Shown here: piece after piece, positions 1 to 64,000 of the stretch
Numbering within the stretch: the first letter of the stretch is position 1
How the letters are laid out: the number at the start of each line of letters is the position of its first letter
IMG/VR virus record: IMGVR_UViG_3300010011_000004
Span: 21,788 to 85,787 of that record
Reading direction: 5' to 3' (one strand)
DNA: 64,000 nt
Source of the DNA: a virus
Lineage: Duplodnaviria; Caudoviricetes
Notes under the pieces: model-generated
Seen by the model: only the letters and a program-made list of their open reading frames with translations
The model's database searches: none
What the model was told of the DNA's origin: nothing
Program-made: the position numbers and the translations under genes

Positions 1-1163
1 CCACAATCAACTATTCTGGCTATTCCATATGATTCAGCTATATTACCCTCCGTCAAAATCTTTCCTGATTCCAATCTCTCTAATGCATCTCTGTTTAATT
101 GTGTAGCTGTAACTATTGGAGTTTTAAATTCTATACCCAAGTTTCTTATTTGGTTATAAATAGAATCTAGTTCAAATCTTCTGTCGTTATAATGATGTGT
201 AGATCTCATAATATCAGCATAATCAATTATAATCAAATCTGGTACAAAATCTTTCACCATTTCCAATCTCTTGATAAATGTAGAGATATCCGCAGCAGTT
301 ACTGTGTCTGATGGATAACGTTTAATAATCAACCTACCAATATGGTTGCTTAATACTTCTTTAAGCTTTTCGATAGCTTTCTTTGAATTAAGCTCTTCTT
401 TAGTCAGTCCAAGCAGGCGCATATCATATCTCTGTGCGGTTATTTCCTGAGACATTTCCAATGTAATGTGCAAGACGTTCTTCTTCTGAAGCAATACATT
501 AGCGCCAACATTGACAAGATACATAGATTTTCCACAATGAGCTGGACCAGCGAATGTAAAAACTTCACCAACTCCAAATCCGCCAAACACCTCATCAAAT
601 TTAGCCCAACCAGTTGATATCCTAGGTATTTCTCTATTTTCTTTTCTTCTTAACCAACGGTTAACAATTTCCTCGTCATCATAAACATCTACGCCAAAAT
701 CATCTAATGATGCTCCAATAGTCAGCGCTTGTTCTATTCTCTCCTTAACGTTGTAGTGTTTTTTCGGATCGCCAAGATCATCAATTGATTCATATATGGC
801 CTTTTTAAGTGCTTGACAGCTAATGAAGTTTCTAATGCTTTCTTCTATATATTGAAGTGTAGATGAAGATATCCTTTTATGATTGTATATCTCATTTAGT
901 GTATCGTCTAATGTATCCGAGGAATATTTTGAAGATACTAATTCTCTAAGCGCTTCTTTGGTCGGCATGCCTTTATACGCCGAATAAAAATCTTGTAATC
1001 CTTTAAATATTACCGAGTACTCGGCGATATCAAAATATCTATGATCAGTTATAACACCTAGCCGCTCAAATATTTTTGGTTCTTGTATCATAGCGGCTAT
1101 TATTTGTTTCTGGAACTCCGGTGAAAATGAAAAAGTATCTGGGTTCCAACCATCTATAGCCAT
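1..1163 (-). CDS. dnaB: Replicative DnaB/T4 gp41-like helicase (partial, runs off window start; not in ORF track)
   Basis: Manual translation from ATG at 1163 (MAIDGWNPDTF...). Walker A AGPAHCGKS, then LHITLEMS, IIIDYADIM and TATQLNR, all DnaB-family motifs. Confidence 0.9.
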   Translation of the reverse strand, partial: MAIDGWNPDTFSFSPEFQKQIIAAMIQEPKIFERLGVITDHRYFDIAEYSVIFKGLQDFYSAYKGMPTKEALRELVSSKYSSDTLDDTLNEIYNHKRISSSTLQYIEESIRNFISCQALKKAIYESIDDLGDPKKHYNVKERIEQALTIGASLDDFGVDVYDDEEIVNRWLRRKENREIPRISTGWAKFDEVFGGFGVGEVFTFAGPAHCGKSMYLVNVGANVLLQKKNVLHITLEMSQEITAQRYDMRLLGLTKEELNSKKAIEKLKEVLSNHIGRLIIKRYPSDTVTAADISTFIKRLEMVKDFVPDLIIIDYADIMRSTHHYNDRRFELDSIYNQIRNLGIEFKTPIVTATQLNRDALERLESGKILTEGNIAESYGIARIVDC

Positions 1164-1175
1164 AATATCACCCTT

Positions 1176-1826
1176 CTAACAATTAAATATTAATGCTAAA
1201 TTTTCCGGCGTAATTTCAGATTCATCTAACTCTTTAACTTTATCGATAAACTCTTGTTCGAATTCACCCCTAAATATATCCAATATTTCATGATACGAGA
1301 TATTAGAATTTAAGCTTTTTAATTTAAAAAGACTATTTATGTTTGATTGAAGTGAAGGTGTTAGTCGATAAAAATCTTCAGATCTTTTACTCAATAAATG
1401 TTTATTCAATTCATACTGTAATCTTTCTTTCTCTTTGAATTTATAAAACATGGGGATCATCTTAGTAGAAAATATTATACTACTTAACGGAATCTTTCTA
1501 TCTGGCATATTTATATACAGCGATATATCATACCAATTTCTAAACATAACATTTAAATATTCAGTCAAATCTAGGTCTACTGCTTCTTTCACAAATTTAA
1601 GTATTTGTTTCCATACCGATTTTGACTGAATATATTCATTGATTGTTATGTATTTTTTTGGGATTTTAGATATGTCTGTTTTTGGTACTGGTATACGTCC
1701 ACTAAAAGATTTGGTGTATTGATACAGAAGTTTATTATACATTTTAGTTATCTTTTCAAGCACTTGTAAATTTAACTTATCTTTATTTAGCTTTTGCGAC
1801 AGAAATATGTTACTCATCGTATACAT
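1176..1826 (-). CDS. Hypothetical protein, 216 aa, coupled to helicase gene
   Basis: ORF overlaps the upstream sigma-like gene and is co-oriented with the helicase; no motif recognised. Confidence 0.6.
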   Translation of the reverse strand: MYTMSNIFLSQKLNKDKLNLQVLEKITKMYNKLLYQYTKSFSGRIPVPKTDISKIPKKYITINEYIQSKSVWKQILKFVKEAVDLDLTEYLNVMFRNWYDISLYINMPDRKIPLSSIIFSTKMIPMFYKFKEKERLQYELNKHLLSKRSEDFYRLTPSLQSNINSLFKLKSLNSNISYHEILDIFRGEFEQEFIDKVKELDESEITPENLALIFNC

Positions 1827-2763
1827 ACCTCCGCTCTATCAAAAAATTTATAAAATAAACCAGATCATCAACATCATAATATCTGGCTAAATTTTCTTTC
1901 TTTAGTTTAGTTTTTGTTATTTTTCTAACATACCCTATCATCCGTGGCGATAATCTTCCATTATACATCACGTCATTTTCATTTTTACTCAATTTACCAG
2001 AATATCTTTTTTCAAGATACAATAATATATTATCGACCAACACTTGTAAACTGCTGATCAAATTAAAATAAAACATTTTTTCTGAAATTAATGTTACATT
2101 GTATTTGTTGGTGAAATCAAAGTTAACATCCGGAGATAAGCGTATGTCCTCGATCAATTTATCTATAACTTCAGGATTATGTATATAAAATAGCAAAGTT
2201 TCTTTTAGATTACGAAGATATTTGTATATTATTATACATGTATCTTCAACTGTTAAAGTAACATTTTTTGGTGATGGATTTAATTTTAACTCTGAGTTTA
2301 AATCTGATGTTTCATTTATAACCAGATCTAGATCTTTTATGCTTGAAGCTAGCACGACATTATCTACATCGACGTTTGGATCATCGATGGAAAATATAAT
2401 ATCAGTATATGATTGCTCTCTATCTTTTATTTTCCTAGAATTTCTATAATATTTCATTAATGTATTTTTAGCAATTCTATTCATATAAGCGAATAGTCTA
2501 CCTTTATCTGGGTCATATCTATCTAATGCTTTCAATATTTCCATAAAGCATTCAATTATAGCATCTTTTTTGCTGTTTTGAATATGGTGATTATAGCTAA
2601 ACTGTTTGGTAATCATTCCGTCTATTAAACTTAAAATACCTGGTTGTATCTTCTTAAAACTATCATTATCTCTGCGTTTTTGGTATTCTTTAACTAATTC
2701 AATCATTTCCTTCTCTTTAAAGTAATTACCTTTAGCCTTAATCGATTTTACCTGCATCTGCAA
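1810..2763 (-). CDS. Phage sigma-70-family (region 2) sigma factor-like protein
   Basis: KDAIIECFMEILKALDRYDPDKGRLFAYMNRIAKNTLMKYYR resembles sigma region 2.2-2.4; RBS AGGAGG upstream. Confidence 0.7.
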   Translation of the reverse strand: MQMQVKSIKAKGNYFKEKEMIELVKEYQKRRDNDSFKKIQPGILSLIDGMITKQFSYNHHIQNSKKDAIIECFMEILKALDRYDPDKGRLFAYMNRIAKNTLMKYYRNSRKIKDREQSYTDIIFSIDDPNVDVDNVVLASSIKDLDLVINETSDLNSELKLNPSPKNVTLTVEDTCIIIYKYLRNLKETLLFYIHNPEVIDKLIEDIRLSPDVNFDFTNKYNVTLISEKMFYFNLISSLQVLVDNILLYLEKRYSGKLSKNENDVMYNGRLSPRMIGYVRKITKTKLKKENLARYYDVDDLVYFINFLIERRYVYDE

Positions 2764-2793
2764 ACTCCTCCTATACGTGGTGTAATAAAATAT

Positions 2794-2822
2794 ATTATAC
2801 TACATATAGCATCAAATGTAAA
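2794..2822 (-). promoter_or_regulatory. sigmaA-like promoter TTTACA-N17-TATAAT for the sigma/helicase operon
   Basis: Minus strand reads tttaca tttgatgctatatgtag tataat. Confidence 0.65.
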
Positions 2823-2939
2823 CATCAGAATATATTTGTGTTTGTTAACTTTAAATGTGATGATTATTTAGCCTTAATTCCAACAATATATTATACAATC
2901 TGAATTGATTTATAGTTATAGTTCTGAAGAATCAATTTT

Positions 2940-3470
2940 ATTAAATTTGTATAGTACTTGAGGATCATTTTTTATTTGATAATATATTATTTTAATTAGC
3001 TAAATATTTTAGTGCACTCTTTCAACATATGACTTAAGGATCATTTTTCATAAAAAAATATAGTACCGAGGAATTATCTTTTTGGTATATATTATACTGT
3101 ATACTGGAATATAGTTCCCAGGAACTATACCATAGTACATATATGGTTCTAGAGATTCAATTTTCAGCATTTTTTTACCAATTAGCAACTTAAATTTGAG
3201 TGCGGATAAGTTAAATATAGCTACCAAAAGCTAATAATTTAAAAGCTATAGCTATTAAATACCAAATATATTAGATACTATAAATATTAAATACTATAGC
3301 TATTAAATACCAGAATTATAATCGATTGATTATCAGGTATACCTGATAATCAATCGATTGCTAGCAAGTAACTAGCTAGCTAGTTACTTGCTAGCAACAG
3401 ATAATATAATCTATTAAGCTATAGATTCTTAATAATAATAACTAATTAAATATCCTAGGAATTTAGGAAA
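2940..3470. other. Very AT-rich non-coding region with direct repeats and palindromes; candidate replication origin
   Basis: No ORF. 19-mer ctatagctattaaatacca at 3246 and 3294; related (g/a)aggatcattttt motifs near 2959 and 3036; two perfect 40-bp palindromes; lies at a gene-strand switch. Confidence 0.5.
3320..3397. repeat. Two abutting perfect 40-bp palindromes (3320-3359 and 3358-3397)
   Basis: aatcgattgattatcaggta|tacctgataatcaatcgatt and ttgctagcaagtaactagct|agctagttacttgctagcaa, each checked base by base. Confidence 0.95.
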
Positions 3471-3643
3471 TTATAAATTAGCGATAAATTAAAAAATAGC
3501 AAATTTTGTCATAAAAAATTGGCGGCAAATTTTAAATTTTAAATATTAAGCAAATATATTAAGAAGTAAAATTAAAAAGGGTAAAATAATTATGTTTAAA
3601 GGATTAACTAATACACCATCTGATATATTCAACAAAGAATCAG

Positions 3644-5092
3644 CAAGAATTCTCCCATCCTCTATAGGTGGGAGATGAATTGCTGAATAGTTGACAAAAT
3701 ATAAAAATAATAATATAATAAGAATAGAAAGGTGGGTGAAAAAGTGATACGTTGCTTAAAAACTACATTCAAAACATCTAAAACCAATCTAAACAGATTA
3801 TATGAATGTAATCGTATATCAGCGCAAATATGGAATGATTGTTTAGATATTGCTAAACAATACTCTCTTGCTAATGATGGTAAATGGATTAATAAAACAG
3901 AATTACAAAAAGCATTAAAAAACAAATATCCACTACATTCTCAATCAATACAAGCAGTATGCCATAAATACTTATTTGCAAGAGACGCAGCACATAAAGC
4001 AAAACAACAAGGATTGGACAATAAATATCCTTATAAAAAGAAAAAGCATTATAATACTAAGTGGGCTAAAGATGGTTTCAAAATATATGATAATGGCAGA
4101 ATTGAATTAAGTATGGGAATATGGAATGGAAAAAGACAACAACCTATTGTAGTGTATGTTAAAGAATTGCCGATTGGTAAAATAAAAGAAATTGAATTAA
4201 TATATGACAGAGGATTAAAATTATCATTAGCGTATGAAAATGGATTAATTGAAAGCATAAATAATAATAAAAACATAGCAGGGATAGACGTAGGAGAAAT
4301 ACACACAATTAGTTCATATTGTAAAAATGGTAATGCAATTATAATAACTGGACGTAAAGCAAGAAGTGTAAAAAGATTAAGAAATAAAAAGATAGCAGAA
4401 TTACAAAGAAAAATGAGCAAATGTAAGAAAGGTAGTAGAAAATGGAAAAAGTACAATAAAGCAAAGCAATATATATTATCTAAATCAGACAAACAATTAA
4501 CCGACATACTTCATAAAACCACAAAGCAATATGTAGATTGGTGTATTGAAAATAAAGTAAAAGAAGTAGTGATAGGTGATATTGAAGGAGTACAAAGGAA
4601 TACTAAGAAGAAAAGAAATAGGAATACTAACCAAAAATTAAGCCAATGGCAATTTGGCAAATTATATAAATATTTGGAATACAAACTAAAAGCAAAAGGA
4701 ATAAATATAATCAAAATAAACGAAGGATACACAACACAAACATGTCCTGTTTGTGGTAGAAGGAATAAAACTTCTACAAGAAATTATGTATGTAAATGTG
4801 GATATAAAGAGCATAGAGACATACATGGAAGCAAAAATATATTATCTAAGTATAAATATAATGATATAAGGTACTTAGGAGAAACAAAAGAAATAAAGTA
4901 TCTACGTATTGCTTAGGCAAGAAGTAGTAGAAGGTGTGAATTCACCCTATCGAAAGGTAGTTGCTTAGTTAGTGTATTGCTATACTTCCGTTGCTTGCAA
5001 CGAAGATATGTAACAACATATCTGTGAAGGTAGTAATACATGATGCTAAGAAACTCCAACCTCTAAGCGAAGCGTAGGTTGGAGAGGTTCAT
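3644..5092 (+). mobile_element. IS200/IS605-family (IS1341-type, tnpB-only) element 1
   Basis: Left-end hairpin caagaattctccc...gggagatgaattg after TCAG; right-end hairpin ctccaacc-tctaagcgaagcgta-ggttggag ending in ttca; no tnpA. End coordinates are good to about 1-2 nt. Confidence 0.9.
3732..4916 (+). CDS. tnpB: TnpB RNA-guided endonuclease
   Basis: RuvC-I GIDVG, RuvC-II region VIGDIE, zinc finger CPVC...CKC, RuvC-III HRDIHGSKNI. Confidence 0.92.
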   Translation: MGEKVIRCLKTTFKTSKTNLNRLYECNRISAQIWNDCLDIAKQYSLANDGKWINKTELQKALKNKYPLHSQSIQAVCHKYLFARDAAHKAKQQGLDNKYPYKKKKHYNTKWAKDGFKIYDNGRIELSMGIWNGKRQQPIVVYVKELPIGKIKEIELIYDRGLKLSLAYENGLIESINNNKNIAGIDVGEIHTISSYCKNGNAIIITGRKARSVKRLRNKKIAELQRKMSKCKKGSRKWKKYNKAKQYILSKSDKQLTDILHKTTKQYVDWCIENKVKEVVIGDIEGVQRNTKKKRNRNTNQKLSQWQFGKLYKYLEYKLKAKGINIIKINEGYTTQTCPVCGRRNKTSTRNYVCKCGYKEHRDIHGSKNILSKYKYNDIRYLGETKEIKYLRIA

Positions 5093-5110
5093 TAGTTTAC
5101 AGACGACCAC
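4917..5110 (+). ncRNA. TnpB omegaRNA (reRNA) scaffold plus flank-derived guide, element 1
   Basis: Structured 175-nt stretch between the tnpB stop and the right end. In characterised TnpB systems the guide is the flanking sequence (here tagtttacagacgaccacat). Confidence 0.7.
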
Positions 5111-5124
5111 ATATAGTATATAAT
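5096..5124 (+). promoter_or_regulatory. sigmaA-like promoter TTTACA-N17-TATAAT for the replication operon
   Basis: tttaca gacgaccacatatagta tataat. Confidence 0.65.
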
Positions 5125-5190
5125 ACCATATAGATGCTGTGATAAAAAAAAAAAGAAATTTTAGGTATCACAGACAGGAGGTTATCTCAA

Positions 5191-6156
5191 TTGGACGGAA
5201 TAAAGGAAGAGAGTATTGGTAAAAATGCAGCTGTATTGCTAGAAAAAATCCATTCATTGTGGGTCGAAAAATATCGACCCAAAAATATTAATGAATTAGC
5301 TGCTAGTAAAGAAATTAAAAGATTTCTAACAAAAGTAATTGCTGATCAAGATATTCCACATATTCTTCTGCACGGAAAACCTGGTACGGGCAAAAATTCC
5401 ATTGTTAACATTATTATTAATAACATTAATTGTTCAAAACTTATTATCAATGCTTCTGAAGAGAGAGGTATTGATACAATACGTGACAAAGTAATGGCAT
5501 TCGCTAATTCTTCTGCTTGGGGCAATAAGCTAAAAATAATCGTGTTAAATGAAGCCGATGGTCTTAATTATGTCGCCCAAGATTCTCTACGCGAGTTAAT
5601 GGAAACATCGAGTAAATATTGCAGGTTTATTTTAACTTGTAATTCCATTAACAAAATCAATGAAGCAATTAGAAGTAGATGCGTTGAATTTGAAACACAT
5701 GTTGAACTATTAGATGCTGCTAAAAGGTTAGTTGAGATTTTAGAAGCCGAAAACGTTGAATTTGACGAAGATTATATCATCGCTGTAGTCAAGAAATATA
5801 ATTGCGATTTACGCAAAATAATCAATGAATCACAGAAGCTATATAATACGCATGGTAAATTAACTAGATCCATTTTAGAATCAGATTTAGTTGATCGTTA
5901 CGATAAATTATTCGACGATATTTTTACAAAAACCACTACTGTTAAAGATATAGCTAATGCTACTAAAAAATATATTTTTGATGAGAGTATATATACATCG
6001 CTTAAAGATTACTTTATTAAGAAGTATGAAGATTTACCAGATGCTATTATTATAATTGCTGAATATGCTTATAAATCGCGAATTGTTTTAGATAAGGATT
6101 TGGTGTTTTTAAGTTGTATTCTTGAATTAAAGGAAGTTATTAATAATAAATCATAA
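5191..6156 (+). CDS. Clamp loader ATPase subunit (RFC small / T4 gp44-like)
   Basis: WVEKYRP, Walker A GKPGTGK, INASEERGIDTIR, SRC motif; TTG start after AGGAGG. Confidence 0.92.
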   Translation: MDGIKEESIGKNAAVLLEKIHSLWVEKYRPKNINELAASKEIKRFLTKVIADQDIPHILLHGKPGTGKNSIVNIIINNINCSKLIINASEERGIDTIRDKVMAFANSSAWGNKLKIIVLNEADGLNYVAQDSLRELMETSSKYCRFILTCNSINKINEAIRSRCVEFETHVELLDAAKRLVEILEAENVEFDEDYIIAVVKKYNCDLRKIINESQKLYNTHGKLTRSILESDLVDRYDKLFDDIFTKTTTVKDIANATKKYIFDESIYTSLKDYFIKKYEDLPDAIIIIAEYAYKSRIVLDKDLVFLSCILELKEVINNKS

Positions 6157-6172
6157 TAGGAGGAATGATTAA

Positions 6173-7228
6173 ATGAATACATATGAAGCATTAATCAGAA
6201 CTTTAAAGTATCAAGGTTGGATATCCAGTCCAAGAGGGCAAGAGATAAGAGAACTACTTGGTCGTGATTTAATAGTTACTGATCATGATGTATTAATCGA
6301 TTCCGTTCATAGAAATACAGTTGATCCAACGACTCCAGAAGGTAAATATTTAAGAGCAGAATTTATGTGGTATATGTCTGGTAATTTAGATCCAGATTAT
6401 ATATCACGTTTTGGTAAGATGTGGAATTCGCTTAAAAATGTAAACAGTTATTCTTCTATTCAAGCGTTTGTAAATAAAGTTAATTCGAACTATGGTTATC
6501 ATGTTTTTTGGAAACCAGTTATTGAAGCACCTATCTATAAATCTGGAATAATGCATGATATTAAAAATAGTCCTTTTGAATATGTGATAAAAACATTAAG
6601 CAAAGATATATTTAGTAGACAAGCTATAATACAATACACACTTTCTAATATATATGAAGAAGGTGTTAATGATTTTACATGTACGCAAAATCAGCATTTT
6701 TTAGTTAGGAACAATTATCTTTATAATCTTGTGCATATTAGATCTTCTGATGCTGTTAAAGGATTAACTTTTGATATTCCTTGGTGGGATATAGTTGGTC
6801 AATTCGTTGCCGGAACATTGAATGTCAATTATAATGGTCTTTATGTATTTATTGGTAGCGCACATTTTTATGAAAAAGATCTAGATCTGATAAATAATCT
6901 TTTGGAAGATGGAGTAAAATGGCGTGGATTAATATTAAGACCAAAGTGTGAATTAATTGATAACATGAAGAAAATTATAGATAGTATGTGTGAATATGCA
7001 GTTGCAACGTTTAATCGTCAGGTATATACAGATATATTACTGCTTAATGATTATTATTTTAGATTAGTTAATATACAAAAATCTGGTAATATTTCACTTA
7101 AAGATATAATAACTTCTTATTTACATATTGCTAGTAAATTTGTAGACTTAACCACAAATTATGTTGTAGATAATGCTACATGTGAGCATTTTAATAATGT
7201 GTTATTTGATTCTATTTTTTGTTATTAA
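6173..7228 (+). CDS. Thymidylate-synthase-fold enzyme, most like dCMP hydroxymethylase (T4 gp42-like)
   Basis: NSNYGY, SRQAI, DFTCT (catalytic Cys) and RSSDAVKGLTFD parallel T4 gp42 NSNYGW, DFMCT and RSNDVVFGFRND; Asp sits at the dUMP/dCMP discriminating position. Confidence 0.72.
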   Translation: MNTYEALIRTLKYQGWISSPRGQEIRELLGRDLIVTDHDVLIDSVHRNTVDPTTPEGKYLRAEFMWYMSGNLDPDYISRFGKMWNSLKNVNSYSSIQAFVNKVNSNYGYHVFWKPVIEAPIYKSGIMHDIKNSPFEYVIKTLSKDIFSRQAIIQYTLSNIYEEGVNDFTCTQNQHFLVRNNYLYNLVHIRSSDAVKGLTFDIPWWDIVGQFVAGTLNVNYNGLYVFIGSAHFYEKDLDLINNLLEDGVKWRGLILRPKCELIDNMKKIIDSMCEYAVATFNRQVYTDILLLNDYYFRLVNIQKSGNISLKDIITSYLHIASKFVDLTTNYVVDNATCEHFNNVLFDSIFCY

Positions 7229-7267
7229 TTGATAGAACTTAGTTATAATAAGAGAGGAATGATATAA

Positions 7268-8053
7268 ATGACAGAAAAAATAATATTAAATTCTGATGGT
7301 ATAAAAAGCTTAAAAAATTTATTATCTTTATGTCCAGATACGTTCTCTAGTGTACCTGTAAAATTTATTAAGGAAGATGGGGTAAGTTTTATATCGATTG
7401 AAGTAATCGATATAAATGGAGATATAGTATTTTCTGGAAAAACTTTAATTGACGATATAGCAGATATTGAAGATAATTCTGGCTTAATAATAAGATTACC
7501 GCTTAACCGAGGATTAATAAATAATATACTTTCAAATTTTGAAGAATTGATCATAACAAAAAATAAGATTACTGCTAAAAGCCCAAATAAAAAATTGACA
7601 ATGTCGTTATTTTTGATAGATGAGAACGATATTTTTGAATTTCCGCATACAAACACAGGGCTATACGAATTAGCAGTAACGGAAAACTCAGCCGAAAATT
7701 CAAAATTTGTAGCTTTCGACCCAGATTTAGAACAAATAAAAGAATTACTTGATACTATCTCATTTTTTTCAGATTTAGAGCTAATAGAATTTAAAGAAAA
7801 AAATAATAAGCTTATTATTACAAGTGGAGATATAATAGGAAATGAATTTGAATTTAGATTTGATGTCGATGTTGAACCTGGATTTACATGTAAATTTGAT
7901 ACAAATTTAGTAAAAGTTTTAAGTAAAGTTATAAAATACAAAAATGATGATTCATATGGAATAAATTTTCTTATAAGTGATTTGCTGTTCGGTATAACAT
8001 TAGAAAATGATAAATCACTTGTTACTTTAGCTGTTACTGCCAGAAGAGACTAA
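7268..8053 (+). CDS. Probable DNA sliding clamp (gp45/PCNA-like)
   Basis: 261 aa, acidic and beta-rich; lies between clamp loader and RNase H. Called from size and synteny. Confidence 0.55.
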   Translation: MTEKIILNSDGIKSLKNLLSLCPDTFSSVPVKFIKEDGVSFISIEVIDINGDIVFSGKTLIDDIADIEDNSGLIIRLPLNRGLINNILSNFEELIITKNKITAKSPNKKLTMSLFLIDENDIFEFPHTNTGLYELAVTENSAENSKFVAFDPDLEQIKELLDTISFFSDLELIEFKEKNNKLIITSGDIIGNEFEFRFDVDVEPGFTCKFDTNLVKVLSKVIKYKNDDSYGINFLISDLLFGITLENDKSLVTLAVTARRD

Positions 8054-8069
8054 TTATAACTTAACACTA

Positions 8070-8098
8070 TTTACATTAAAATGGTAATATTATATAAT
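8070..8098 (+). promoter_or_regulatory. sigmaA-like promoter TTTACA-N17-TATAAT
   Basis: tttaca ttaaaatggtaatatta tataat. Confidence 0.6.
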
Positions 8099-8150
8099 AT
8101 AAGAGTAGCCGATTGGTTACTCTTATATTTTTAATTAAAGGAGAACACAT

Positions 8151-9233
8151 ATGAAGTATATTATTATTGATTGGTTTAATTTAGTGAAACGCTATACATA
8201 CTCTAGAGATATATCAAATTTAGATGAGGCCGAATTAATTAGCGATATAACTATAAATATAATTAACCGAATAACTGATCTGGTAAATGAGCACAAACCG
8301 GATTTGGTTTATATATGTTCTGACGACGGCTATAATAAACGTGCTGCAGCAGTTGTTGGTGGATATAAAAGCAATAGAAAAAAGATGAAGAGTTTAACTG
8401 AAGAAGAAAAAGAGAAGAATTACATTGAATATCTTAAAAAAGTTATATATACTCTACCATTTCCTTTTATCGAAGTTAAGAATGTAGAAGCTGATCTGAT
8501 CGTTTATGTGCTAATAAAATATTTAAGAAAATTAGATGATCGCGCCAGGTTTGTGATAGCTACAAGTGATTCAGATTTTATACAACTATTAGATGATAAT
8601 GTTACTATTTTTGATTGGTACAAAGGAATCATCACGAGTGAAAATTGGTGTTCTAAACATAAACTAGATGTACAATTCGATTATCATAATTATGCCTTAG
8701 CGAAATCTATAGTAGGAGATAAAAGCGATAACATAAAAGGTATTCATAGTTGGGGATGGAAAAAAATATCTAGAATATTTAACATTATTAATAATGTTTA
8801 CGAAGGAACAAATATTAAAATTGATAATGTAAACGATTTAGAAAGTATTATAGATAATATACTGGAAAATCATAATGATAAGTTAAATAATAAGGATAAA
8901 ACATTATTGAAAAATTTCAAAGTTATTTTGAGCGACAGTGAGAATAAAAAATTAATACATTCTAACCAATCAGTTATTGATCTATCTAATTTGGAGAACT
9001 CATTTATTTATAAAATAATTAATACGATCAACAGAGAAACGTTCGAACGTCAACTTAAATATGATCAAAAAGAGCTATATAAACTGCTGCGTTTAAATAT
9101 GCATGCTGGAAATGATGCAGAATATGCACAAATTATGCGAAAAAATGCAAAATCTTCAATGATTTTAATGCATTTTTCACGTAAAATAAATGAGACAATA
9201 AAAATATTAACCAAACAAAAGGTGATGTCATGA
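8151..9233 (+). CDS. 5'-3' exonuclease / RNase H (FEN1-like, T4 rnh)
   Basis: IIIDW, YKSNR, EADL, TSDSDFIQL and GDKSDNIKGI (H3TH) motifs. Confidence 0.88.
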   Translation: MKYIIIDWFNLVKRYTYSRDISNLDEAELISDITINIINRITDLVNEHKPDLVYICSDDGYNKRAAAVVGGYKSNRKKMKSLTEEEKEKNYIEYLKKVIYTLPFPFIEVKNVEADLIVYVLIKYLRKLDDRARFVIATSDSDFIQLLDDNVTIFDWYKGIITSENWCSKHKLDVQFDYHNYALAKSIVGDKSDNIKGIHSWGWKKISRIFNIINNVYEGTNIKIDNVNDLESIIDNILENHNDKLNNKDKTLLKNFKVILSDSENKKLIHSNQSVIDLSNLENSFIYKIINTINRETFERQLKYDQKELYKLLRLNMHAGNDAEYAQIMRKNAKSSMILMHFSRKINETIKILTKQKVMS

Positions 9234-10354
9234 GGGCAATCCTGGTGGGAGATATCCATATTGATAATGTAAAATCAACAATAGCTAATAGCGAATCATT
9301 TCATGAGATATTCCAATTGTTTGATTTAATCAGAAATACAATGTATAAGGAAAAACCAGATTTTATTATATTTTTCGGTGATATATTTAACTCACCGAAT
9401 GCAATTACAGCTCCAGTTATGAGTATAATATCTAAGCTAATTGCTGAACTAGCTTTGGATACAGCCGTCTTAATAATAGTTGGAAATCACGATGATGTAG
9501 ATAATAAGGTATCAACGATAAAAGTCGGTGATAGGGATATAAAAGTAAGAGCATCTCTTTTGGCGCCGTTTTCTTATTATCACAATGTAGCGGTCTTTAG
9601 CTCTCCAACAGTTATTAAAATTGATAATGGAATTGAAACTGCTTTTATTCCGTATTCAACAGATATACGCCCACTTTTAGATGAAGCTGATAAAGCTTTC
9701 AGTTTAGGTGCTAAGAGGATTTTAATGGGGCATTTTGATGTATACCAAACTCCATATGATCATATGTATCGAAGAGAAGATACTTCGAACGTTCCAACTG
9801 CTGAAGAATTAATTAGACGATACAAATATGATATTGCACTGTTAGGTCATATCCATGACCCAGCTGAATATATCGTCGACGGAAAAAAAGTTAAATATAT
9901 TGGTTCAAGTCGTAATGTGGACTTTAGAAATATATGTGAGAATAAAGGAATATATTTATTTGATTTTGATACATTGGATTTAAAGTATATTGATAATCCG
10001 CACACATATATCTATAAAATTTTCACTAATTTAAAAGAGCTGAAAGATTATTGTGCTAATAATGAATTAGAAAAATTAAGCAGAACAAAGATATTATATA
10101 AATATAAAAGCGATAGAGAAGTACTTAGTGTTTCGAAACTGAAAGAATTTTTTAAATCAATTAAGTTTAATAAAACGACTGGGTCAGAAGATATCAACAG
10201 GACATCTTTACATGCAGTACATGAGTTCGAAGAACTGCTAGCTAATAATTTATTAACAGAAGAGAAATTGATCGATTATGCATTGCAGTTTAAGAAACCG
10301 CCCGTTGATGAACAAAGTACATTAGAAATAATTAAATATATAAAAAGACGGTGA
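9230..10354 (+). CDS. Mre11/SbcD-like nuclease (gp47-like)
   Basis: Metallophosphoesterase motifs GDIH, GDIF, GNHD, GHF and GHIH. Confidence 0.9.
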   Translation: MRAILVGDIHIDNVKSTIANSESFHEIFQLFDLIRNTMYKEKPDFIIFFGDIFNSPNAITAPVMSIISKLIAELALDTAVLIIVGNHDDVDNKVSTIKVGDRDIKVRASLLAPFSYYHNVAVFSSPTVIKIDNGIETAFIPYSTDIRPLLDEADKAFSLGAKRILMGHFDVYQTPYDHMYRREDTSNVPTAEELIRRYKYDIALLGHIHDPAEYIVDGKKVKYIGSSRNVDFRNICENKGIYLFDFDTLDLKYIDNPHTYIYKIFTNLKELKDYCANNELEKLSRTKILYKYKSDREVLSVSKLKEFFKSIKFNKTTGSEDINRTSLHAVHEFEELLANNLLTEEKLIDYALQFKKPPVDEQSTLEIIKYIKRR

Positions 10355-10557
10355 TAATTATGAAAGATTTCTTTACGAATGTTAGATTGAGATTATCTTT
10401 ATGGTTTATTAGAATGGCTATTTGGATTATAAATAAAAATACTTTAGAAGGAATGTCTTTAGTAATGTCTATAGATAGTTGGGCCAGATATCTTGAGCAA
10501 GCCTTTAAGGAGCAATCAGAAAATATATCTATCAATTATAAAATTCCAAAAAGATAG
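10351..10557 (+). CDS. Hypothetical protein, 68 aa
   Basis: Overlaps the SbcD stop and sits in the operon. Confidence 0.5.
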   Translation: MIIMKDFFTNVRLRLSLWFIRMAIWIINKNTLEGMSLVMSIDSWARYLEQAFKEQSENISINYKIPKR

Positions 10558-10567
10558 GAATGATTAA

Positions 10568-12370
10568 ATGAGGATAAAAAATATTAAAGTCAAAAATTTT
10601 TTGTCATTTTCTGATGCTGAATTAAATTTATTACAACATATTGATGACGATCCAGTTCTATATTTGATAGATGGTATTAATTATGATAGCGATAGTGACG
10701 ATGCCAGTAATGGTAGCGGTAAATCTGCTATAATTGGAGAAGCCATAACATACAACATCTACGGAAAAGGACTTAGAGGATCGAAACAAAAAGTTCGTCT
10801 TAATGACATGATCAAATATGGCTGTAATTATATGATGAATGAAGTAGAATATCTTATAAATACTGAGGATGGCCCTAAAAGCCTTGTCATCACAAGGACC
10901 AAACAATTAGATGGCGGCAGTTCAGTCAATGTAACAATAGATGGTGAAGAGAAGACTAAGCGAACCAAACGATTGTCAGACAAAGATATCAAATTATTCA
11001 TTAACATACTACCGGAAGTATTCTCACAAGTCATCGTATATTATAAAGACAACATCAATCTTTTGGCTATGAATTATGGTCAAAGATTAGATTTTTTTAA
11101 AAATGTCATCGATTTATCTATGATCGATGAATATTACAACAAAGTCAAAGAATTTAAAAATTTAAACGAGAAATATTTAGATCGTTTAACTCTCAATTAT
11201 AGAAATACTAAGGAAATAATAGATATTGTAGACGAAAATCGCGATAAATATAAAAGCTATTTGTTGAATAAACTTGATGAGTTAAATTCTGAATTGGAAA
11301 AATTAAACAGCCAAAAATTTGATGATATAGAGCCTCTAAAAGCTGAAATAGACAAATTTAATGAAGAATTAAATGATTTGGATAAAAAATTGGTTGAATA
11401 TCAAAGTAATGTCAGTTATATAAGAAAAAATATAGATAAAATTGAGAAGGAACTAAATAAAATTGAATCGCTGGTAGATATAGAATGTCCAACTTGTAAG
11501 CAATATGTGCCTAAAGCTCATGTCGAAAAAATTAATAATAGTTATAAAAATGAGTTAAATTCGTTTAAAGCTGAATTAGATAAGTTGCTTAAAGATATAG
11601 ATGTTATTAATGGCAGAAAAAAGGAAATTAATAAAAACAAAACTGAAGTTCAGAAGACTATAGATAAAATCAATTTTGCCAAAATATCTCATGATCAGAG
11701 CGTTAAAAATATTAATCTTGAGATTAAAAAAATAAGAAATGAAATTAAAGAACTAGAAAACAGCAATAATAATGATAATATAGATAAGAGTAAATATGAG
11801 CGAAAGTTGGAAGGCATCGAAAGAGCTATTAATTTAAGAAAAAAATGGGCGCTTTCGTGTGATTATTGGTATGATTTATTTGCTCCAAAATCTTTATTAC
11901 GCAGCGCTATCATTAGAAAATATATCAACGTACTAAGCGATATATTTGATTATTATATTTCAACTTTATATAACAATGAAATATTAAGTAAAATTGAAAT
12001 TGATAATGACGGCCAGATTGATATTTTGTTATATAAAGACAATTTTGAAACAAATTATTGGCAGATGAGTTCAGGAGAAAGAAAGAGGATCGATATAGCA
12101 ATGATTTTGTCTTTATATGAGTTTACATCTTATTTAAATCCTAACATGCCAAAGTTTCTTATATTGGACGAGATATTTGACTCTTTAGATTATCCTGGCA
12201 TAAAAGCAGTAACGGATACGCTTATCAATATGCAAAAACGACATAAAATCGATTTGTTTATAATTTCACACATTCCATTACCATTAGAAAATGTAGACGA
12301 TTCTGTCGTAGTAAAACGTATTTTGGTGACTAAAAGAGATAAGAATTCTAAAATAGAATCAATTACTTAA
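10568..12370 (+). CDS. Rad50/SbcC-like SMC ATPase (gp46-like)
   Basis: NGSGKS, coiled coil with zinc hook CPTC, signature SSGE, Walker B LILDE. Confidence 0.92.
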   Translation: MRIKNIKVKNFLSFSDAELNLLQHIDDDPVLYLIDGINYDSDSDDASNGSGKSAIIGEAITYNIYGKGLRGSKQKVRLNDMIKYGCNYMMNEVEYLINTEDGPKSLVITRTKQLDGGSSVNVTIDGEEKTKRTKRLSDKDIKLFINILPEVFSQVIVYYKDNINLLAMNYGQRLDFFKNVIDLSMIDEYYNKVKEFKNLNEKYLDRLTLNYRNTKEIIDIVDENRDKYKSYLLNKLDELNSELEKLNSQKFDDIEPLKAEIDKFNEELNDLDKKLVEYQSNVSYIRKNIDKIEKELNKIESLVDIECPTCKQYVPKAHVEKINNSYKNELNSFKAELDKLLKDIDVINGRKKEINKNKTEVQKTIDKINFAKISHDQSVKNINLEIKKIRNEIKELENSNNNDNIDKSKYERKLEGIERAINLRKKWALSCDYWYDLFAPKSLLRSAIIRKYINVLSDIFDYYISTLYNNEILSKIEIDNDGQIDILLYKDNFETNYWQMSSGERKRIDIAMILSLYEFTSYLNPNMPKFLILDEIFDSLDYPGIKAVTDTLINMQKRHKIDLFIISHIPLPLENVDDSVVVKRILVTKRDKNSKIESIT

Positions 12371-12386
12371 AAGTGAGGAGTTCAAA

Positions 12387-13019
12387 ATGACAAGATTTGA
12401 AAGCATTATCAATTACATTCTTTCATCAGATACAGATGCTAGCAAACGCGTTATTAATTTCATCGATATTGATGATACACTGTTTAAAACAGGCGCTAAA
12501 GTTAAGGTGTTAGATAAAGACGGAAATGTAGTTACTGAATTAAATTCTGAAGAATTTAATACTTACAAACTTAAACCAGGAGAACATTACGATTTTTCTA
12601 ATTTTTTAGATTCAGATATATTCTTTAATACAGCTAAACCAATAAAATCTGTTTTAGATAAAATAAATATGTTGTTGAATAATGCAAGAAACAACAGAAT
12701 AATATTTTTAACAGCTAGAGCTGATATGAAAGATAAACAAAAATTCCTCGATACATTCAGAAAATATGGTATACCAGTTGACAATAAAAATATAGTGTAT
12801 ATTGAAAGAGCTGGAAATTTAAACCTTAAACCATCAGAAGCCAAAAAAATAATAGTCAGAAAATATATTACGAATAGTGATTATGATATCGTTAGATTGA
12901 TAGATGATTCCGAAGATAATCTATCAAAATTTTTGGAGTTAAAGGAAGAATTTCCAGATAAAAAATTTGAGGCGATTAGAGTAACAAAAGATGGTAAGAT
13001 GGTCAAGTATAATAAATAG
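12387..13019 (+). CDS. HAD-superfamily phosphatase/nucleotidase
   Basis: DIDDT (motif I), LTAR (II), IDD (IV). Confidence 0.75.
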   Translation: MTRFESIINYILSSDTDASKRVINFIDIDDTLFKTGAKVKVLDKDGNVVTELNSEEFNTYKLKPGEHYDFSNFLDSDIFFNTAKPIKSVLDKINMLLNNARNNRIIFLTARADMKDKQKFLDTFRKYGIPVDNKNIVYIERAGNLNLKPSEAKKIIVRKYITNSDYDIVRLIDDSEDNLSKFLELKEEFPDKKFEAIRVTKDGKMVKYNK

Positions 13020-13033
13020 AATGGAGATCTGAA

Positions 13034-14623
13034 ATGCATAATTTGATAGGAAATGAGCTTAAACCAACAAAATTCCAAAAAAGAATAATAGATAAAGTCA
13101 AAAATAAAAATGCTCTTGTATCAATGCCTACCAATTCTGGCAAGACTATAGTGGCGTATGCTTGGGCTGATATTCTGAACAATGATTTCAGAAAAATTAT
13201 TTTTACCGCTCCGATTAAAGCCCTATCCAATGAGAGATATAAAGAGCTCATCAAAGAAGGATTAGATGTCGGGCTGATAACTGGTGATGTTAAATGGAAT
13301 CAACAGGCCCAGATACTTTGTATGACTCAAGAGATTTATTATCAATATTACTATAAAATACCAGCTCATGTAGTAATCGATGAGTTTCATTATATATTTA
13401 ATAATGAAGATAGAGCTCGCTGCTATATTGAATCTATTGCTAACAGTAATCCTAAGACAAACATGCTTCTGATGTCAGCGACATGTAGCAAACCAAACGA
13501 GATAAAAAAGCATATCGAAAAGCTGACAGATAAGAAATTTGTTTTAGCCACGTCTAATGAGAGATTAGTACCGCTCAAGATTAATCGAAAAGGAATTAAA
13601 TTGAAAGATATAAGAGATGCCATAGTGTTCTGCTTTTCAAGAAAATCTATTCATGAATTAATAGATGAATTTTATAGAGTTAGAGATAAAATACCACAAA
13701 GAGAAATAGATAAAATTAGTGAATTGGCGTCAAAGTATAATATAAATTTCTTTAATGAATGGGAAATCGGAATATCCAGATACCACGGTAAATTACTTCC
13801 AAAAGAAAAAATGTTCATTGAATATATCTACAGGAATGGATATATTGATACAGTCGTTGGAACAGATTCTTTAGCATTGGGGGTGAACTTGCCTGCTAAA
13901 TATGTAGTGCTAGCTCAGATTTATAAACCAGGTATCGGTTTTTTGAAGCCATCTGAATTCCAGCAGTTAATCGGCCGTGCCGGAAGATATGGACAGAACG
14001 AGATAGGTATTGCTACGTGGCTGAAAGATTCGCCAGTTGAAAGTAATGATGTTGATCTGAAAAGTGAGTTTAGCCGTCTAGCAGATGCAAAGCTTGAGGA
14101 CGTAAAAATAAGAGTTGGGATAGATTATCAAGCTTTGATATCTGGCAGACATCCTGAAGAAGAATTAGAATTATGCAAAAAGTATTCTTTTCCAGGTGAT
14201 ATGACAGATTATTACTCTGAATTGATATCTGCAGAATGTGAAAAAATTCATGAATATCTTGACTATGTCGTATCAAGTTACGGTAGTAGATTTTGTGATT
14301 TATATAGAAAAATTCTGTCGACATCTTATCTGCCAGAATGGAGTTTAGAGAGAAATTTACGAACAGCGGAAATATTGACAGATATATGTTTTGTAACAGG
14401 AGTAGTTGATGTAGAAGATTTAGTCGCTATGCTGGAAATTGAATTTGCATTTAAATACGTGAGTCCTGGCGAGTATCTTCATGAGCTATTGCTGATCAAT
14501 AAATGGTTAAGAAAAATATATGAATACAATGACGTCTGTTTTACTAGTATTAATTATTTAACCAATCGTATTAACGAGATTGATTATACTATATTCAGAC
14601 CAGATTTAAGTATTACTGAATAA
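13034..14623 (+). CDS. SF2 Ski2-like DExH helicase
   Basis: PTNSGKT, PIKALSNE, DEFH, SAT, LALGVNLPA, QLIGRAGR. Confidence 0.88.
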   Translation: MHNLIGNELKPTKFQKRIIDKVKNKNALVSMPTNSGKTIVAYAWADILNNDFRKIIFTAPIKALSNERYKELIKEGLDVGLITGDVKWNQQAQILCMTQEIYYQYYYKIPAHVVIDEFHYIFNNEDRARCYIESIANSNPKTNMLLMSATCSKPNEIKKHIEKLTDKKFVLATSNERLVPLKINRKGIKLKDIRDAIVFCFSRKSIHELIDEFYRVRDKIPQREIDKISELASKYNINFFNEWEIGISRYHGKLLPKEKMFIEYIYRNGYIDTVVGTDSLALGVNLPAKYVVLAQIYKPGIGFLKPSEFQQLIGRAGRYGQNEIGIATWLKDSPVESNDVDLKSEFSRLADAKLEDVKIRVGIDYQALISGRHPEEELELCKKYSFPGDMTDYYSELISAECEKIHEYLDYVVSSYGSRFCDLYRKILSTSYLPEWSLERNLRTAEILTDICFVTGVVDVEDLVAMLEIEFAFKYVSPGEYLHELLLINKWLRKIYEYNDVCFTSINYLTNRINEIDYTIFRPDLSITE

Positions 14624-14683
14624 CTATTAATAAAATTTAAATTGCAATAAAGTATATGATAGGAGGTTTAACCAACAGTAATC

Positions 14684-14842
14684 ATGAGTAGTAGAAATGA
14701 CATAGCTAAAGATCAGTTTAAAGACAAAGATAACGATTTGAGTAATATAATCACCTATGAAGATTTGATTAAAATAAAACAAACTAGATATAAAAGAAAA
14801 CACCATTATAAAAAAAGAGAATTTATGCAAAAGTATTCATAG
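14684..14842 (+). CDS. Small basic hypothetical protein, 52 aa (below ORF-track cut-off)
   Basis: MSSRNDIAKD...MQKYS, with AGGAGG upstream although spaced rather far. Confidence 0.35.
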   Translation: MSSRNDIAKDQFKDKDNDLSNIITYEDLIKIKQTRYKRKHHYKKREFMQKYS

Positions 14843-14867
14843 TTTTTAATAAAAAGAGGGAAGTAAA

Positions 14868-15290
14868 ATGAATAGAAAAGAAGCAATGTTGTGTCTATTA
14901 GCTTCTGTCAACGGTGAGCCATTTACTTCAACTCAACTTCAAAAAGCTATGTTTCTAATAGACCAAGAGATTGGAGATATAATAGAAGGAAATAGATATA
15001 ATTTCCAACCATATGACTACGGACCTTTTGATAAAGATGTCTATGCCGATATAGAAAAATTAGAAGATGAAAAATTAGCGATGATATTTGAAACTGCTAG
15101 ACACATGGTGTATTATCCAACGCCAAAAGGTATTGTTGTAGGCAAAGATTTATTGGAAGAATTACCGAAAGAAATAGCTGAATATATTAAAAAAATAGCT
15201 GAATATGTATTGAGTCGAAGCTTTAAAGAATTGGTTTTAGAAATATGTCAGGCTTATCCCGAAATGGGAAAAAATAACATTTTTAATTAA
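14868..15290 (+). CDS. Panacea/SocA (DUF4065)-like winged-helix protein, copy 1
   Basis: TQLQKAMFL...YNFQPYDYGPFDKDVY resembles the DUF4065/YwgA-type KLQKxxY...YGP motif. Confidence 0.6.
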   Translation: MNRKEAMLCLLASVNGEPFTSTQLQKAMFLIDQEIGDIIEGNRYNFQPYDYGPFDKDVYADIEKLEDEKLAMIFETARHMVYYPTPKGIVVGKDLLEELPKEIAEYIKKIAEYVLSRSFKELVLEICQAYPEMGKNNIFN

Positions 15291-15544
15291 AAATTAGAAA
15301 ACAACAGATAAAAGATGAATATTAATTGCATAGCTGTTGAACATTAATTGAACAAATTACACAGGCATTGAACATGTTGCCGTAGTGTTTTAAGCTATAT
15401 TATTAATTAATACGTAATGTAAAAGATATGAAATTAAAAATGTAGAGGCGATTTTGGTAAAGAAGGTTGATAAAATATATTGACGTGGAGGAAGTAATTA
15501 CTAGTAATTGTAAACAACAATGCATGCAATTGCTAAATTGGCTG

Positions 15545-15572
15545 TGTACTTTCCAAAAGATTGTGATATAAT
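15545..15572 (+). promoter_or_regulatory. Repeated phage promoter TGTACTTTCC...GTGATATAAT
   Basis: tgtact ttccaaaagattgtga tataat; near-identical copies at 16194 and 16565. Confidence 0.65.
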
Positions 15573-15610
15573 ATAATTAGAAGGTGATAATAATTAATGG
15601 AGGAATAAAA

Positions 15611-16087
15611 ATGGAAGAAACTACTGATAAGAAAAAGGTTGGCAAAATCGATAGGATAGATGCAATGTTATTGTTATTATCTTTTGGCGAGGGTAAACCG
15701 TTTAGTGCAAATCAGCTTGATATTGGGATGTTCTTAGTCGACCAAAAACTTGGAGATAAATACTTAAACAATAGGTATAATTTCAGGCCTGAAAAATATG
15801 GCCCTTATGATATCGTAGTTAACATCGAGGTAGAAGAACTAGTTCAAGATGGATCAGTAAAAAGAACAGAGAGAAGGAAAGGTTATAAAGGTTTTTTAGC
15901 ATTTTATCGCATAAAACCAGCCGGCGTTAGAGAAAGCGAAAAAATATTAGAAAGAACTCCGCCTAAAGCCGCAGAACAGATCAAAAAAATAGCGGAGTTT
16001 GTTTTAAGTAAAGATGATCTAGATTTAATTTATTATATCGCTAAAAATTATCCTGAGATGGGGAAATATACTCCTTTTGCACCGTAA
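15611..16087 (+). CDS. Panacea/SocA (DUF4065)-like protein, copy 2 (ATG at 15611)
   Basis: Paralog of 14868: GKPFSANQLDIGMFLVDQ...RYNFRPEKYGPYD...YPEMGK. Confidence 0.55.
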   Translation: MEETTDKKKVGKIDRIDAMLLLLSFGEGKPFSANQLDIGMFLVDQKLGDKYLNNRYNFRPEKYGPYDIVVNIEVEELVQDGSVKRTERRKGYKGFLAFYRIKPAGVRESEKILERTPPKAAEQIKKIAEFVLSKDDLDLIYYIAKNYPEMGKYTPFAP

Positions 16088-16121
16088 TAAAATTAAATAA
16101 TTAAAATTGAATAATTAAAAT

Positions 16122-16148
16122 AACACTGTCAAGGCAGTGTTATTTTTT
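16122..16148 (+). terminator. Intrinsic terminator
   Basis: aacactgtc-aag-gcagtgtt followed by a T-run. Confidence 0.6.
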
Positions 16149-16193
16149 ATATAATCTCTGTCGAATGTATATTGTATACTTACAATTTAGCTA

Positions 16194-16221
16194 TGTACTT
16201 TCCTGGAAGCAGTGATATAAT
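16194..16221 (+). promoter_or_regulatory. Repeated phage promoter
   Basis: tgtact ttcctggaagcagtga tataat. Confidence 0.65.
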
Positions 16222-16258
16222 ATAAATAGAATATGGAAGATGAAGGAGGAATTAAATT

Positions 16259-16471
16259 ATGAATACTAATATTATGATAAACGGAAAGCTACTTGATGTT
16301 AACAGTGTGGAGTTTGATGGTGTTGATTTTAAAGATTATCCAGATTTTTCTGACGTATTTGTTTTAAGTGCGGCATTTGTCGACGGAACACTATTAAACG
16401 ATGATGAAATAGATTTTATTAATAGCAATCATGATCTAGTGTATACATTGTTTATAAACCATCTATATTAA
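16259..16471 (+). CDS. Small acidic hypothetical protein, 70 aa
   Basis: Has its own promoter, RBS aaggagg and terminator. Confidence 0.7.
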   Translation: MNTNIMINGKLLDVNSVEFDGVDFKDYPDFSDVFVLSAAFVDGTLLNDDEIDFINSNHDLVYTLFINHLY

Positions 16472-16485
16472 TCAATACCAATATG

Positions 16486-16516
16486 ACCGCGGCCTTGAGC
16501 CGCGGTTTATTTATTT
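16486..16516 (+). terminator. Intrinsic terminator
   Basis: accgcgg-ccttgag-ccgcggt followed by a T-rich tail. Confidence 0.65.
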
Positions 16517-16564
16517 TATCTACATAATTAACTATAAAATTACTATATACATATATTTCAGTTG

Positions 16565-16592
16565 TTTACTTTCCTGGAAGTAGTGATATAAT
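16565..16592 (+). promoter_or_regulatory. Repeated phage promoter
   Basis: tttact ttcctggaagtagtga tataat. Confidence 0.65.
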
Positions 16593-16641
16593 ATAATTAA
16601 AAAATAGTTGAAATAATGGAAAAGATAAAGGAGGAGTAAAA

Positions 16642-16850
16642 ATGCTGAAAATTAATCACATGATTTTTATGTTGCAAGTGTAAATATTATTGTACAATCA
16701 GAAGCTGGGATTATGGGTATTGTATGGCACCGTTACCGTTTTGGATTGAAATCGATAGATTTTCAGTAGTTATTTCATCTGAGAAAGAAAATGATACTGA
16801 AGAAGTATGTAATTGTTTTCAAGAAAGACCGAGTTTTTTAGCTAAATAAT
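16642..16850 (+). pseudogene. Probable degraded small gene
   Basis: Promoter and RBS aggag precede ATG 16642, but the frame stops after 13 codons; longer open stretches continue in other frames. Confidence 0.3.
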
Positions 16851-16868
16851 AAATGGAGGTAAATAATT

Positions 16869-17318
16869 ATGAAAAAGTTATGTTATGTTATATTGTTTGC
16901 TTTAATTATACTAGTTGCACAGTCATTAATATTTAACGTTAATTGTATAAATTATATTAATGCAGCATATGCTGATACAGTGTTCGAAATCGAAGATAAT
17001 TCAGGCTACATTTTTGATGATAAAAATCCTGACATTAAGTTTTATATACCTGATTTAGCTGAATTTAATATGATGATAGTTGAGGCTGTTTTGCGCAGAA
17101 ATGATGATTATTTTAAATTACGTCCTATTGGTGATTCAACTATACAAGTGGGTGAATACACATATTATTACGTAGTGTCAGCTGGTATGGGTCAAGTGCA
17201 AGTTAAATTCTATCGTTTTCTACCGCTATTTAGTGGTAAAGGTGGAGATTCATTGATTTTAGAACTTGCGCCGGAAGGTATAGAAAAGATATTGGATATA
17301 GTTGGCGGAAATAAGTAA
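16869..17318 (+). CDS. Exported/membrane-anchored protein, paralog A
   Basis: MKK plus hydrophobic N-terminus; shares a domain with 17358. Confidence 0.7.
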   Translation: MKKLCYVILFALIILVAQSLIFNVNCINYINAAYADTVFEIEDNSGYIFDDKNPDIKFYIPDLAEFNMMIVEAVLRRNDDYFKLRPIGDSTIQVGEYTYYYVVSAGMGQVQVKFYRFLPLFSGKGGDSLILELAPEGIEKILDIVGGNK

Positions 17319-17357
17319 TAATATTAATATTACTATAGAAAGAAGGTAGATATTATT

Positions 17358-18020
17358 ATGAAAAAGATAATGTTAATTATTGTAGCATTTGTTTTGTTAA
17401 TATTGATCGGGTATATACCGAGTGCTAATGCCGAAGTGAAGTTCGTTGAATGCAAAAATAGTATTAGCTATGTTTATTCAGACGATAAACCAAATGTTAA
17501 ATATTATATACAGAATGTACCTGATTTCTTTACTTATATAATTTATGCTGTCGTTCACAGGAATGATTCTAAAGAACTTCAACTTATCGGTGATTCTATA
17601 TTTAAACATGAAGGATATTATCATAAATATGAAGTATTAGCTGGTGGTGGCGAAGTACATATATACTTCTACAGGATGCTTGATAATGATTTCGCTGATG
17701 AATTATACACTCAATTAACACAGAAACAGATACATGAAATTATGGATGCACTTGAAAAAGCAAAAAAACAATCTTCCAAATCACAACAGATTTCTCCACA
17801 GGCAGTATCTACCGCTGCTAATATGATCAGTAATGTTAAAGCTAATGACACTTATGGTACATTAGCAAATTTATCTAGACTAACATCTGGAAAAGATATA
17901 AAAAATATCATGTTAAAATATCATCCAATGCTTAGTATAAAAGACGTGTTAAATTCTGGAATTAATGAATATAATATAACTGAACTTTATACCGATATTT
18001 TAACTGTCATCGGTAATTAA
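17358..18020 (+). CDS. Exported/membrane-anchored protein, paralog B
   Basis: Signal peptide ending SANA; DDKPNVKYYI...AVVHRND...IGDS...AGGGEVHIYFYR aligns with paralog A. Confidence 0.7.
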   Translation: MKKIMLIIVAFVLLILIGYIPSANAEVKFVECKNSISYVYSDDKPNVKYYIQNVPDFFTYIIYAVVHRNDSKELQLIGDSIFKHEGYYHKYEVLAGGGEVHIYFYRMLDNDFADELYTQLTQKQIHEIMDALEKAKKQSSKSQQISPQAVSTAANMISNVKANDTYGTLANLSRLTSGKDIKNIMLKYHPMLSIKDVLNSGINEYNITELYTDILTVIGN

Positions 18021-18682
18021 TTTCTAAAGTCTTCAGCATATCTATGAATTTCTTCGTTTTTATCGACGACTATTTCTATACATTTGCCGCCAATGATATT
18101 ATTTCTAATTATAATATCAATTTCTTCTTTTAATTTTTTAAGTACTTCATTAAACAGTACTGGCTTGGAATATATTCCAACTTCACTCCATAAGCGAACT
18201 AGTTTTAATTGCCTATTTTGGCAGAGTTCGTCTTTTTTTATTTTGTCATTTAGCTGTCTTTTCTGCACAACTCTTTTGAGCGCACCTTTTTTCTTGCGAG
18301 TATAGTGAAGTACTCCATTGTATTCAATAAAAATTGGATCTGTAAATTCTACACACATATCTATCTCATATGGAGGATATACATCTTTCAGATTATGCTT
18401 TATTACGAATTGTGGATATTGTAAAGTTAGAAATGCATATATTGCTTTTTCAGTTTGAGATGAGAATTCTTCATCTGTTTTCAGAACATCGTTCGTTTCT
18501 TCAATATATGAATTCTTGCATTTCTTGCTGCAGAATTTCTTCTGCGCGTCATACTGCTTATAAAATTTCTTAAATGAGAGTGGTTTTCCGCAGTAATAAC
18601 AAACAATCGGATGTCTATCATAATTTTTTTCAAGGTCTTCAATAAAGTCAAATTTGGTACTCACATAATCAACTCCGATCAA
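18017..18682 (-). CDS. Zn-finger + Vsr/PD-(D/E)xK-type endonuclease (putative free-standing homing endonuclease)
   Basis: CYYCGK...FCSKKC zinc finger; YEIDM...IFIEYNGVLHY nuclease motif; inverted relative to neighbours. Confidence 0.6.
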   Translation of the reverse strand: MIGVDYVSTKFDFIEDLEKNYDRHPIVCYYCGKPLSFKKFYKQYDAQKKFCSKKCKNSYIEETNDVLKTDEEFSSQTEKAIYAFLTLQYPQFVIKHNLKDVYPPYEIDMCVEFTDPIFIEYNGVLHYTRKKKGALKRVVQKRQLNDKIKKDELCQNRQLKLVRLWSEVGIYSKPVLFNEVLKKLKEEIDIIIRNNIIGGKCIEIVVDKNEEIHRYAEDFRN

Positions 18683-18780
18683 GAAAATCGATCATCTAAA
18701 TAAGTATTTTGGAAAGTTATTTTTACAGCTACGATCATTTATTTTTAAATTTATAATTTAACACGAGGAGTGGTACGTAA

Positions 18781-20088
18781 ATGTCTGTTATAAATGATCA
18801 AGTTTCTTTTAAAAATTTGTATAAGGAATTGTTCGGCGAACCTTCGCCATTAAATGAAAGAAAAGATATAGATGTAAATGCTTTAGAAGTTATGAAGCTA
18901 AGATATTTTATTGATTTACCTGACGGACAAAAAGAAAGTAGCTTTTCACAGCTTTGTAGAAGGGTCGCCAGAGTAGTTGCTTCAGGTGAATATAGAGATG
19001 ATATGCCAGATGAAGATTTAAATTACATACTTAATATTGAGGAAAGTATATATAACGATATGATGAGCCATAGATTTTTATTTAACTCTCCAGCGTTATT
19101 TTCTGCTGGTACTGGTATAAGTGCTAATAAAAATCTGAGCAATTATCTCTATAAGCCGCTTACCCGTGGTAATTATTCTGAAATAAGAGAAACATATGAA
19201 AAAATATCTAAGAATTATAGCAGAAACCAAATGATGTTCGCATGCTTTACTATTGAAGTTCCAGATTCGATCGAAGGAATATTTGACAGCGTAAAAAATG
19301 CTGCCATTATTTCTAAATTTGGTGGTGGTGTAGGAGCTAATTTTGGATCATTGAGAGAAAAAGGAGCTCCAATAGCTGGTGGTTGTGGTGGTCAAGCTTC
19401 TGGTCCTGTATCTTTCATGCAGAACTGGAATACTATGGGATCGACTGTCGTACAAGGTGGTAAAAGACGAGCTGCTCTAATGGGTATGCTCAACGTTCAT
19501 CATCCTGATATCGAAGAATTTATCTCATGCAAAGAAAACGACGGCAATTTAAGTTATTTCAACATTTCGGTCGCTATAGATGACAAATTTATGAATGCCG
19601 TTAAGAATGACGAGATGTATGATCTTATCTCTCCTAATACTGGTAGAGTTGTAAAGACCGTGAGAGCTAGAGATCTTTGGAAAAAAATATGTACCAATGC
19701 CCATAAAAATGGAGATCCAGGTGTCTTCTTTATTGACATAGCTAACCGGGATAACCTGCTTAAAAATGATAGAAAATACTATATTGAATCGACAAATCCA
19801 TGTTTAACCGGAGATACTTTAGTAATTACAAAAGATGGGGAAAAACGAATTGATAAAATAACGACTGAAGATTATGTTTTAACAGCTGATACTGAAACAA
19901 AAGAGTTATCATACGAAAAAGTTGAATTTAGTGGTTGTACTAAAAGAAATGCAAACATAATAGAAATAGAATTAGAAGATGGAAAAATTTTAAGATTAAC
20001 TCCAGATCATAAAGTTTTTACTGAGAACCGAGGGTATGTAGAAGCTAGTCAGCTTTTAGATACTGATGTTATAGTTATAGTCGAATAG
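18781..20088 (+). CDS. nrdJ: Class II (B12) ribonucleotide reductase N-terminal half fused to IntN of a split intein
   Basis: FLFNSP, ACF, GGGVG, VVQGGKRRAALM, GDPGV, then ESTNP|CLTGDT (intein block A) and TPDHKV (block B), then stop. Confidence 0.92.
   Translation: MSVINDQVSFKNLYKELFGEPSPLNERKDIDVNALEVMKLRYFIDLPDGQKESSFSQLCRRVARVVASGEYRDDMPDEDLNYILNIEESIYNDMMSHRFLFNSPALFSAGTGISANKNLSNYLYKPLTRGNYSEIRETYEKISKNYSRNQMMFACFTIEVPDSIEGIFDSVKNAAIISKFGGGVGANFGSLREKGAPIAGGCGGQASGPVSFMQNWNTMGSTVVQGGKRRAALMGMLNVHHPDIEEFISCKENDGNLSYFNISVAIDDKFMNAVKNDEMYDLISPNTGRVVKTVRARDLWKKICTNAHKNGDPGVFFIDIANRDNLLKNDRKYYIESTNPCLTGDTLVITKDGEKRIDKITTEDYVLTADTETKELSYEKVEFSGCTKRNANIIEIELEDGKILRLTPDHKVFTENRGYVEASQLLDTDVIVIVE
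19801..20085 (+). other. Split intein N-fragment (IntN, 95 aa)
   Basis: Begins with Cys1 right after NP; block B TPDH; ends NRGYVEASQLLDTDVIVIVE-stop. Confidence 0.9.
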
Positions 20089-20158
20089 TGTTATAACACA
20101 TGGATTCATACAAAATTAAACTTAATTATATAAGATCTTATAATTAGGAGAGATTTGT

Positions 20159-20908
20159 ATGAATCCATGGAATATTAAAATGAATATAGATTTTGATCCT
20201 GAAATTAAAAAAAGAATATTAGAATATTATAATAAAATTATTAGTTATGGCAGGAGTTCAAAAAGAAAAGAAGCTTTAAAATATATTCAATTAGATTCAG
20301 AAGCAGTTGAATATTTAACTAAAAAATATGTTCATGAACAATATGGTTATAAAATGTTAGGAAGAGCTTTAGATTTATCATATTCTAGAGTTAGAGTGTT
20401 AATAAAAGATTATTTGAAAATTGAGGTTAGAACAGGATATAAGGTTGTTACGGATAGAGTTAAAAAGTTTAGATCAGACAGAGTTAAAGGAGATTTAAAT
20501 CCATGGGCCCATATATTACCACATCAGATAAAAAATCAAAGAAGTATACAGGGTTTTTATATTAAAAAAGATGGTACTAAAATATGGCTTAGATCAACAT
20601 GGGAGTATATATATGCTAAATGGTTAGAAAAAAATAATATTAATTTTACTGTAGAAACATTTAAATTTAAACTTTCTAATAATGAATTTTATATACCTGA
20701 CTTTTTTATTTATGATTCATTTGGAAATATAGATTTTATAGTTGAAATAAAAGGTTATAAATCTAGAATGTATAAAACTGAAATGTTTAAAAATGAATAT
20801 CCTGAGTATAAACTGATTATTATTACTAATATATCTTCATATTGTAAAAACTATAAAACGGAGGTACAAACATGGAGAAATCTTTGTCAATTAAATCATG
20901 TAAAATAA
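20159..20908 (+). CDS. Free-standing endonuclease between intein halves (HTH + PD-(D/E)xK, TnsA-N-like)
   Basis: RSTWEYIYAKWLE...YIPDFFI...IVEIKGY; N-terminal HTH-like segment. Confidence 0.75.
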   Translation: MNPWNIKMNIDFDPEIKKRILEYYNKIISYGRSSKRKEALKYIQLDSEAVEYLTKKYVHEQYGYKMLGRALDLSYSRVRVLIKDYLKIEVRTGYKVVTDRVKKFRSDRVKGDLNPWAHILPHQIKNQRSIQGFYIKKDGTKIWLRSTWEYIYAKWLEKNNINFTVETFKFKLSNNEFYIPDFFIYDSFGNIDFIVEIKGYKSRMYKTEMFKNEYPEYKLIIITNISSYCKNYKTEVQTWRNLCQLNHVK

Positions 20909-22563
20909 AAAGGATTAGAGTAGTAGAAAATGAAGATGTTTATGACATTAGAGTTAAAAAGAATCATAATTTTTTTGCTAATGGAATTTTAGTACATAAT
21001 TGTGGAGAGCAGCCATTACCAAATGATTCAAGCTGCAATTTAGGATCGATTAATTTAGCTGAATTCGTCGATCCAACGTATGGATTTAATTATAAAGAAT
21101 TTGAAAACCAGATCTTGAGGGCGATGTATTATTTAGATCTGGTTATAGACGTAACTAGTTATCCACTTAAAAAAATAGAGAAGAATACAAAAGATATCCG
21201 TCCGGTTGGATTGGGTATTATGGGTTTGGCTGATGCTTGCATTTTGATGGGTATTAAATACGGATCGAGAGATTTTGAGATGTTCGTCGAAAGAATAGCG
21301 ATAACATTAGCTTCTTGTTCGCTTATTGCTACGGTATCAATGGCAGCAATGAAAGGACCATATCCTCATTTTGATGATGAATTCGGTGAGAGAAAATACC
21401 TGAACAGTGTGCTTAAAGCTGAAGATATAACTGAAGATAATATAGATGATTTAATAACAAATAAGATATATAATGATACTGATTTTCCTATATCATTTAA
21501 AAAAGCAATTATAACCAGCTATTTAGACATTAAATCTAAGGCTGGAATTAAAAAAGCTGTAGAATTTTTTAAGCATCTATTTTCAACTAAACCAGGTAAA
21601 GGAGGATTGAGAAATTCTAGAAGATTATCAATAGCTCCAACAGGAACGATATCATTGCTTTTGAATACAAGCTCTGGTATTGAGCCTAATTTTTCATATG
21701 AATGGACACGACAAGTTACTTTATCTCCTAATGAAAAACGACAGCTAACGTATTATCATAGGTTTTATACTCCGCAGAACAAAGAGAAAGGCTTATTAGT
21801 TACAGCGCATGATATATCACCTGAACAACATGCTAGAGTAGTGTCTATATTTGCTCCTTATATTGATAGCGCTATAAGTAAGACGGTTAATATGCCGCAT
21901 GATGCGACTGTAGAAGATGTTGAAAAGGTATATGAATACTGCTTCGAACACGGAATAAAAGGAATTACAATTTACAGAGATGGTTCTCGAGATGAACAGC
22001 CGATCAAAAAGATTGAGACAGAAAATGATCCCGGTAAGAAGGCGAAAATCAAATCAAGACCTAAATTTATGCAAGGAGTTACTACTAAATCAGATTCGCC
22101 ATACGGATCGATTTATGTAACAGCTAATTTTGATGATGAAGGTAAAATGTTTGAGACGTTCATTTCTGCCGGCAAGTCCGGGAGTGTATCCAAATCTATA
22201 ACTGAAGCTTTAAGCAGAGTAATAAGTTTAGCTTTAAGGGCAGGTGTAGATATAGAAGATCTGATTAGCACTATTAATAATATATCGGGTTCTGAAGTTT
22301 GGGTATATGATTCTTTAGACGGCGAAGAGATCGTAGTTAAAAGTATTCCAGATGCTGTAGGAAAAATGCTTAGGGATTTAAATAATTATTACACAATGCT
22401 TTTTAAGAAAGATTCAACAGCTAGAAGCAATCAACCTACCAATTCAAATAACAGTAAGACTTTTGGCCATTATCGCAGTTCCTGCCCAGAATGTGGATCA
22501 TTTATGATACCCGCATCTGGATGCGCTGTTTGTCCTAATTGCGGATATTCGGATTGTAAATAA
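20872..22563 (+). CDS. nrdJ: IntC (43 aa) fused to class II RNR C-terminal half
   Basis: Own RBS GGAGG. VYDIRV...NFFANGILVHN|CGEQPL...CNLGSINL, IAPTGTIS, SGIEP, SKTVN, TSCPD-like domain, C-terminal CPEC/CPNC. Confidence 0.92.
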   Translation: MEKSLSIKSCKIKRIRVVENEDVYDIRVKKNHNFFANGILVHNCGEQPLPNDSSCNLGSINLAEFVDPTYGFNYKEFENQILRAMYYLDLVIDVTSYPLKKIEKNTKDIRPVGLGIMGLADACILMGIKYGSRDFEMFVERIAITLASCSLIATVSMAAMKGPYPHFDDEFGERKYLNSVLKAEDITEDNIDDLITNKIYNDTDFPISFKKAIITSYLDIKSKAGIKKAVEFFKHLFSTKPGKGGLRNSRRLSIAPTGTISLLLNTSSGIEPNFSYEWTRQVTLSPNEKRQLTYYHRFYTPQNKEKGLLVTAHDISPEQHARVVSIFAPYIDSAISKTVNMPHDATVEDVEKVYEYCFEHGIKGITIYRDGSRDEQPIKKIETENDPGKKAKIKSRPKFMQGVTTKSDSPYGSIYVTANFDDEGKMFETFISAGKSGSVSKSITEALSRVISLALRAGVDIEDLISTINNISGSEVWVYDSLDGEEIVVKSIPDAVGKMLRDLNNYYTMLFKKDSTARSNQPTNSNNSKTFGHYRSSCPECGSFMIPASGCAVCPNCGYSDCK

Positions 22564-22582
22564 TTAGAAGGAGGTCATAAAG

Positions 22583-22948
22583 ATGGGTAGTCGTACGAAA
22601 ACTAAATCAAGACAAAAAGAAATAACTAATGTTTCTAAATTAAGCAATAAAGTTATGACATTAGAATCAAATCTTTCAGAGACAGAAGTTTCAGTATTCC
22701 AATCAGTTGTAAGGTTAGAAGCTCTGATTAAAATGTTGATCGAAAAAAATATAATTGATCAAGAAGAATTTTTTGATTATGTCGAAAAAACAGTTGAATT
22801 TTACCGATCACAAGCTGCTGTAGAGGATACGTCATCAGATAGTGATGTTCAAAAACGAGTTCCTGGTACTGGTAAAATGAAAATAGAAGTCTTGGATATA
22901 TCACCAGAATCAAAAGATGGTGAATTTCAAGAAGATTATGATATATAA
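22583..22948 (+). CDS. Hypothetical protein, 121 aa
   Basis: RBS aggagg; co-oriented with nrdJ. Confidence 0.65.
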   Translation: MGSRTKTKSRQKEITNVSKLSNKVMTLESNLSETEVSVFQSVVRLEALIKMLIEKNIIDQEEFFDYVEKTVEFYRSQAAVEDTSSDSDVQKRVPGTGKMKIEVLDISPESKDGEFQEDYDI

Positions 22949-22986
22949 ATATCAGATAGCGATTTTTTAATTATTGTAAAATAAAT

Positions 22987-23015
22987 GTAAACCACCTTTT
23001 GGTGGTTTACTTTTT
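22987..23015 (+). terminator. Intrinsic terminator
   Basis: gtaaaccacc-tttt-ggtggtttac followed by ttttt. Confidence 0.65.
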
Positions 23016-23020
23016 ATTGG

Positions 23021-25915
23021 ATGCGTGATATAATATATAAATGTAAATATATTTGGAAAGGTCGGGTTTTCATGGTTAGAAAAATCAGTTTTTTACCGAC
23101 AAAGGTAAAATATAACAGTAAAAATAAATGTATTGATATGTATTATAGGACGAAAGGGGCAAACAAGTTAAATCATGTTTCTGTTCCTTTCGATCATTAT
23201 ATATACATGTCGACAAAGTTTAGAAAATACGGCATTAATGATGTTGTGTATAAACATTTAAACACAGATGAAGATATGGTAAAAGTATATATCAATCCAG
23301 ATGAAGCTTATAATCTTTACAAAACATCTAATATGCAGCATGGTGAAGCTGATGTATCGCCAGAACAAAGATTTATGTGCGATACATTTTATGATGTTGA
23401 ATTTCCATCCAGTATATCTCCAAGAATATATTATTTGGATATTGAAGCGTATGTTACTGACGGAAATATGCCAAGTTTTAAGAATAATTTGGCAGATATA
23501 TCTGCTATCACTATATATGATAATTACACAAATAAATATTATTGCTGGTTCTTGGTGCCGAAAAATATAACTAAAGATGTGGCGCCAATGCAGTCAGATA
23601 TAGAAAATGAAGTTAAAGAGTACGGAGACGCTGAAATATATCTATTTAATAGTCCAAAACCACTGCTTGTTTCTTTCATTCAATTTGTTGTTAAGGAATG
23701 CCCAGATATTATCACTGCATGGAACAGTAAGTTTGATATTCCATACATATGTCGTAAAATTATTGATTATGTTGGTGTGGAAGGATTGAGGATGTTAAGC
23801 CCGTTTGGTACGATCAGCTCTAAAATCAAATATGCTTTAGAAAATGATACAGATTTGGAAATTGATACTGTTATTCCTGGTATTGATATTATAGATATGC
23901 TTACACTTTATAAAAAATATACTGATACTGAAAAGCCTTCATATGCATTGAAATTCATAGCTGAAGAAGAGCTCGGCGAATCAAAATTGGTAAATGGTGA
24001 TGATGATGAAGATTACGTCGATCTCTCTGATCTGTATTTAAATAATTTTGTTAAATTTTGTAAATATAATGTACAAGACGTCAGATTGCTAACTATGCTA
24101 GAAGACAAATTAAAAATACTTAATCTCGCCATAACTATCAGAAATATATCCAAGATAAATTTCCAAGATATATTCTTTGAGACCAGAATAATAGACAACT
24201 TGTTGCTGATGGAAGCAGTCAGACGTAGAGAAACAGAAGGTTGGAGATATGTTTTACCTTCCAAGCCGAAGTATATAACTAAGGGCAAATATCTCGGCGC
24301 ATATGTAAAACCACCGTTGAAGGGTTTGTTTAAATGGGTATCAGATCTAGATTTTAAATCACTGTATCCATCTATAGTTAAAACATTTATGCTTTCTTCT
24401 GAGTCTTTAGTAGGAAAAATAGACTGTTATCAACAAGTTGTTGCTTATACAGTAGCGAAAGTATTAGGCATCAACGATTTATTATATATTAAAGAAGAGT
24501 TATTACCAAGATATTTGCAATATGATGTCAGATTACTTAAAGATATAGAAAATGATGATATAGATTTACAGTTAATCGACAAAAAGAATATTGATATGGA
24601 AGTTGAGTATTACGAACTCTATAAAAATCGCGGTTTTCCGACAAAATTCGAAAATCTGAAAGATCTAAGGAAATGGTTGAAAGATAATAACTATTGCCTT
24701 CTGCCAAATGGTTTAATAGTCGATCAAAATAAGAGCGATGCTATTATCGCTAAAATTATCGATGATATTATGAAGTCAAGAGAGAAATACAAGAAACTCA
24801 TGCTAAATCATTTAGCGAATGGTAATACTAATCTTTATAATATATATAATACATATCAAACTGCTGTTAAAATCATTAATAATTCGGTATACGGCGCAAC
24901 AGCCAATGAAAATTTCAGACTTTACAATTTGGATATATCAGAAGGTATCACAACATCAGGACAGCTACTTATTCGTACATGTACTTATCTGATGAATAAA
25001 TATTTAAACAATAAAGCTCAGTATACGGAAGAAAAAGATTTTGTTATAACAAATGATACTGATTCAATCATATTCACTATAGCCGATTTTGTTAAATATG
25101 ATACAACAGTTAGAGATCCGGAGGTCTTAAAAGAGATAGCTTCGATATCGAAAGAATGTCAAGATTACATTAATGAGTCGATGCTCTGGATTTGCAAAGA
25201 TTTGTTTTATAAATCCAACATCAATAAATCTAACAATTTCTTGACTATAAAGAACGAATGGCTGGCTGACACCGGAATATTTGTAGCTAAAAAAGCATAT
25301 GCTATTCACATTATATTCAATGAAGGAGTACCAGTAGATAAGTTGAAATCGGTCGGGATATCACTTAGAAGGTCCAGCACACCTAAAGCGCTAAAACCGT
25401 TTATTGAGAAAGTTTTATTAAGTATATTGCAGTTAAAAAGTAAGGAAGAAATTGACGCAATAATTATAGAAGAATGTAATAAATTAAAGAATGAATATCA
25501 TATAAAAGATATTGCTCTTCCTATATCTGTGAATAATATCGATTCATATGTTAAAAATCTGCCGGTACATATAAGAGGAGCTAGAGTGTGGAATGAATAC
25601 TTTGCTGAAAAAGAAACCGATAAAATAAAGACCGGCAAAGTTAAATACATATACGTTAAGAAGTGGAAAAATCCTGAGTTAAATATAAAGAAAGAGTATG
25701 TTATTTCAGTTCCTGATGAAGGTTGTTATTGGCACCTGATCGCTGATAAATTCACTGTAGATTATGATAAGATGAAAGAAAGGCTGATCATTAAACCAGT
25801 AGAATCATTTTATAATGCATTAAACTGGCAGCTGCCATTTGAAGTTACATCGAACAGCAGCGGTGTATTCAATAAAATAGCTGGTAAGAAGCGTAATAAA
25901 ATAAAATTAATCTAG
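23021..25915 (+). CDS. Family B DNA polymerase (T4 gp43-like); likely start at ATG 23072
   Basis: Exo I LDIE, Exo II WNSKFD, Exo III YNVQD, motif A DFKSLYPS, B KIINNSVYG, C NDTDS. Confidence 0.95.
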   Translation: MRDIIYKCKYIWKGRVFMVRKISFLPTKVKYNSKNKCIDMYYRTKGANKLNHVSVPFDHYIYMSTKFRKYGINDVVYKHLNTDEDMVKVYINPDEAYNLYKTSNMQHGEADVSPEQRFMCDTFYDVEFPSSISPRIYYLDIEAYVTDGNMPSFKNNLADISAITIYDNYTNKYYCWFLVPKNITKDVAPMQSDIENEVKEYGDAEIYLFNSPKPLLVSFIQFVVKECPDIITAWNSKFDIPYICRKIIDYVGVEGLRMLSPFGTISSKIKYALENDTDLEIDTVIPGIDIIDMLTLYKKYTDTEKPSYALKFIAEEELGESKLVNGDDDEDYVDLSDLYLNNFVKFCKYNVQDVRLLTMLEDKLKILNLAITIRNISKINFQDIFFETRIIDNLLLMEAVRRRETEGWRYVLPSKPKYITKGKYLGAYVKPPLKGLFKWVSDLDFKSLYPSIVKTFMLSSESLVGKIDCYQQVVAYTVAKVLGINDLLYIKEELLPRYLQYDVRLLKDIENDDIDLQLIDKKNIDMEVEYYELYKNRGFPTKFENLKDLRKWLKDNNYCLLPNGLIVDQNKSDAIIAKIIDDIMKSREKYKKLMLNHLANGNTNLYNIYNTYQTAVKIINNSVYGATANENFRLYNLDISEGITTSGQLLIRTCTYLMNKYLNNKAQYTEEKDFVITNDTDSIIFTIADFVKYDTTVRDPEVLKEIASISKECQDYINESMLWICKDLFYKSNINKSNNFLTIKNEWLADTGIFVAKKAYAIHIIFNEGVPVDKLKSVGISLRRSSTPKALKPFIEKVLLSILQLKSKEEIDAIIIEECNKLKNEYHIKDIALPISVNNIDSYVKNLPVHIRGARVWNEYFAEKETDKIKTGKVKYIYVKKWKNPELNIKKEYVISVPDEGCYWHLIADKFTVDYDKMKERLIIKPVESFYNALNWQLPFEVTSNSSGVFNKIAGKKRNKIKLI

Positions 25916-25948
25916 ATAAGGTAAGATAGAATATAAGGAGGAAATAAA

Positions 25949-26452
25949 ATGACACAAAAATTTATTATCCATGAAGATTGTGAGTTATATACATCACACG
26001 GCAGTGTTAGCATGCCTGTTATATTTAATGCTTTCAAGAAGGGCGCGCTGACACCTGATTTTAAAGTCGCTGGCTTTAAGCCGCAAGGAGAAGAAACTTC
26101 AAATATATTGGACGTTAAAGATATATATGCCGCTACTGGTAAATTAATACGAGTTTCTGGTGCCGGTTTACGCGATCATAATATTATAATATATCCTTAT
26201 CATAAGATTATGAACATTGAAGGAAAAGCTGTAGAAGTTACGAGCTTAAAACCAAACGATGTAACTATATCTATGAATGGATTTTTAACTATTGGATTTA
26301 TAGCTGATCTTGGAGAAAAAGAAATGCAGAAATTCTATCTTGTTGAATTAAATGACAATATGAAAACGTTATTTGTAAGTAATGTCATCTTATTTTCACT
26401 TGAGGAGAGTAAAAAGGAAGACCCTTTTTTCGATCAAACATCACCAGATTAA
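25949..26452 (+). CDS. Free-standing degenerate Hint (intein-like) domain protein 1
   Basis: Blocks: IHEDCELYTSHG (A-like), IIIYPYHKI (B), EVTSLKPND, FYLVEL (F), LFVSNVILFS (G-like). No Cys1 and no terminal His-Asn. Confidence 0.6.
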   Translation: MTQKFIIHEDCELYTSHGSVSMPVIFNAFKKGALTPDFKVAGFKPQGEETSNILDVKDIYAATGKLIRVSGAGLRDHNIIIYPYHKIMNIEGKAVEVTSLKPNDVTISMNGFLTIGFIADLGEKEMQKFYLVELNDNMKTLFVSNVILFSLEESKKEDPFFDQTSPD

Positions 26453-26469
26453 AAAGGTGGATCCATAAT

Positions 26470-27003
26470 ATGGTTAATGATGCAACAAAATCATACATAG
26501 TTATTGATGATTACAAAGTAGCTAGCACTAAAAAATTATCACCTAATTTTATGGCCAAAGATTTCAGATGTGGTCATTGCGGTACATTAGTATTAAATGA
26601 GGATCTACTTAACAGACTAGAAAAATTAGTATCTAATATTGGACCGATTAAAATAATACAAGGCTATCGATGCCCTGATTTTAATAAAGTCATTGGATCA
26701 TATGAAGATAGCCCACATGTCAAAGGTGAAGCCGCTGATTTTATTATAAATAGTAAATTGAATGGATTTGAAACGTTTCTTAAAACTAAAAATATTTTTA
26801 ATCATGTTGGATTTAATCAATTTAGATTCAATAGAAAGCTTTCTTATATACATGTAGATGTAGGAGAAAAACCGTTATATTGGATGTCGTATTACGATGA
26901 TTATCTGAAAAAGAGAGTTTATATTTATTTTAATACTTTAGATCACATGATTGCTGCCATGGAAAAAGATAAGCAGCATGATTGGTTTAATATGGTGATA
27001 TAA
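26470..27003 (+). CDS. Peptidase M15 family Zn peptidase (cell-wall hydrolase)
   Basis: GYRC..FN..IG...SPH..GEAAD...YIHVD. Confidence 0.85.
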   Translation: MVNDATKSYIVIDDYKVASTKKLSPNFMAKDFRCGHCGTLVLNEDLLNRLEKLVSNIGPIKIIQGYRCPDFNKVIGSYEDSPHVKGEAADFIINSKLNGFETFLKTKNIFNHVGFNQFRFNRKLSYIHVDVGEKPLYWMSYYDDYLKKRVYIYFNTLDHMIAAMEKDKQHDWFNMVI

Positions 27004-27004
27004 A

Positions 27005-27457
27005 ATGGCAGAAATTAATTTTAATGAGTTTTTTCATAATTTATCAGATAAACCGTTATTACGTGAGTATGTGAATGAAATAGTTGAGATGTATGGAATT
27101 CCTTGTAAACTATTGTCGTGGAAAGGTATTCAAGCAGCGCTAGATCCAATATATCAAGATGCTCCTACATTATTTGATAAAGATATAGATTTATATGATG
27201 TTAAAAACACACATATCTATGTAGATTATAATCGTTTTAACGCTATACTTAAAGCTTACGGACAAGCTATCGAGCCAGATACAACGATAAATGGAATAAT
27301 GAAATTTGATGACCATCCAAAAGAAGACGATATAGTTGAGCTTAAGCTACCATATGATGATGTACTATATCGATTCAGATTAGGCAGTACTGATGTGCAT
27401 AAAGATATATGCTATAGTGTCGTGTTGAATATCTATCATCAAGATAGAAAGGATTAA
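27005..27457 (+). CDS. Possible head-completion/neck protein (gp14-like)
   Basis: EYVNEIVEMYGIPC resembles gp14-type N-termini; weak. Confidence 0.4.
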   Translation: MAEINFNEFFHNLSDKPLLREYVNEIVEMYGIPCKLLSWKGIQAALDPIYQDAPTLFDKDIDLYDVKNTHIYVDYNRFNAILKAYGQAIEPDTTINGIMKFDDHPKEDDIVELKLPYDDVLYRFRLGSTDVHKDICYSVVLNIYHQDRKD

Positions 27458-27465
27458 GATAACAG

Positions 27466-27843
27466 ATGAATTATAAAAGATTAATCGCTGCTTTAAAATT
27501 TAAACAGCAAAGAAACAGCACATACTTTATTGTAAAATCGAAATTTGAATATAAAAAACAAGAGTTTAAAATATATCCTGGAGGTTTATTATTATTCACC
27601 GATATTCCAGCAGGAGATACCGATTATGTATTTATGAGCATAATATATAAAACTAAACCTCTAAGAAGTAATATTATTATATCAGATAAAGACGAAGGTT
27701 TAATTAAGCTTAAATACACTGATTTGGCTAATTTAATTATAGCTAAAAAAGTAGAAGCATATTATACTGATAAAAATGCCATGGATAGAGAAATTTATGA
27801 TATTATTAATGAAAATAAAGGAGAGATGAATAATGGAGGTTAG
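27466..27843 (+). CDS. Hypothetical protein, 125 aa
   Basis: Intact ORF within the operon. Confidence 0.6.
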   Translation: MNYKRLIAALKFKQQRNSTYFIVKSKFEYKKQEFKIYPGGLLLFTDIPAGDTDYVFMSIIYKTKPLRSNIIISDKDEGLIKLKYTDLANLIIAKKVEAYYTDKNAMDREIYDIINENKGEMNNGG

Positions 27844-28432
27844 CTTGTTACATTTTACTCCACTTGATATAGCTTTAGAAGCTGGATTGATCTGCACTAA
27901 TACAGAAAATAAAAAGGATAGATATAATCCGGTGGAATTTTTATTGAAACTAGTTTCTCAAGGACACGAGAGTGTTATTGAGCATATCAATTACAATTTT
28001 CGTATAAGCGGAGTATCTAGAGCATTATTGCAAGAATTAGCCAGGCATAGACATATTTCTTTAAGCGTACAATCGACTAGATGGGCTTTAAATAAAATAA
28101 CTGACAACGAACGAATATTTTCAGTAAATGAAGAATCGACGGATGCTGATAAAAAACAACTATTAGAAAATCTTAAAAAAGTTTCAGACGCTTTAAATGA
28201 GCAAATAAAATACGCAGCACAACAAGGTATACCAAATGATATTTTAAAATATTATGTGCAAGAATCATTATCGACTAAATTAATGCTTACTTTAAACGCT
28301 CGTGAATTACGCCACATCTTTTCATTACGTACAAGCCAAAGAGCTTTAAAGGAATTTCAGTTATTATGTAGAGAATTATATAATCAATTACCAGATGATC
28401 ATAAGCAATTATATAAGGAGTTTTTTACTTAA
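27833..28432 (+). CDS. thyX: Flavin-dependent thymidylate synthase
   Basis: GHESVIEH, SRALLQELARHRHISLSVQSTR, NARELRH. Confidence 0.93.
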   Translation: MEVSLLHFTPLDIALEAGLICTNTENKKDRYNPVEFLLKLVSQGHESVIEHINYNFRISGVSRALLQELARHRHISLSVQSTRWALNKITDNERIFSVNEESTDADKKQLLENLKKVSDALNEQIKYAAQQGIPNDILKYYVQESLSTKLMLTLNARELRHIFSLRTSQRALKEFQLLCRELYNQLPDDHKQLYKEFFT

Positions 28433-28454
28433 ATATTAAAAGGGAGTTGTACAG

Positions 28455-29288
28455 ATGGCTGCATTAGATGTAATCAACTTAATCAATGTTGTGCTTAGTA
28501 AATATTTACCAATAACAGATGATAGATCTGTTAAATTCGGTGGTGTACCCTATCCAAAAAATGGTTGGGCTATATTTACATGCGGTGGACCTGGCTCAGG
28601 AAAATCATATACTATAAATAAGCAATTGATGATCGATGCTAAAGTTCTCGACAGCGATCAAATAAAAATGTTATATATAAAATTGCTTAAAAAAATAATC
28701 AGCAGCCCAAAAGTAGATGAAGAAACTAAAAAGCAGTTACTCGAGCCATTCGGTGGAAAAATACCAGATCCTAAAAATCCTAATGATATGGATACTTTAC
28801 ATAAGTTTACTAGCTGGAAAAAACATTTATTCAGTAAATCTTTAAGCAGCTTTATAAAGAGTAGCGCTAAGAATTTACAAAATTTTATCATTGATACGAC
28901 AGGCAATAACATTAATGAGATAGCATTAAATGCTACAATGTTTAAAAATATGGGCTATAAAGTTGCTCTCGTTTGGGTTATAACTAATATCGATTTAGCG
29001 AGAATTAGAAATAGAACTCGAGATAGGGTTGTACCAGAAGATTATCTTGAGAATATACATCATAAGATTATCAGTACTATACCAGCTGCTATAAGAAACG
29101 GCTTACTGAATGTTTTAGACGAGATATGGATAGTATTTAGTAAAGACAGCGAAGAAAGAGAATTCAGAAGTAGGTTTAAAGATACAGCGTTCAAATTAGA
29201 AAAAGTCAATGGTAAATTTATATTAACAGATGATATGCTTCAAAAAATAACACAGCATACTGGAGTGAAAGATAACAGCCATGAATAA
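28455..29288 (+). CDS. P-loop kinase (zeta-toxin/AAA_33-like)
   Basis: GGPGSGKS, DSD, IIDTTG, RNRTRDRVVP. Confidence 0.75.
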   Translation: MAALDVINLINVVLSKYLPITDDRSVKFGGVPYPKNGWAIFTCGGPGSGKSYTINKQLMIDAKVLDSDQIKMLYIKLLKKIISSPKVDEETKKQLLEPFGGKIPDPKNPNDMDTLHKFTSWKKHLFSKSLSSFIKSSAKNLQNFIIDTTGNNINEIALNATMFKNMGYKVALVWVITNIDLARIRNRTRDRVVPEDYLENIHHKIISTIPAAIRNGLLNVLDEIWIVFSKDSEEREFRSRFKDTAFKLEKVNGKFILTDDMLQKITQHTGVKDNSHE

Positions 29289-30354
29289 ACCGATAGAAAG
29301 AAAATATAACATTTACAAAAAAGATAAAAGTAATAACACAAATAAAAACAACAACATTATAACTAAAGTGCCGAATAATCCAGTGATGCTGAGCAAAGAA
29401 GATATATTTAATAAAATAAAAAATCTAATTTTGTCGCAGAAAGCCAATGACAGTTATATAGCTGAAGTTATTAATAAGTTGAATAGTATGGGTATCAATA
29501 ATTTTGTGGTAAAGACGGGTAAACAAATACACATTAAAACTGATGAGAATAGAGTTAAATTGTTGCAGCGTTTGGCCGAGAGTTTTGGAGGAAAGTATAT
29601 CGATAAGCCAAGCGGCATATCATCAGCCGGGTATGTTGAATTAGATAACGGTATTAAGTTGGTGGCTAAACCTAACAAAACTCACAGTGCTGGAATACTA
29701 AACGAAAAAATATTGGTCGACCATATAAATAAGTTATGCGCCAAAGGACCGATTAATATACGATTTATAGGCGAAAATAAAACTTTTGAATGTATAGGAG
29801 TTAAAAACTGTAAAGCGACCGGTACAGATGTTACTAATAGACGCAAAGCTGATCTAGTATTGCAAGGAATTAAAGATTATCCTATATCACTAAAGAAAGA
29901 TAACGCTGAAATTTGGGAGTCGGCTGATCAGTTTGCCGGAGCAAAAGCTAAAAAAATAATAGACAAATTAGTCAAAGAAAATAAAGTTGAATTGGAACTG
30001 ACTGATAAAGGTGTTTATAAGATAAAACCAAATGTAGCTTTTTATCCTACAACTGAAGAGAAAAGAGATTTGGTATTTGGTAGCGACATATTACCTAATG
30101 GTGCTGTCATTGAAAAGACATTTAGCGGCGATGAAATATATACTATGAATGATGATAGTTGGTTCGAAATACCAGTTACGTATATAATTACCAGCCTAAA
30201 TGATGTTGAAGGTCATAGGGATGTCGTGTTTTTAATTCGTAATGATTCATCTAGAAATTCAAAACATATCGGATATCCAGGTTTAAGAGTATTAGCTGTT
30301 TTTGAAAAACGACTGAATAAAAACGTTTTGATATATAAAGGCGATGTTGATTAA
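29281..30354 (+). CDS. Putative PD-(D/E)xK restriction-endonuclease-like nuclease
   Basis: GILNEKILVDHIN...KADLVL...ISLKK pattern, as in type II REase-fold cores. Confidence 0.5.
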   Translation: MNKPIERKYNIYKKDKSNNTNKNNNIITKVPNNPVMLSKEDIFNKIKNLILSQKANDSYIAEVINKLNSMGINNFVVKTGKQIHIKTDENRVKLLQRLAESFGGKYIDKPSGISSAGYVELDNGIKLVAKPNKTHSAGILNEKILVDHINKLCAKGPINIRFIGENKTFECIGVKNCKATGTDVTNRRKADLVLQGIKDYPISLKKDNAEIWESADQFAGAKAKKIIDKLVKENKVELELTDKGVYKIKPNVAFYPTTEEKRDLVFGSDILPNGAVIEKTFSGDEIYTMNDDSWFEIPVTYIITSLNDVEGHRDVVFLIRNDSSRNSKHIGYPGLRVLAVFEKRLNKNVLIYKGDVD

Positions 30355-30437
30355 AGATTTTTAAAAACATATAAGTTATATATAAATAGATTTAGTTCCG
30401 GCGGTCGTTTCCGGAAAATATAAAGGAGGTCAATGAT

Positions 30438-30962
30438 GTGGAATATAGCATAGATGTATACGACATGGTGTTCCCTAAGTACGCTAAATTGCAGTTTAAA
30501 ATCAACAAAGCTGGCAATATGACTTTAACTGCAGCACCAGCCATTACACCTGGTAAATTACCAGATGGAGTAAAACCTGGGCAGATTCCTAAAGGAACTA
30601 AAATATTTGACTATGATTCACAAATCGTTATATCTTTGACGTTTCAGGACTGTCTGAAAATAATAGATATGGCTAAGTCGAAAAATGTAACGACTTCAGT
30701 TGAACTCTTTCGTAATAGCGATAAATACAATAAAAAAGTAACTTTATCATATTTTCCTGACGATCAAGATCCTACGAAAGTTAAATTCGCTACTTTCTGG
30801 TTTAACTCAACTAATGAAAGCGGAAAAGAAATTAATTTTAAGCTGCCACTGTCTATATCAAATTTAGAAGAAATAGCTGAGTTAATTAAATCTTACGTTA
30901 ATTGTTTTGCGATGATAAAATTGTTCTGTCAGCAACAACTACAGCAATCACAGGCAAAATAG
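30438..30962 (+). CDS. Hypothetical protein, possibly Whirly/PC4-like ssDNA-binding fold
   Basis: LTAAPA...FDYDSQIVISLTFQDCLKII is reminiscent of Whirly; RBS aaggagg. Confidence 0.4.
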   Translation: MEYSIDVYDMVFPKYAKLQFKINKAGNMTLTAAPAITPGKLPDGVKPGQIPKGTKIFDYDSQIVISLTFQDCLKIIDMAKSKNVTTSVELFRNSDKYNKKVTLSYFPDDQDPTKVKFATFWFNSTNESGKEINFKLPLSISNLEEIAELIKSYVNCFAMIKLFCQQQLQQSQAK

Positions 30963-31100
30963 ATAAAGGATTAGGTATTAAAAGGAGGTGGTTATGAGGG
31001 ATTGCCATATTATAGTATACCAGCTCATAAAAAATTAAGAGGTAATTTTTACTAGAAAATGAATAAAATGGAGTTATATCTAATTAAAATAGATAAACTC

Positions 31101-31130
31101 AAAGGGGAGATATAACTCCCCTTTATTTTT
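31101..31130 (+). terminator. Intrinsic terminator
   Basis: ggggag-atataa-ctcccc followed by tttattttt. Confidence 0.75.
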
Positions 31131-31151
31131 ATAATAAAAATAATAAATATA

Positions 31152-31376
31152 TTGGAGGTTACAGTTATGAAAAAACTGGTTGCTTTTATTATTATAGGTT
31201 CAGCATTGGTTATAGCTGTACTTACATCGAATTTACCGATAATAGTTAGATTAGCTGGTTTAGCTGTCGTGGCTGGATTTGTATATGCTTTTATTAAACA
31301 CGGGCCTGGAAAAAAAGTTGGTGAAGAAATTAAAGAGGAATTGGATGACCTTAAAGATAAATTTGATAAAAAATAG
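31152..31376 (+). CDS. Small two-TM membrane protein
   Basis: Two hydrophobic segments and a charged C-tail. Confidence 0.6.
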   Translation: MEVTVMKKLVAFIIIGSALVIAVLTSNLPIIVRLAGLAVVAGFVYAFIKHGPGKKVGEEIKEELDDLKDKFDKK

Positions 31377-31405
31377 TGTACATATCAGCAACTATATGTT
31401 ATAAT
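31377..31405 (+). promoter_or_regulatory. sigmaA-like promoter TGTACA-N17-TATAAT
   Basis: tgtaca tatcagcaactatatgt tataat; drives the two-gene unit ending in the AcrIII-1-like gene. Confidence 0.65.
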
Positions 31406-31449
31406 ATAATTATAAGAAAAGCTAATAATGAAATGAGGAGGAAATTGAT

Positions 31450-32091
31450 ATGGATGGATTAAAATATTTGGAGCTAATTCATTTTCCTAATTATGAAATA
31501 GATGAGCCGTATGTCGTATTTCAACAAGGTGAGGTCATGTGTACTCGACCATTGTTTGCCAACAAATACGGTTTAGCTCTGTATAATGCTAATTTAGATA
31601 CCGTTAGAAGTATTCTTAAGGAACGATATGACATATGGCGCAAAGGATATTTTGTTGAACTTGAAAATTTGTTAGATAATGCTGGAATTACATATGAAGT
31701 TGTCGATGATTCATTCTTTGCTACTGAAGATGTTATATTAATCGATTTGTATAGGATCGAGCCGGATCAGGCTATTGTTAAGAGTCGCCGTTATGATGAA
31801 TTAGATCGCTATGCCAATGTTAAATTGTGGATTAAATCCGATTGGAGTAATATCAAAACTTGGAAAACTGTTGCCGTCATAGCTGATAGTAAAGTTGAAT
31901 TAGATAGATATAATATAATCTATGAAGTATATTCTGTCAATAATTATCCACCTGAATTGGAACAAGAATATTTATTGGTCATGACCGATGATGGTAAAAC
32001 TACAGCTAGATTTATAAATAAAAATGAGAAAGAATATAGATCAAATATCGTAAAATATGGTTATAGCAGCGTTAGTAATCTAATTGTGTAA
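31450..32091 (+). CDS. Hypothetical protein, 213 aa
   Basis: RBS gaggagg; first gene after the promoter. Confidence 0.7.
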   Translation: MDGLKYLELIHFPNYEIDEPYVVFQQGEVMCTRPLFANKYGLALYNANLDTVRSILKERYDIWRKGYFVELENLLDNAGITYEVVDDSFFATEDVILIDLYRIEPDQAIVKSRRYDELDRYANVKLWIKSDWSNIKTWKTVAVIADSKVELDRYNIIYEVYSVNNYPPELEQEYLLVMTDDGKTTARFINKNEKEYRSNIVKYGYSSVSNLIV

Positions 32092-32107
32092 AGGAGGAGT
32101 TGGCGAA

Positions 32108-32449
32108 ATGGCAGATATAGATAAGATGGGATTAATTCTGAACGCATTTAGTATTAATATGCTGAACAATTTTCCTTGTGCTGTTTTAATTGAGGATATA
32201 ACAGATTATATTCTTAAAGAAGATATTAAAGTTGTAATGAAGAAACTATTAGATTCTGGGTATAAGAGCTATGTCGGACACGCCGATCTGGCTAATTTAA
32301 TTGGTGTACCATTTAATCGTGAAAGCGTGACAATGGAAAAAGGTGATATAGCTATCGTTGTCCAATATCGTGGTGAAAGACTTCCGGAAGGAGCTACTGA
32401 GCTACCAGAAAATAGCGAACTTAGAATATATAAAGTGACTATAGAATAG
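32108..32449 (+). CDS. acrIII-1: AcrIII-1-like viral ring nuclease (DUF1874/STIV B116 family)
   Basis: LNAFSINML..FP, SYVGH (catalytic His), NR, GD, RLPEG match recalled SIRV1 gp29 motifs (NAFSINMLTKFP, SIGH, NR, RLEEG); ATG 32108. Confidence 0.82.
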   Translation: MADIDKMGLILNAFSINMLNNFPCAVLIEDITDYILKEDIKVVMKKLLDSGYKSYVGHADLANLIGVPFNRESVTMEKGDIAIVVQYRGERLPEGATELPENSELRIYKVTIE

Positions 32450-32464
32450 TTAACAAGCAATAAT

Positions 32465-32498
32465 AAAGGAGAGAAGATAGCTTCTCTCCTTTATTTTA
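32465..32498 (+). terminator. Intrinsic terminator
   Basis: aaaggagagaag-atag-cttctctccttt followed by a T-rich tail. Confidence 0.75.
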
Positions 32499-32511
32499 TA
32501 TATTATTACAA

Positions 32512-32715
32512 TTAGAGCGTTATAACTTCAATTTCTCCAGCTGCTGTATCTGCTACATACAGCTTACCGCTTTTATGGAACATACCTTTAGGAAATTTAA
32601 CTTTGCCGGCTTCTTTTCCATAACTAACTATTACATTACTAGTAGTCCATGCGTTGTTAAATTTAACGATATTAGAAGTTATAATACTCCATTTAATAAT
32701 ATACTGAGCATATAT
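32512..32715 (-). pseudogene. NHL-repeat-like fragment lacking a start codon
   Basis: Minus strand translates ...GKEAGKVKFPKGMFHKSGKLYVADTAAGEIEVITL*; an in-frame TAG lies upstream. Confidence 0.4.
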
Positions 32716-32862
32716 TTTAACCTACCTTTTTTAAACATTAATATACAAAAAATATTCTATTATCACTTTTGAGTTACCATTTTTTGATAATGCAATAGCA
32801 GTCAATAGCGGTCAATCAATAACACACAGTATTAAATTTAATTTTACATAAATTGTAGTGAT

Positions 32863-32894
32863 AAAAAAAGAGGGAGATTAATCTCCCTCTTTTC
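32863..32894 (-). terminator. Terminator after the major capsid gene
   Basis: agagggagat-ta-atctccctct flanked by A/T runs. Confidence 0.75.
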
Positions 32895-32910
32895 TTCTAT
32901 CATCTAATGT

Positions 32911-34035
32911 TTAGATCGTGCCAGTTATATTCAGAACTCCGTAGTAGTCAGGACGTAGTACGCCTAACCAGTAACGGGTTCTAGCCATAACTGAAGGCAT
33001 TCCTTCAGAGTAGTAAATCGGGTGCAGCTGCACAGGAACATAAGGTGCGTACACTGCTCCAGTATCTTCAGGCTTGCTTCCTTTGAATCCAAGCAGAATC
33101 TGGTTGTCAGGGCACAGTGGCGAAGTGTATACTTTATAAACTCCGCTCAATGTTCCGATGTTGACTGTTCCGACATCCATTTGATCAGTCGGATTACCAT
33201 TTCCGCTGAAATTCATCAAGCTCTGGAAGATAGTAGCTGTTACAGGGCTGCATACCAGGTAAGTCGCTCCGGATACATGCGTTGCCTGGTATATAGTATT
33301 GCTCAGTTTGTTGATCTTCGGCATGATCGTCTCATACCATTGGTTGATACCGCGTGTCCAAGTCATAGGCATCGTAGCATCCCATGTATCAGATGTAGTA
33401 GCTTTGCTGAACAGCAAGTCGATGACTTCACTATCTATTTCTGTCGCGATGGTTGTCGTCAGATAATCGACCATTCTATCTTCAAAGTTTTCGCCGAATT
33501 CATTCTTATAGTCTTCCATAAGTTCGAAGCTGTAAGTAGCTCCAAGCTTACGGGTCTTAGCTTCGACAGCTACTTTGGTAATCTCAAATCTCATTGTGTT
33601 GTAGGTTTTACTAGTTCCAAACGGTATATTCTTCTCTATGTCTTTCTTATAGCTGAATCTTAGCTGCTTTTCAATAGGGCTACCGTTCAATTCTGTGACT
33701 GTGACAACGAAGTCTAAAGTTTTAGGATTTACAACACCGACGACTCTATAAGCACTAGTCAAAGAATTGACTACGCCATTCCTATCAACTTCGGCGATCT
33801 TAGTAAATGCCGTACCATTGGCTATTTCTATAAACAGAGTACCTTCAGAAGGTACGTTTGATAGAGTTCCAGTGAAGCTAGTAGCTGTATTTCCACTAGC
33901 ATTTGCTGCAGAGAGGATATCCTCTTCTACTGCGCTTTGAGGAGATGAATAAGCATTATCTCCTTCTTTCCAAGGATATATATTCTTAGTAGTTCCATTT
34001 ATACCTTCAACATAAGCATCCAGAAATCTGATCCA
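32911..34035 (-). CDS. Major capsid protein exon 2 (T4 gp23-like)
   Basis: AVEAKTRKLGATYSFELMED, IATEIDSEVI, LLGFKG, YAPYVP, TRY; spliced product 467 aa. Confidence 0.92.
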   Translation of the reverse strand, partial: WIRFLDAYVEGINGTTKNIYPWKEGDNAYSSPQSAVEEDILSAANASGNTATSFTGTLSNVPSEGTLFIEIANGTAFTKIAEVDRNGVVNSLTSAYRVVGVVNPKTLDFVVTVTELNGSPIEKQLRFSYKKDIEKNIPFGTSKTYNTMRFEITKVAVEAKTRKLGATYSFELMEDYKNEFGENFEDRMVDYLTTTIATEIDSEVIDLLFSKATTSDTWDATMPMTWTRGINQWYETIMPKINKLSNTIYQATHVSGATYLVCSPVTATIFQSLMNFSGNGNPTDQMDVGTVNIGTLSGVYKVYTSPLCPDNQILLGFKGSKPEDTGAVYAPYVPVQLHPIYYSEGMPSVMARTRYWLGVLRPDYYGVLNITGTI

Positions 34036-34317
34036 CACTTTATTCTATAGCTTTCGCTATAGAGTGGACTATATCTTCAGGTACTTTAAGTACCTGTCGG
34101 GCGCTCTAGGAAGTTTTATTGCCTGCGCTGGCTCAACTTCTAGTCTCTGAACCTTCTCCATACTTATTGCGCTTTCAGGAGCTTGGCTGCTGGTTATCCA
34201 TTGTTGCATCTCTCAATTTTTTAAACCATCAAGCCTGCCGTTTCCGGCTACTTTGTGGTATTGAGAGCTTTAGGAACTTCCAGCAATTCACCCGATTTTA
34301 TGCGAGCTAGATTAATA
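34036..34317 (-). mobile_element. Group I self-splicing intron (282 nt, no homing endonuclease) in the major capsid gene
   Basis: Core motifs AAUUGCUGGAA, CAGCAGCC, GUUCAGAGACUA, AAGAUAUAGUCC. P1 GCGGGU/GCUCGC with U.G at the splice site; P8 caggtac-ttaaa-gtacctg; P9 ctatagc-gaaa-gctatag; terminal G; splicing restores the frame. Confidence 0.92.
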
Positions 34318-34596
34318 ACCCGCAGGACCAGTTAATGGTTGTACAGAAAGAATTTGGTTAGCAATTAGACGAGGGAAAAGACGTCTGACCAATGGTATTA
34401 CTATCTTAGGCAGATAGACCATACTTTGCATTGTAGTATCAGCCAAAAGCGAGTTTCTGGTGTTAGCGAGAATTACCTTCATATTTTTATACAGTTGTTT
34501 ATCGTTAACTCCTGCAAGCAGTTGGCGTTCGACTTTAGGCCACACTCTTTCAGAAAGAAGAGCTGTATAATCTCTTTTATCCATTGTTTGTGTCAC
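34318..34596 (-). CDS. Major capsid protein exon 1 (93 codons)
   Basis: PLVRRLFPRLIANQILSVQPLTGPAG, a gp23-family N-terminal motif. Confidence 0.9.
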
Positions 34597-34630
34597 TCCT
34601 TGTTTATTATTAAAAGTTTAGATTATTTTT

Positions 34631-35713
34631 TTAATCTTCTTTAATACCTGCTATACGTAGGATTTCAGCACTCATTTCGTCAATTCCATCATATCGTCTG
34701 TCAGAAAGCAATGACGTATTACTGTTCTTTCCTGTCCTATTCAATACATTTCTTGGCTTGAGTTTAATATCGTCATCATTTTCATCAATGTTAATTTTAT
34801 TTTTGTATATATTTGCTAATATAGCTTTTTGTATTTTACCAATTTGCCTGGTTGCTTCTGCTATGACTTTTGGATTATCGGCATTGACTATAGTTGATAT
34901 GATTGCGGCGTATCTTTTGATAGCTTCTTTAGCCACATGTGGTGGTATATTTTTAGATTCAATTTTTTTATTTAGATCTTTAACGGCTTCAGACAACAAG
35001 GCATTAGCTTTCTTCAACTCAGATTCCATTTTCTTAGCCAACAAGTATTTAACACTTTGCTGCTGCAGATTCATCTTTTTGCTGGCTATAATAGAATCTT
35101 TTTCTTTAATCGTATCAACTAATTCTTTTACAGTATTTCTAGTTAAGTTCTCGCGAATCATTCCTAGCGCTAACTGTTTAGCCATTAGTCCATGCTCGAA
35201 TATTTCTTCAATTTTGTTTTTATATTTTTTTCTTAATGAACTCAATGACGCCTGAAATATTTCACTAGATTCATCTTCCGAAGAATCAGATTCATCTTCA
35301 GAAGAATCAAATTCATCCTCATCTTCAGATCCAAGTACTAATTCATTAAAAAATTCTTCTATAAGTCCCAAGACATTCGTAAGTTCAATTGAATCTAATA
35401 CTTCAGATTTTTCTTTACCATCTTTAGACATCTTAACATTATATTTATCATCATCTGTCTTTTCTATTTCAATATCAACTCCAAGAAAATTAAACTTTGG
35501 ATTTTCATCTACAGCCTTTTCTACCTCTTCCTCGATTTTGTCTTGTACGTCCTTCTCATCTTTCCCATCATTTTCGTTATTATTTTTATCGATTTCATCA
35601 GAATATATCAGATCATCGTCATCATACTTTTCATTTTCTTTTATTATTTTTTCGAAAGCTTCATCCACAGCTTTCTGCACAAGGCTTTTATCGATATTCA
35701 TAAATCTTCCCAC
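34631..35713 (-). CDS. Prohead scaffold/core protein (gp22-like)
   Basis: Acidic N-half and coiled coil; lies between protease and capsid genes. Confidence 0.6.
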   Translation of the reverse strand: MGRFMNIDKSLVQKAVDEAFEKIIKENEKYDDDDLIYSDEIDKNNNENDGKDEKDVQDKIEEEVEKAVDENPKFNFLGVDIEIEKTDDDKYNVKMSKDGKEKSEVLDSIELTNVLGLIEEFFNELVLGSEDEDEFDSSEDESDSSEDESSEIFQASLSSLRKKYKNKIEEIFEHGLMAKQLALGMIRENLTRNTVKELVDTIKEKDSIIASKKMNLQQQSVKYLLAKKMESELKKANALLSEAVKDLNKKIESKNIPPHVAKEAIKRYAAIISTIVNADNPKVIAEATRQIGKIQKAILANIYKNKINIDENDDDIKLKPRNVLNRTGKNSNTSLLSDRRYDGIDEMSAEILRIAGIKED

Positions 35714-35727
35714 CTTTATTTAATATC

Positions 35728-35973
35728 TTAATCTTTTAATGCCTCATTTATTAAATTCAGATTATTTTTCAATTCAGAGTTATTTTTATTTGTTTCTTCT
35801 ATCATTTTATTAAGAATGTTCATTTTACGATCTAGATCAGCTATTTCCATATCTTTGCTAGCTATCATGGTCGCGTATTTCATTTCAACGTCATTAAATT
35901 CTCTTTCAATATCTTTTTTATCAATTAAACTTAATGATTTCTTCATAAATTCATTTAAATTCATGTTATACAC
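35728..35973 (-). CDS. Hypothetical coiled-coil protein, 81 aa
   Basis: Sits in the head operon. Confidence 0.55.
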   Translation of the reverse strand: MYNMNLNEFMKKSLSLIDKKDIEREFNDVEMKYATMIASKDMEIADLDRKMNILNKMIEETNKNNSELKNNLNLINEALKD

Positions 35974-35985
35974 TCCTGAATTAAT

Positions 35986-36663
35986 TTAATTTTTAGTAGC
36001 TTTATAAATCTTTTTTACTGCAGCTATAATAGCTTCTGATAATAAATTTTTAAACTCTTCTTCGCTCATGATAATTTTTTTGTTTTTATAGTTATAATCT
36101 AGTTTATAAACAGAAGCCATTATCGATTTAACATACGCATCAGAATAAGCCGGATTATGTACGGCGTCATAAGTTATAAGAGTAAATTCATTAATTTTAT
36201 TTATTTCATCCATTCCATAACTGATATCTTGATCAGTAATAGCTCTTATAGAAACACCGGTTTTTATTCTGTCTTTTAATAGCGATGCCAATATTAAACC
36301 ATTAGGAGTATCTAATGTTTCAAATTTACCGACGACATAATTTCCATCCATTTCTAATTCAGTAATAAGATGTGATACATTTTTAAGCGAGATAGTAGCT
36401 ATTCTATTGACATCTTTAATGTTATCTGGATGGTCCAATTCTCCAAGAAGATGCCTGTTTTTTATACTTTCTTTAGCTTCGTTGATAGCCGCTGCTAACA
36501 CCCTTTTTGGAAAGATGTGGCCGTTAGCATTAGTATCGTCGCACTTTTGAAACACAGCTTCTGCTGTTACTTTATTGCAATTTTTAATATCAGAAGCTTC
36601 AATTATTTTATACTCTAACAAAGGATTAACGACTGATCTTATGAGATATTTATTTTTATACAT
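35986..36663 (-). CDS. Prohead protease (gp21-like)
   Basis: NANGHIFP, LGELDHP, SH, TPNG, GVSIRA, YDAVHNP. Confidence 0.9.
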   Translation of the reverse strand: MYKNKYLIRSVVNPLLEYKIIEASDIKNCNKVTAEAVFQKCDDTNANGHIFPKRVLAAAINEAKESIKNRHLLGELDHPDNIKDVNRIATISLKNVSHLITELEMDGNYVVGKFETLDTPNGLILASLLKDRIKTGVSIRAITDQDISYGMDEINKINEFTLITYDAVHNPAYSDAYVKSIMASVYKLDYNYKNKKIIMSEEEFKNLLSEAIIAAVKKIYKATKN

Positions 36664-36685
36664 AACGATTCACCTGCTCTAGATT

Positions 36686-38065
36686 TTAATTGGTGTTGCT
36701 TGGAGCTTTTGAATCGGCTTTTAAAGGATTCTTACCTTCCAACGGAAGTTCATCATCAGGTTCTTTGTCAGGCTTATTTCTGCCGATTTCTGCAACACCG
36801 TCATCTTCAGGTAATAAGTCTTTATCTTCTTTACCTATCTCAGATTTATTCATTCCAGATACGCCATTATCTTCGGGTAATAGATTTTTATCTTCTTTGC
36901 CTATTTCAGATTTATTTTTATTTACTATGCTGTCATCCTCTAATGACTCCCAATCAAATGGATTAATAGATGATCCTTCTAAAGATTCAACTTTTTCTAG
37001 ATCATCTTCATCTGATTCTTCTAGATCTTCATCCAGTTCTTCTAGATCTTCATCCAACTCTTCGTCAATAAATTCGTTCGATTCTTTGCTTAAATCTTTA
37101 GGCATATCCAGATTTTCATCATCTAAGTCATTTGATTCGCTATCTAAGTCGACAAGATCATCATCTTCGAGCTCATCTTCAACGACTACTTGCCCTTCGA
37201 CATTACCAGGAGAGCTTTTGTTAATTATATCTAATGCTTTAGATTCATATTCTTCTAAATCATTACGGAGTGCTTCCATAGCTTCATCAAGATCAGGCGA
37301 ATTAGGATTAGTTGAATTTAACTCATCCAATCTATCTTGGATCGTTATTTTAATATTTACTAAATCGGTAATAGCATCCAGATCTGGAACAACATCGATC
37401 GCATTATCTATAGCTGATATCAAATGATCAGCTCTTTCAGTTAGCTCATTTATTTCTTCTAGTACTTTGTCACCAATGTTATCATCGTCTTCGAATTCTT
37501 CTTCATCAACGTTAATATCAAGTTCATCTTCTTTATTATTTTTGCCGACATTAAATTTAGGAAGATCATCTTTGGGTATACTTGTGAGATCTTCGTGTGT
37601 ATCAGAATCGAGATCGTCCTCTGGTGCAGCCGCCATAGCAGCATTTTGTTGATTATTGCGTATAAATTCATCGGCTTTGGCTTTATTATTTGTTTGAAAA
37701 ACAATTTTCTCTTGACCGCCTTCATTAACTACTACATAATAGTTCCCGACGCTGTCAGATATGACTCTCATTTGAGCCGCAGCTATAGTTTTTGTCTTTT
37801 CAGGTTTTCTATCAGCGGTTAATGATTCGATAGAATCTTTAACGTATTCTCTAGTTACATACAGATCAATAACCGATAAATTATCCAATTCATTGTAAAT
37901 ATCAGCTATTAAATTATCATAATCCTCATTTTTATCCTGCATATTTGATACCAAGCTAGTTAGCATAAATTTTATATCATCTTTTAATCTATTTTTAACC
38001 ATTTTGAATATTAGCCTCCTATATATTTGAGTTTCCAATATATATTTAAATTTACTTTTAAACAC
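36686..38065 (-). CDS. Highly acidic head-region protein with a short tandem repeat
   Basis: Lies between portal and protease; repeat NKSEIGKEDK(N/D)LLPED(N/D)GV x2. Confidence 0.65.
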   Translation of the reverse strand: MFKSKFKYILETQIYRRLIFKMVKNRLKDDIKFMLTSLVSNMQDKNEDYDNLIADIYNELDNLSVIDLYVTREYVKDSIESLTADRKPEKTKTIAAAQMRVISDSVGNYYVVVNEGGQEKIVFQTNNKAKADEFIRNNQQNAAMAAAPEDDLDSDTHEDLTSIPKDDLPKFNVGKNNKEDELDINVDEEEFEDDDNIGDKVLEEINELTERADHLISAIDNAIDVVPDLDAITDLVNIKITIQDRLDELNSTNPNSPDLDEAMEALRNDLEEYESKALDIINKSSPGNVEGQVVVEDELEDDDLVDLDSESNDLDDENLDMPKDLSKESNEFIDEELDEDLEELDEDLEESDEDDLEKVESLEGSSINPFDWESLEDDSIVNKNKSEIGKEDKNLLPEDNGVSGMNKSEIGKEDKDLLPEDDGVAEIGRNKPDKEPDDELPLEGKNPLKADSKAPSNTN

Positions 38066-38077
38066 TTTTTAACATTT

Positions 38078-39952
38078 TTACAATTCTTCCGGAACTTCTT
38101 CAGTTTCAGTTTCTTCGGTTTCTTCTTCACCAAATTCTATTTCGCCAAGAGGACCTTCAAGTGATTCTGATTCTACTTCTTCAGCGCCTTCTCCTAATTC
38201 TGTACCACCTAAACCTTCGCCTTCAAATCCGCCACCTAGACCACCGCCTAAACCACCACCTTCTAGCATGCCTTCTTCATTTAATTTTCCTGGTTCTTGT
38301 TCATTAAATATGATTAAATTCTTCTGTTGCTCTACCATATCTACCATATCTTCAATATCATCATCACTGAGCCCAACTATATTTTTTAACACCCACAATT
38401 TAGGAACATTAGGAAATGATTTCATAAATGAATCAGCCGTATTTAGTCGATTATAAATATTTTCTGTTCTTATATTATCTTCAATTGTTTTAGGTGCTGG
38501 TAAAGATAAAGTAACTTTGTTATAAAATTGTGGATTGTTTGTTAACAAGAAACACGCATTAACTAATTCATTTAATGCGTTATTAATATCCGTTTGATAC
38601 TTTCTTATCGTCCTGCTGAACTTTATATCTTCTAGAGTTAATAAAGCTCTTGTGCTAGCTGATTGTTCTTCAGCCAGATATGCTGGTGGAATTCCTAATG
38701 CAGCTATAAGTTTTTTCTTAAAATATTCGGCATCATTAATATAAGGAGATATATCTCCACTAGGAACTGGTTCAGCTTTGATTAGTGGCTGCCCATTGAT
38801 AGAAGGACTCCATATATCTTCTTCTAATGACATCATTTCAGGTATAGAATCTAGAGCTGTAGTACCATTGTTTTCTGGATCGATAACTCTTTGGCGTCTT
38901 ATTCTGTCCATTATTCCATTAATTAATGAAGGAATTTCTGATTCTGGAGTCGATCCAACTTCGATGTTCCATACTGTTCTTAATGGAGTACGAGTCGCTC
39001 GATAGATAGACAGTGCAGCTTCAACTAACAGCAATTGCTTAGCAATCGATCTTACTGGATCGAATAATGATGTACCGTAAGGATAATACATATTATTGTA
39101 ATAAACTGGAAATTTAACATATCTTCTAGGCGAAAGATATTTATATTTAGCTCCCTGATTCTTAAATAAATCTTCCATTAGTGCTTTAATCTGCATCTCA
39201 ATATGTCTTTCTTTATCGTCATCCATTCTGCGAATATCGCTTACTATTGAAATGAATTTATCTGGAACATCAATGTTTAACGTCGGATACGCATATGATA
39301 ACATATCTAACAATTTAGATGATTCAGCTTCTTGTTGAATTATAACTCCCAGTTCTATATCAGTTTTTTGGTCATAAAGTATAGTACAGTTCTTCGGCGT
39401 GTGTAATATATATCGTATACCTGATTCTGTTGTGTCTAATTCAACTATTGAATCTCCATAAAGAAGTGTAGTATATATTATCTGTGGCAATATATCAAAA
39501 AATTTACTTCTATTCAACATTACTCTACATAATGTTTTAGCGCTTTTGCTCAGCGGAGTATCATCACTTATATCAAATTGCATTTGGTTTTCTCTATCGC
39601 CGACATTAGGTGCTAATATGCTGTCGACGTAAACTTGCAAAGCTTGAGATGCTTCAGGTATTCTGTACAATATTTGTTCATATTCACTATAACGCGCTGC
39701 TCTTCCAACTTGCAGATCGAAGAATTTTTCGAATAATGACTGTCCAAATATATTGGATGATGTAACAGATTGCAATAGTTTTGAAAGCTCTTTTTGAGGT
39801 ATTAATTTGGATATATCTAGTTTCTTAGCAGAATCATCATATATCTGACTATCATACATCAATTTATTATATTGCTGTAAGTATTTGTTCAGTCTATCAC
39901 CTATATTTCCAAATAATGCGGCTTTATCTCTAGGCAATATTATCATCTCCAT
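38078..39952 (-). CDS. Portal protein (gp20-like)
   Basis: IYRATRTPLRTVWNIEVG, EEDIW, YFKKKLIAALGIP, EDIKFSRTI. Confidence 0.9.
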   Translation of the reverse strand: MEMIILPRDKAALFGNIGDRLNKYLQQYNKLMYDSQIYDDSAKKLDISKLIPQKELSKLLQSVTSSNIFGQSLFEKFFDLQVGRAARYSEYEQILYRIPEASQALQVYVDSILAPNVGDRENQMQFDISDDTPLSKSAKTLCRVMLNRSKFFDILPQIIYTTLLYGDSIVELDTTESGIRYILHTPKNCTILYDQKTDIELGVIIQQEAESSKLLDMLSYAYPTLNIDVPDKFISIVSDIRRMDDDKERHIEMQIKALMEDLFKNQGAKYKYLSPRRYVKFPVYYNNMYYPYGTSLFDPVRSIAKQLLLVEAALSIYRATRTPLRTVWNIEVGSTPESEIPSLINGIMDRIRRQRVIDPENNGTTALDSIPEMMSLEEDIWSPSINGQPLIKAEPVPSGDISPYINDAEYFKKKLIAALGIPPAYLAEEQSASTRALLTLEDIKFSRTIRKYQTDINNALNELVNACFLLTNNPQFYNKVTLSLPAPKTIEDNIRTENIYNRLNTADSFMKSFPNVPKLWVLKNIVGLSDDDIEDMVDMVEQQKNLIIFNEQEPGKLNEEGMLEGGGLGGGLGGGFEGEGLGGTELGEGAEEVESESLEGPLGEIEFGEEETEETETEEVPEEL

Positions 39953-40514
39953 TCTGGTTATCTTCTGTTACAATGGATTCTTCTTCGTCTAATTCTTTTT
40001 GTAATTTTTCCACGCTAAAATATTCCGCTGGTTTTTGCTCAGACACGCTAGTTATAGCGGCTACATCTTGTTGAGTATCGATAATATCATGACATTCAGC
40101 TTCAAGCGTATGATCATCAATTTCAGGATGTATATTATTTTGATCCAGTTTATTAAAAACAGCTAGCAATAAATTTCCAGCTGTACCAGCTAGTTGATAA
40201 CTAGCATCACAGCTTTTCTCCTTTATTTCCAATTCTTTTTTCTTGGTCAATATATCTAAAATAGCTTTTTTAGTTTGGATACGTTTCAAAGGTAATTCTG
40301 ATTTAAGTCTAAGCATGTTAGTAATAGCTTCTATATTTGAAGCTCGCAATGCTCTTCTATCATTAAAATTAGAAAATAAATTTAATATATTGTTCAGAAT
40401 CAAGTCGACTTGTTGGTCAACAGATTCTGTCTTCTCTAATTCTTCTTCAAGTGAATCGATGTATTTATTTAATTGCTCTTCATCTTTTAGTAAATCAATG
40501 TTTAAGCGTTTCAT
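39930..40514 (-). CDS. Hypothetical helical protein, 194 aa
   Basis: Overlaps the portal start. Confidence 0.6.
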   Translation of the reverse strand: MKRLNIDLLKDEEQLNKYIDSLEEELEKTESVDQQVDLILNNILNLFSNFNDRRALRASNIEAITNMLRLKSELPLKRIQTKKAILDILTKKKELEIKEKSCDASYQLAGTAGNLLLAVFNKLDQNNIHPEIDDHTLEAECHDIIDTQQDVAAITSVSEQKPAEYFSVEKLQKELDEEESIVTEDNQNGDDNIA

Positions 40515-41419
40515 AATATCTCCTCTTCTTTATTTGTATTTTCCTGTTCAATATTATTATTTTCTTCAGGTATTTCAGCCAGTTTTTCTTCTTTTATTTC
40601 TGGTATATTTTCTTTTTCTGGTGTAACTTCCTCTATCTCTCGCTCTTCAGTTTTTTCTTGAGGCTGAGCAGTTTGTGGCTGATTTGTACTAGCAAACTTT
40701 TCCTGAATTTTATCATTCAATTTGCCAGCTGTCAATTCTCTAAATAATTTTTTAACTTCGTCAGATTTAATCTTATCGATATTTTTCAGCGCACTTTCGA
40801 TGACATTCTTTATACCTTTGTCTCCCAATTGTTTTTTCAATCTTTCTAATCCCTTTGGAGACATTAAGCCAAACGCCGTTTTATAATATGGTATAAGACC
40901 TTTAGCAAATTCATTAATATTCTTTTCAAAATTAACTAAAACAAGCCATAAATGTTTGCAAACTAAAAAATTACGACCAGGATCTCTAATATCTGGTGGT
41001 CTTATTTCACCTGGTCCATAACAAGATCCTATTTGTGTTAAATTGTATTTAGCTCCCCAATAAAGAAAAGAGCTATCAGTACAGAATAGCTTGGCTTCAT
41101 CGTGAATTAAAAATGTTTTGATAAAATTTACTATTTGATCTTCAGGTGTATCGATCAAATATAGAAGTAACAATGCTGGCTCAAATTTTTTAAAATCGAC
41201 TAACTTAACATACTGATCATAAGACTTACCTGATATTCTTGATCTAGTTGTAAATTTTATTGTACCATTTATCAGGAACGAATAATACAACGCTGATCTA
41301 ACATTAACGTAAGACTCCCAATCTTTTGAATTCAGATGCAAGCCTCGATGTTGGCTGTATTGTCTTTTAGCATAATCAAGCAGATAATTTAATTTAGCCG
41401 ATAAAACTGTTTTTTTCAT
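40511..41419 (-). CDS. SWIM-type zinc finger protein
   Basis: FCTDSSFLYWG...VCKHL. Confidence 0.55.
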   Translation of the reverse strand: MKKTVLSAKLNYLLDYAKRQYSQHRGLHLNSKDWESYVNVRSALYYSFLINGTIKFTTRSRISGKSYDQYVKLVDFKKFEPALLLLYLIDTPEDQIVNFIKTFLIHDEAKLFCTDSSFLYWGAKYNLTQIGSCYGPGEIRPPDIRDPGRNFLVCKHLWLVLVNFEKNINEFAKGLIPYYKTAFGLMSPKGLERLKKQLGDKGIKNVIESALKNIDKIKSDEVKKLFRELTAGKLNDKIQEKFASTNQPQTAQPQEKTEEREIEEVTPEKENIPEIKEEKLAEIPEENNNIEQENTNKEEEIL

Positions 41420-41435
41420 TCTTAAATCTCCTCAC

Positions 41436-42233
41436 CTATTGTAAGGCGTACATTAAATAATAAGGAAATTGCATTATCGAATACAGTAAGTGCGGACAAA
41501 AGTAATTTGCCGCCCCAAGTTTTTTAGAATGTTTTCTTATATATTCTGGACAAGTGCATCTAGCAAAGAATTCAGTAAATCCCAACATAGAAAAGTATAA
41601 AAACAGTGTATTATAATCTTTGCTCAACTTTAACGGAGTACCTTTGAGTCCATATATGTTGACATATTTATCATTGGGTATAATTCCAATTATGTTCTGT
41701 AAAACCATGCCATAATTACCATCTCTAAAGACAGAACTAAATTCAACTTTACCACTGCTCTTGTCAATTTTAATATTATTTACTGAAAAATAGTTATTCA
41801 GCACTCTATCTTTAACCCAATTAAATATTTGTTTAGCTTCATTCTCTTTATTTTTATCATTTTTTATTTTGTTTAAATCTTTTGATTTATTTCTATCAAA
41901 TAGAAACTCCAATCCAAAAGGAAAATATCTTTTTGATTTTAAGAAATCTAAATTATATCCAAGTAAAGCTTCTGGAGCATCGGATATAATAATTGATACC
42001 ACAGAATTTTCAATATCCACATGAGTATATTTTACATAAGGATTCTTGATATTATTTACAGGCTTGCTAGCTGTAATAGCTCTCTTTAGTTTCTTATTTA
42101 AATTTATTAGATCTCGTGCATCTCTTTCAGCTTCTTTATACTTAAGTATATTTCCGCCATAATTGTTATTTAATATAGAAAATACTAATTTAATAAATTG
42201 ATTTTCTTTCTCATGCCTTAACAGCGTTGACAA
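41436..42233 (-). CDS. SWIM-type zinc finger protein
   Basis: RCTCPEY...FCPHL. Confidence 0.55.
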   Translation of the reverse strand: MSTLLRHEKENQFIKLVFSILNNNYGGNILKYKEAERDARDLINLNKKLKRAITASKPVNNIKNPYVKYTHVDIENSVVSIIISDAPEALLGYNLDFLKSKRYFPFGLEFLFDRNKSKDLNKIKNDKNKENEAKQIFNWVKDRVLNNYFSVNNIKIDKSSGKVEFSSVFRDGNYGMVLQNIIGIIPNDKYVNIYGLKGTPLKLSKDYNTLFLYFSMLGFTEFFARCTCPEYIRKHSKKLGAANYFCPHLLYSIMQFPYYLMYALQ

Positions 42234-42247
42234 TTTGCATATCTCCT

Positions 42248-43570
42248 TTAAGCTCTGAAATTAATGCAATTATTTTTGAATTCAAGCAATTTCTTAATTA
42301 TATCATTTTTATTTTCTTTCATATACTTAATCATACTATTTTCTCTTTTAACTATTTCCAAGAACTGCTGTTTTTTAGCTTCATCCATATTGTCATTTAA
42401 TCTAATATTATAGTTGCGCAGTTTGGCTTCAATTTTTTCTTTAACCCAATCCCGGAATAGCTTGTAAACTTTATTATTTGATTCTTCATCATCTACTAAT
42501 TCTGGATCTATTATCGTCAAATTCATTATCTCGACTATAGTCGGAGAATGCTTTGCTATAATCTTCTCAGATATTTTTGAATTAACTAAATCGCTAAAAA
42601 ATTCCGCAAAAATTTTTTCAAAACATATTTTTTTCATTTTTCCTGATAATATGTTAAATGAGTAAGCCAATATATTTTGATGTAGATAGTTTATATTATC
42701 GACATCTTCGATTGATTCAATTATTTTTTCTATATCATCATTTTTAGATCCAAAAGATTCTAAATAAATATCATTTTCGATATTAACAGAATCGATTTTA
42801 TCTAATATATCATCTTCAACATTAATATTATAATATTCATCTTCTACGTTATTGTTTACAACAGTGCTGACGAACAGCTCTTCTCCTACACCGTCGTCAT
42901 CGTCGTCGACAGAACTAATATCATTTATCCTTACCGTATTGTATTTTTCTCTTAAATTTATAACATTATAATATATCGCTGATCGATGGCTTATGCCGAC
43001 GAATACACTGAACATTACCTTTGACGTATCAATTTTTGGCAAATATTTTATAATAGCTAACCAAGCATTATTAACGGCTTCTTCAAATTCAGGACTTTTA
43101 GGACTTATAACTTTAGATCCTATTACTTTACGGATACTTAAATCGACGATCGGATATATTTTTTCCAATATTTCTTGTTTCTTTAATGTACATATCTTAA
43201 AAATTTTGGAATTTTTACCAAGGTGGATCCAGCCTATCAATTCATATATTTTATACTGATCCACTAAATCTTTCAGCTTATATTCGTCTTCTAAAGATAT
43301 TTGAATTTTATCATCATTTCCAGTTTCTTCAGCTATTGTTAAATATTGTTTTTTCTTTAAAAAAGATTCGGAATTTAATTCTAATTCATTTCTATACCTT
43401 TTAGCCTTACTAAATATCTCATACATAATTTCATTAATTCTAGTAGACGAATAATTTTTCATAGTAAAAATTTTTTGTATTAAATGAGGATCCTTAAAGA
43501 CTAATCCGACTAACCAATCATCCTCATTAAAGCTCCAATTAAAAGGTGATTTATCTATTATGTCTAACAT
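42248..43570 (-). CDS. Second sigma-factor-like protein, 440 aa
   Basis: EEAVNNAWLAIIKYLPKIDTSKVMFSVF aligns with region 2 of 1810..2763, followed by an acidic linker. Confidence 0.45.
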   Translation of the reverse strand: MLDIIDKSPFNWSFNEDDWLVGLVFKDPHLIQKIFTMKNYSSTRINEIMYEIFSKAKRYRNELELNSESFLKKKQYLTIAEETGNDDKIQISLEDEYKLKDLVDQYKIYELIGWIHLGKNSKIFKICTLKKQEILEKIYPIVDLSIRKVIGSKVISPKSPEFEEAVNNAWLAIIKYLPKIDTSKVMFSVFVGISHRSAIYYNVINLREKYNTVRINDISSVDDDDDGVGEELFVSTVVNNNVEDEYYNINVEDDILDKIDSVNIENDIYLESFGSKNDDIEKIIESIEDVDNINYLHQNILAYSFNILSGKMKKICFEKIFAEFFSDLVNSKISEKIIAKHSPTIVEIMNLTIIDPELVDDEESNNKVYKLFRDWVKEKIEAKLRNYNIRLNDNMDEAKKQQFLEIVKRENSMIKYMKENKNDIIKKLLEFKNNCINFRA

Positions 43571-43733
43571 TCGACTAAATCATGCCCCCACTCTATATTA
43601 ATTTTAGAAATTGCACTATGCCAATACGGAAATTAATAATATAGTATTCATAGTACTATATATTTAATACTAACTTATAATAAAAAGTAAAAAATTGTAA
43701 CTTTCAGCGCGCAATTAGTTTATCTAACATCAC

Positions 43734-45104
43734 CAAGAATACTCCCACCTCTTTAGGTGGGAGATGAATTGGTAATAAACATAGAAAGCGAGGTGATAAT
43801 ATGAAACTATCTTTCAAATTCAAGCCTAAACTTACTAAATTACAATTAAATATCATTGAAGAATTATCTTTTCACACTACTAAACTATATAATATAGTTA
43901 ATTACGATTGTAGAGAAAACGGATTTAAGTCATATATTGAAGCAGAAAAAGAATATAAAGAAAATTGGCACAACCAGTTTCTCCATTCACATACTTATCA
44001 ACAATGTTTAAAGGTATTAGAGAAGAACTGGAAGTCATATTTTGCTTCAATAAAGGATTATAAAAAGAATCCTAATAAATACAAAGGAGAACCAAAACCG
44101 CCGAAGTTTAAGAATCATACTAGCAAAAAGAACGAAGTAATATTTACAGAAGCAGGAATAAGAGTTAAAAATAATATATTAATGTTGTCTTTGTCTAAAG
44201 CAATGCAAGAAAAGTTTCAGGTTAAGAGTTTAAATTTCTCTATAGATACAGAGAAATTGCCTGTAAATTTTGAAGCATTGCAACAGATAAAGATAAAATG
44301 GGATAATTCTATTAAGCAATGGTATTTAATACTTATCTACAACAAAGAAGAAAAAAATAAAGTAACTGGTAACAATATAATGTCAATTGATTTAGGCAGA
44401 GATAATCTTGCTACATTAACTTTTTTAGAAGATACTGAATCCTACTTGATAGATGGTAAAGTATTAAAATCTAAAATAAGTTACTACAATAAAGAAATAG
44501 CAAGATTAAATTCTATAGGTATGAAGCAAGTTGGTGATAGCAAGAAGTTTAAAAACACAAAGCAAATAAACAAACTATATGCCAAAAGAGATAACTTTGT
44601 AAATAATTATATCCATAAAGCAAGTAGAAAAATAATAGATTTAGCATTACAACATAATTGCAATACAATAGTAATTGGAGATATAGAAGGAATAAAACAA
44701 GAAAATGATATAAAATCTTTTGTAAATATGCCACACCAAAAACTAGTAGATAAAATTGAATATAAGGCTAAATTAGTAGGATTAAAAGTAGTATATGTAA
44801 AAGAAAATTATACAAGTGGTTGTAGTGCATTAGATTTAGAGAATATAAACAAAACCAATTATGATAAAAGTAGACGTATAGTAAGAGGGTTATTCAGAAG
44901 TAATAAAGGTATACTGGTTAATTCAGATGTGAATGGTAGTTTGAACATATTAAGAAAGTATGTGAAAGACAAATGTATTCCAAAACTGATACAGTCAGTG
45001 ATGGATAATGGTGTATTGAACACACCATTGAGAATAAGGGTTGCATAACCACGCTTCTCAAGAATCTCCACCTTCTAAGCGAAGCGTAAGGTGGAGAAGT
45101 TCAA
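43734..45104 (+). mobile_element. IS200/IS605-family tnpB-only element 2
   Basis: Left end caagaatactcccacc...ggtgggagatgaattg after TCAC; right end ctccacctt-ctaagcgaagcgt-aaggtggag ending in ttcaa. Confidence 0.9.
43801..45048 (+). CDS. tnpB: TnpB RNA-guided endonuclease (Zn-finger-less type)
   Basis: SIDLG, VIGDIE, ENYTSG, NSDVNGSLNI. Confidence 0.92.
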   Translation: MKLSFKFKPKLTKLQLNIIEELSFHTTKLYNIVNYDCRENGFKSYIEAEKEYKENWHNQFLHSHTYQQCLKVLEKNWKSYFASIKDYKKNPNKYKGEPKPPKFKNHTSKKNEVIFTEAGIRVKNNILMLSLSKAMQEKFQVKSLNFSIDTEKLPVNFEALQQIKIKWDNSIKQWYLILIYNKEEKNKVTGNNIMSIDLGRDNLATLTFLEDTESYLIDGKVLKSKISYYNKEIARLNSIGMKQVGDSKKFKNTKQINKLYAKRDNFVNNYIHKASRKIIDLALQHNCNTIVIGDIEGIKQENDIKSFVNMPHQKLVDKIEYKAKLVGLKVVYVKENYTSGCSALDLENINKTNYDKSRRIVRGLFRSNKGILVNSDVNGSLNILRKYVKDKCIPKLIQSVMDNGVLNTPLRIRVA

Positions 45105-45161
45105 TTATAAATAGATAAGTTATTTATGACGATTAAGATGCATAAGTGGTGATATAAAAGA

Positions 45162-46991
45162 ATGATAACCAACAATGCTACAGATACAAAACAACTCTTA
45201 GAAGAATTAATAGAAAATCGTAAAGATCCTATACGCTGGATGGAAAATAATATCAAGATCCAGCATCCGGCGCACGGTTTAATACCATTCAATATGTATG
45301 ATTTTCAGAAGAAAATAGTAAAGTTGTTTTTGGCTAAGCATTTTATCATAACTCTTAAGTCAAGGCAGATAGGTATGTCGACATTAGTACAAGCTATATG
45401 TTTATGGAGTTTGCTGCATTATTCTAATTACAACATACTTATTATTTCAGCTGGGCAAAGGAATGCTGCGTCTTTTCTGTCTAAGATAAGAAAGATGTAC
45501 GATACATTACCTAATAGTGCTTGGAAGCTTAAATTAGAGATTGATAATAGACAATCGCTATCATTTTCTAATGGATCAAAAATAACGGCTATACCTGCGA
45601 CAAGAAGTGCTTCTCTTGGTGAATCAATTAACCTATTAGTTATTGACGAAGCGGCATTCATCGAGAAAGTAGAAGATGTTTATCAAGCTGCATATCCGAC
45701 GATATCTAGAGCATTCAAATCCAGTAAAGGTAAACCATATGGCATTATAATTATCTCGACACCTAATGGCATTTCCGGAACAGGTAAATGGTACTATCAA
45801 ATGTATGAAGGCGCGCTGAATAAAGATAATAAATATGTCCCTGTCAAAATACATTGGAGTGCTGTACCAGAGTATGATGATAATTGGTATTTAGATCAGT
45901 GCAGTCAGCTCAACTGGAATTACAGATCGATCGCTGCTGAATTGGAACTTTCGTTTGTATCTTCAGGTAATACTTACATTCCTGGGCAGATACTCGATTC
46001 AATCGCTACTGTTGATCCGATAGCCACTGATTATGACGATCATTTATGGATATTTGAGAATCCTATTCCTGGTGAGATTTATGTTGCTGGAGTCGACGTT
46101 GCCTATGGAGATAGAAAGGACTCAAGCACTATTCAGATATTAAAAGCTTCTACACTTGAACAGGTAGCGGAGTACGATTGCAATACTATAATTCCTGATG
46201 CATTTGCCGACGTTGTAATAAATCTAACAAGAAGATATAACAACTGTTTAGTTAATATAGAAAGAAATGCCGTCGGCAAAATACTGATCGATAAAATTTT
46301 AAGTAAAACAAATAATGGAATAGGTATGAACTTATTCCGTAACAAGTCTAATACTGAATTATCAAGCTATGATTATAATAAGGATTCATATCGCTCATAT
46401 ATAGGAACAGATGTTACTGCTGCATCTAGAGATATTCTATTAGCAAATATGTATAACATTATAATTGACAAATATACTGAAGCTGTAAATTCGATAATAT
46501 CGGCTGAAGAAGATATGTCTAATGCTAGAAGAAAATTTGAGATGATCATGCAGAACAGAAAAAGCAATAATACAATAAAAAAACAAGGGATTATAAAATC
46601 AGAAAGATTACACCATCAGCTGCTCAATTTTATCGTAGATGAACACGGTAAAGCTGATGGGCCAAAAACCGACTTGATATTCGCTTGGGTGCATGCTCTT
46701 TATGCTTATACAAAGAGCAAACCACTGTTGCTAAGGAATTACGCCAATATATTAAGCGCGGTAGCAGATGTTATGGATGCTAAGAAGAATCAGCTGGAAG
46801 CTATCAAATTTATGCAGGAATATTCAAACTCAACTTTATGGAATTCATTAAGACCTGAAGAAATACAGAAAATACTCGATGAAGAGTTAAATGACGTTAA
46901 ATCAAAAATTAATAATAATGAAGATAATAACAAAGAAAAATTTAATAGCTTGAGCAATATATATAAAGCTTTTTATGGCAAGAATTATTAG
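45162..46991 (+). CDS. terL: Terminase large subunit (gp17-like)
   Basis: KSRQIGMST, VIDEAAF, ISTPNG, AGVDVAYG. Confidence 0.95.
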   Translation: MITNNATDTKQLLEELIENRKDPIRWMENNIKIQHPAHGLIPFNMYDFQKKIVKLFLAKHFIITLKSRQIGMSTLVQAICLWSLLHYSNYNILIISAGQRNAASFLSKIRKMYDTLPNSAWKLKLEIDNRQSLSFSNGSKITAIPATRSASLGESINLLVIDEAAFIEKVEDVYQAAYPTISRAFKSSKGKPYGIIIISTPNGISGTGKWYYQMYEGALNKDNKYVPVKIHWSAVPEYDDNWYLDQCSQLNWNYRSIAAELELSFVSSGNTYIPGQILDSIATVDPIATDYDDHLWIFENPIPGEIYVAGVDVAYGDRKDSSTIQILKASTLEQVAEYDCNTIIPDAFADVVINLTRRYNNCLVNIERNAVGKILIDKILSKTNNGIGMNLFRNKSNTELSSYDYNKDSYRSYIGTDVTAASRDILLANMYNIIIDKYTEAVNSIISAEEDMSNARRKFEMIMQNRKSNNTIKKQGIIKSERLHHQLLNFIVDEHGKADGPKTDLIFAWVHALYAYTKSKPLLLRNYANILSAVADVMDAKKNQLEAIKFMQEYSNSTLWNSLRPEEIQKILDEELNDVKSKINNNEDNNKEKFNSLSNIYKAFYGKNY

Positions 46992-47005
46992 AGAGGTGAA
47001 ATGTA

Positions 47006-47596
47006 TTGAAGTACAGAGCGTTCATAAATTTTACACATAACGGCGTAAAAATTAAAGGTGGAGAAGTATTTGATAGCGTCGAAGTAGGATTTACAACTGA
47101 AGATATTAATTTTCTTAAAGAACAAGGAAAAATAGAAACTGTTTCAATATTCGAAAAAAATAATCAGCCGGTGGTAGATAATTTAAGATATATATACACC
47201 AATGATATATCGACAGATTCTGGTTTTACAGTAGAAGAAAATAAAGTACCATTTGTCAGAGAAAGTATTCCAAATGTTTACACTCCTATTCCAGAAATCA
47301 ACTATCCACCTGAAGAGCCAGATGAGCCATTAGTTCAAGAAATAATTGATACAAGACCTGATTATATAGTAGAAATAAAAGAAGAACCTGAAGTTTTGCC
47401 TTGGGAAAAACCAGAAGAATCAGAGAATAAAAGCAGCTTTAAAGAGTCTGATTTAGCCAAAATGAATAAAACTGAATTAATTAAAATAGCTGAAAAGTTA
47501 AATATTAAGACAGAAGGAAAGACTAAAAAAGAATTAATATCTGATATTAGTCAACTACCCACCGTTTATAGAAGCGGAGGCTTGGAAAAGCCTTAG
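47006..47596 (+). CDS. Protein with a C-terminal Rho-N/HeH-like helical motif; native C-terminus displaced by the IscB element
   Basis: LAKMNKTELIKIAEKLNI..KTKKELI; the last 15 codons derive from the element. Confidence 0.65.
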   Translation: MKYRAFINFTHNGVKIKGGEVFDSVEVGFTTEDINFLKEQGKIETVSIFEKNNQPVVDNLRYIYTNDISTDSGFTVEENKVPFVRESIPNVYTPIPEINYPPEEPDEPLVQEIIDTRPDYIVEIKEEPEVLPWEKPEESENKSSFKESDLAKMNKTELIKIAEKLNIKTEGKTKKELISDISQLPTVYRSGGLEKP

Positions 47597-47790
47597 TTGA
47601 CTACCCTAAGTCTTAACTGACTACGTTGGAATAATTATCTTACCCTGAAATGGTGCCCAAGTTTCAGGCTCTAAGGTGGCTCTGTAAAAGTTCTGATGGG
47701 TAGGAACGGTCAACCACAATTGGCAGTTATACTGCAAAGTTATTCCAACATTGGGGATGGGCAAATAACTCCGAAAGGAGGGCTTATAGC
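47550..47790 (+). ncRNA. IscB omegaRNA (HEARO-like) scaffold
   Basis: gtcaactaccc...gttgactacc-ctaagt...gactacgtt...cccaagtttcagg-ctct...aacattggggatggg...aact layout upstream of a PLMP ORF. Confidence 0.8.
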
Positions 47791-47794
47791 CAAA

Positions 47795-48127
47795 ATGTTA
47801 GTATATGTTATTTCAGTTGAAGGAAAACCCCTAATGCCTTGCAAGCCTGCTAAGGCAAGAAAATTGCTGAAAAACAAGAAGGCTAAAATAGTAAAGTACG
47901 AACCTTTCACTATTCAATTATTATTTGAGTGTGAAAATCAAATACAAGAATGTGTATTAGGCATTGACGCAGGAAGTAAACATATAGGAATGGCAGTAAC
48001 AACAGAACAAGGTAATTATTTACAAACAACATCTAAATATAAGCAAATTAGCACAGAAAAAATTCGATTGGCGTGTAGAAACAACAATTGGATAACCGAT
48101 TCATCCTCCACTTTCGCTTACGCTTAG
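47795..48127 (+). pseudogene. iscB: Truncated IscB (PLMP + RuvC-I + C-terminal remnant, 110 aa)
   Basis: GKPLMPCKPAKARKLL...PFTIQL...LGIDAGSKHIG; bridge helix, HNH and RuvC-II/III are missing. Confidence 0.85.
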
Positions 48128-48179
48128 AAGTGGAGGACTTCTCGGTAATTTAGTTAAATTAAATGCATAAGAAGAGAGC

Positions 48180-48953
48180 TTGATAATAATGGGAGTTTTA
48201 TTTAACTCAGGTGATTTCAGATTAGAATTGCAACCAGATGATTTTAATGAACTAAAGCAAAGAGTATATAGTCAATTTGGTTGGCCCGTTGTTTCAGTTG
48301 AGCTCGGCGACGACAGCTTTAAATATATCATTAAAAGAGCAATGATATATTTAAATACTTATTCTCCGAGAGAAGTATTAGTGTCTAAAACTGTTCGTCC
48401 ATATGTAAATCAGTATGAGATATTTGAGTATCCTAAAATTAACGGTGTACTAGATGTTTATGTTTCGGTCGAATATCTGGTAGGTATGGGCCTTCCTATT
48501 CAGTCTCTGTTAGGTATACCAATGTCTTTAGCAGCTAGTAGAAATACACAGCATTTAATCAATTTTATATCAATGTTTCAGGCATACGATATCGCTAAAA
48601 GAATGTTTGGGACATCTCCTAGAGCTGAATTGGTACCGCCTAATATCATCGATATTAATCCAGCTCCGTATATGGAGACTATTTTCAAATTTGCTTTGGC
48701 GGTTGATCATTTGCCAGATCTTTCCACTCTAAATGACTATGAAGTTAATTGGCTTGAAAGATTTTGTCAAGCTAATGTCGGTAAAGTTCTGGGTCAGATA
48801 AGACGAAAGTACAGCGGCGTAACTTTACCTGTTGGATCGCTGGAACCTAGCGGTACAGCGCTGTATACTGAATCGTTAGAAATGGAAAAAGCTTTAATTG
48901 ATGAGCTTAAATCTAGGCATAAATTTCCTCAAACATTTATCACAGTTGGGTAA
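48180..48953 (+). CDS. Neck/head-completion protein (gp13-like)
   Basis: LKQRVYSQFGWPVVSVEL...LGQIRRKYSGVTLP..G..LY; position in the structural operon. Confidence 0.75.
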   Translation: MIIMGVLFNSGDFRLELQPDDFNELKQRVYSQFGWPVVSVELGDDSFKYIIKRAMIYLNTYSPREVLVSKTVRPYVNQYEIFEYPKINGVLDVYVSVEYLVGMGLPIQSLLGIPMSLAASRNTQHLINFISMFQAYDIAKRMFGTSPRAELVPPNIIDINPAPYMETIFKFALAVDHLPDLSTLNDYEVNWLERFCQANVGKVLGQIRRKYSGVTLPVGSLEPSGTALYTESLEMEKALIDELKSRHKFPQTFITVG

Positions 48954-48959
48954 TAAAGA

Positions 48960-49472
48960 ATGAGGTACAGCATATTTTACGATCTTTTTGATGCTGAAGA
49001 ATATCAAAATTTTATTAAGAGCGTAGTTAAATTATTCAGGCTGAGCCCAGAATATAATATGTGGTTACAGCAATGTAACAGATCTACTTGCGCTGCTACT
49101 GGGATAAACAAATTTGAATCTGGAGCAGATATCGATGTCCATCATTACGGCAGAACGCTATGGGATTGGGTTGAGCATATAGTAGAGAAGCTGGACGAGA
49201 ATAACGTTCCTTTTAATACCTTTTTTGTACTGATGATATTAGCTGAGATACATTTCCAAAATTGTGTTTCATATGTACCGTTGCTGCATTGTGTTCACAA
49301 GATGCTTCACAACGACTATCAGAGCACCGTGGATATATATCCAAATATAGAAAATAACATATTTGAGGGAGATTGGAGGAAGGCAGATGCGATAATTGAT
49401 CATTTCATTAATTTATATAAGAATTGTTATAATTCAGAAGAGGAGGAATTAACAGATGGTGCAGAAAAGTAA
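48960..49472 (+). CDS. Hypothetical protein with an HNH-like His/Cys pattern
   Basis: CAATG...DVHH...VPLLHCVHKMLH. Confidence 0.45.
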   Translation: MRYSIFYDLFDAEEYQNFIKSVVKLFRLSPEYNMWLQQCNRSTCAATGINKFESGADIDVHHYGRTLWDWVEHIVEKLDENNVPFNTFFVLMILAEIHFQNCVSYVPLLHCVHKMLHNDYQSTVDIYPNIENNIFEGDWRKADAIIDHFINLYKNCYNSEEEELTDGAEK

Positions 49473-49719
49473 TCGTATAGTTAAAATGGTATTTACCCTT
49501 AGGAGTGGAAAGTCTATTGTAGTATCGATGAATGAAGATCAGGCGTTTTCGATTTATGATCAGTGGGTTAATTTTATACCTAATTCCGAAACAGATATAT
49601 CTAAGATTAAAATAGAAAAGAAGAAGAATAATAATATCGTCGAATCGGTTGCTATTCTATTATCAGAAATTTCAGCTATTCAGATAGGTGAAAGTAATTT
49701 TGATAAAAAACCTGAATAG
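49456..49719 (+). CDS. Hypothetical protein, 87 aa
   Basis: Overlapping operon gene. Confidence 0.55.
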   Translation: MVQKSNRIVKMVFTLRSGKSIVVSMNEDQAFSIYDQWVNFIPNSETDISKIKIEKKKNNNIVESVAILLSEISAIQIGESNFDKKPE

Positions 49720-49737
49720 AAAAGGTAGAGATTTAAG

Positions 49738-50355
49738 TTGTCTACTATAAGATTTTACGATGAGGCAGTTATCGCTTATTTCAAAGATAAAATAAAAATT
49801 GATACTGGAGAAGGTATAAATTCTCCGCAGGTTACTTTTGCTCTGCCATCAAGGCAGAGCTTTAAACTTGAAATTTCCTCAAGCGGAACACCTATTCTTC
49901 CTTTAATAGCAATCATACGTACTGGGTTATCTCCTAATGCTGAAACAAAAATTGTGAAGAAGAATATTCACAGACCGATGCTGTTTGATATTAACCAGAA
50001 CAAAAAAGTATATGAAGGCGCAGAATTAATGCCATATAACATAAACTATCAAGTAGATTATTTTTCTCTTACTCAAGAAACGCATAATCAATTAACTGAG
50101 AGTATACTGTTCAATTTATACAAGCATCATTATATAAGAACATTTATCGACGTAGCTAATCATAATTTAGTCGTCAATGGTTATATTTATGATATAGCTT
50201 CAACCGACTCAACACCATATATGGAGATTCCTGATACTAGTACCAGAATATTCCATGGTACCACAACTTTTAGTTTGTACACAATGCTTATCGATCCGAA
50301 TTACTACACAAGAAGCGTTATAAATGTTGAAGAGGAAATAAATGCGGATATATAA
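49738..50355 (+). CDS. Tail terminator/completion protein (gp15-like)
   Basis: LPLIAI, PYNINYQVDY; directly upstream of the sheath gene. Confidence 0.6.
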   Translation: MSTIRFYDEAVIAYFKDKIKIDTGEGINSPQVTFALPSRQSFKLEISSSGTPILPLIAIIRTGLSPNAETKIVKKNIHRPMLFDINQNKKVYEGAELMPYNINYQVDYFSLTQETHNQLTESILFNLYKHHYIRTFIDVANHNLVVNGYIYDIASTDSTPYMEIPDTSTRIFHGTTTFSLYTMLIDPNYYTRSVINVEEEINADI

Positions 50356-50455
50356 TTTAATACTCAATTTTCTGTAAAATGATTAAAACTAAAATTAAAT
50401 AAGATAAAACTTTATAAACCAAGTAAAAAATATAAAAAAGAGGTGTATATATACG

Positions 50456-53098
50456 ATGCCTATACATGCAAGTCCAGGTGTATATTTTGAAACTATAGAT
50501 TTTTCTCTATATGCTTCAAATTTATCAAAGTCTATATTAGCATTAGTAGGAAAAACAAGGAAAGGTCCAACTGAGCCGACATTTGTATTGTCAGTCAGAC
50601 AATTCGTCGATTTATTTGGAACTCCGAGAGTCGGAGAATTCAGCAGTTTAGCAGCTGTCAGTTTCTTGGAATTTGGCAGCGCATTATGGTTTTCTAGAAT
50701 ATTAGGACCAGCGGCTAGAAAAGCTACAGTCGATATTCCTAAAGCTGTAGAAATTACCGACGAATTGCTGACAGTTGTTGAAGATAAGAATGAATATATA
50801 TTTAAAGCTACGCTGAATCATGCCCCTGTTCCTGGAACAGTTGAAATAAAACTTATAGATCCAGATAATCCTGATAACTATGCGGTTATCAGAGATAATG
50901 GTAATGGATCTTTTCCGGCAACAATTAACCAAAATATATCTTCATACCCGAATTTTATAGATTATGATACAGGAGAATATAGATTTACTTTAACAGCTGC
51001 GAATACCGGAGCTGAAGTTGCTTTAAAATACAATACTCAAATAAAATCCGTGTCGAATGAAGTTACTTTAACTGTAGATCAAGTTGATGCAGATGCGAAA
51101 TATTCAGGTATGCTGGCACATTCAAATTTAGTTAATTTAGACAATTTCAAATTGAAGATAGCTAGTCAAGATCATGTTTATACTTTTACAGCAGTTACTC
51201 CGCCGACAGATAATGTTTATGAGTTAATTGGAAAAGATGAGTTGGGAGATACTGTAGGATCAGGTAGTCTTAACATTATAACTGGACAATGGGAAGTTGA
51301 ATTTTCTGATACTAATATTGAAGTTGGAGATAAATTTATAGCTTCATATGATTATTGCATATATAAAATAAAAGTGCTCGGAACTGTAGGACAAACATCT
51401 GAGTTCGGTTACACTATAGATAAGTCATTCATCGGATCTTTAAATACCGTAGTTTATCCAAATACAGTATCGATATTAGTAAACGACGTGGTTGTTTCTA
51501 CTGATAATGGTGAAGGAAAATTTGTCCAAGGTGTAGTAACATCAGACAATAAAATTGATTATGAAACCGGTGCTATTGATATTGCTTTAATTCAACCACC
51601 TAAAAAAGGAACTAAATTAATTGCTAATTATCTGGCTAAACACTTAGATGTATTAAAAACAGTGGAAGCCGGTGGAGAATCTTCTGGAAGTCTTTCATCT
51701 AAATTGTCGATATATCCTGTAATTAAAAACAGCATAATTGTAAAAATAGGACCGAATTTGATATTGACTGATGACGGAGAAGGTAATTTAATTGGAAAAA
51801 ATGGAAATGGTACGATAGATTACGCTACAGGAAATATTTCGATCAACTATGTAGCTAATCTAGTTGAAGGAGATACTATAACAGCTGAATATCTATCTAA
51901 GATGGGTACTGCAAGTTCACCGTATAAAGGTGAATATTACAACGGTACAAAGATCAGATTTATCAGAGATGATTTTGGTAATTATGAAATAGATGTTTGG
52001 TCACCTGAAGCTAATGTAAATCAGCTTCCTACTGAGAGGGTCAAAAATATCGAATTTAGCGATCCTTCTAGTAAAAACTTTATAAGTAATAAATTCGCGT
52101 CTAATTATGTAGAAATACAGCTAGATAATATTGAAGTTGGTGATATTCCGGTATTAAATACAATACTTGAACTGAATGGAGGATATGATGATTTTGAAAA
52201 TATAACCGAGCATTCTGCTATTAGTAGTTTATCTGAATTTGCTAATGCCGAAAAATATGACATCAACCTGATAGCATGTCCTGATTTCGCCGGAAATAGA
52301 GCAGTTATCAATAAATTAATTAATTTGTGTGAAAATGAAAGAGGAGACTGCTTTGCTATAATAGATCCTCCTCAAGGTTTAACACCGCAGGATGTAGTTA
52401 ACTGGCACAATGGTGCTGGTAAATGGCTGAATGAGAATGCACTCAACTCAAGCTTTGCGGCTCTATATTATCCTTGGATCCAGATATCCGATGAATTTAC
52501 AGAATCATTGCAATGGGTACCGCCTAGTGTTAGAATAGTAGCTGTCTATGCTTACAATGACAGAATAGCTGAAGTTTGGAATGCCCCTGCTGGATTAAAT
52601 CGTGGCAGATTATTTAGAGTACAAAAGGTCGAAAGACAGTTAAATGTTTCTGATAGAGATCTACTCTATGCTACTGGAACAAATGCAATTAATCCTATAT
52701 GTGATTTTGTCGGCGATGGAATCGTAGTATATGGACAAAAAACATTGCAGCGTAAACCTTCAGCTTTAGACCGAGTCAATGTAATGAGATTGATAATTTA
52801 CATAACGAAGATATTAGCAACAGCGACTAAATACTTGTTGTTCGAACCTAATGATAGACTTACATGGACATTATATACGCAGTTGGTTAATCCTCTATTA
52901 TCAGATATTAAACAGAGAAGAGGTTTGTATGAATTTAAAGTTGTCTGTGATGAGACGACTAATACTCCTTATAATATAGATAATAATACAATGATAGCTG
53001 AAGTTTGGCTTAAGCCGACCAAAGTTGCTGAAAGATTAATCAACAGATTTGTAATTACTTCTTCTGGAGCGACCTTTTCTGAATTAGAAGTGCAATAA
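50456..53098 (+). CDS. Contractile tail sheath protein with a large repeated insertion
   Basis: SPGVY, GKTRKGP, AALYYPW, VPPS, WNAPAG..RG, INPI, YGQKTL, RVNVMRL. Confidence 0.95.
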   Translation: MPIHASPGVYFETIDFSLYASNLSKSILALVGKTRKGPTEPTFVLSVRQFVDLFGTPRVGEFSSLAAVSFLEFGSALWFSRILGPAARKATVDIPKAVEITDELLTVVEDKNEYIFKATLNHAPVPGTVEIKLIDPDNPDNYAVIRDNGNGSFPATINQNISSYPNFIDYDTGEYRFTLTAANTGAEVALKYNTQIKSVSNEVTLTVDQVDADAKYSGMLAHSNLVNLDNFKLKIASQDHVYTFTAVTPPTDNVYELIGKDELGDTVGSGSLNIITGQWEVEFSDTNIEVGDKFIASYDYCIYKIKVLGTVGQTSEFGYTIDKSFIGSLNTVVYPNTVSILVNDVVVSTDNGEGKFVQGVVTSDNKIDYETGAIDIALIQPPKKGTKLIANYLAKHLDVLKTVEAGGESSGSLSSKLSIYPVIKNSIIVKIGPNLILTDDGEGNLIGKNGNGTIDYATGNISINYVANLVEGDTITAEYLSKMGTASSPYKGEYYNGTKIRFIRDDFGNYEIDVWSPEANVNQLPTERVKNIEFSDPSSKNFISNKFASNYVEIQLDNIEVGDIPVLNTILELNGGYDDFENITEHSAISSLSEFANAEKYDINLIACPDFAGNRAVINKLINLCENERGDCFAIIDPPQGLTPQDVVNWHNGAGKWLNENALNSSFAALYYPWIQISDEFTESLQWVPPSVRIVAVYAYNDRIAEVWNAPAGLNRGRLFRVQKVERQLNVSDRDLLYATGTNAINPICDFVGDGIVVYGQKTLQRKPSALDRVNVMRLIIYITKILATATKYLLFEPNDRLTWTLYTQLVNPLLSDIKQRRGLYEFKVVCDETTNTPYNIDNNTMIAEVWLKPTKVAERLINRFVITSSGATFSELEVQ

Positions 53099-53111
53099 AA
53101 ATAATAAACTT

Positions 53112-53146
53112 AATATAGAGGTGGAGATAACCTTCACCTCTATATT
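53112..53146 (+). terminator. Stem-loop between sheath and tube genes
   Basis: aatatagaggtggag-ataac-cttcacctctatatt. Confidence 0.55.
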
Positions 53147-53178
53147 AAAAACTTTGAATTTTAGAGGTGAAGTAATTA

Positions 53179-53706
53179 ATGCGTAACCGTAATGTATATC
53201 ATCCAATTGATATAAGAAGCGATTTTGTTCGCAAAAATGCATTTGAATTGATCATTGCCGGTCAAGATCCACTACACATCTTGTGCAGGACTCTGACTCC
53301 GATATTTCCTACATCTAATAACGTTCCAGTGCCATGGGTTAGCGGTGTAATGCAATTAGCAGGTAGAGTAAATCAGCAATATACTATTACTGCGACTTTT
53401 CTCGTCGGCATAGATAATAGTTATGATACGCTCAGAGATTTGTATCGCTGGAGAAATTTAGCATTTAATCATAATACTGGTCGTATAGGTTTGGCTCATG
53501 AATATAAGAAAGAAGCTACGATCAATGTATATGATATAACGGCAGATATAGACGAAACAGGAGCTTCTCTGCAATACGTGTATAAAGCCGACGGTGTTTG
53601 GCCGACCAATATTGAAAACATAACGTTTTCTGTTGAAGATGATACTCCGTTAGAAATAAGTGCTATATTCGCTGCAGATAAAATATGGATCGATAATTTT
53701 GATTAA
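53179..53706 (+). CDS. Tail tube protein (gp19-like)
   Basis: RKNAFELII, QLAGR, YKKEATI, GVWP; follows the sheath gene. Confidence 0.85.
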   Translation: MRNRNVYHPIDIRSDFVRKNAFELIIAGQDPLHILCRTLTPIFPTSNNVPVPWVSGVMQLAGRVNQQYTITATFLVGIDNSYDTLRDLYRWRNLAFNHNTGRIGLAHEYKKEATINVYDITADIDETGASLQYVYKADGVWPTNIENITFSVEDDTPLEISAIFAADKIWIDNFD

Positions 53707-53726
53707 TATACCATAGAGGTGTTACT

Positions 53727-53903
53727 ATGGCGGAAAAAGATATTAATTGGGGAAATGATATGTTTACCAAAATGGTTAAGGAATACGGCAAAAAAATTAA
53801 CCTTATATCTGAACGCGTAGAAAAAGAACTAACAGATATGCTGAACAATTGCGAAGAAATTGATTTATTTAAAAAAGATCTAGATAAAAAAAAAGTAAAA
53901 TAG
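53727..53903 (+). CDS. 58-aa ORF ending in an A9 slippery run (possible N-part of a frameshift fusion)
   Basis: RBS gaggtg, MAEKDINWGN...DKKKVK*; below the ORF-track cut-off. Confidence 0.65.
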   Translation: MAEKDINWGNDMFTKMVKEYGKKINLISERVEKELTDMLNNCEEIDLFKKDLDKKKVK

Positions 53904-53935
53904 AAAAACCTGTAGTTTCAAAATATATTACACCC

Positions 53936-55042
53936 ATGTCCGAGAATATGGGTGTAATATATATGTCTGATGCTGAATTTTCCAAATTAGATGATAAACT
54001 ATCTTTGATTGAAGCTGAATTAGATATAAATGATACGTTTGGAGATATAGGTTTAAATCAATATCAACGTGAAGTCATTAAAAATGTGGCTGAGCCTTAT
54101 ATTAACAAAATACTAAGACAAACTGGTAAAAATTTTGTTAATATTGCTATACAATTTTTGACTAAAGGGCCTGGATTAACTAATTTTAATATATTTCAGG
54201 GCGTTTTGGATATAATAAAAAAAGCGCTCAGTGCTAGATTTATCGACAGAATAGGTGAAATATACAAAAAAGATTTTAGATTCAAAAAAGCATATTCTTC
54301 TATCATGAATCAATGGAAGAATAGAAATGCCAATATAGATGAAGATCTGATATATATCGCTGAAAATTACGACAATGCTACTAATGATGAAAAATTGTTG
54401 CTTCGTAATACATTAAATATGGTAGCCATACTTCTCTCTGGTAAATATGCATGGTTGATCGTCGATGAGCTAGAGAGATTTTATGGTAATAGCAAAGTTC
54501 CGGCTCTTTTGAGAAAGTTGGCTGATGATTTAAATCAAAAGATCGATCCTTCCAAAGATGTAACAAGACAAGCATCAAATATATTACTTAAATTTAACAA
54601 AGACTATAAAATATTAGAATCAGGTTTAAGACCGATTTCCAATCTATATTTTATGATATCTAGCGCCATTAGTTTAAGTTCTTTGGGTGTAGAAATTCCA
54701 GAAGAAGAAAAAGATGTCGTCAAAATAGGTAAATATATGATAAATAGAACTGAATTTTTAGATAATTTTGAAACAAATAATAATTTCATCAACGAAAATA
54801 TTATTAAGAAGAAATCATTAAAAGATATGGATGAAACTGATAAACAAATCAGATCGGCGTTTTTAGATTTAGTTGATACGGTTGAAACTGACTTTGATGA
54901 TAAAGATAAATTGAGAAAAAAATTGCTTAAATTGGAAAATTCTATATATCAAAAAATAAGAGATATACCGACAGGTCAGTATAATTTAGATGTAGCCAGA
55001 AATTCCAATAAGTTATTGACTATATTTAAGGGAATATCTTAG
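53936..55042 (+). CDS. Hypothetical protein, 368 aa, lacking an RBS; probable -1 frameshift extension of 53727
   Basis: The frame is open back to 53888, inside the A9 run. Confidence 0.65.
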   Translation: MSENMGVIYMSDAEFSKLDDKLSLIEAELDINDTFGDIGLNQYQREVIKNVAEPYINKILRQTGKNFVNIAIQFLTKGPGLTNFNIFQGVLDIIKKALSARFIDRIGEIYKKDFRFKKAYSSIMNQWKNRNANIDEDLIYIAENYDNATNDEKLLLRNTLNMVAILLSGKYAWLIVDELERFYGNSKVPALLRKLADDLNQKIDPSKDVTRQASNILLKFNKDYKILESGLRPISNLYFMISSAISLSSLGVEIPEEEKDVVKIGKYMINRTEFLDNFETNNNFINENIIKKKSLKDMDETDKQIRSAFLDLVDTVETDFDDKDKLRKKLLKLENSIYQKIRDIPTGQYNLDVARNSNKLLTIFKGIS

Positions 55043-55057
55043 ATAAGGAGTTAACAG

Positions 55058-55627
55058 ATGTTAAACGTTAATAATTATATATATACAGAGATAGGAATTT
55101 TATCGATAAATGATTTAATTCATATGCAGGAAAATAGCGAAGACCTGCCTAAAGTATTAACATTTAACACTGATAAGACTTCTAATAATTATTTAAAATA
55201 TTATTTTACTTCTGTAGATAGTATAGAAGAAAGCATTAATCAAAATATGTATGAAGTGCGATTTGCCGATGTGTTTTCTAGCAGAAATGTTATAGTGAAT
55301 GCTACAATAGATACTGAAATTCTACAATATAATATAGTACAAACAGATGATCATCCGATAATGAATAAGAATTATCAGGTTATACGATATCTAAAAGCAA
55401 ATATACATCACCCAAAGATCAATATAAACTGGGTGGCGCTTTCGGCTCTGCTTAATTACGCAAATAAGTCACCTAACATATGTGTTGGAGATACGGTTAT
55501 CAAATTTTCTAATAAAATTTTTAGGGGAATTGAAAACGCTTATTACTTGAAAAAATATGATGATGTATTACCTGTATTTGCAGCCTTGACTAAATCAACG
55601 CACTTTAATTTTGTTTTAGTTAAATAA
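55058..55627 (+). CDS. Free-standing degenerate Hint-like protein 2
   Basis: NNYIYTEIGILSINDL, KVLTFN, MYEVRF, NATIDTEIL, NWVALSAL, GIENAYYLK, FNFVLVK* parallel intein blocks; catalytic residues absent. Confidence 0.5.
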   Translation: MLNVNNYIYTEIGILSINDLIHMQENSEDLPKVLTFNTDKTSNNYLKYYFTSVDSIEESINQNMYEVRFADVFSSRNVIVNATIDTEILQYNIVQTDDHPIMNKNYQVIRYLKANIHHPKININWVALSALLNYANKSPNICVGDTVIKFSNKIFRGIENAYYLKKYDDVLPVFAALTKSTHFNFVLVK

Positions 55628-55640
55628 TTAAGACGCCAAT

Positions 55641-55679
55641 GTCAACTACCCACCGCCTATAGAGGTGAGTGTCTTCTTG
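55641..55679. mobile_element. 39-bp mini-element: fused IS200/IS605 ends
   Basis: The first 15 nt (gtcaactacccaccg) are identical to the IscB end at 47550; the other end reads caagaag on the minus strand, like the left ends; single hairpin. Confidence 0.65.
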
Positions 55680-55693
55680 CATAGTTTTAAGAT

Positions 55694-55732
55694 AAAAAAA
55701 GAAGGGAGAGAATAATCTCTCCCTCATTTTTA
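55694..55732. terminator. Bidirectional terminator between convergent operons
   Basis: agggagag-aataat-ctctccct flanked by A and T runs. Confidence 0.7.
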
Positions 55733-55738
55733 TGCATT

Positions 55739-56632
55739 TTATTTTTTTCGATTTTTAAGGAAATTCCTAATATCTTCTACATCCTCATCATCATCGTCTG
55801 TTTCAATTACTTCATCTTCTACATCAAAGTCTTCTTCATTTGGATCGAATTTTTCTTTAGGAAGTATAGCGTCACCAAATTCATCTTCATCTGATTCCTC
55901 TTTTTTAGATTTTTTAGCAAATGTCGGTTCAAATATACTAACTGCTAATTCAAATGTTGATCGAATTGATTTCAGTACAGTGTCATTAAATGGCGGTATA
56001 ACTTCAGCTTCTAAATTTGGAATTTCATGGAAGTTTTTCGAGTTTTTCATAATATCTTTTAAAATCACAGAAGGTTTCTCTGCTTTCCATACTTCGGCAT
56101 AACCAGAATTTCCTTTCTTAAAATAGAGATCAAATCCTTCGCTGTCAACATCGAATTCATCTTCTTCGTTTTCTAGACACGTCTGTAGAGCGGCAAGTAT
56201 ATCTGTGATTCCGTAGTCATTAACTTCATATTTTTGTACTTCGTCGGCATCGTAATTATATACTAATAACATATGCGAATTACGTGCTTTTAATTTGTAA
56301 ACGGTGTCAGGATTTAATTCTGCTTTGTTTTCTTCAATGAAGTCGCAGAACGGGCATTCTTTACCGATAATTTCACCATCGGCACCTCGGCTGTAGAAGC
56401 AAAAAGCATTCTTCCAAGTTGCTCCTACTTTAAAACTATGTTTTTGGAATTGCAAGAAAAACAGATCGTTTTTTCTTGGTAATACACGAACGAAGAAATT
56501 GCTATTTGTTTTAACATATTTGTTTGGATTAAAATAGTTGAGATATTTCCTTTCTTTAGTATCAGTGCTTTGTTCTGACACCTGAAGCAATTTCTTTTTT
56601 TCCATTAATATTTTTTTGTAGTTATTCATCAT
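55739..56632 (-). CDS. Single-stranded DNA-binding protein (gp32-like)
   Basis: FFVRVLP, C...CPFC, acidic C-terminal tail. Confidence 0.75.
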   Translation of the reverse strand: MMNNYKKILMEKKKLLQVSEQSTDTKERKYLNYFNPNKYVKTNSNFFVRVLPRKNDLFFLQFQKHSFKVGATWKNAFCFYSRGADGEIIGKECPFCDFIEENKAELNPDTVYKLKARNSHMLLVYNYDADEVQKYEVNDYGITDILAALQTCLENEEDEFDVDSEGFDLYFKKGNSGYAEVWKAEKPSVILKDIMKNSKNFHEIPNLEAEVIPPFNDTVLKSIRSTFELAVSIFEPTFAKKSKKEESDEDEFGDAILPKEKFDPNEEDFDVEDEVIETDDDDEDVEDIRNFLKNRKK

Positions 56633-56658
56633 TCCACATCCTCCTAATTCATTTTATT

Positions 56659-57933
56659 TTAGCTTATAACTTCCAGTTCTATGGGAAGTTTTAAGCTCTT
56701 TAAATTTTTTCTTAAACTAGTTTTTATTGCATCGATATCGACATCATTAGATATAAAGTAGCTTAGTGAGTCGTGTATGGTAAAAATTGGTAATATATTC
56801 AGATCTTCATATAACAATCTAGCCAACTCTAGAACATGATCATGCACGTGCCCTTGTAAAAATTTTCTGTGCTCTTTTATTATATCACCGTCCTCCAATA
56901 AAGGTATATTCGGTATAATTATTCTACGATAAAATTCCTCAACATATAATTTGGATCTATATTCATCGATAATATATTTATTATAACATAAAAGATCCTC
57001 TTGTAAACATGTCAAAATATCTAAAACAGCAATTCCAAATACATCTTTTATTTTATCTGCATTATGCTGTCTAAATTTTTCTGCAGCGATTTCTGGCGGA
57101 TCATTTGAATGGATATATATATTCAATAAATTTTTTATTATATCACTTAATTCTGGATCTTTTCTTTTAATTAATATCCTATATTTTACCAACTTTTTCA
57201 TGAGTTCAGATTTGTGCAGTTGGCTCAATAAATTCGGTTCTGCCGATATAAAGTCGATATTTAATACTTTGCCGTATTTTATTATTTTAGAATAAAGTTT
57301 ATTCCTTATTCTTAGACTAGTTTGAATCTTTTCAGTGTTCGTCCAGTACCATCTACCGTAATGGCTAACTGTAATATCCGGTTTTAAGACGAACTCGTCA
57401 ACAGTTATTCCGTTCTCAAAATGATTTAAAAGTAAACTAGAAAACTTTAATAAATTATATCTGGCAGTATTATTTAACAACATATTGTAAAATTTATCGA
57501 CAAAAAATATTCTGTAATCATCAGCTGGAAATGGAAGATCAGCTGAAAAATAGTGTGTATTATTGCTTGTGAATAAATTTTGAATTAATTCATATCTTAA
57601 TATTATTTTGTTATCGGTGAAGTTATTCTGCAGAGGAAAATTTTTCGTTATTATTGTATTATAGTTATTTAATAAAGAAAATAATTTACGTTTTGATCGT
57701 ACATCTAATTCTGTTTTGCTCAGTTTATTATCTTCAGAGTAATATATATAATATTTATAATTTAATCGTTCTACTAGACATATATCTTCTCTAAGAACAT
57801 ACGTTCTATCCTTATTTATTATTCTCAGATAATCATTAAATAATTTGTCTATATCATTAGAATCTTCTAGTTTATTATCTTGTATTGAGGCATTAAAAAT
57901 TTTATTCCAGCTGTCGATCAGTAATTTTTTCAT
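56659..57933 (-). CDS. Degenerate family A DNA polymerase-like (palm only)
   Basis: YGRWY, motif A-like IDFISAEP, FLQG, motif C-like TIHDSL; no exonuclease domain. Confidence 0.6.
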   Translation of the reverse strand: MKKLLIDSWNKIFNASIQDNKLEDSNDIDKLFNDYLRIINKDRTYVLREDICLVERLNYKYYIYYSEDNKLSKTELDVRSKRKLFSLLNNYNTIITKNFPLQNNFTDNKIILRYELIQNLFTSNNTHYFSADLPFPADDYRIFFVDKFYNMLLNNTARYNLLKFSSLLLNHFENGITVDEFVLKPDITVSHYGRWYWTNTEKIQTSLRIRNKLYSKIIKYGKVLNIDFISAEPNLLSQLHKSELMKKLVKYRILIKRKDPELSDIIKNLLNIYIHSNDPPEIAAEKFRQHNADKIKDVFGIAVLDILTCLQEDLLCYNKYIIDEYRSKLYVEEFYRRIIIPNIPLLEDGDIIKEHRKFLQGHVHDHVLELARLLYEDLNILPIFTIHDSLSYFISNDVDIDAIKTSLRKNLKSLKLPIELEVIS

Positions 57934-57966
57934 ATCGTCAACCTCATAAGATTTGGTATATATAAC

Positions 57967-58566
57967 TTACACTCGTTTTTCCAAAAGCTGAATGTTTTTC
58001 TTAATGCTTTCGATATCTTTAACGAAATATTTGTTATCGTCTAAGTTGTAGTCATATTTTGAATAGTTCGAATAATGCCGGATGCTTACAAAATTTAACA
58101 CTGTGCCGTTTCCTATAAAATGTCTTTGCAGAAAATATTTTAGGTAGGAATATTCTTTATACCTTCCTAGATACAATATTAAAGACTTATTTGCGTGTAA
58201 TACATTTCCGAGCAGGTATTCAATTTCTTCGGCTGTTCTGACTAATGAATCGTATACAAATTCTTCCTCATCGATCGATATTTTTTTAGTTATAGGTTGC
58301 TTGTAGATATATGTTTTATAGATGTAATAATCGCTGAACTCAGAACAAATTTTGTTTATATATTCATCGGCAAATTCGTATTTAAATTTTACAATATCAA
58401 ATCTAAGAGCTAAATCAATCATTATTATAGGTAGTTTAGTATAACTAAATATTTTATCGGTTAAGTTAATATTAAACAAACGGTTAAAATTCCTGATCGC
58501 CTCGCTTTGATAAAAACTGATATTATTCATAGTGCTACACCTCTCTATAATTGTGTTAGCAATCAT
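57967..58566 (-). CDS. Hypothetical protein, 199 aa
   Basis: First gene after the minus-strand promoter. Confidence 0.6.
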   Translation of the reverse strand: MIANTIIERCSTMNNISFYQSEAIRNFNRLFNINLTDKIFSYTKLPIIMIDLALRFDIVKFKYEFADEYINKICSEFSDYYIYKTYIYKQPITKKISIDEEEFVYDSLVRTAEEIEYLLGNVLHANKSLILYLGRYKEYSYLKYFLQRHFIGNGTVLNFVSIRHYSNYSKYDYNLDDNKYFVKDIESIKKNIQLLEKRV

Positions 58567-58570
58567 TTAT

Positions 58571-58599
58571 ATTATAACATATATTAATTGGAAAGTAAA
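58571..58599 (-). promoter_or_regulatory. sigmaA-like promoter TTTACT-N17-TATAAT with extended TG
   Basis: Minus strand reads tttact ttccaattaatatatgt tataat. Confidence 0.65.
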
Positions 58600-58652
58600 A
58601 TACATCTATTCCAAAGCAAAATTAATTATATACATAAAAGAGGTGAATTGAC

Positions 58653-58898
58653 GTGCCGTTCAGCAATCTGCCTGAAAAAGCTTTTGAGATATGGGAAAAA
58701 GTTTATAATGCATCTAGAGATGCTGGCGATTCGAAAGAAAGAGCAGCTAAAAAGGCATGGGGTGCTGTTAAAAGGAGCTATAAAAAAGTTGGAGATAAAT
58801 GGGTAAGAAAATCTAAGAAATCCGTAGAATCTGGAGATATTTTGAAATATCTGAGGAGCTTAAAAAATGTCGTTGACAAGCAAAAACGTTCTGCTTAA
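58653..58898 (+). CDS. ChaB-family protein
   Basis: MPFSNLPEKAFEIW..VYN...ERAAKKAWGAVKRSYKK.GDKWV; RBS agaggtg. Confidence 0.8.
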   Translation: MPFSNLPEKAFEIWEKVYNASRDAGDSKERAAKKAWGAVKRSYKKVGDKWVRKSKKSVESGDILKYLRSLKNVVDKQKRSA

Positions 58899-59226
58899 AA
58901 TTGAAAAAGGCACGGTATTTTCGCAGAAATTCCGTTGGAAAGATAAATATAGAAATCCAATCAATTTGACAGGATTTGAGTTTAAATCTCAATTCCGATA
59001 CGAATTTGGCGATGATAATATATTATGTACTCTGACTATGGACGATGGGATTACAACTATTCCAACTGAAGGTTTAATAGAAATAGTAATTGGAGATGAT
59101 ATTACCTCTAAATTAAATATATATGATTCTGGATTATGGAGCTTAGAATATAGAAATGATACGACAAAACCTTTTAAAACTCTAATAAGAGGTAGATGGG
59201 TAGTTGAACTAGAGGTGACTGAATAG
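58867..59226 (+). CDS. BppU-N-like beta-sandwich baseplate/fibre adaptor
   Basis: KGTVF..KF.WKD...PINLTG..FKSQ.R...G.IEI.I. Confidence 0.55.
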   Translation: MSLTSKNVLLKIEKGTVFSQKFRWKDKYRNPINLTGFEFKSQFRYEFGDDNILCTLTMDDGITTIPTEGLIEIVIGDDITSKLNIYDSGLWSLEYRNDTTKPFKTLIRGRWVVELEVTE

Positions 59227-59227
59227 C

Positions 59228-60508
59228 ATGTCAAATATTATCGAAGTAGTTGAAGAAAATACTATAGTTGAAATAGTTAAAGATAATATTAACATCGAAA
59301 TAATTGATGAAATTATTGACATAATTGAGGTCGGAATACAAGGACCTCCAGGACCTCCTGGTGTCGGCATGCCTCGAGGCGGGCTAGCCGACGAATTTTT
59401 GAAGAAAAACTCTGATCTCGATTATGATTGTAAATGGGAAAAAATAAGAACTAGGCTTGAGAAATATAAAGATATTAATAATGAAGAGCTAATAGAAGGA
59501 TTATTATGGGACAATATTTCTATAGACGCAATTCAATATCACGATGGAGAAAATATAAGAACTCTTCTTTATTCTGAAGGTTCAAAAACTGATCAAATTT
59601 TGTCCGGAAGTTCGCAACCTGGTGGTAATTTAATTTTAAAATCTACATCAAGCGAAGTTAAAGGCTCGATAATTATACCAGAATTTAATTCTCCTGGGTT
59701 TATTAAAAGTAATGAGTATGGGAATATAACATCAGGACACCAGATATCATCGGAAGATCTTAAAGATGTTATAGCAGGTGATTCTGATAAATTAGACGGC
59801 CAAGATGGTACATATTATTTAGATTGGGGTAATTTTACAAATATTCCAATAGAATTTACCCCAATAGAGCACGATAATGATTATCATACAGTGAATTATA
59901 TAACTTTAAATGACGTTACTTATAGTAATCTATTTTCGTTAGGATTAATCGGAGGTGGAGCAAATCAGTTAGCAGTTGGCAATCATAATCATAATTCATT
60001 ATATTTGGGCATTAATGATAAAGCAAATGATTCTGATTTATTGGATGGAAAAGATAGCTCTTATTATACTGACGCTATAAATATAAATTACGACAATGAA
60101 GCTTCTAATTTAAAATCATCGACTGTTCAAGGTGCCATAGATGAAATAACTGATACAATTACAAATATCACAGCCTCTGATATATCGTATGATAATGAAG
60201 ATTCTAATTTAGATGCTGATAATGTTCAAGAAGCAATAGATATCATTTCATATAACTTAGATAGTCACAATCATAATGATTTATATTATACTAAAGCCGA
60301 AATAGATCAAATTACTGAGAGAAAAATATTTTATCAATCAGTACCATCACTAACTTGGGTATTAAATCATAATTTAAACTCATACCCAAATATAATTATA
60401 ATTGATAGCGCTGGTTCTGTTATAGACGGTGCTGTTTCGTATCAAGATTTAAACACTGCAATTGTACAATTTAATATACCCGTCAGCGGAATTGCAAGTG
60501 TTATTTAA
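59228..60508 (+). CDS. Tail fibre/virion fibre protein
   Basis: Collagen-like GIQGPPGPPG, HNH repeats, DxxLDG motifs, C-terminal NHNL domain. Confidence 0.7.
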   Translation: MSNIIEVVEENTIVEIVKDNINIEIIDEIIDIIEVGIQGPPGPPGVGMPRGGLADEFLKKNSDLDYDCKWEKIRTRLEKYKDINNEELIEGLLWDNISIDAIQYHDGENIRTLLYSEGSKTDQILSGSSQPGGNLILKSTSSEVKGSIIIPEFNSPGFIKSNEYGNITSGHQISSEDLKDVIAGDSDKLDGQDGTYYLDWGNFTNIPIEFTPIEHDNDYHTVNYITLNDVTYSNLFSLGLIGGGANQLAVGNHNHNSLYLGINDKANDSDLLDGKDSSYYTDAININYDNEASNLKSSTVQGAIDEITDTITNITASDISYDNEDSNLDADNVQEAIDIISYNLDSHNHNDLYYTKAEIDQITERKIFYQSVPSLTWVLNHNLNSYPNIIIIDSAGSVIDGAVSYQDLNTAIVQFNIPVSGIASVI

Positions 60509-60525
60509 AAGGAGAGGGTAAATAT

Positions 60526-62592
60526 ATGGCTACAAAGATTATTACTATAAACCACAATTTTGAAGGAAACGAAATACAAAACGTATCTCTTCAAAAATTG
60601 TCTACAGATCCGCAATATGAAGCACTTAAGCCAGGAATGATATGGGTTAATACAAATTCTAAACAAATTAAATTTTTTGACGGTTCAACAATAAGATCAT
60701 TATTTTGGTCATCAGGATTAGGTAACGGACAAACTGTCACTGGTGGAGAAACTGCCAACGGAAATTTAATACTTCAATCTACGTCAGATGCTGCTAAAGG
60801 TTCAATTCTAATTCCTGAGTTTTCAACCGCAGGATTTTTAAAAAATGACGGTACAGGAAAAATAACAGGTGGTAATACTTTATCAGCGTCTGATATACCA
60901 GCGCATAATTCTTCAAATAATATTTACGGTGCTGCAAGTAAATCTGAATATGGACATGTAAAAATTAGCGACGGTATATATGTATCATCTGGCATTATCG
61001 GTATAGATTTAGTTGATAATGGCGGTTTAACTTTATCAGGAGCTACACCGAATAAAAAATTATCTATAGATACAGCTATAGTTGCTACATTAACTGATAC
61101 ACAAACTTTAACTAATAAAACACTTACGGATCCTATAATTCCTTCTTTATATCAAGATGTTAGCAAAACATACAAAATATCATTTCCTGCAGTAACAGAT
61201 ACTGTTGTTACATTAACAGCAGTACAAACATTAACTAATAAAACATTGACTACACCAACAATAAATGATTTTACAAACGCCGGTCATAATCATACAAATG
61301 CTGTTAATGGTGGGCAATTAGATCACGGCACTTCAATGACTAGCAGCTCTTTATTAGATGATGATCATACACAATATATGCTACTAAATGGAAGAGCCGG
61401 GGGTCAAACATTAATCGGTGGTACCGCATCTGGTAATAATATCACAATAAAGACTACAAGTCATACCACTAAAGGTAAATACATATTTTCCGACTTAACA
61501 GCAAACGGTATTGTTAAAATTGCTGCAGATAATTCATTAACTTCCGGAAAAATCGTTGTTGGTGATCTTGACAACACGCTATTATCTACTGATACTACTT
61601 TGGGTGGCTCATCGGCGTCCGATAGTGTAATTTCATCGCAGAAGGCTATTAAAACTTATGTCGATATGGCTATAACCGGATTATCGTGGAAACATGAAGT
61701 TGTTGCAGCTACTACTGGTAATATTACATTATCTGGAGAGCAAACTATTGATGGTATTGCAGTAAAAGCCGGAGATAGAGTATTAGTTAAAAATCAAACA
61801 AATAAAACCCAAAATGGTATATATATCGTTTCAACCGGAGCTTGGCAAAGAGCACCAGACGCTGACACTGCTGATGAATTAGCGAAAGCCGCAGTGTTTG
61901 TTGGCGGAGGTAACACACACGCTAATACAGCATGGGTATGTTCGAATCTTACGATTACTGAATGGACGACTGATATTGAATTTGTACAGTTTACAGGAGC
62001 TGCCTCTATTATTGCCGGTACTGGTATATCAATAAGTGGAAATACTATATCTATTGATTCTTCAGTAGTAACATTAACTGGCACACAAACACTAACAAAT
62101 AAAACGTTAACTACACCAAGTATAAGTAGTTTTGCAAATGCTACGCATAATCATACAAATGCTGCTGGTGGAGGACAATTAACAGATGCCGCATTTAGTT
62201 CAGCTATAGGTACCACTAAAGGTGGTACTGGATTAACATCGTATGCTCTTGGCGATATAATTTATGCATCTGCTGCAAATACACTATCAAAATTAGCAGG
62301 TAATATTACCACAGATACTAAAATACTGACACAAACCGGTACAGGTAGTACATCTGCTGCTCCTGTGTGGAAAAAATATAAGCATGAACAGACAATAGGA
62401 AATGGTACTGCTACACAGTTTACGATAAATCATAATTTAAATACCAGAGCGTGTACAATTTCTGTATGGAGAAATGCACCACCATATGATGAAATAGATT
62501 ATTATGTTGAAAAGACTGATTTAAATAACGTTACATTATATTTTAATAGACCACTAACTTCTAACGAATTTTCAGTTGTGGTAATAGGATAA
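60526..62592 (+). CDS. Tail fibre protein
   Basis: Thr/Gly-rich, LTNKTLT repeats, GDRVLVKNQT module, C-terminal INHNLNT domain. Confidence 0.75.
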   Translation: MATKIITINHNFEGNEIQNVSLQKLSTDPQYEALKPGMIWVNTNSKQIKFFDGSTIRSLFWSSGLGNGQTVTGGETANGNLILQSTSDAAKGSILIPEFSTAGFLKNDGTGKITGGNTLSASDIPAHNSSNNIYGAASKSEYGHVKISDGIYVSSGIIGIDLVDNGGLTLSGATPNKKLSIDTAIVATLTDTQTLTNKTLTDPIIPSLYQDVSKTYKISFPAVTDTVVTLTAVQTLTNKTLTTPTINDFTNAGHNHTNAVNGGQLDHGTSMTSSSLLDDDHTQYMLLNGRAGGQTLIGGTASGNNITIKTTSHTTKGKYIFSDLTANGIVKIAADNSLTSGKIVVGDLDNTLLSTDTTLGGSSASDSVISSQKAIKTYVDMAITGLSWKHEVVAATTGNITLSGEQTIDGIAVKAGDRVLVKNQTNKTQNGIYIVSTGAWQRAPDADTADELAKAAVFVGGGNTHANTAWVCSNLTITEWTTDIEFVQFTGAASIIAGTGISISGNTISIDSSVVTLTGTQTLTNKTLTTPSISSFANATHNHTNAAGGGQLTDAAFSSAIGTTKGGTGLTSYALGDIIYASAANTLSKLAGNITTDTKILTQTGTGSTSAAPVWKKYKHEQTIGNGTATQFTINHNLNTRACTISVWRNAPPYDEIDYYVEKTDLNNVTLYFNRPLTSNEFSVVVIG

Positions 62593-62620
62593 AGCATAAC
62601 AGAGCGAGAGGATAATATAA

Positions 62621-64000
62621 ATGGCAGAAAAAGCAAGAGAAGATTTAGCCCCGAAATCTCTAACTATATTGACTAGAGATGTGTCGTTGGGAGAATTAAA
62701 TGATATATTGAATACATCTACCGGGCACAATCATGATGGAAGTAATTCTAGAAAAATTTCTTATAATAATTTATTAGATATACCATCTTCATTTATGCCA
62801 TCTTCCCACGAACATGCCGCGACAGACATTACATCTGGTACATTTGATACTGCAAGATTGTCTGGTACTTATAATATAAGTATATCCGGTAATGCTGCCA
62901 CTGCTACTGATGCTGATACTCTAGATAGTTTACATGCTAGTTCTTTTATAAATGGAACACATACGTCTTTTAGTGCTTTAAATATACCAGTTGGTTGGTA
63001 TACCATAGCAACAAATGTCGGCGACAGAGCAATTGCTAGATTTGGCTTAAAAGATATACAAAGCGGGAGGCATCAGAATGTAATTTTTTACGCTTCTCAT
63101 ATGTATGGAAATGACTCTTCAAATGTTATAACCGTTTTGCACGAATCAAGATACGCCGCATCTCCATTTAGATATATTAGAATTAAAGAAAATGGTACAT
63201 ATGATGGAGCAGCTCTTCAAGTATATATAGATGATGCAAGTAACAGTGTAACATGTTATCTTCTGGGAGATAATTTTCAAAATTCGGGTTGGGTTCTACA
63301 AAACTGGATCCCTGATGCTACAACACCTCCTTTAGTTAAAAATTACGGAACTTTTACTGTAAAATCACAAGTAGATCTAGATCAAATTCTTCAAGGTGGG
63401 ATAGTTACTACAGGGGAAATATATGCTGGTGGACCGACGATTCAAAATAAAGTTTGGCATGCCGCTAATGATGGAGCTAATTCTGGTTTAGATGCAGATT
63501 TGCTTGATGGTAGTGAAGGATCATATTATTTAAATTGGAATAATTTCACTAATATTCCTGCTACATTTACCCCCTCATCTCATGGTAATGAAGCTCATTC
63601 TAGCGCGTTTATTACTGCTTCAGATGTTACGTATGCCAACCTAAATGCCAACGGAAGTGTTGGTACAGGCAGTACTCAAGTAGCTAGAGGTGATCATGAT
63701 CATAATAGCGTATACCTTAAATTAGCTGGCGGAACGCTAACTGGAAACCTAAAAATTTCAGGAACTACGAAAGCAGATGGTGTTTTATACGCTGGAACTA
63801 CAAACCCGACTAATACTACAAGACTAAATTACGACGGATATTTTTATGCTACACAATTAACGTCTACAATAGCTACTGGAACTGCTCCATTAGTGGTTTC
63901 ATCTACTACAGCAGTTACTAACTTAAATGCTGATATGCTAGATGGAAATCACGCGTCTGATTTTATGCCCGCGTCATTATATACAGCAAAGGGAGATCTC
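62621..64000 (+). CDS. Tail fibre protein (partial, runs off window end; not in ORF track)
   Basis: ATG 62621 after RBS gagagg; MAEKARED...TGHNHDG...DADLLDG...GDHDH; open to the end of the window. Confidence 0.8.
   Translation, partial: MAEKAREDLAPKSLTILTRDVSLGELNDILNTSTGHNHDGSNSRKISYNNLLDIPSSFMPSSHEHAATDITSGTFDTARLSGTYNISISGNAATATDADTLDSLHASSFINGTHTSFSALNIPVGWYTIATNVGDRAIARFGLKDIQSGRHQNVIFYASHMYGNDSSNVITVLHESRYAASPFRYIRIKENGTYDGAALQVYIDDASNSVTCYLLGDNFQNSGWVLQNWIPDATTPPLVKNYGTFTVKSQVDLDQILQGGIVTTGEIYAGGPTIQNKVWHAANDGANSGLDADLLDGSEGSYYLNWNNFTNIPATFTPSSHGNEAHSSAFITASDVTYANLNANGSVGTGSTQVARGDHDHNSVYLKLAGGTLTGNLKISGTTKADGVLYAGTTNPTNTTRLNYDGYFYATQLTSTIATGTAPLVVSSTTAVTNLNADMLDGNHASDFMPASLYTAKGDL

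Follow-up and report, generated by a model that had tools for sequence, protein, structure and literature searches.

The characterised enzyme nearest in the tree to the one described here is the dCMP hydroxymethylase of phage T4 (gp42 or dCH; PDB 1b5e, 6a9a), which has the thymidylate synthase (TS) fold. In T4 dCH, Asp179 specifies cytosine. The water for the attack on the exocyclic methylene is activated by Asp145, at the third position ahead of Cys148; the D179N and D145N mutants are both inactive, and a Ser-x-Tyr motif holds the water that abstracts a proton (PMC6400193). Rules for related enzymes were given by Lee et al. in 2026 in the numbering of E. coli ThyA: N177D denotes dCMP as the substrate, L143D/E accompanies hydroxymethyl rather than methyl products, and D169N marks the newly found flavin-dependent 5-hydroxy-dCMP synthases (PMC13326640). 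The discovery of these synthases in 2026 illustrates that the TS superfamily can surprise. Another cytosine enzyme, MilA of mildiomycin biosynthesis (PDB 5jnh, 5b6d), owes its preference for CMP to Ala176 and Lys133', at which deoxy-specific enzymes carry Ser and Arg, and has a five-helix C-terminal region located away from the active site (PMC5175136). Among viruses, TS homologues of the Asp177 type are the domain most strongly associated with cytosine-modified contigs (PMC8670742).

The gene considered here lies in a stretch of 64,000 nucleotides (the window) that makes up the final 64 kb of one viral contig of 85,787 bp, which has inverted terminal repeats and is rated 100% complete. Metagenomes of anaerobic digesters and activated sludge from 13 studies contain near-identical DNA, and we therefore refer to the virus as the digester phage. 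Its structural genes resemble those of T4 (gp23 capsid, gp20 portal, prohead protease, sheath, and baseplate), and a megablast search with 20 kb against phage records returned no near relative. The features discussed below are listed in Table 1.

Table 1. Features of the digester phage discussed in the text (window coordinates unless stated otherwise)
Feature	Position	Strand	Basis or remark
Promoter-like site TTTACA-17-TATAAT	5096..5124	+	11/12; 5' of the clamp-loader gene
Clamp-loader AAA+ ATPase (gp44-like)	5191..6156	+	immediately upstream of the hydroxymethylase gene
Shine-Dalgarno AGGAGG of the hydroxymethylase gene	6158..6163	+	9 nt 5' of the ATG
Predicted TS-fold cytosine-specific C5-hydroxymethylase (5hm-dCMP synthase) gene	6173..7228	+	sequence, model, phylogeny
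Catalytic TS core, residues 1-250	6173..6922	+	invariant columns, ThyA numbering, T4 dCH superposition
C-terminal five-helix domain, residues 258-351	6944..7225	+	secondary structure, pLDDT 86-97
261-aa ORF	7268..8053	+	directly downstream of the hydroxymethylase gene; position conserved in relatives
Terminator-like hairpin with T-run	8096..8129	+	after the 261-aa ORF
FEN/RNase H	at 8151		T4-type replication block
Mre11	at 9230		T4-type replication block
Rad50	at 10568		T4-type replication block
Helicase	at 13034		T4-type replication block
Ribonucleotide reductase, split by intein	18781..22563	+	part of nucleotide-supply gene set
Family B polymerase	23021-25915		T4-type replication block
ThyX, flavin-dependent thymidylate synthase	27833..28432	+	Pfam Thy1 6.8e-36; RHRxxS..SxR motif
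P-loop kinase	28455-29288		follows ThyX
dCMP deaminase	genome 19996-20574	-	just upstream of the window; best solved match T4 cd (1vq2), 3e-32

The ORF starts with ATG 17 nt past the stop of the clamp-loader gene, encodes 351 amino acids, and is the sole TS-fold gene of the complete genome. It matches the Pfam family Thymidylat_synt (PF00303) with E 3.6e-12 and 46.4 bits, against a curated cut-off of 24.3, and PHROG_160 at 2e-28. In an AlphaFold2 model (pLDDT 91.5, pTM 0.92), which was built from an alignment of 19 homologues, the TS core takes up residues 1-250, and five helices come after it at 258-348. When the model is compared with solved structures, MilA comes first (Z 23.0, 259 aligned residues spanning model positions 1 to 351), and the dCMP hydroxylase of phage HY126 (9iqc, Z 22.4), T4 dCH (Z 20.8, 213 residues, rmsd 2.5, 24% identity), and ThyA enzymes (Z about 20-21) are also matched. 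The preliminary description of this DNA, which had called the product a TS-fold protein, is thus borne out by Pfam and by Z scores of 20-23 to MilA, dCH, and ThyA; judging from the model, all four enzyme types represent one fold, and Z alone cannot separate their activities. The best sequence matches among solved structures are cytosine enzymes (MilA, 6e-11; T4 dCH, 4.5e-6), and ThyA is found at 0.004 or weaker.

The core contains E63, W84, S105-N-Y107, R149, D167, C170, T171, R190, S191, D193, G197, D201, H231, and Y233. These include all of the TS catalytic residues, C170, E63, R190, S191, D193, H231, and Y233 (Cys146, Glu58, Arg166, Ser167, Asp169, His207, and Tyr209 in E. coli numbering), which are invariant in the family. 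The four motifs quoted in the preliminary description can all be found: NSNYG at residues 104-108, DFxCT at 167-171 (as DFTCT), RSxD at 190-193 (as RSSD), and GLTFD, with its Asp, at 197-201. They are invariant across 19 to about 25 metagenomic homologues, the 19 aligned ones sharing 38-58% identity. Since the diagnostic residues do not vary in these 19 homologues, the gene is under purifying selection.

To assign the product, we aligned the ORF with enzymes of known product, namely T4 gp42, RB69 gp48, RB69 td, E. coli ThyA, SPO1 gp29, and the Xp12 and PaMx74 enzymes, and compared the residues at the E. coli ThyA positions 143, 146, 147, 169, 173, and 177 (Table 2).

Table 2. Residues at diagnostic positions (E. 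coli ThyA numbering)
Enzyme (product)	143	146	147	169	173	177
ThyA (dTMP)	L	C	H	D	G	N
Xp12, PaMx74 (5m-dCMP)	N	C	P	D	G	D
SPO1 gp29 (5hm-dUMP)	D	C	N	D	G	N
RB69 gp48 (5ho-dCMP)	E	C	T	N	V	D
T4 gp42 (5hm-dCMP)	D	C	T	D	G	D
Digester-phage ORF and its family	D	C	T	D	G	D

At positions 92, 94, 126, 143, 146, 147, 167, 169, 173, and 177 the ORF is the same as T4 gp42 and unlike ThyA, Xp12/PaMx74, SPO1 gp29, or RB69 gp48. In residue numbers of the two proteins (T4 gp42/ORF), the identical sites are E60/E63, S94-N-Y96/S105-N-Y107, D145/D167, C148/C170, the following T, D171/D193, G, D179/D201, H, and Y. In particular, Asn177 is replaced by an invariant Asp (D201), as in cytosine-specific enzymes; the acidic residue three before the catalytic Cys is the invariant D167, where ThyA has Leu and the methylases Asn; the Ser-x-Tyr motif for the proton-abstracting water is present (S105-N106-Y107); and the Asp169 position is kept as Asp193 rather than Asn. 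Ser191 (S167 position) and Arg149 (R126 position) are of the deoxy type and, as read from the sequence, indicate a deoxy substrate. Because its residues at the diagnostic sites match T4 gp42, the ORF has the full signature of hydroxymethylase activity, cytosine, and deoxyribose. Published residue rules (positions 143, 147, 169, 177, 167, and 126), which rest on few characterised enzymes, can in this way assign a product to an uncharacterised TS homologue. We consider it probable that the gene encodes a gp42-type dCMP C5-hydroxymethylase (5hm-dCMP synthase), and at the level of the enzyme this prediction is well supported by residues, modelled structure, and phylogeny.

The same positions bear on the flavin-dependent 5-hydroxy-dCMP synthases (RB69 gp48, DLP3 gp80, and HY126 AfhB type), whose product would supply 5-hydroxycytosine for O-glycosylation. 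These enzymes have the TS fold, the catalytic Cys, Asp177, an acidic residue at 143, and Thr147 in common with the ORF, and the HY126 dCMP hydroxylase is a close structural match, as given above. However, RB69 gp48 and HY126 AfhB use flavin and O2, have Asn at 169, and have lost Gly173 and Trp80 (Val and Ala in RB69 gp48), whereas the ORF keeps Asp193 and retains both the Gly and the Trp. Moreover, glycosyltransferase and NDP-sugar genes were not found in the genome, and we regard an enzyme of this type as highly improbable.

A profile search of 1.84 billion representative proteins yielded 4,846 relatives. The D-C-T-D-D signature is present in 156 of 168 aligned sequences, a set composed of best hits, family members, and references in which almost all signature carriers are top profile hits. 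Phylogenetic trees were calculated by FastTree (105 rows) and by IQ-TREE under LG+C20 (38 rows), and the two agree: ThyA and two dCMP methylases split off at 99% support, and the full-length family of the digester-phage enzyme is monophyletic (96-98%). In both trees a clade of 16 rows that includes this family has T4 gp42 as its sister (89%), with T4 gp42, RB69 gp48, and SPO1 gp29 on long branches and the deep branching of the acidic-143 clade unsettled. AU tests reject a union of the family with the methylases (p 0.004) and with ThyA (p 0.004). A phylogeny including gp42 and ThyA, which the preliminary description had proposed as a check, therefore groups the family beside gp42 and away from ThyA.

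The tree also argues against a dCMP methyltransferase like that of Xp12, which would make 5-methyl-dCMP and give a genome with 5mC. Asp at the Asn177 position would by itself fit such an enzyme as well, as Xp12 and PaMx74 carry it on the same fold with the same catalytic Cys, and a TS with the N229D substitution becomes a dCMP methylase (PMC13326640, PMC8670742). The phage also encodes a deaminase of the dCMP family, a kind of enzyme found together with methylases in 5mC phages (bioRxiv 2024.12.05.627091). However, Xp12 and PaMx74 carry Asn143 and Pro147 instead of Asp143 and Thr147, and fall into the separate clade whose union with the family is rejected; the deaminase here best matches T4 cd, and the genome encodes its own ThyX, which is dispensable for 5mC phages. 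A methylase is very unlikely on this evidence.

An enzyme acting on dUMP, whether an additional thymidylate synthase or a counterpart of the dUMP hydroxymethylase SPO1 gp29, has an even smaller chance and can almost be dismissed. It is true that annotation pipelines label relatives as 'thymidylate synthase' and that reversion to Asn177 is seen in a few close relatives (DCTDN and DCSDN rows). In the family itself, however, Asp201 is invariant, and in T4 dCH the D179N change abolishes the use of dCMP (PMC6400193). The residues at 143 and 147 are not those of ThyA, the union with ThyA is rejected as described above, and dTMP is already made by ThyX.

Although the hydroxymethylase assignment follows T4 gp42, with NSNYG, DFxCT, and RSxD in common, the two proteins are only about 24% identical. 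The ORF is 105 residues longer, owing to the five-helix C-terminal domain and insertions at about 88-103 and 113-133, and R127 is Gln or Lys. The ThyA-type C-terminal tail is missing, and another helical domain, of 100 residues, is present. The helices of the model span residues 258-279, 282-289, 292-304, 309-329, and 334-348, and a conserved NNxxFDSxF motif, in which N341 and F345 are invariant, closes the family C-terminus. Sequence comparison detects no similarity of this domain to Bacillus phage G gp319. By analogy with MilA, a folding or scaffolding role would be the default assumption for the domain.

The domain brings the ORF closer to MilA, its best match in both sequence and structure, which likewise has Asp at 143 and 177, a TS core followed by a five-helix C-terminal region missing from T4 gp42, and a similar overall length. 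These likenesses would suit a MilA/BcmA-like CMP hydroxymethylase that acts on ribonucleotides and serves RNA or a small molecule rather than DNA. In contrast, the MilA residues Ala176 and Lys133' correspond to Ser191 and Arg149 here, which is the deoxy pattern, and a MilA A176S/K133R mutant loses its activity on CMP (PMC5175136). Furthermore, MilA belongs to bacterial secondary metabolism, whereas the ORF is a phage gene located in a replication unit, where no MilB-like partner was detected; the chance that it modifies ribonucleotides seems slight.

It is unlikely, but less so than the alternatives above, that the protein produces a C5-modified cytosine nucleotide by undescribed chemistry, or that it acts in the replisome mainly in a non-catalytic way, by means of its C-terminal domain. 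An unexpected hydroxylase has recently emerged from the TS superfamily, no explanation is at hand for the C-terminal domain and its invariant N341 and F345, and the usual partner genes are missing. Nevertheless, all of the catalytic and signature residues of a hydroxymethylase are intact and invariant, and the simplest reading, a gp42-type hydroxymethylase, suffices.

The activity that we infer from the fold, residues, tree placement, and gene context would follow, by homology with the ternary complex of T4 dCH, a known course. Cys170 would attack C6 of dCMP, and Asp201 would bind and protonate the N3/N4 face of cytosine, so that cytosine is chosen over uracil. Glu63 would open methylene-tetrahydrofolate, a water held by Ser105 and Tyr107 would remove the C5 proton, and Asp167 would activate a water for attack on the exocyclic methylene, giving 5-hydroxymethyl-dCMP and tetrahydrofolate; Ser191 and Arg149 would favour the deoxyribonucleotide. 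In the infected cell, the gene would be expressed together with the clamp-loader gene as part of the replication module. A kinase of the host, or one of the phage that was not recognised, would presumably phosphorylate its product 5hm-dCMP, which would then enter phage DNA as 5hmC; dTMP would be made separately by a T4-type dCMP deaminase and then ThyX. It is reasonable to infer that 5hmC is present in the virion DNA; the extent to which it would replace cytosine is considered below.

Part of the T4-type pathway is present, namely the dCMP deaminase and an independent synthase for dTMP. The latter is ThyX in the digester phage and the ThyA-type td in T4. The preliminary description had argued that ThyX already covers the supply of dTMP, and this holds: its Pfam match is strong, the RHRxxS..SxR motif is intact, and the deaminase is encoded as well. 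On the other hand, nothing corresponding to the T4 partner genes 56, 1, a-gt, and b-gt could be detected. When the complete genome was searched with HMMs in six frames, no match was obtained to dUTPase_2 (gp56, PF08761), to the possible dCTPase substitutes MazG, trimeric dUTPase, PRA-PH, HD, and Nudix, or to the dNMP kinase DNMK (gp1, PF21448). The same searches found no GT1, GT2, Glyco_trans_1_4, Glyco_tranf_2_3, or T4 beta-glucosyltransferase, and no carbamoyltransferase, TET/JBP, or C5-methyltransferase; an arabinosyltransferase was not recognisable in the complete genome either. As controls, T4 gp56 matches dUTPase_2 and T4 gp1 matches DNMK, and phmmer with these two proteins against all 555 six-frame ORFs gave nothing below E 0.3. 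Divergent partner enzymes may be present among the many unannotated ORFs. The nearest relative with a complete genome (89 kb) is just as bare, a 179-kb relative has one HD protein and one Nudix, and a 60-kb relative has one Nudix. Pfam scans, which covered part of the ORFs, gave no DHFR; note that a hydroxymethylase would not need one.

The surroundings of ThyX contain several further ORFs. It is followed by the P-loop kinase and by a conserved 357-aa ORF, the homologues of which are unnamed proteins of T4-like phages and offer no functional lead. We considered these two as a hydroxymethyl-pyrimidine DNA kinase module and set this aside as unsupported, since their homologues do not come from 5-HMUDK phages and no PDB sequence match was obtained. 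A protein atlas offered nothing of use on the two small ORFs that precede ThyX.

The preliminary description had concluded that the genome is cytosine-modified and had placed the decorating enzymes outside the window. The enzyme behind the first conclusion is supported, but no dCTPase, dNMP kinase, or decorator is recognisable in the complete genome; similarly, decorating enzymes are indeed absent from the window, but those of known families are absent from the whole genome too. Neither complete replacement of cytosine nor further decoration is supported by any recognisable gene. The composition of the genome is ambiguous and counts neither way: most C/G tetramer palindromes occur at an observed/expected ratio of about 1, but GGCC (0.49) shows the strongest depletion among all tetramers, with CATG at 0.69. 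Such depletion of GGCC and CATG is not obviously predicted by complete protection of cytosines.

A broader scenario can be drawn up, which we hold to be possible but doubtful. Small phages with a T4 core that live in digesters, possibly phages of Bacillota, would incorporate 5hmC without a known dCTPase, dNMP kinase, or transferase, so that the base is naked or partial, or else would have unrecognised enzymes for the exclusion of dCTP and for decoration. In this scenario the MilA-like C-terminal domain would dock to the replisome, as might be supposed because the gene would be co-transcribed with that of the clamp loader; such docking is speculation.

The gene context resembles that of T4, with a similar set of replication genes and a T4-like dCMP deaminase. 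As the preliminary description had stated, the hydroxymethylase gene is embedded among core replication genes, with the clamp loader, FEN, Mre11, Rad50, helicase, ribonucleotide reductase, and family B polymerase around it. A promoter-like site and a terminator-like hairpin bracket the clamp loader, the hydroxymethylase gene, and the 261-aa ORF, which suggests a three-gene unit, although promoter-like sites are not more numerous in the region than expected by chance. The 261-aa ORF seems to occupy the place of the sliding clamp in T4-like phages; Pfam, PHROG, and PDB gave it no match, to a sliding clamp or otherwise. The order of the replication genes is kept in the related viral contigs of 89 kb and 179 kb, and thus the hydroxymethylase gene is a stable part of the replication module of this lineage.

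Outside the lineage, the D-C-T-D-D signature occurs in Xanthomonas phage Xp15, Lactobacillus phage ATCCB, Bacillus phage G (gp319), and Ralstonia phage RsoM2USA, two of which infect Bacillota. The genes of Xp15 and phage G lie beside a dCMP deaminase, and that of ATCCB adjoins an annotated beta-glucosyltransferase. These homologues have 25-30% identity to the ORF, and their C-terminal extensions are absent or unrelated; for example, gp319 equals the ORF in length and has only the core in common with it (25% identity, E 4e-14). To our knowledge, none of the four has been characterised biochemically. A modification new for a Firmicute-infecting phage, as first suggested, is therefore an overstatement, given the same signature in ATCCB and phage G; a literature search on 5hmC in phages of Gram-positive bacteria gave nothing specific. 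In itself the gene is unsurprising, as viromes are already known to abound in enzymes with the gp42-type signature, and the prediction is sound but fairly ordinary: a known type of enzyme in an uncultured phage lineage. The unusual features are limited to the missing helper genes and the MilA-like C-terminal domain, and the point of interest is a gp42-type enzyme in a phage without the dCTPase, kinase, and transferase set of T4. If the prediction is true, the digester phage and related viruses, found repeatedly in metagenomes from digesters and sludge, carry 5-hydroxymethylcytosine, which would affect the evasion of restriction and CRISPR as well as the behaviour of their DNA in sequencing and cloning. 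As for the host, the closest genomic relatives of the phage TnpB gene (53-69% identity) all come from Bacillota, and this circumstantial evidence points to a Firmicute.

Lactobacillus phage ATCCB (MK504445.1, 34336-36240) carries a TS homologue with the same D-C-T-D-D signature as the query, the predicted dCMP hydroxymethylase, and a gene annotated as beta-glucosyltransferase lies directly downstream of it. This arrangement suggests that a phage infecting a Gram-positive bacterium has glucosyl-5hmC.

In the IQ-TREE phylogeny, Bacillus phage G gp319, which has the cytosine signature, and SPO1 gp29, which has the uracil signature, group together with 95% support. This grouping hints that the switch between Asp and Asn at position 177 occurred more than once inside the clade of homologues with an acidic residue at position 143. 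A small number of sequences closely related to the query clade carry Asn177 too.

The order of the replication module is conserved between the 86-kb phage and two related viral contigs, G002 (179 kb, from IMG/VR) and G003. Both contigs encode a Nudix hydrolase and G002 also encodes an HD-domain protein, neither of which is present in the 86-kb phage; these proteins are possible dNTP-pool enzymes. In the whole 86-kb genome, GGCC shows the strongest under-representation of all 256 tetramers (28 observed vs 57.6 expected), and a depletion is seen for CATG as well (150 vs 217). The other C/G palindromes are at expectation.

Other features of the window are listed in the table below.

Selected features of the window (positions in nucleotides)
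Feature	Position	Match or remark
TnpB, first copy	3732-4916	IS605 OrfB / Cas12f-like
HAD phosphatase, stand-alone	12387-13019	phrog_415; like phosphatase half of polynucleotide kinase
ORF	14868-15290	N-terminal half of phrog_14939 (unknown-function family)
ORF	15584-16087	N-terminal half of phrog_14939
M15 peptidase	26470-27003	probable endolysin
P-loop kinase	28455-29288	AAA_33/Zeta_toxin; phrog_5268
357-aa ORF	29281-30354	phrog_12709; overlaps P-loop kinase gene
TnpB, second copy	43801-45048	IS605 OrfB / Cas12f-like

ThyX is followed directly by the P-loop kinase, a candidate nucleotide kinase, and the 357-aa ORF. The homologues of both are unnamed proteins of T4-like phages, those of Enterobacteriaceae for the kinase and those of Stenotrophomonas and Vibrio for the ORF. 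Since the HAD phosphatase is encoded 15 kb away from the kinase, a function like that of T4 Pnk may be divided between these two genes. The M15 peptidase gene lies between the polymerase and ThyX, amid replication and nucleotide-metabolism genes.

All seven of the closest genomic relatives of the first TnpB copy (53-69% identity) are in Bacillota, namely Aneurinibacillus, Acidaminobacter, Niallia, Shimazuella and one Clostridiales MAG, which provides a circumstantial clue to the host. The two neighbouring phrog_14939 ORFs look like a local duplication.

Follow-up and report, generated by a model that had tools for sequence, protein, structure and literature searches.

We found that an uncultured tailed phage encodes a 113-aa protein which, judging from its sequence, almost certainly belongs to the DUF1874/AcrIII-1 family of viral ring nucleases, and that its gene follows an acidic orphan gene of 213 aa in a short promoter-to-terminator unit. 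Across unrelated phages, members of the 213-aa protein family appear to be enriched near ring-nuclease genes, yet the two are separable, a pattern consistent with two accessory genes, probably of counter-defence, that occupy common islands, and not with an obligate pair. The explanation that we regard as probable as a whole combines an AcrIII-1 unit, an exchangeable slot ahead of the AcrIII-1 gene, and a 213-aa protein that would bind a defence component.

Genome and setting of the unit

The window analyzed here is a 64,000-nt stretch (GC ~30%) spanning bases 21788-85787 of the IMG/VR virus record IMGVR_UViG_3300010011_000004, an 85,787-bp genome that was rated complete and that ends in short inverted terminal repeats (22 bp perfect). 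A nucleotide search of the region retrieved no close relative among 50,697 deposited phage genomes. An IscB stub gave partial matches of 52–79% to MAGs of Clostridia, Enterococcus, and Porphyromonadaceae, which is a weak hint that the host may be a member of the Clostridia.

A long plus-strand block reaches up to the unit, encoding a ribonucleotide reductase, a family-B-type DNA polymerase, and ThyX, together with an endolysin-like peptidase, a kinase-like protein, and a 357-aa nuclease-like protein to the left of the unit. From the right, a minus-strand structural block (major head protein, protease, and portal) converges on it. The two-gene accessory unit sits at the end of the replication/nucleotide-metabolism block, converging on the capsid module. 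The 357-aa gene (29281-30354; phrog_12709, with a weak EcoR124_C-like stretch) and the 174-aa gene (30438-30962; weak Whirly-like match, E = 0.039) were found at ~67–73% DNA identity in contigs L008 and L009 and form the stable left flank of a variable slot. L008, a contig from a related phage, also shares a 277-aa gene at this level of identity.

Architecture of the promoter-to-terminator unit

The two open reading frames of the unit, 31450..32091 (213 aa) and 32108..32449 (113 aa), were both found where the original prediction had placed them, and its description of the AcrIII-1 gene as the second gene of a promoter-to-terminator unit agrees with a promoter-like site upstream, a gap of 16 nt between the two genes, and a strong two-way terminator downstream. 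On the left, an intrinsic terminator (31101..31124, plus strand) closes the 174-aa gene and marks the border of the variable slot. Inside the slot lies a plus-strand gene for a small hydrophobic protein of 74 aa (31152..31376), with a weak match to the phrog_3045 'membrane protein' family (E = 0.0035); the gene has no counterpart in L009 and is present in L005, a close variant of the window phage.

A candidate sigma-70/SigA-like promoter with an extended -10 element (TGTACA-17-TGtTATAAT; 31377..31405, plus strand), identified as a consensus match, begins right after the stop codon of the 74-aa gene. The pattern TKTACA-N14-TGNTATAAT, common to the promoter-like sites ahead of related genes elsewhere, has its one exact match in the window at this candidate promoter, and five sites in the window match it with at most one mismatch, compared to 0.26 expected. 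Similar T[GT]TACA...TGnTATAAT sites were present upstream of members of the 213-aa family in L008 and L006.

Downstream of the candidate promoter, all on the plus strand, are a ribosome-binding site read from the sequence (GAGGAGG, 31435..31441), the acidic orphan gene (31450..32091), a second ribosome-binding site (GGAGGAG, 32093..32099) located just past the stop codon of that gene, and the DUF1874/AcrIII-1-family gene (32108..32449), whose ATG lies 8 nt after GGAGGAG. Gene callers pick a TTG at 32084 for the AcrIII-1 gene, giving a product of 121 aa; the ATG at 32108, giving 113 aa, appears to be the better supported start. The unit is closed by a two-way intrinsic terminator (32462..32495; 15-bp stem, dG -20.6 kcal/mol, z -6.97) that divides the plus-strand block from the minus-strand structural block converging on it. 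A search of Rfam over 30900..32950 returned no entry at gathering score.

A DUF1874/AcrIII-1 family protein

Membership of the 113-aa protein in DUF1874 had been proposed from its motifs, and it was confirmed by an HMM search, in which the protein matched PF08960 (STIV_B116-like, that is DUF1874) with 30.4 bits against a cut-off of 26 (E = 4.4e-7). PF08960 was likewise above this cut-off in the search of the genome (29.4 bits), and the protein also matched phrog_5063 (E = 2e-11). In a phmmer search of the PDB, it matched 2j85 (STIV B116), 2x4i (SIRV1 gp29), and 6scf, the co-crystal of SIRV1 gp29 with cyclic tetra-adenylate (cA4). All of the motifs on which the assignment to AcrIII-1 had been based were present, namely NAFSINML (residues 12-19), FP (22-23), GH (57-58), NR (70-71), and RLPEG (91-95), and the identity as AcrIII-1/DUF1874 holds on the family match, the sequence matches to solved structures, and the conservation of key residues together.

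Homologues of AcrIII-1 are common: we retrieved 952 database proteins, each with PF08960, and one scan alone yielded 150 viral contigs with a confirmed DUF1874. The closest relatives included the protein P0003, an AcrIII-1 homologue at 78%, and the best match in a deposited phage was Tsac_2833 of THSA-485A (36.6% identity). Given how common such homologues are, the window protein adds to a known family. It is a solid, ordinary further member of a large and well-described group, one more bacterial-phage example that makes a useful annotation and not a discovery.

To compare catalytic positions, we used a 19-sequence MAFFT alignment, since pairwise HMMER alignments displace the GH motif by five residues and the multiple alignment resolves this shift. 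In the multiple alignment, G57-H58 of the window protein falls in an invariant column with G46-H47 of SIRV1, which includes the catalytic histidine. The SIRV1 residues N8, S11, N13, G46, and H47 correspond to N12, S15, N17, G57, and H58 of the window protein, and R66, Q81, R85, E88, and G89 correspond to R71, Q86, R91, E94, and G95. The side chains that contact cA4 in SIRV1 are N8, S11, N13, S49, T50, R66, Q81, and R85 (10.1101/778746), and six of these eight are identical in the window protein. Of the remaining two, S49 is replaced by Asp, as in the active THSA-485A enzyme, and T50 is replaced by Leu, a minority state seen in 3 of the 19 aligned sequences. The THSA-485A protein abolished cA4-dependent, and not cA6-dependent, type III immunity (10.1101/778746). 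On these grounds, the 113-aa protein is very probably a cA4 ring nuclease.

Like SIRV1 gp29, STIV B116, and THSA-485A Tsac_2833, the window protein is a virus-encoded single domain of ~110 aa with PF08960, and it shares with the AcrIII-1 viral ring nucleases the NAFS-N-M, GH, NR, and RLPEG motifs, the catalytic His, and the Arg 'lock'. Its identity to the studied AcrIII-1 proteins, to which it was matched by sequence alone, is ~32–39%. Compared to them it has an insertion of 11 residues before the GH region, in addition to the T50-to-Leu replacement, and the loop after GH is short (a 6-residue deletion), as in many bacterial and phage homologues. The same domain also occurs in Crn2 and Csx16, which are host-encoded, CRISPR-associated relatives of DUF1874, and the window protein matched the PADLOC Csx16 model (E = 7e-7). 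However, the genes for Crn2 and Csx16 are found within type III CRISPR loci or as fusions with Csx1, whereas the window gene lies in a virus genome between polymerase/RNR/ThyX and capsid genes. Crn2 was ruled out as an identity for the window gene, which is outside any type III CRISPR-Cas locus and in a complete virus record.

Role of the ring nuclease during infection

By homology, AcrIII-1 would form a dimer that binds cA4 at the dimer interface and cuts it on both sides to A2>P / A2-P, with His58 as the general acid. Loss of cA4 would remove the second messenger that switches on the ancillary nucleases of type III CRISPR. We infer cA4 cleavage, as we do an anti-CRISPR effect in vivo, the timing of expression, and any function of the 213-aa protein.

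Whether AcrIII-1 protects a phage depends on timing and on the host. The original prediction had called the unit early, which is a presumption about its timing. Timing matters because the SIRV2 homologue is reported to be a middle/late gene with no anti-CRISPR action in real infection (preprint 10.1101/2023.01.10.523387); as that study indicates, late expression can leave a homologue ineffective as an anti-CRISPR even though it is catalytically competent. The window protein might similarly be an active ring nuclease that does not serve as an anti-CRISPR here, being made too late or in a host without cA4 signalling, in which case the gene would give some other replicative advantage or be a neutral passenger. 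Such a role would follow the precedent of SIRV2 gp37, which lacks anti-CRISPR activity in native infection and has a different host target (10.1101/2023.01.10.523387), and would suit a gene at the far end of the replication block, adjoining the late capsid module, in a phage for whose host there is a weak Clostridia hint. However, the catalytic and cA4-binding residues have been kept under selection across the 952 homologues, the unit carries its own host-type candidate promoter with an extended -10 element that matches the consensus, and the homologue from the bacterial phage THSA-485A blocks cA4 immunity (10.1101/778746). Moreover, the interaction with a lysine methyltransferase described in the SIRV2 gp37 study is restricted to crenarchaea. 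We therefore consider a ring nuclease without anti-CRISPR function somewhat unlikely, and we lean slightly toward AcrIII-1 being effective as an anti-CRISPR during infection.

An exchangeable slot ahead of a resident gene

Contigs L009 and L008 both show a terminator, a promoter, a gene for a protein of 146 or 156 aa, and then an AcrIII-1 of the same type as that of the window at 61% identity; in L008, this AcrIII-1 is a 3'-open ORF at the contig end. DNA homology between the window and L009 stops at the upstream terminator, where window 31096-31147 corresponds to L009 1881-1929 at 83% DNA identity, and it resumes at the start of the AcrIII-1 gene. This break indicates that AcrIII-1 is a resident gene and that the slot ahead of it is exchangeable. 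AcrIII-1 is a conserved resident of the unit in related phages and the position preceding it is variable. In the window phage, the slot is filled by the 74-aa membrane-like gene, the host-type promoter, and the 213-aa gene.

The 146/156-aa gene upstream of AcrIII-1 (L009:2027-2467 and L008:7437-7907) encodes an HAE...PCxxC motif that is reminiscent of the zinc sites of cytidine/dCMP deaminases. The protein had no match in Pfam, and tblastn against the window genome gave no homologue (E = 0.98).

Mobile elements were also observed in this part of the genome. L005, which is 98.9% identical to the window phage, carries a 1.6-kb insertion right after the AcrIII-1 terminator (L005:1496-3111, equivalent to window ~32498) that encodes a full IscB-like protein of 435 aa with a PLMP-type N-terminus. 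The ends of this insertion resemble window 47550-47584 and 55639-55731, and IscB elements thus appear to be active in this phage population. In L008 (3118-6644), a TnpB gene (IS605 OrfB) is in two pieces, an N-part (3118..3633) and a C-part (5931..6644), the latter with PF01385 and a Cas12f1-like TNB domain. The splitting segment of 2.3 kb contains a paralogue of the 213-aa gene, a DUF1874 gene, a second paralogue, a tRNA-His, a terminator, and a promoter, as well as 30 codons from a third paralogue that are fused in frame to the TnpB C-part. This arrangement could stem from illegitimate recombination, or the contig could be an assembly chimera. Relatives of both L008 paralogues (P0126 and P0127) were also present on a separate ENA contig of 3.9 kb.

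The acidic orphan protein

The 213-aa protein had no match in Pfam, PHROG, PADLOC, or PDB sequences, nor in a tblastn search of 50,697 phage records. A word-indexed search returned its near-identical cluster only, and a search of the ESM Atlas gave no usable match. Of 1.84 billion representative proteins scanned in full with HMMER, two were relatives (48% and 40% identity). By a metagenome scan followed by scans seeded from neighbours, we assembled a family of about a dozen loci, all on viral or metagenome contigs, in which identity to the window protein drops to ~20%. No family member was found in 399 sampled Clostridia genomes.

The window protein has a pI of 4.74, within the range of the family (pI 4.1–5.0). 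The family has no conserved Cys or His, and the positions that do not vary are hydrophobic or structural, a pattern more suggestive of a binding protein than of an enzyme. A model predicted by AF2 from an 8-sequence alignment was of moderate quality (pLDDT 72.7, pTM 0.52; single-sequence prediction, pLDDT 35) and consisted of two beta-rich halves linked by a disordered acidic loop. With this moderate model (pLDDT 72.7), Foldseek searches of PDB and BFVD gave best E-values of 0.05–0.07 and none at or below 0.001, and an exhaustive VIA-align search gave a best Z of 4.1. Matches to a kinase N-lobe, PipX, and a Cas/anti-Cas entry were at noise level, and these folds were rejected. The model showed no recognizable similarity to CARF, SAVED, or Tad/Acb-like folds; since it is only moderate (pTM 0.52), such folds may have escaped recognition. 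A profile search of the PDB with the family gave nothing below E = 0.5. Profile comparisons also rejected a relationship to DUF1874 (probability 1%), to the genes flanking DUF1874 in THSA-485A, one of which also encodes 213 aa (0.1–5.5%), and to a 107-aa gene that follows the family member in L006.

Co-location with DUF1874 genes

In several unrelated phage backgrounds, members of the 213-aa family were neighbours of DUF1874 genes, either adjacent to them or at most 2 kb away. L008 has a second DUF1874 gene (PF08960 E = 5.9e-27), with a family paralogue on each side; this gene is of a different subtype and aligns with the window protein over 50 residues only, at 42% identity. Next along are the tRNA-His, a terminator, a promoter similar to that of the window, and a third family member represented by its first 30 codons. 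The second subtype also occurs in L094-L097, viral contigs with a GC content of 45–51%, each with a family member 1–2 kb away; L094-L096 are near-identical and count as one lineage.

The association is separable. The family is present without DUF1874 in L100, L103, and L105 (for L103 and L105, within 3–4 kb). The family member in L100 is 96% identical to that of L096, and a 1.9-kb segment of L096 that comprises a 305-aa gene, DUF1874, a 143-aa gene, and an RHH regulator is missing from L100; the DUF1874 module of L096 is inverted in L097 and L104. Among 80 other viral DUF1874 loci, none had a family member within 2.5 kb.

The original prediction had put forward the 213-aa gene as an anti-defence candidate by guilt by association. 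The part of this argument that stood is the recurrence of the family near DUF1874 genes in other phages, and the part that did not is an exclusive link, given the contigs with the family and without DUF1874, the AcrIII-1 genes behind an unrelated gene in L009 and L008, and the 0 of 80 loci. As the link is separable and the slot variable, guilt by association is only partly supported, and the separability of the genes warns against inferring function from a single neighbourhood.

Candidate functions of the 213-aa gene

That the 213-aa protein acts in anti-defence is a tentative reading of its genomic context, to which we give somewhat less than an even chance. Evenly poised in our view is the explanation that the gene is unrelated to defence or to AcrIII-1, an accessory gene in a recombination-prone slot, with the co-location simply reflecting a common insertion hot spot. 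This explanation would account for the family members in L100, L103, and L105, for the independent indel that is the DUF1874 module of L096, inverted in L097 and L104, and for the absence of the family from the 80 other loci. It would also account for the 146/156-aa gene that occupies the slot in L009 and L008 and for the clustering of mobile elements there, with IscB inserted in L005 and TnpB split in L008. It fits less well with the rarity of DUF1874 genes per kb of phage DNA, given that a family member lies at most 2 kb from one in the window, in L008 (two, flanking), and in L094-L097, over a GC range of 30–51% and two subtypes, and that the window has the two genes in a single unit with 16 nt between them.

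A closer tie between the two proteins would have the 213-aa protein bind the ring nuclease as a partner or set its specificity, for instance by extending its action to other cyclic oligoadenylates or by targeting it. The tight operonic linkage in the window and the two L008 paralogues flanking a DUF1874 gene would agree with this, but AcrIII-1 works alone in vitro and in vivo (10.1101/778746), its relative in L009 (61%) lacks such a partner, the family also occurs apart from DUF1874, and it pairs with two DUF1874 subtypes that align over 50 residues only (42% identity). A partnership of this kind is accordingly improbable. Still less credible, to the point of being very improbable, is an Aca-like repressor of acr transcription that regulates the unit. 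A co-encoded regulator is usual in acr operons (PMC13551039). However, no HTH or RHH domain was found in the 213-aa protein by Pfam or PHROGs, and the one RHH row of the PDB profile search was at chance level (E = 0.59). The protein is acidic, its predicted model is mostly beta-strand, its gene lies upstream and not downstream of the acr gene, and in L096 a separate RHH protein adjoins DUF1874.

We return to the preferred explanation, in which the 213-aa protein would most likely bind or inhibit a component of host defence in a stoichiometric manner, beside AcrIII-1 but independently of it. A bolder version, which we consider distinctly unlikely, is that the family is a new class of phage counter-defence proteins working in the same battle as the ring nuclease; its members might neutralize a component or effector of type III CRISPR, or soak up cA3 or cA6, the cyclic oligoadenylates that AcrIII-1 might be unable to cut. 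This version would explain the three paralogues around one DUF1874 gene and the recurrence of the family in DUF1874 islands.

The unit resembles known anti-defence islands and acr loci in being a short promoter-to-terminator unit with a known anti-defence gene and small unknown genes, in differing in gene content between close relatives, and in having mobile elements nearby. Unlike acr loci, it has no Aca-type regulator, and the 213-aa gene is a candidate anti-defence gene only. The main output of this analysis is a small test set: some dozen loci of an acidic orphan family for which no fold match was found and whose members repeatedly share variable islands with genes for ring nucleases, in phages that differ widely in base composition. 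Any member able to block a defence system would define a new anti-defence family and would add a second case of phages combining several countermeasures to cyclic-oligoadenylate signalling.

Other features of the phage and related loci

The L096 module (L096:2060-4036, equivalent to L098:5036-6904), whose regulator is of the Arc/CopG-like RHH type, behaves as one insertion/deletion unit and looks like an acr-plus-regulator cassette. In THSA-485A, a CopG-like gene is located four genes away from DUF1874.

Two genes of the window phage are interrupted. The major head protein gene (window 32911-34596, minus strand) consists of a 93-aa N-part and a 375-aa C-part with ~270 nt between them, both of which match phrog_138. 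The large subunit of ribonucleotide reductase (window 18781-22563) is encoded by two ORFs that cover phrog_84 positions 202-495 and 488-974, with an endonuclease-like ORF in between. A remnant of a deleted gene lies between the AcrIII-1 and capsid genes: a 69-aa frame running from stop to stop (window 32512-32721, minus strand), with the C-terminal stretch ...KVKFPKGM...YVADTAAGEIEVITL, that matches the C-terminus of an intact 307-aa NHL-repeat protein of L009 (2888..3811).

Follow-up and report, generated by a model that had tools for sequence, protein, structure and literature searches.

The window, that is, the whole stretch of 64,000 nt analyzed here, comes from an uncultured phage whose IMG/VR record of 85,787 bp has terminal repeats and a completeness rating of 100%. 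Its minus strand carries a late head-gene cluster made up of a portal gene, a protease gene, a scaffold-like ORF, and a gp23-type capsid gene in two pieces (Table 1). These two pieces are the only matches to the Gp23 family in the complete genome, which thus has one capsid gene, and the Gp23 profile (Pfam PF07068) is collinear across them, with profile positions 6 to 35 in exon 1 and 64 to 347 in exon 2. The 3' exon also matches T4 gp23 structures (8.5e-15), and residues 46 to 89 of exon 1 align to T4 gp23 residues 79 to 122, an alignment that is weak alone (E 0.2) and agrees with the Pfam match. The 5' exon comprises the propeptide and the beginning of the mature protein; the T4 gp23 propeptide is cleaved after residue 65, and the intron position lies downstream of the corresponding point. 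The hairpin that follows the capsid gene is a likely rho-independent terminator, and a consensus terminator scan does not list it.

Excision of the intron fuses the two exons in frame at GGT/TGG (the slash marks the exon junction), between Gly89 (GGU) and Trp90 (UGG). The site lies directly 3' of the conserved VQP(L/M)xGPxG and is preceded by a fuller motif, VRR..P.LIA..I.GVQP(M/L)..P.G; homing sites usually lie in highly conserved sequence. The more probable start codon is ATG 34584 (463 aa), not GTG 34596 (467 aa), because the G of the latter is the final G of the ribosome-binding site AAGGAG and because the capsid N termini of relatives read M(D/N/H)(K/R)DYTALLS. The spliced product of 463 aa compares with 461 to 471 aa in uninterrupted relatives. 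The original prediction had described a 282-nt insert after GPAG whose removal joins the reading frame to WIRFLDAY, and this stands, with Pfam Gp23 matches on both flanks of 34036-34317; its 467-aa spliced product and 94-aa unspliced stub shorten to 463 and 90 aa, respectively.

The insert is a group I intron by several lines of evidence. The covariance-model search that the original prediction had proposed returned Rfam RF00028 at 34045-34327 (minus strand) with 94.5 bits (gathering score, 50 bits) and an E value of 4.7e-23, covering model positions 1 to 253 of 253, and this is the only RF00028 match in the whole 85.8-kb genome. The intron begins with UAUUAAUCUAGCUCGC and ends with AAAGUG. 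Its minimum free energy is -84.2 kcal/mol versus -62.0 +/- 4.7 in 200 shuffles of its sequence, none of which was equally stable (z = -4.74), and the single-sequence fold already gives the P3-P9 layout. Core elements R (GGUUCAGAGACUA) and S (AAGAUAUAGUCC) agree with the Rfam consensus. P1 is formed by intron nucleotides 9 to 16 (UAGCUCGC), which pair with GCGGGU of the exon together with U1 and A2 of the intron; the guide sequence is AGCUCGC, and the splice-site U.G pair joins U34318 to G34307. P10 pairs intron nucleotides 6 to 10 (AUCUA) with UGGAU of the 3' exon. Between the two P7 strands lie the P7.1/7.2 hairpin (34110-34140), P3' (34097-34103), and P8 (34078-34096), and no P2 helix is found in this intron. 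The covarying hairpin at 34110-34140, between the P7 5' strand and P3', occupies the P7.1/P7.2 position of IA-type introns, and the nearest cores are those of phage IA2-type introns; the intron may accordingly be IA2-like. The predicted P/Q/R/S core is borne out by the full-length RF00028 match, the covariation described below, and the invariant P7, and the predicted P1 with its U.G pair, P10, and terminal G are all present.

A sense ORF of 46 aa lies within the intron (34069-34209, minus strand); it overlaps the P5-P8 core, lacks a ribosome-binding site, and as a gene is probably spurious.

Table 1. Features of the capsid locus and its surroundings (window positions)
Feature	Position	Strand	Basis or remark
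Portal	38078-39952	-	Head-gene cluster
Head-maturation protease	35986-36663	-	Head-gene cluster
Acidic scaffold-like ORF	34631-35713	-	Head-gene cluster
Ribosome-binding site AAGGAG	34596-34601	-	Read from sequence
Capsid 5' exon, 89 codons (MDKRDYTALLS...VQPLTGPAG)	34318..34584	-	Pfam Gp23 6.9e-07, phrog_138 3.2e-09
ORF-less group I intron, 282 nt, probable IA-type architecture with P7.1/P7.2, without P2	34036..34317	-	Rfam, fold, covariation
UAA stop in frame, two codons inside the intron (GGU/UAU UAA)	34312..34314	-	Read from sequence
Internal guide sequence	34302..34312	-	P1 and P10 pairing
P7 pseudoknot strands, GACUA (34141-34145) and UAGUC (34067-34071)	34067..34145	-	P7 invariant in 7/7
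P8 hairpin, CAGGUAC-UUAAA-GUACCUG	34078..34096	-	Relatives have a ~970-nt ORF insert in the loop
P9.0 (ACU/AGU before terminal G), P9 hairpin with GAAA loop, terminal G34036	34036..34066	-	Compensatory changes
Capsid 3' exon, 374 codons plus stop (WIRFLDAY...NITGTI*)	32911..34035	-	Pfam Gp23 4.1e-50, phrog_138 3.9e-43
Likely rho-independent terminator, AGAGGGAGA-TTAA-TCTCCCTCT plus T run	32863..32890	-	Read from sequence

To compare the states of this site, 17 related capsid loci (53 to 80% identity) were collected from IMG/VR and were examined by tblastn with the spliced protein and by Rfam scans. No insert is present at codon 89/90 in 11 of them (L002, L006 to L010, and L014 to L018); an ORF-less intron of 282 to 285 nt is shared by the window, L003, and L004; and an intron with an ORF, 1,233 to 1,243 nt long, is found in L005, L011, L012, and L013. 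Six related viral contigs thus hold a homologous intron at the identical GGT/TGG site, and in all seven introns an in-frame UAA falls within the first two intron codons. In the comparison with intron-less relatives, also proposed beforehand, the vacant allele L002 contains the predicted junction and is identical to the occupied L003 across 51 nt around it. The intron-bearing alleles all read NNGGGT/TGGAT and several vacant ones ACTGGT/TGGAT, which would pair more poorly with the guide sequence. The window falls in a subclade of the capsid tree, supported at 99/97, that mixes vacant (L002), ORF-less (window, L003, and L004), and ORF-bearing (L005) alleles; some forks of the tree are weakly supported (84 to 91). 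Among the compared loci, no relative encodes the two capsid parts as separate genes except by way of the intron. In public metagenome contigs, the exact 30-mer of the ligated junction has 0 matches, and degenerate versions of the junction matched nothing but the intron-less DNA allele L002/L139.

Five database capsid proteins (P0003, P0005, P0006, P0008, and P0013; 337 to 405 aa) begin 17 to 21 residues before GGT/TGG and continue through the junction; their alleles seem to carry the upstream intron only. Gene callers split the capsid gene, and many of the clade's database proteins of 375 to 405 aa are exon-only calls. In diversity surveys based on g23, introns just after VQPMxGPxG would presumably also make amplicons longer or disrupt primer sites.

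Does the RNA structure persist across these lineages? The window's intron and its six same-site homologs were aligned, with the long insert removed before RNAalifold; the sole long gap in the alignment is the P8 loop. The consensus contains P1, P3, P4, P5, P5a, P5b, P6, P7.1/7.2, P8, P9.0, and P9. By pair count over the seven introns, about 30 base pairs are changed on both sides, with only two or three cells broken. Covariation extends to two exon-guide pairs of P1 (GC/AU and CG/UA), and compensatory changes occur in all three P9.0 pairs, in six of seven P9 pairs, and also in P7.1/7.2 and P8. The splice-site U.G pair and P7 are invariant in all seven introns, and P10 is kept in six. These compensatory changes, including those at exon-guide pairs, are strong evidence that each lineage is under selection for base pairing and hence for splicing; the covariation between exon and guide sequence means that the ribozyme keeps pace with its host gene.

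The P8 loop is also where the introns of L005, L011, L012, and L013 carry their ORF, of 259 to 279 aa. A zinc finger of the pattern CxxC...HxxxH lies at its N terminus and matches Ros/MucR and C2H2 weakly, and its C terminus has a PD...ExK motif that matches Pfam Phage_endo_I (1e-6 to 1e-8) and, in the PDB, T7 endonuclease I (4e-4). This ORF is a putative homing endonuclease combining a zinc finger with a T7-endonuclease-I-like PD-ExK nuclease. Between L005 and L013 the ORFs are 59% identical and the capsid 3' exons 64%, and because of these similar values the ORF has probably been resident with the intron since the two subclades separated. In L011 (2120-2937), the ORF of the site-89 intron is broken into overlapping ORFs of 141 and 137 aa and looks like a frameshifted, decaying endonuclease gene. 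As predicted, the window's intron has no endonuclease ORF, its P8 being a plain hairpin; no homolog of the relatives' ORF occurs elsewhere in the window genome at E <= 1, and no endonuclease gene adjoins the capsid gene in the window.

Further introns were observed in the same genes. L013 (316-1700) and L012 (319-1665) have a second capsid intron, after codon 69 and codon 58, respectively. That of L013 contains a 308-aa zinc-finger and PD-ExK-like ORF (713-1639) that is 28% identical to the site-89 ORF, which suggests paralogous endonucleases in adjacent sites. In L005 (1058-3000), three introns interrupt one capsid gene, the first two flanking a micro-exon of ~29 nt and the third being the carrier of the endonuclease ORF.

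Together, these comparisons indicate that the insert is very probably a functional, ORF-less ribozyme intron in the sole gp23-family gene of the phage, descended from an endonuclease-bearing mobile intron. The group I splicing pathway is established, and the pre-mRNA would accordingly fold into P1-P9; an external guanosine held in P7 would attack 3' of the U in the U.G pair of P1, the terminal G and the 3' exon would be positioned by P10 and P9.0, and exon ligation would yield the 463-aa capsid precursor. Since the genome has no other Gp23-family gene, the phage must rely on splicing to make its capsid. Ribosomes would be freed ahead of the ribozyme core by the in-frame UAA, which lies two codons inside the intron; in-frame intron stops have been viewed as keeping ribosomes off the folding ribozyme (PMC3984707).

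Another question is how the intron came to lack an ORF. The simplest reading of the sequences is a classical homing cycle, in which an old endonuclease-bearing intron underwent deletions of its ORF and, in addition, precise losses of the whole intron. The ancestor would have been a mobile intron with the homing endonuclease in its P8 loop, and later deletion of the ORF would have left the window's intron as the endonuclease-less stage of the cycle, retained because selection favors splicing, on which the capsid depends. The direction of change, ORF loss versus gain, is inferred from seven sequences and one tree.

It is unlikely, though far from negligible, that the ORF-less form is instead ancestral and its P8 loop was invaded later by an ORF, or that the window's intron is still mobile in trans during co-infection. 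One subclade does hold both ORF-less and ORF-bearing introns; by established homing logic an occupied allele, having no intact target, is usable as a repair donor, and cases are documented in which ORF-less introns home in collaboration with endonucleases encoded separately (review PMC3984707). Against this, both subclades have the ORF at one and the same place in the P8 loop, and the divergence of the ORF is about that of the capsid exons (59% versus 64%), which fits one old acquisition followed by losses; the window genome, moreover, offers neither an ORF homolog nor an endonuclease gene flanking the capsid gene. The original prediction had left a choice between an intron mobilized in trans and a relic. 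Because four relatives keep an ORF in the P8 loop and the window genome has no homolog of it, the balance leans to the relic: most likely, this is an intron that has lost its homing endonuclease and still splices. A tentative extension is that the first 90 codons of the gp23-type capsid clade may be a battleground for an uncharacterized homing-endonuclease architecture, a Ros/MucR-like zinc finger fused to a T7-endonuclease-I-like PD-ExK nuclease, with three or more occupied sites (those following codons 58, 69, and 89 among them), and that the window's intron is possibly kept also as a removal of the target site. If so, it would shield the sole capsid gene of the phage from the endonucleases of relatives during co-infection.

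Could slow or conditional splicing serve as a regulatory gate on capsid production, as the original prediction had inferred? With a sole capsid gene, capsid yield cannot exceed what spliced mRNA allows, and a stop just inside the intron couples translation to folding (a general idea; PMC3984707). Such a gate is nonetheless improbable, since the sequence contains no sensor domain and no covarying alternative helices, close relatives without the intron imply that the life cycle can do without it, and efficient splicing is reported for the capsid intron of LittleE (PMC3706429). That the intron is dead for splicing, so that the capsid gene is broken and the phage defective, or that the two pieces are made as separate proteins, is scarcely credible. 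Metagenome assemblies can include defective genomes, but this one is rated complete and has terminal repeats, all core helices are intact, and the compensatory changes point to continuing selection on pairing. As for separate proteins, no compared relative has the two parts as separate genes except through the intron, and the GTG at 34038, which would start a 375-aa protein, lacks a ribosome-binding site and falls within the final bases of the intron's 3' end, and uninterrupted homologs exist; we rejected this start. Translational bypassing or a split capsid protein was also rejected, given the full ribozyme and its covariation. The clade forms a natural series (vacant site, endonuclease-bearing intron, decaying endonuclease in L011, and ORF-less intron) that is useful for study of the homing cycle; it leaves knowledge of phage introns unchanged.

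The ribozyme itself has a wide distribution. A 20-mer spanning P3-J3/4-P4 (AAAATCGGGTGAATTGCTGG) occurs in at least 119 IMG/VR viral contigs (loci L020 to L138), with about 8 of the matches listed in the capsid clade; because these contigs lie mostly outside the clade, the ribozyme is part of a very large family of phage introns. No close DNA relatives were found among cultured phages, the only matches being 85- to 150-nt stretches of ribozyme core, and protein matches to them are at most 37% identical. The nearest cultured cores belong to introns in DNA polymerase genes of Herelleviridae (SPO1/Bastille/SIOphi type) and in helicase genes of PhiPA3 and Bacillus phage WH1, with 73 to 81% identity over 85 to 150 nt of P3-P7. 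These IA2-type introns appear to share with the window's the P7.1/P7.2 insert between P7 and P3', whereas their host genes are replication genes and their endonucleases belong to other families (HNH in the classic cases).

Two observations lie outside the capsid clade or gene. In an unrelated viral contig (L103:4127-4842, minus strand), two paralogous ORFs of ~190 aa have between them two group I introns in tandem (80 and 68 bits); one of the introns shares 77% identity with that of the window over 208 nt, a likeness which suggests that the same ribozyme family is also present in another gene. The plus strand of the window carries a full-length Rfam HEARO (RF02033, IscB-associated RNA) at 47550-47769, with 136 bits versus a cutoff of 83.

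The original prediction had regarded an intron in a capsid gene as unusual, on the grounds that phage group I introns are mostly described in genes of DNA metabolism. That overstated the case: other phages with a group I intron in a capsid gene are already on record, and this one is not new in kind. Precedents are Tuc2009 and LittleE (PMC3706429, the former through a citation there), crAss-like phages (PMC10136315), and, by the annotation of its GenBank record, Bacillus phage SP-15. Lactococcal phage Tuc2009 has a capsid-gene intron as cited in PMC3706429, and for LittleE splicing was demonstrated by reverse transcription-PCR and N-terminal sequencing across the junction (PMC3706429). Both resemble the window in having a group I-type intron in the major capsid gene of a tailed phage, but they are siphoviruses with an HK97-type capsid, whereas the window's is of the gp23 (T4) type. 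The LittleE intron is 819 bp long with an HNH endonuclease on the opposite strand, in contrast to the ORF-less intron of the window and the PD-ExK ORF of its relatives. PMC10136315 describes group I introns in capsid genes of crAss-like phages (groups Delta and Zeta), with as many as three in a single gene. As in the present clade, capsid genes of uncultured phages are intron hot spots there, and L005 likewise has three; the crAss-like phages, however, represent another phage order and capsid lineage, and the window has one intron only.

The closest parallel within the same capsid family is SP-15 (KT624200: 25479-27996; L019), whose gp23-like capsid gene is deposited with two joined exons that flank a Phage_endo_I "putative endonuclease"; our literature search found no paper describing this intron. 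The SP-15 endonuclease is 27% identical to the L013 ORF over 99% of the latter (E 4e-12), and a subthreshold group I match of 38 bits lies just upstream of the ORF (L019:2678-3049). SP-15 thus shares with the window's clade the capsid family and, with the relatives, the type of intervening ORF. It differs in the insertion site, roughly codon 240 in SP-15 versus codon 89 in the window, and in that its intron carries the ORF, whereas the window's does not.
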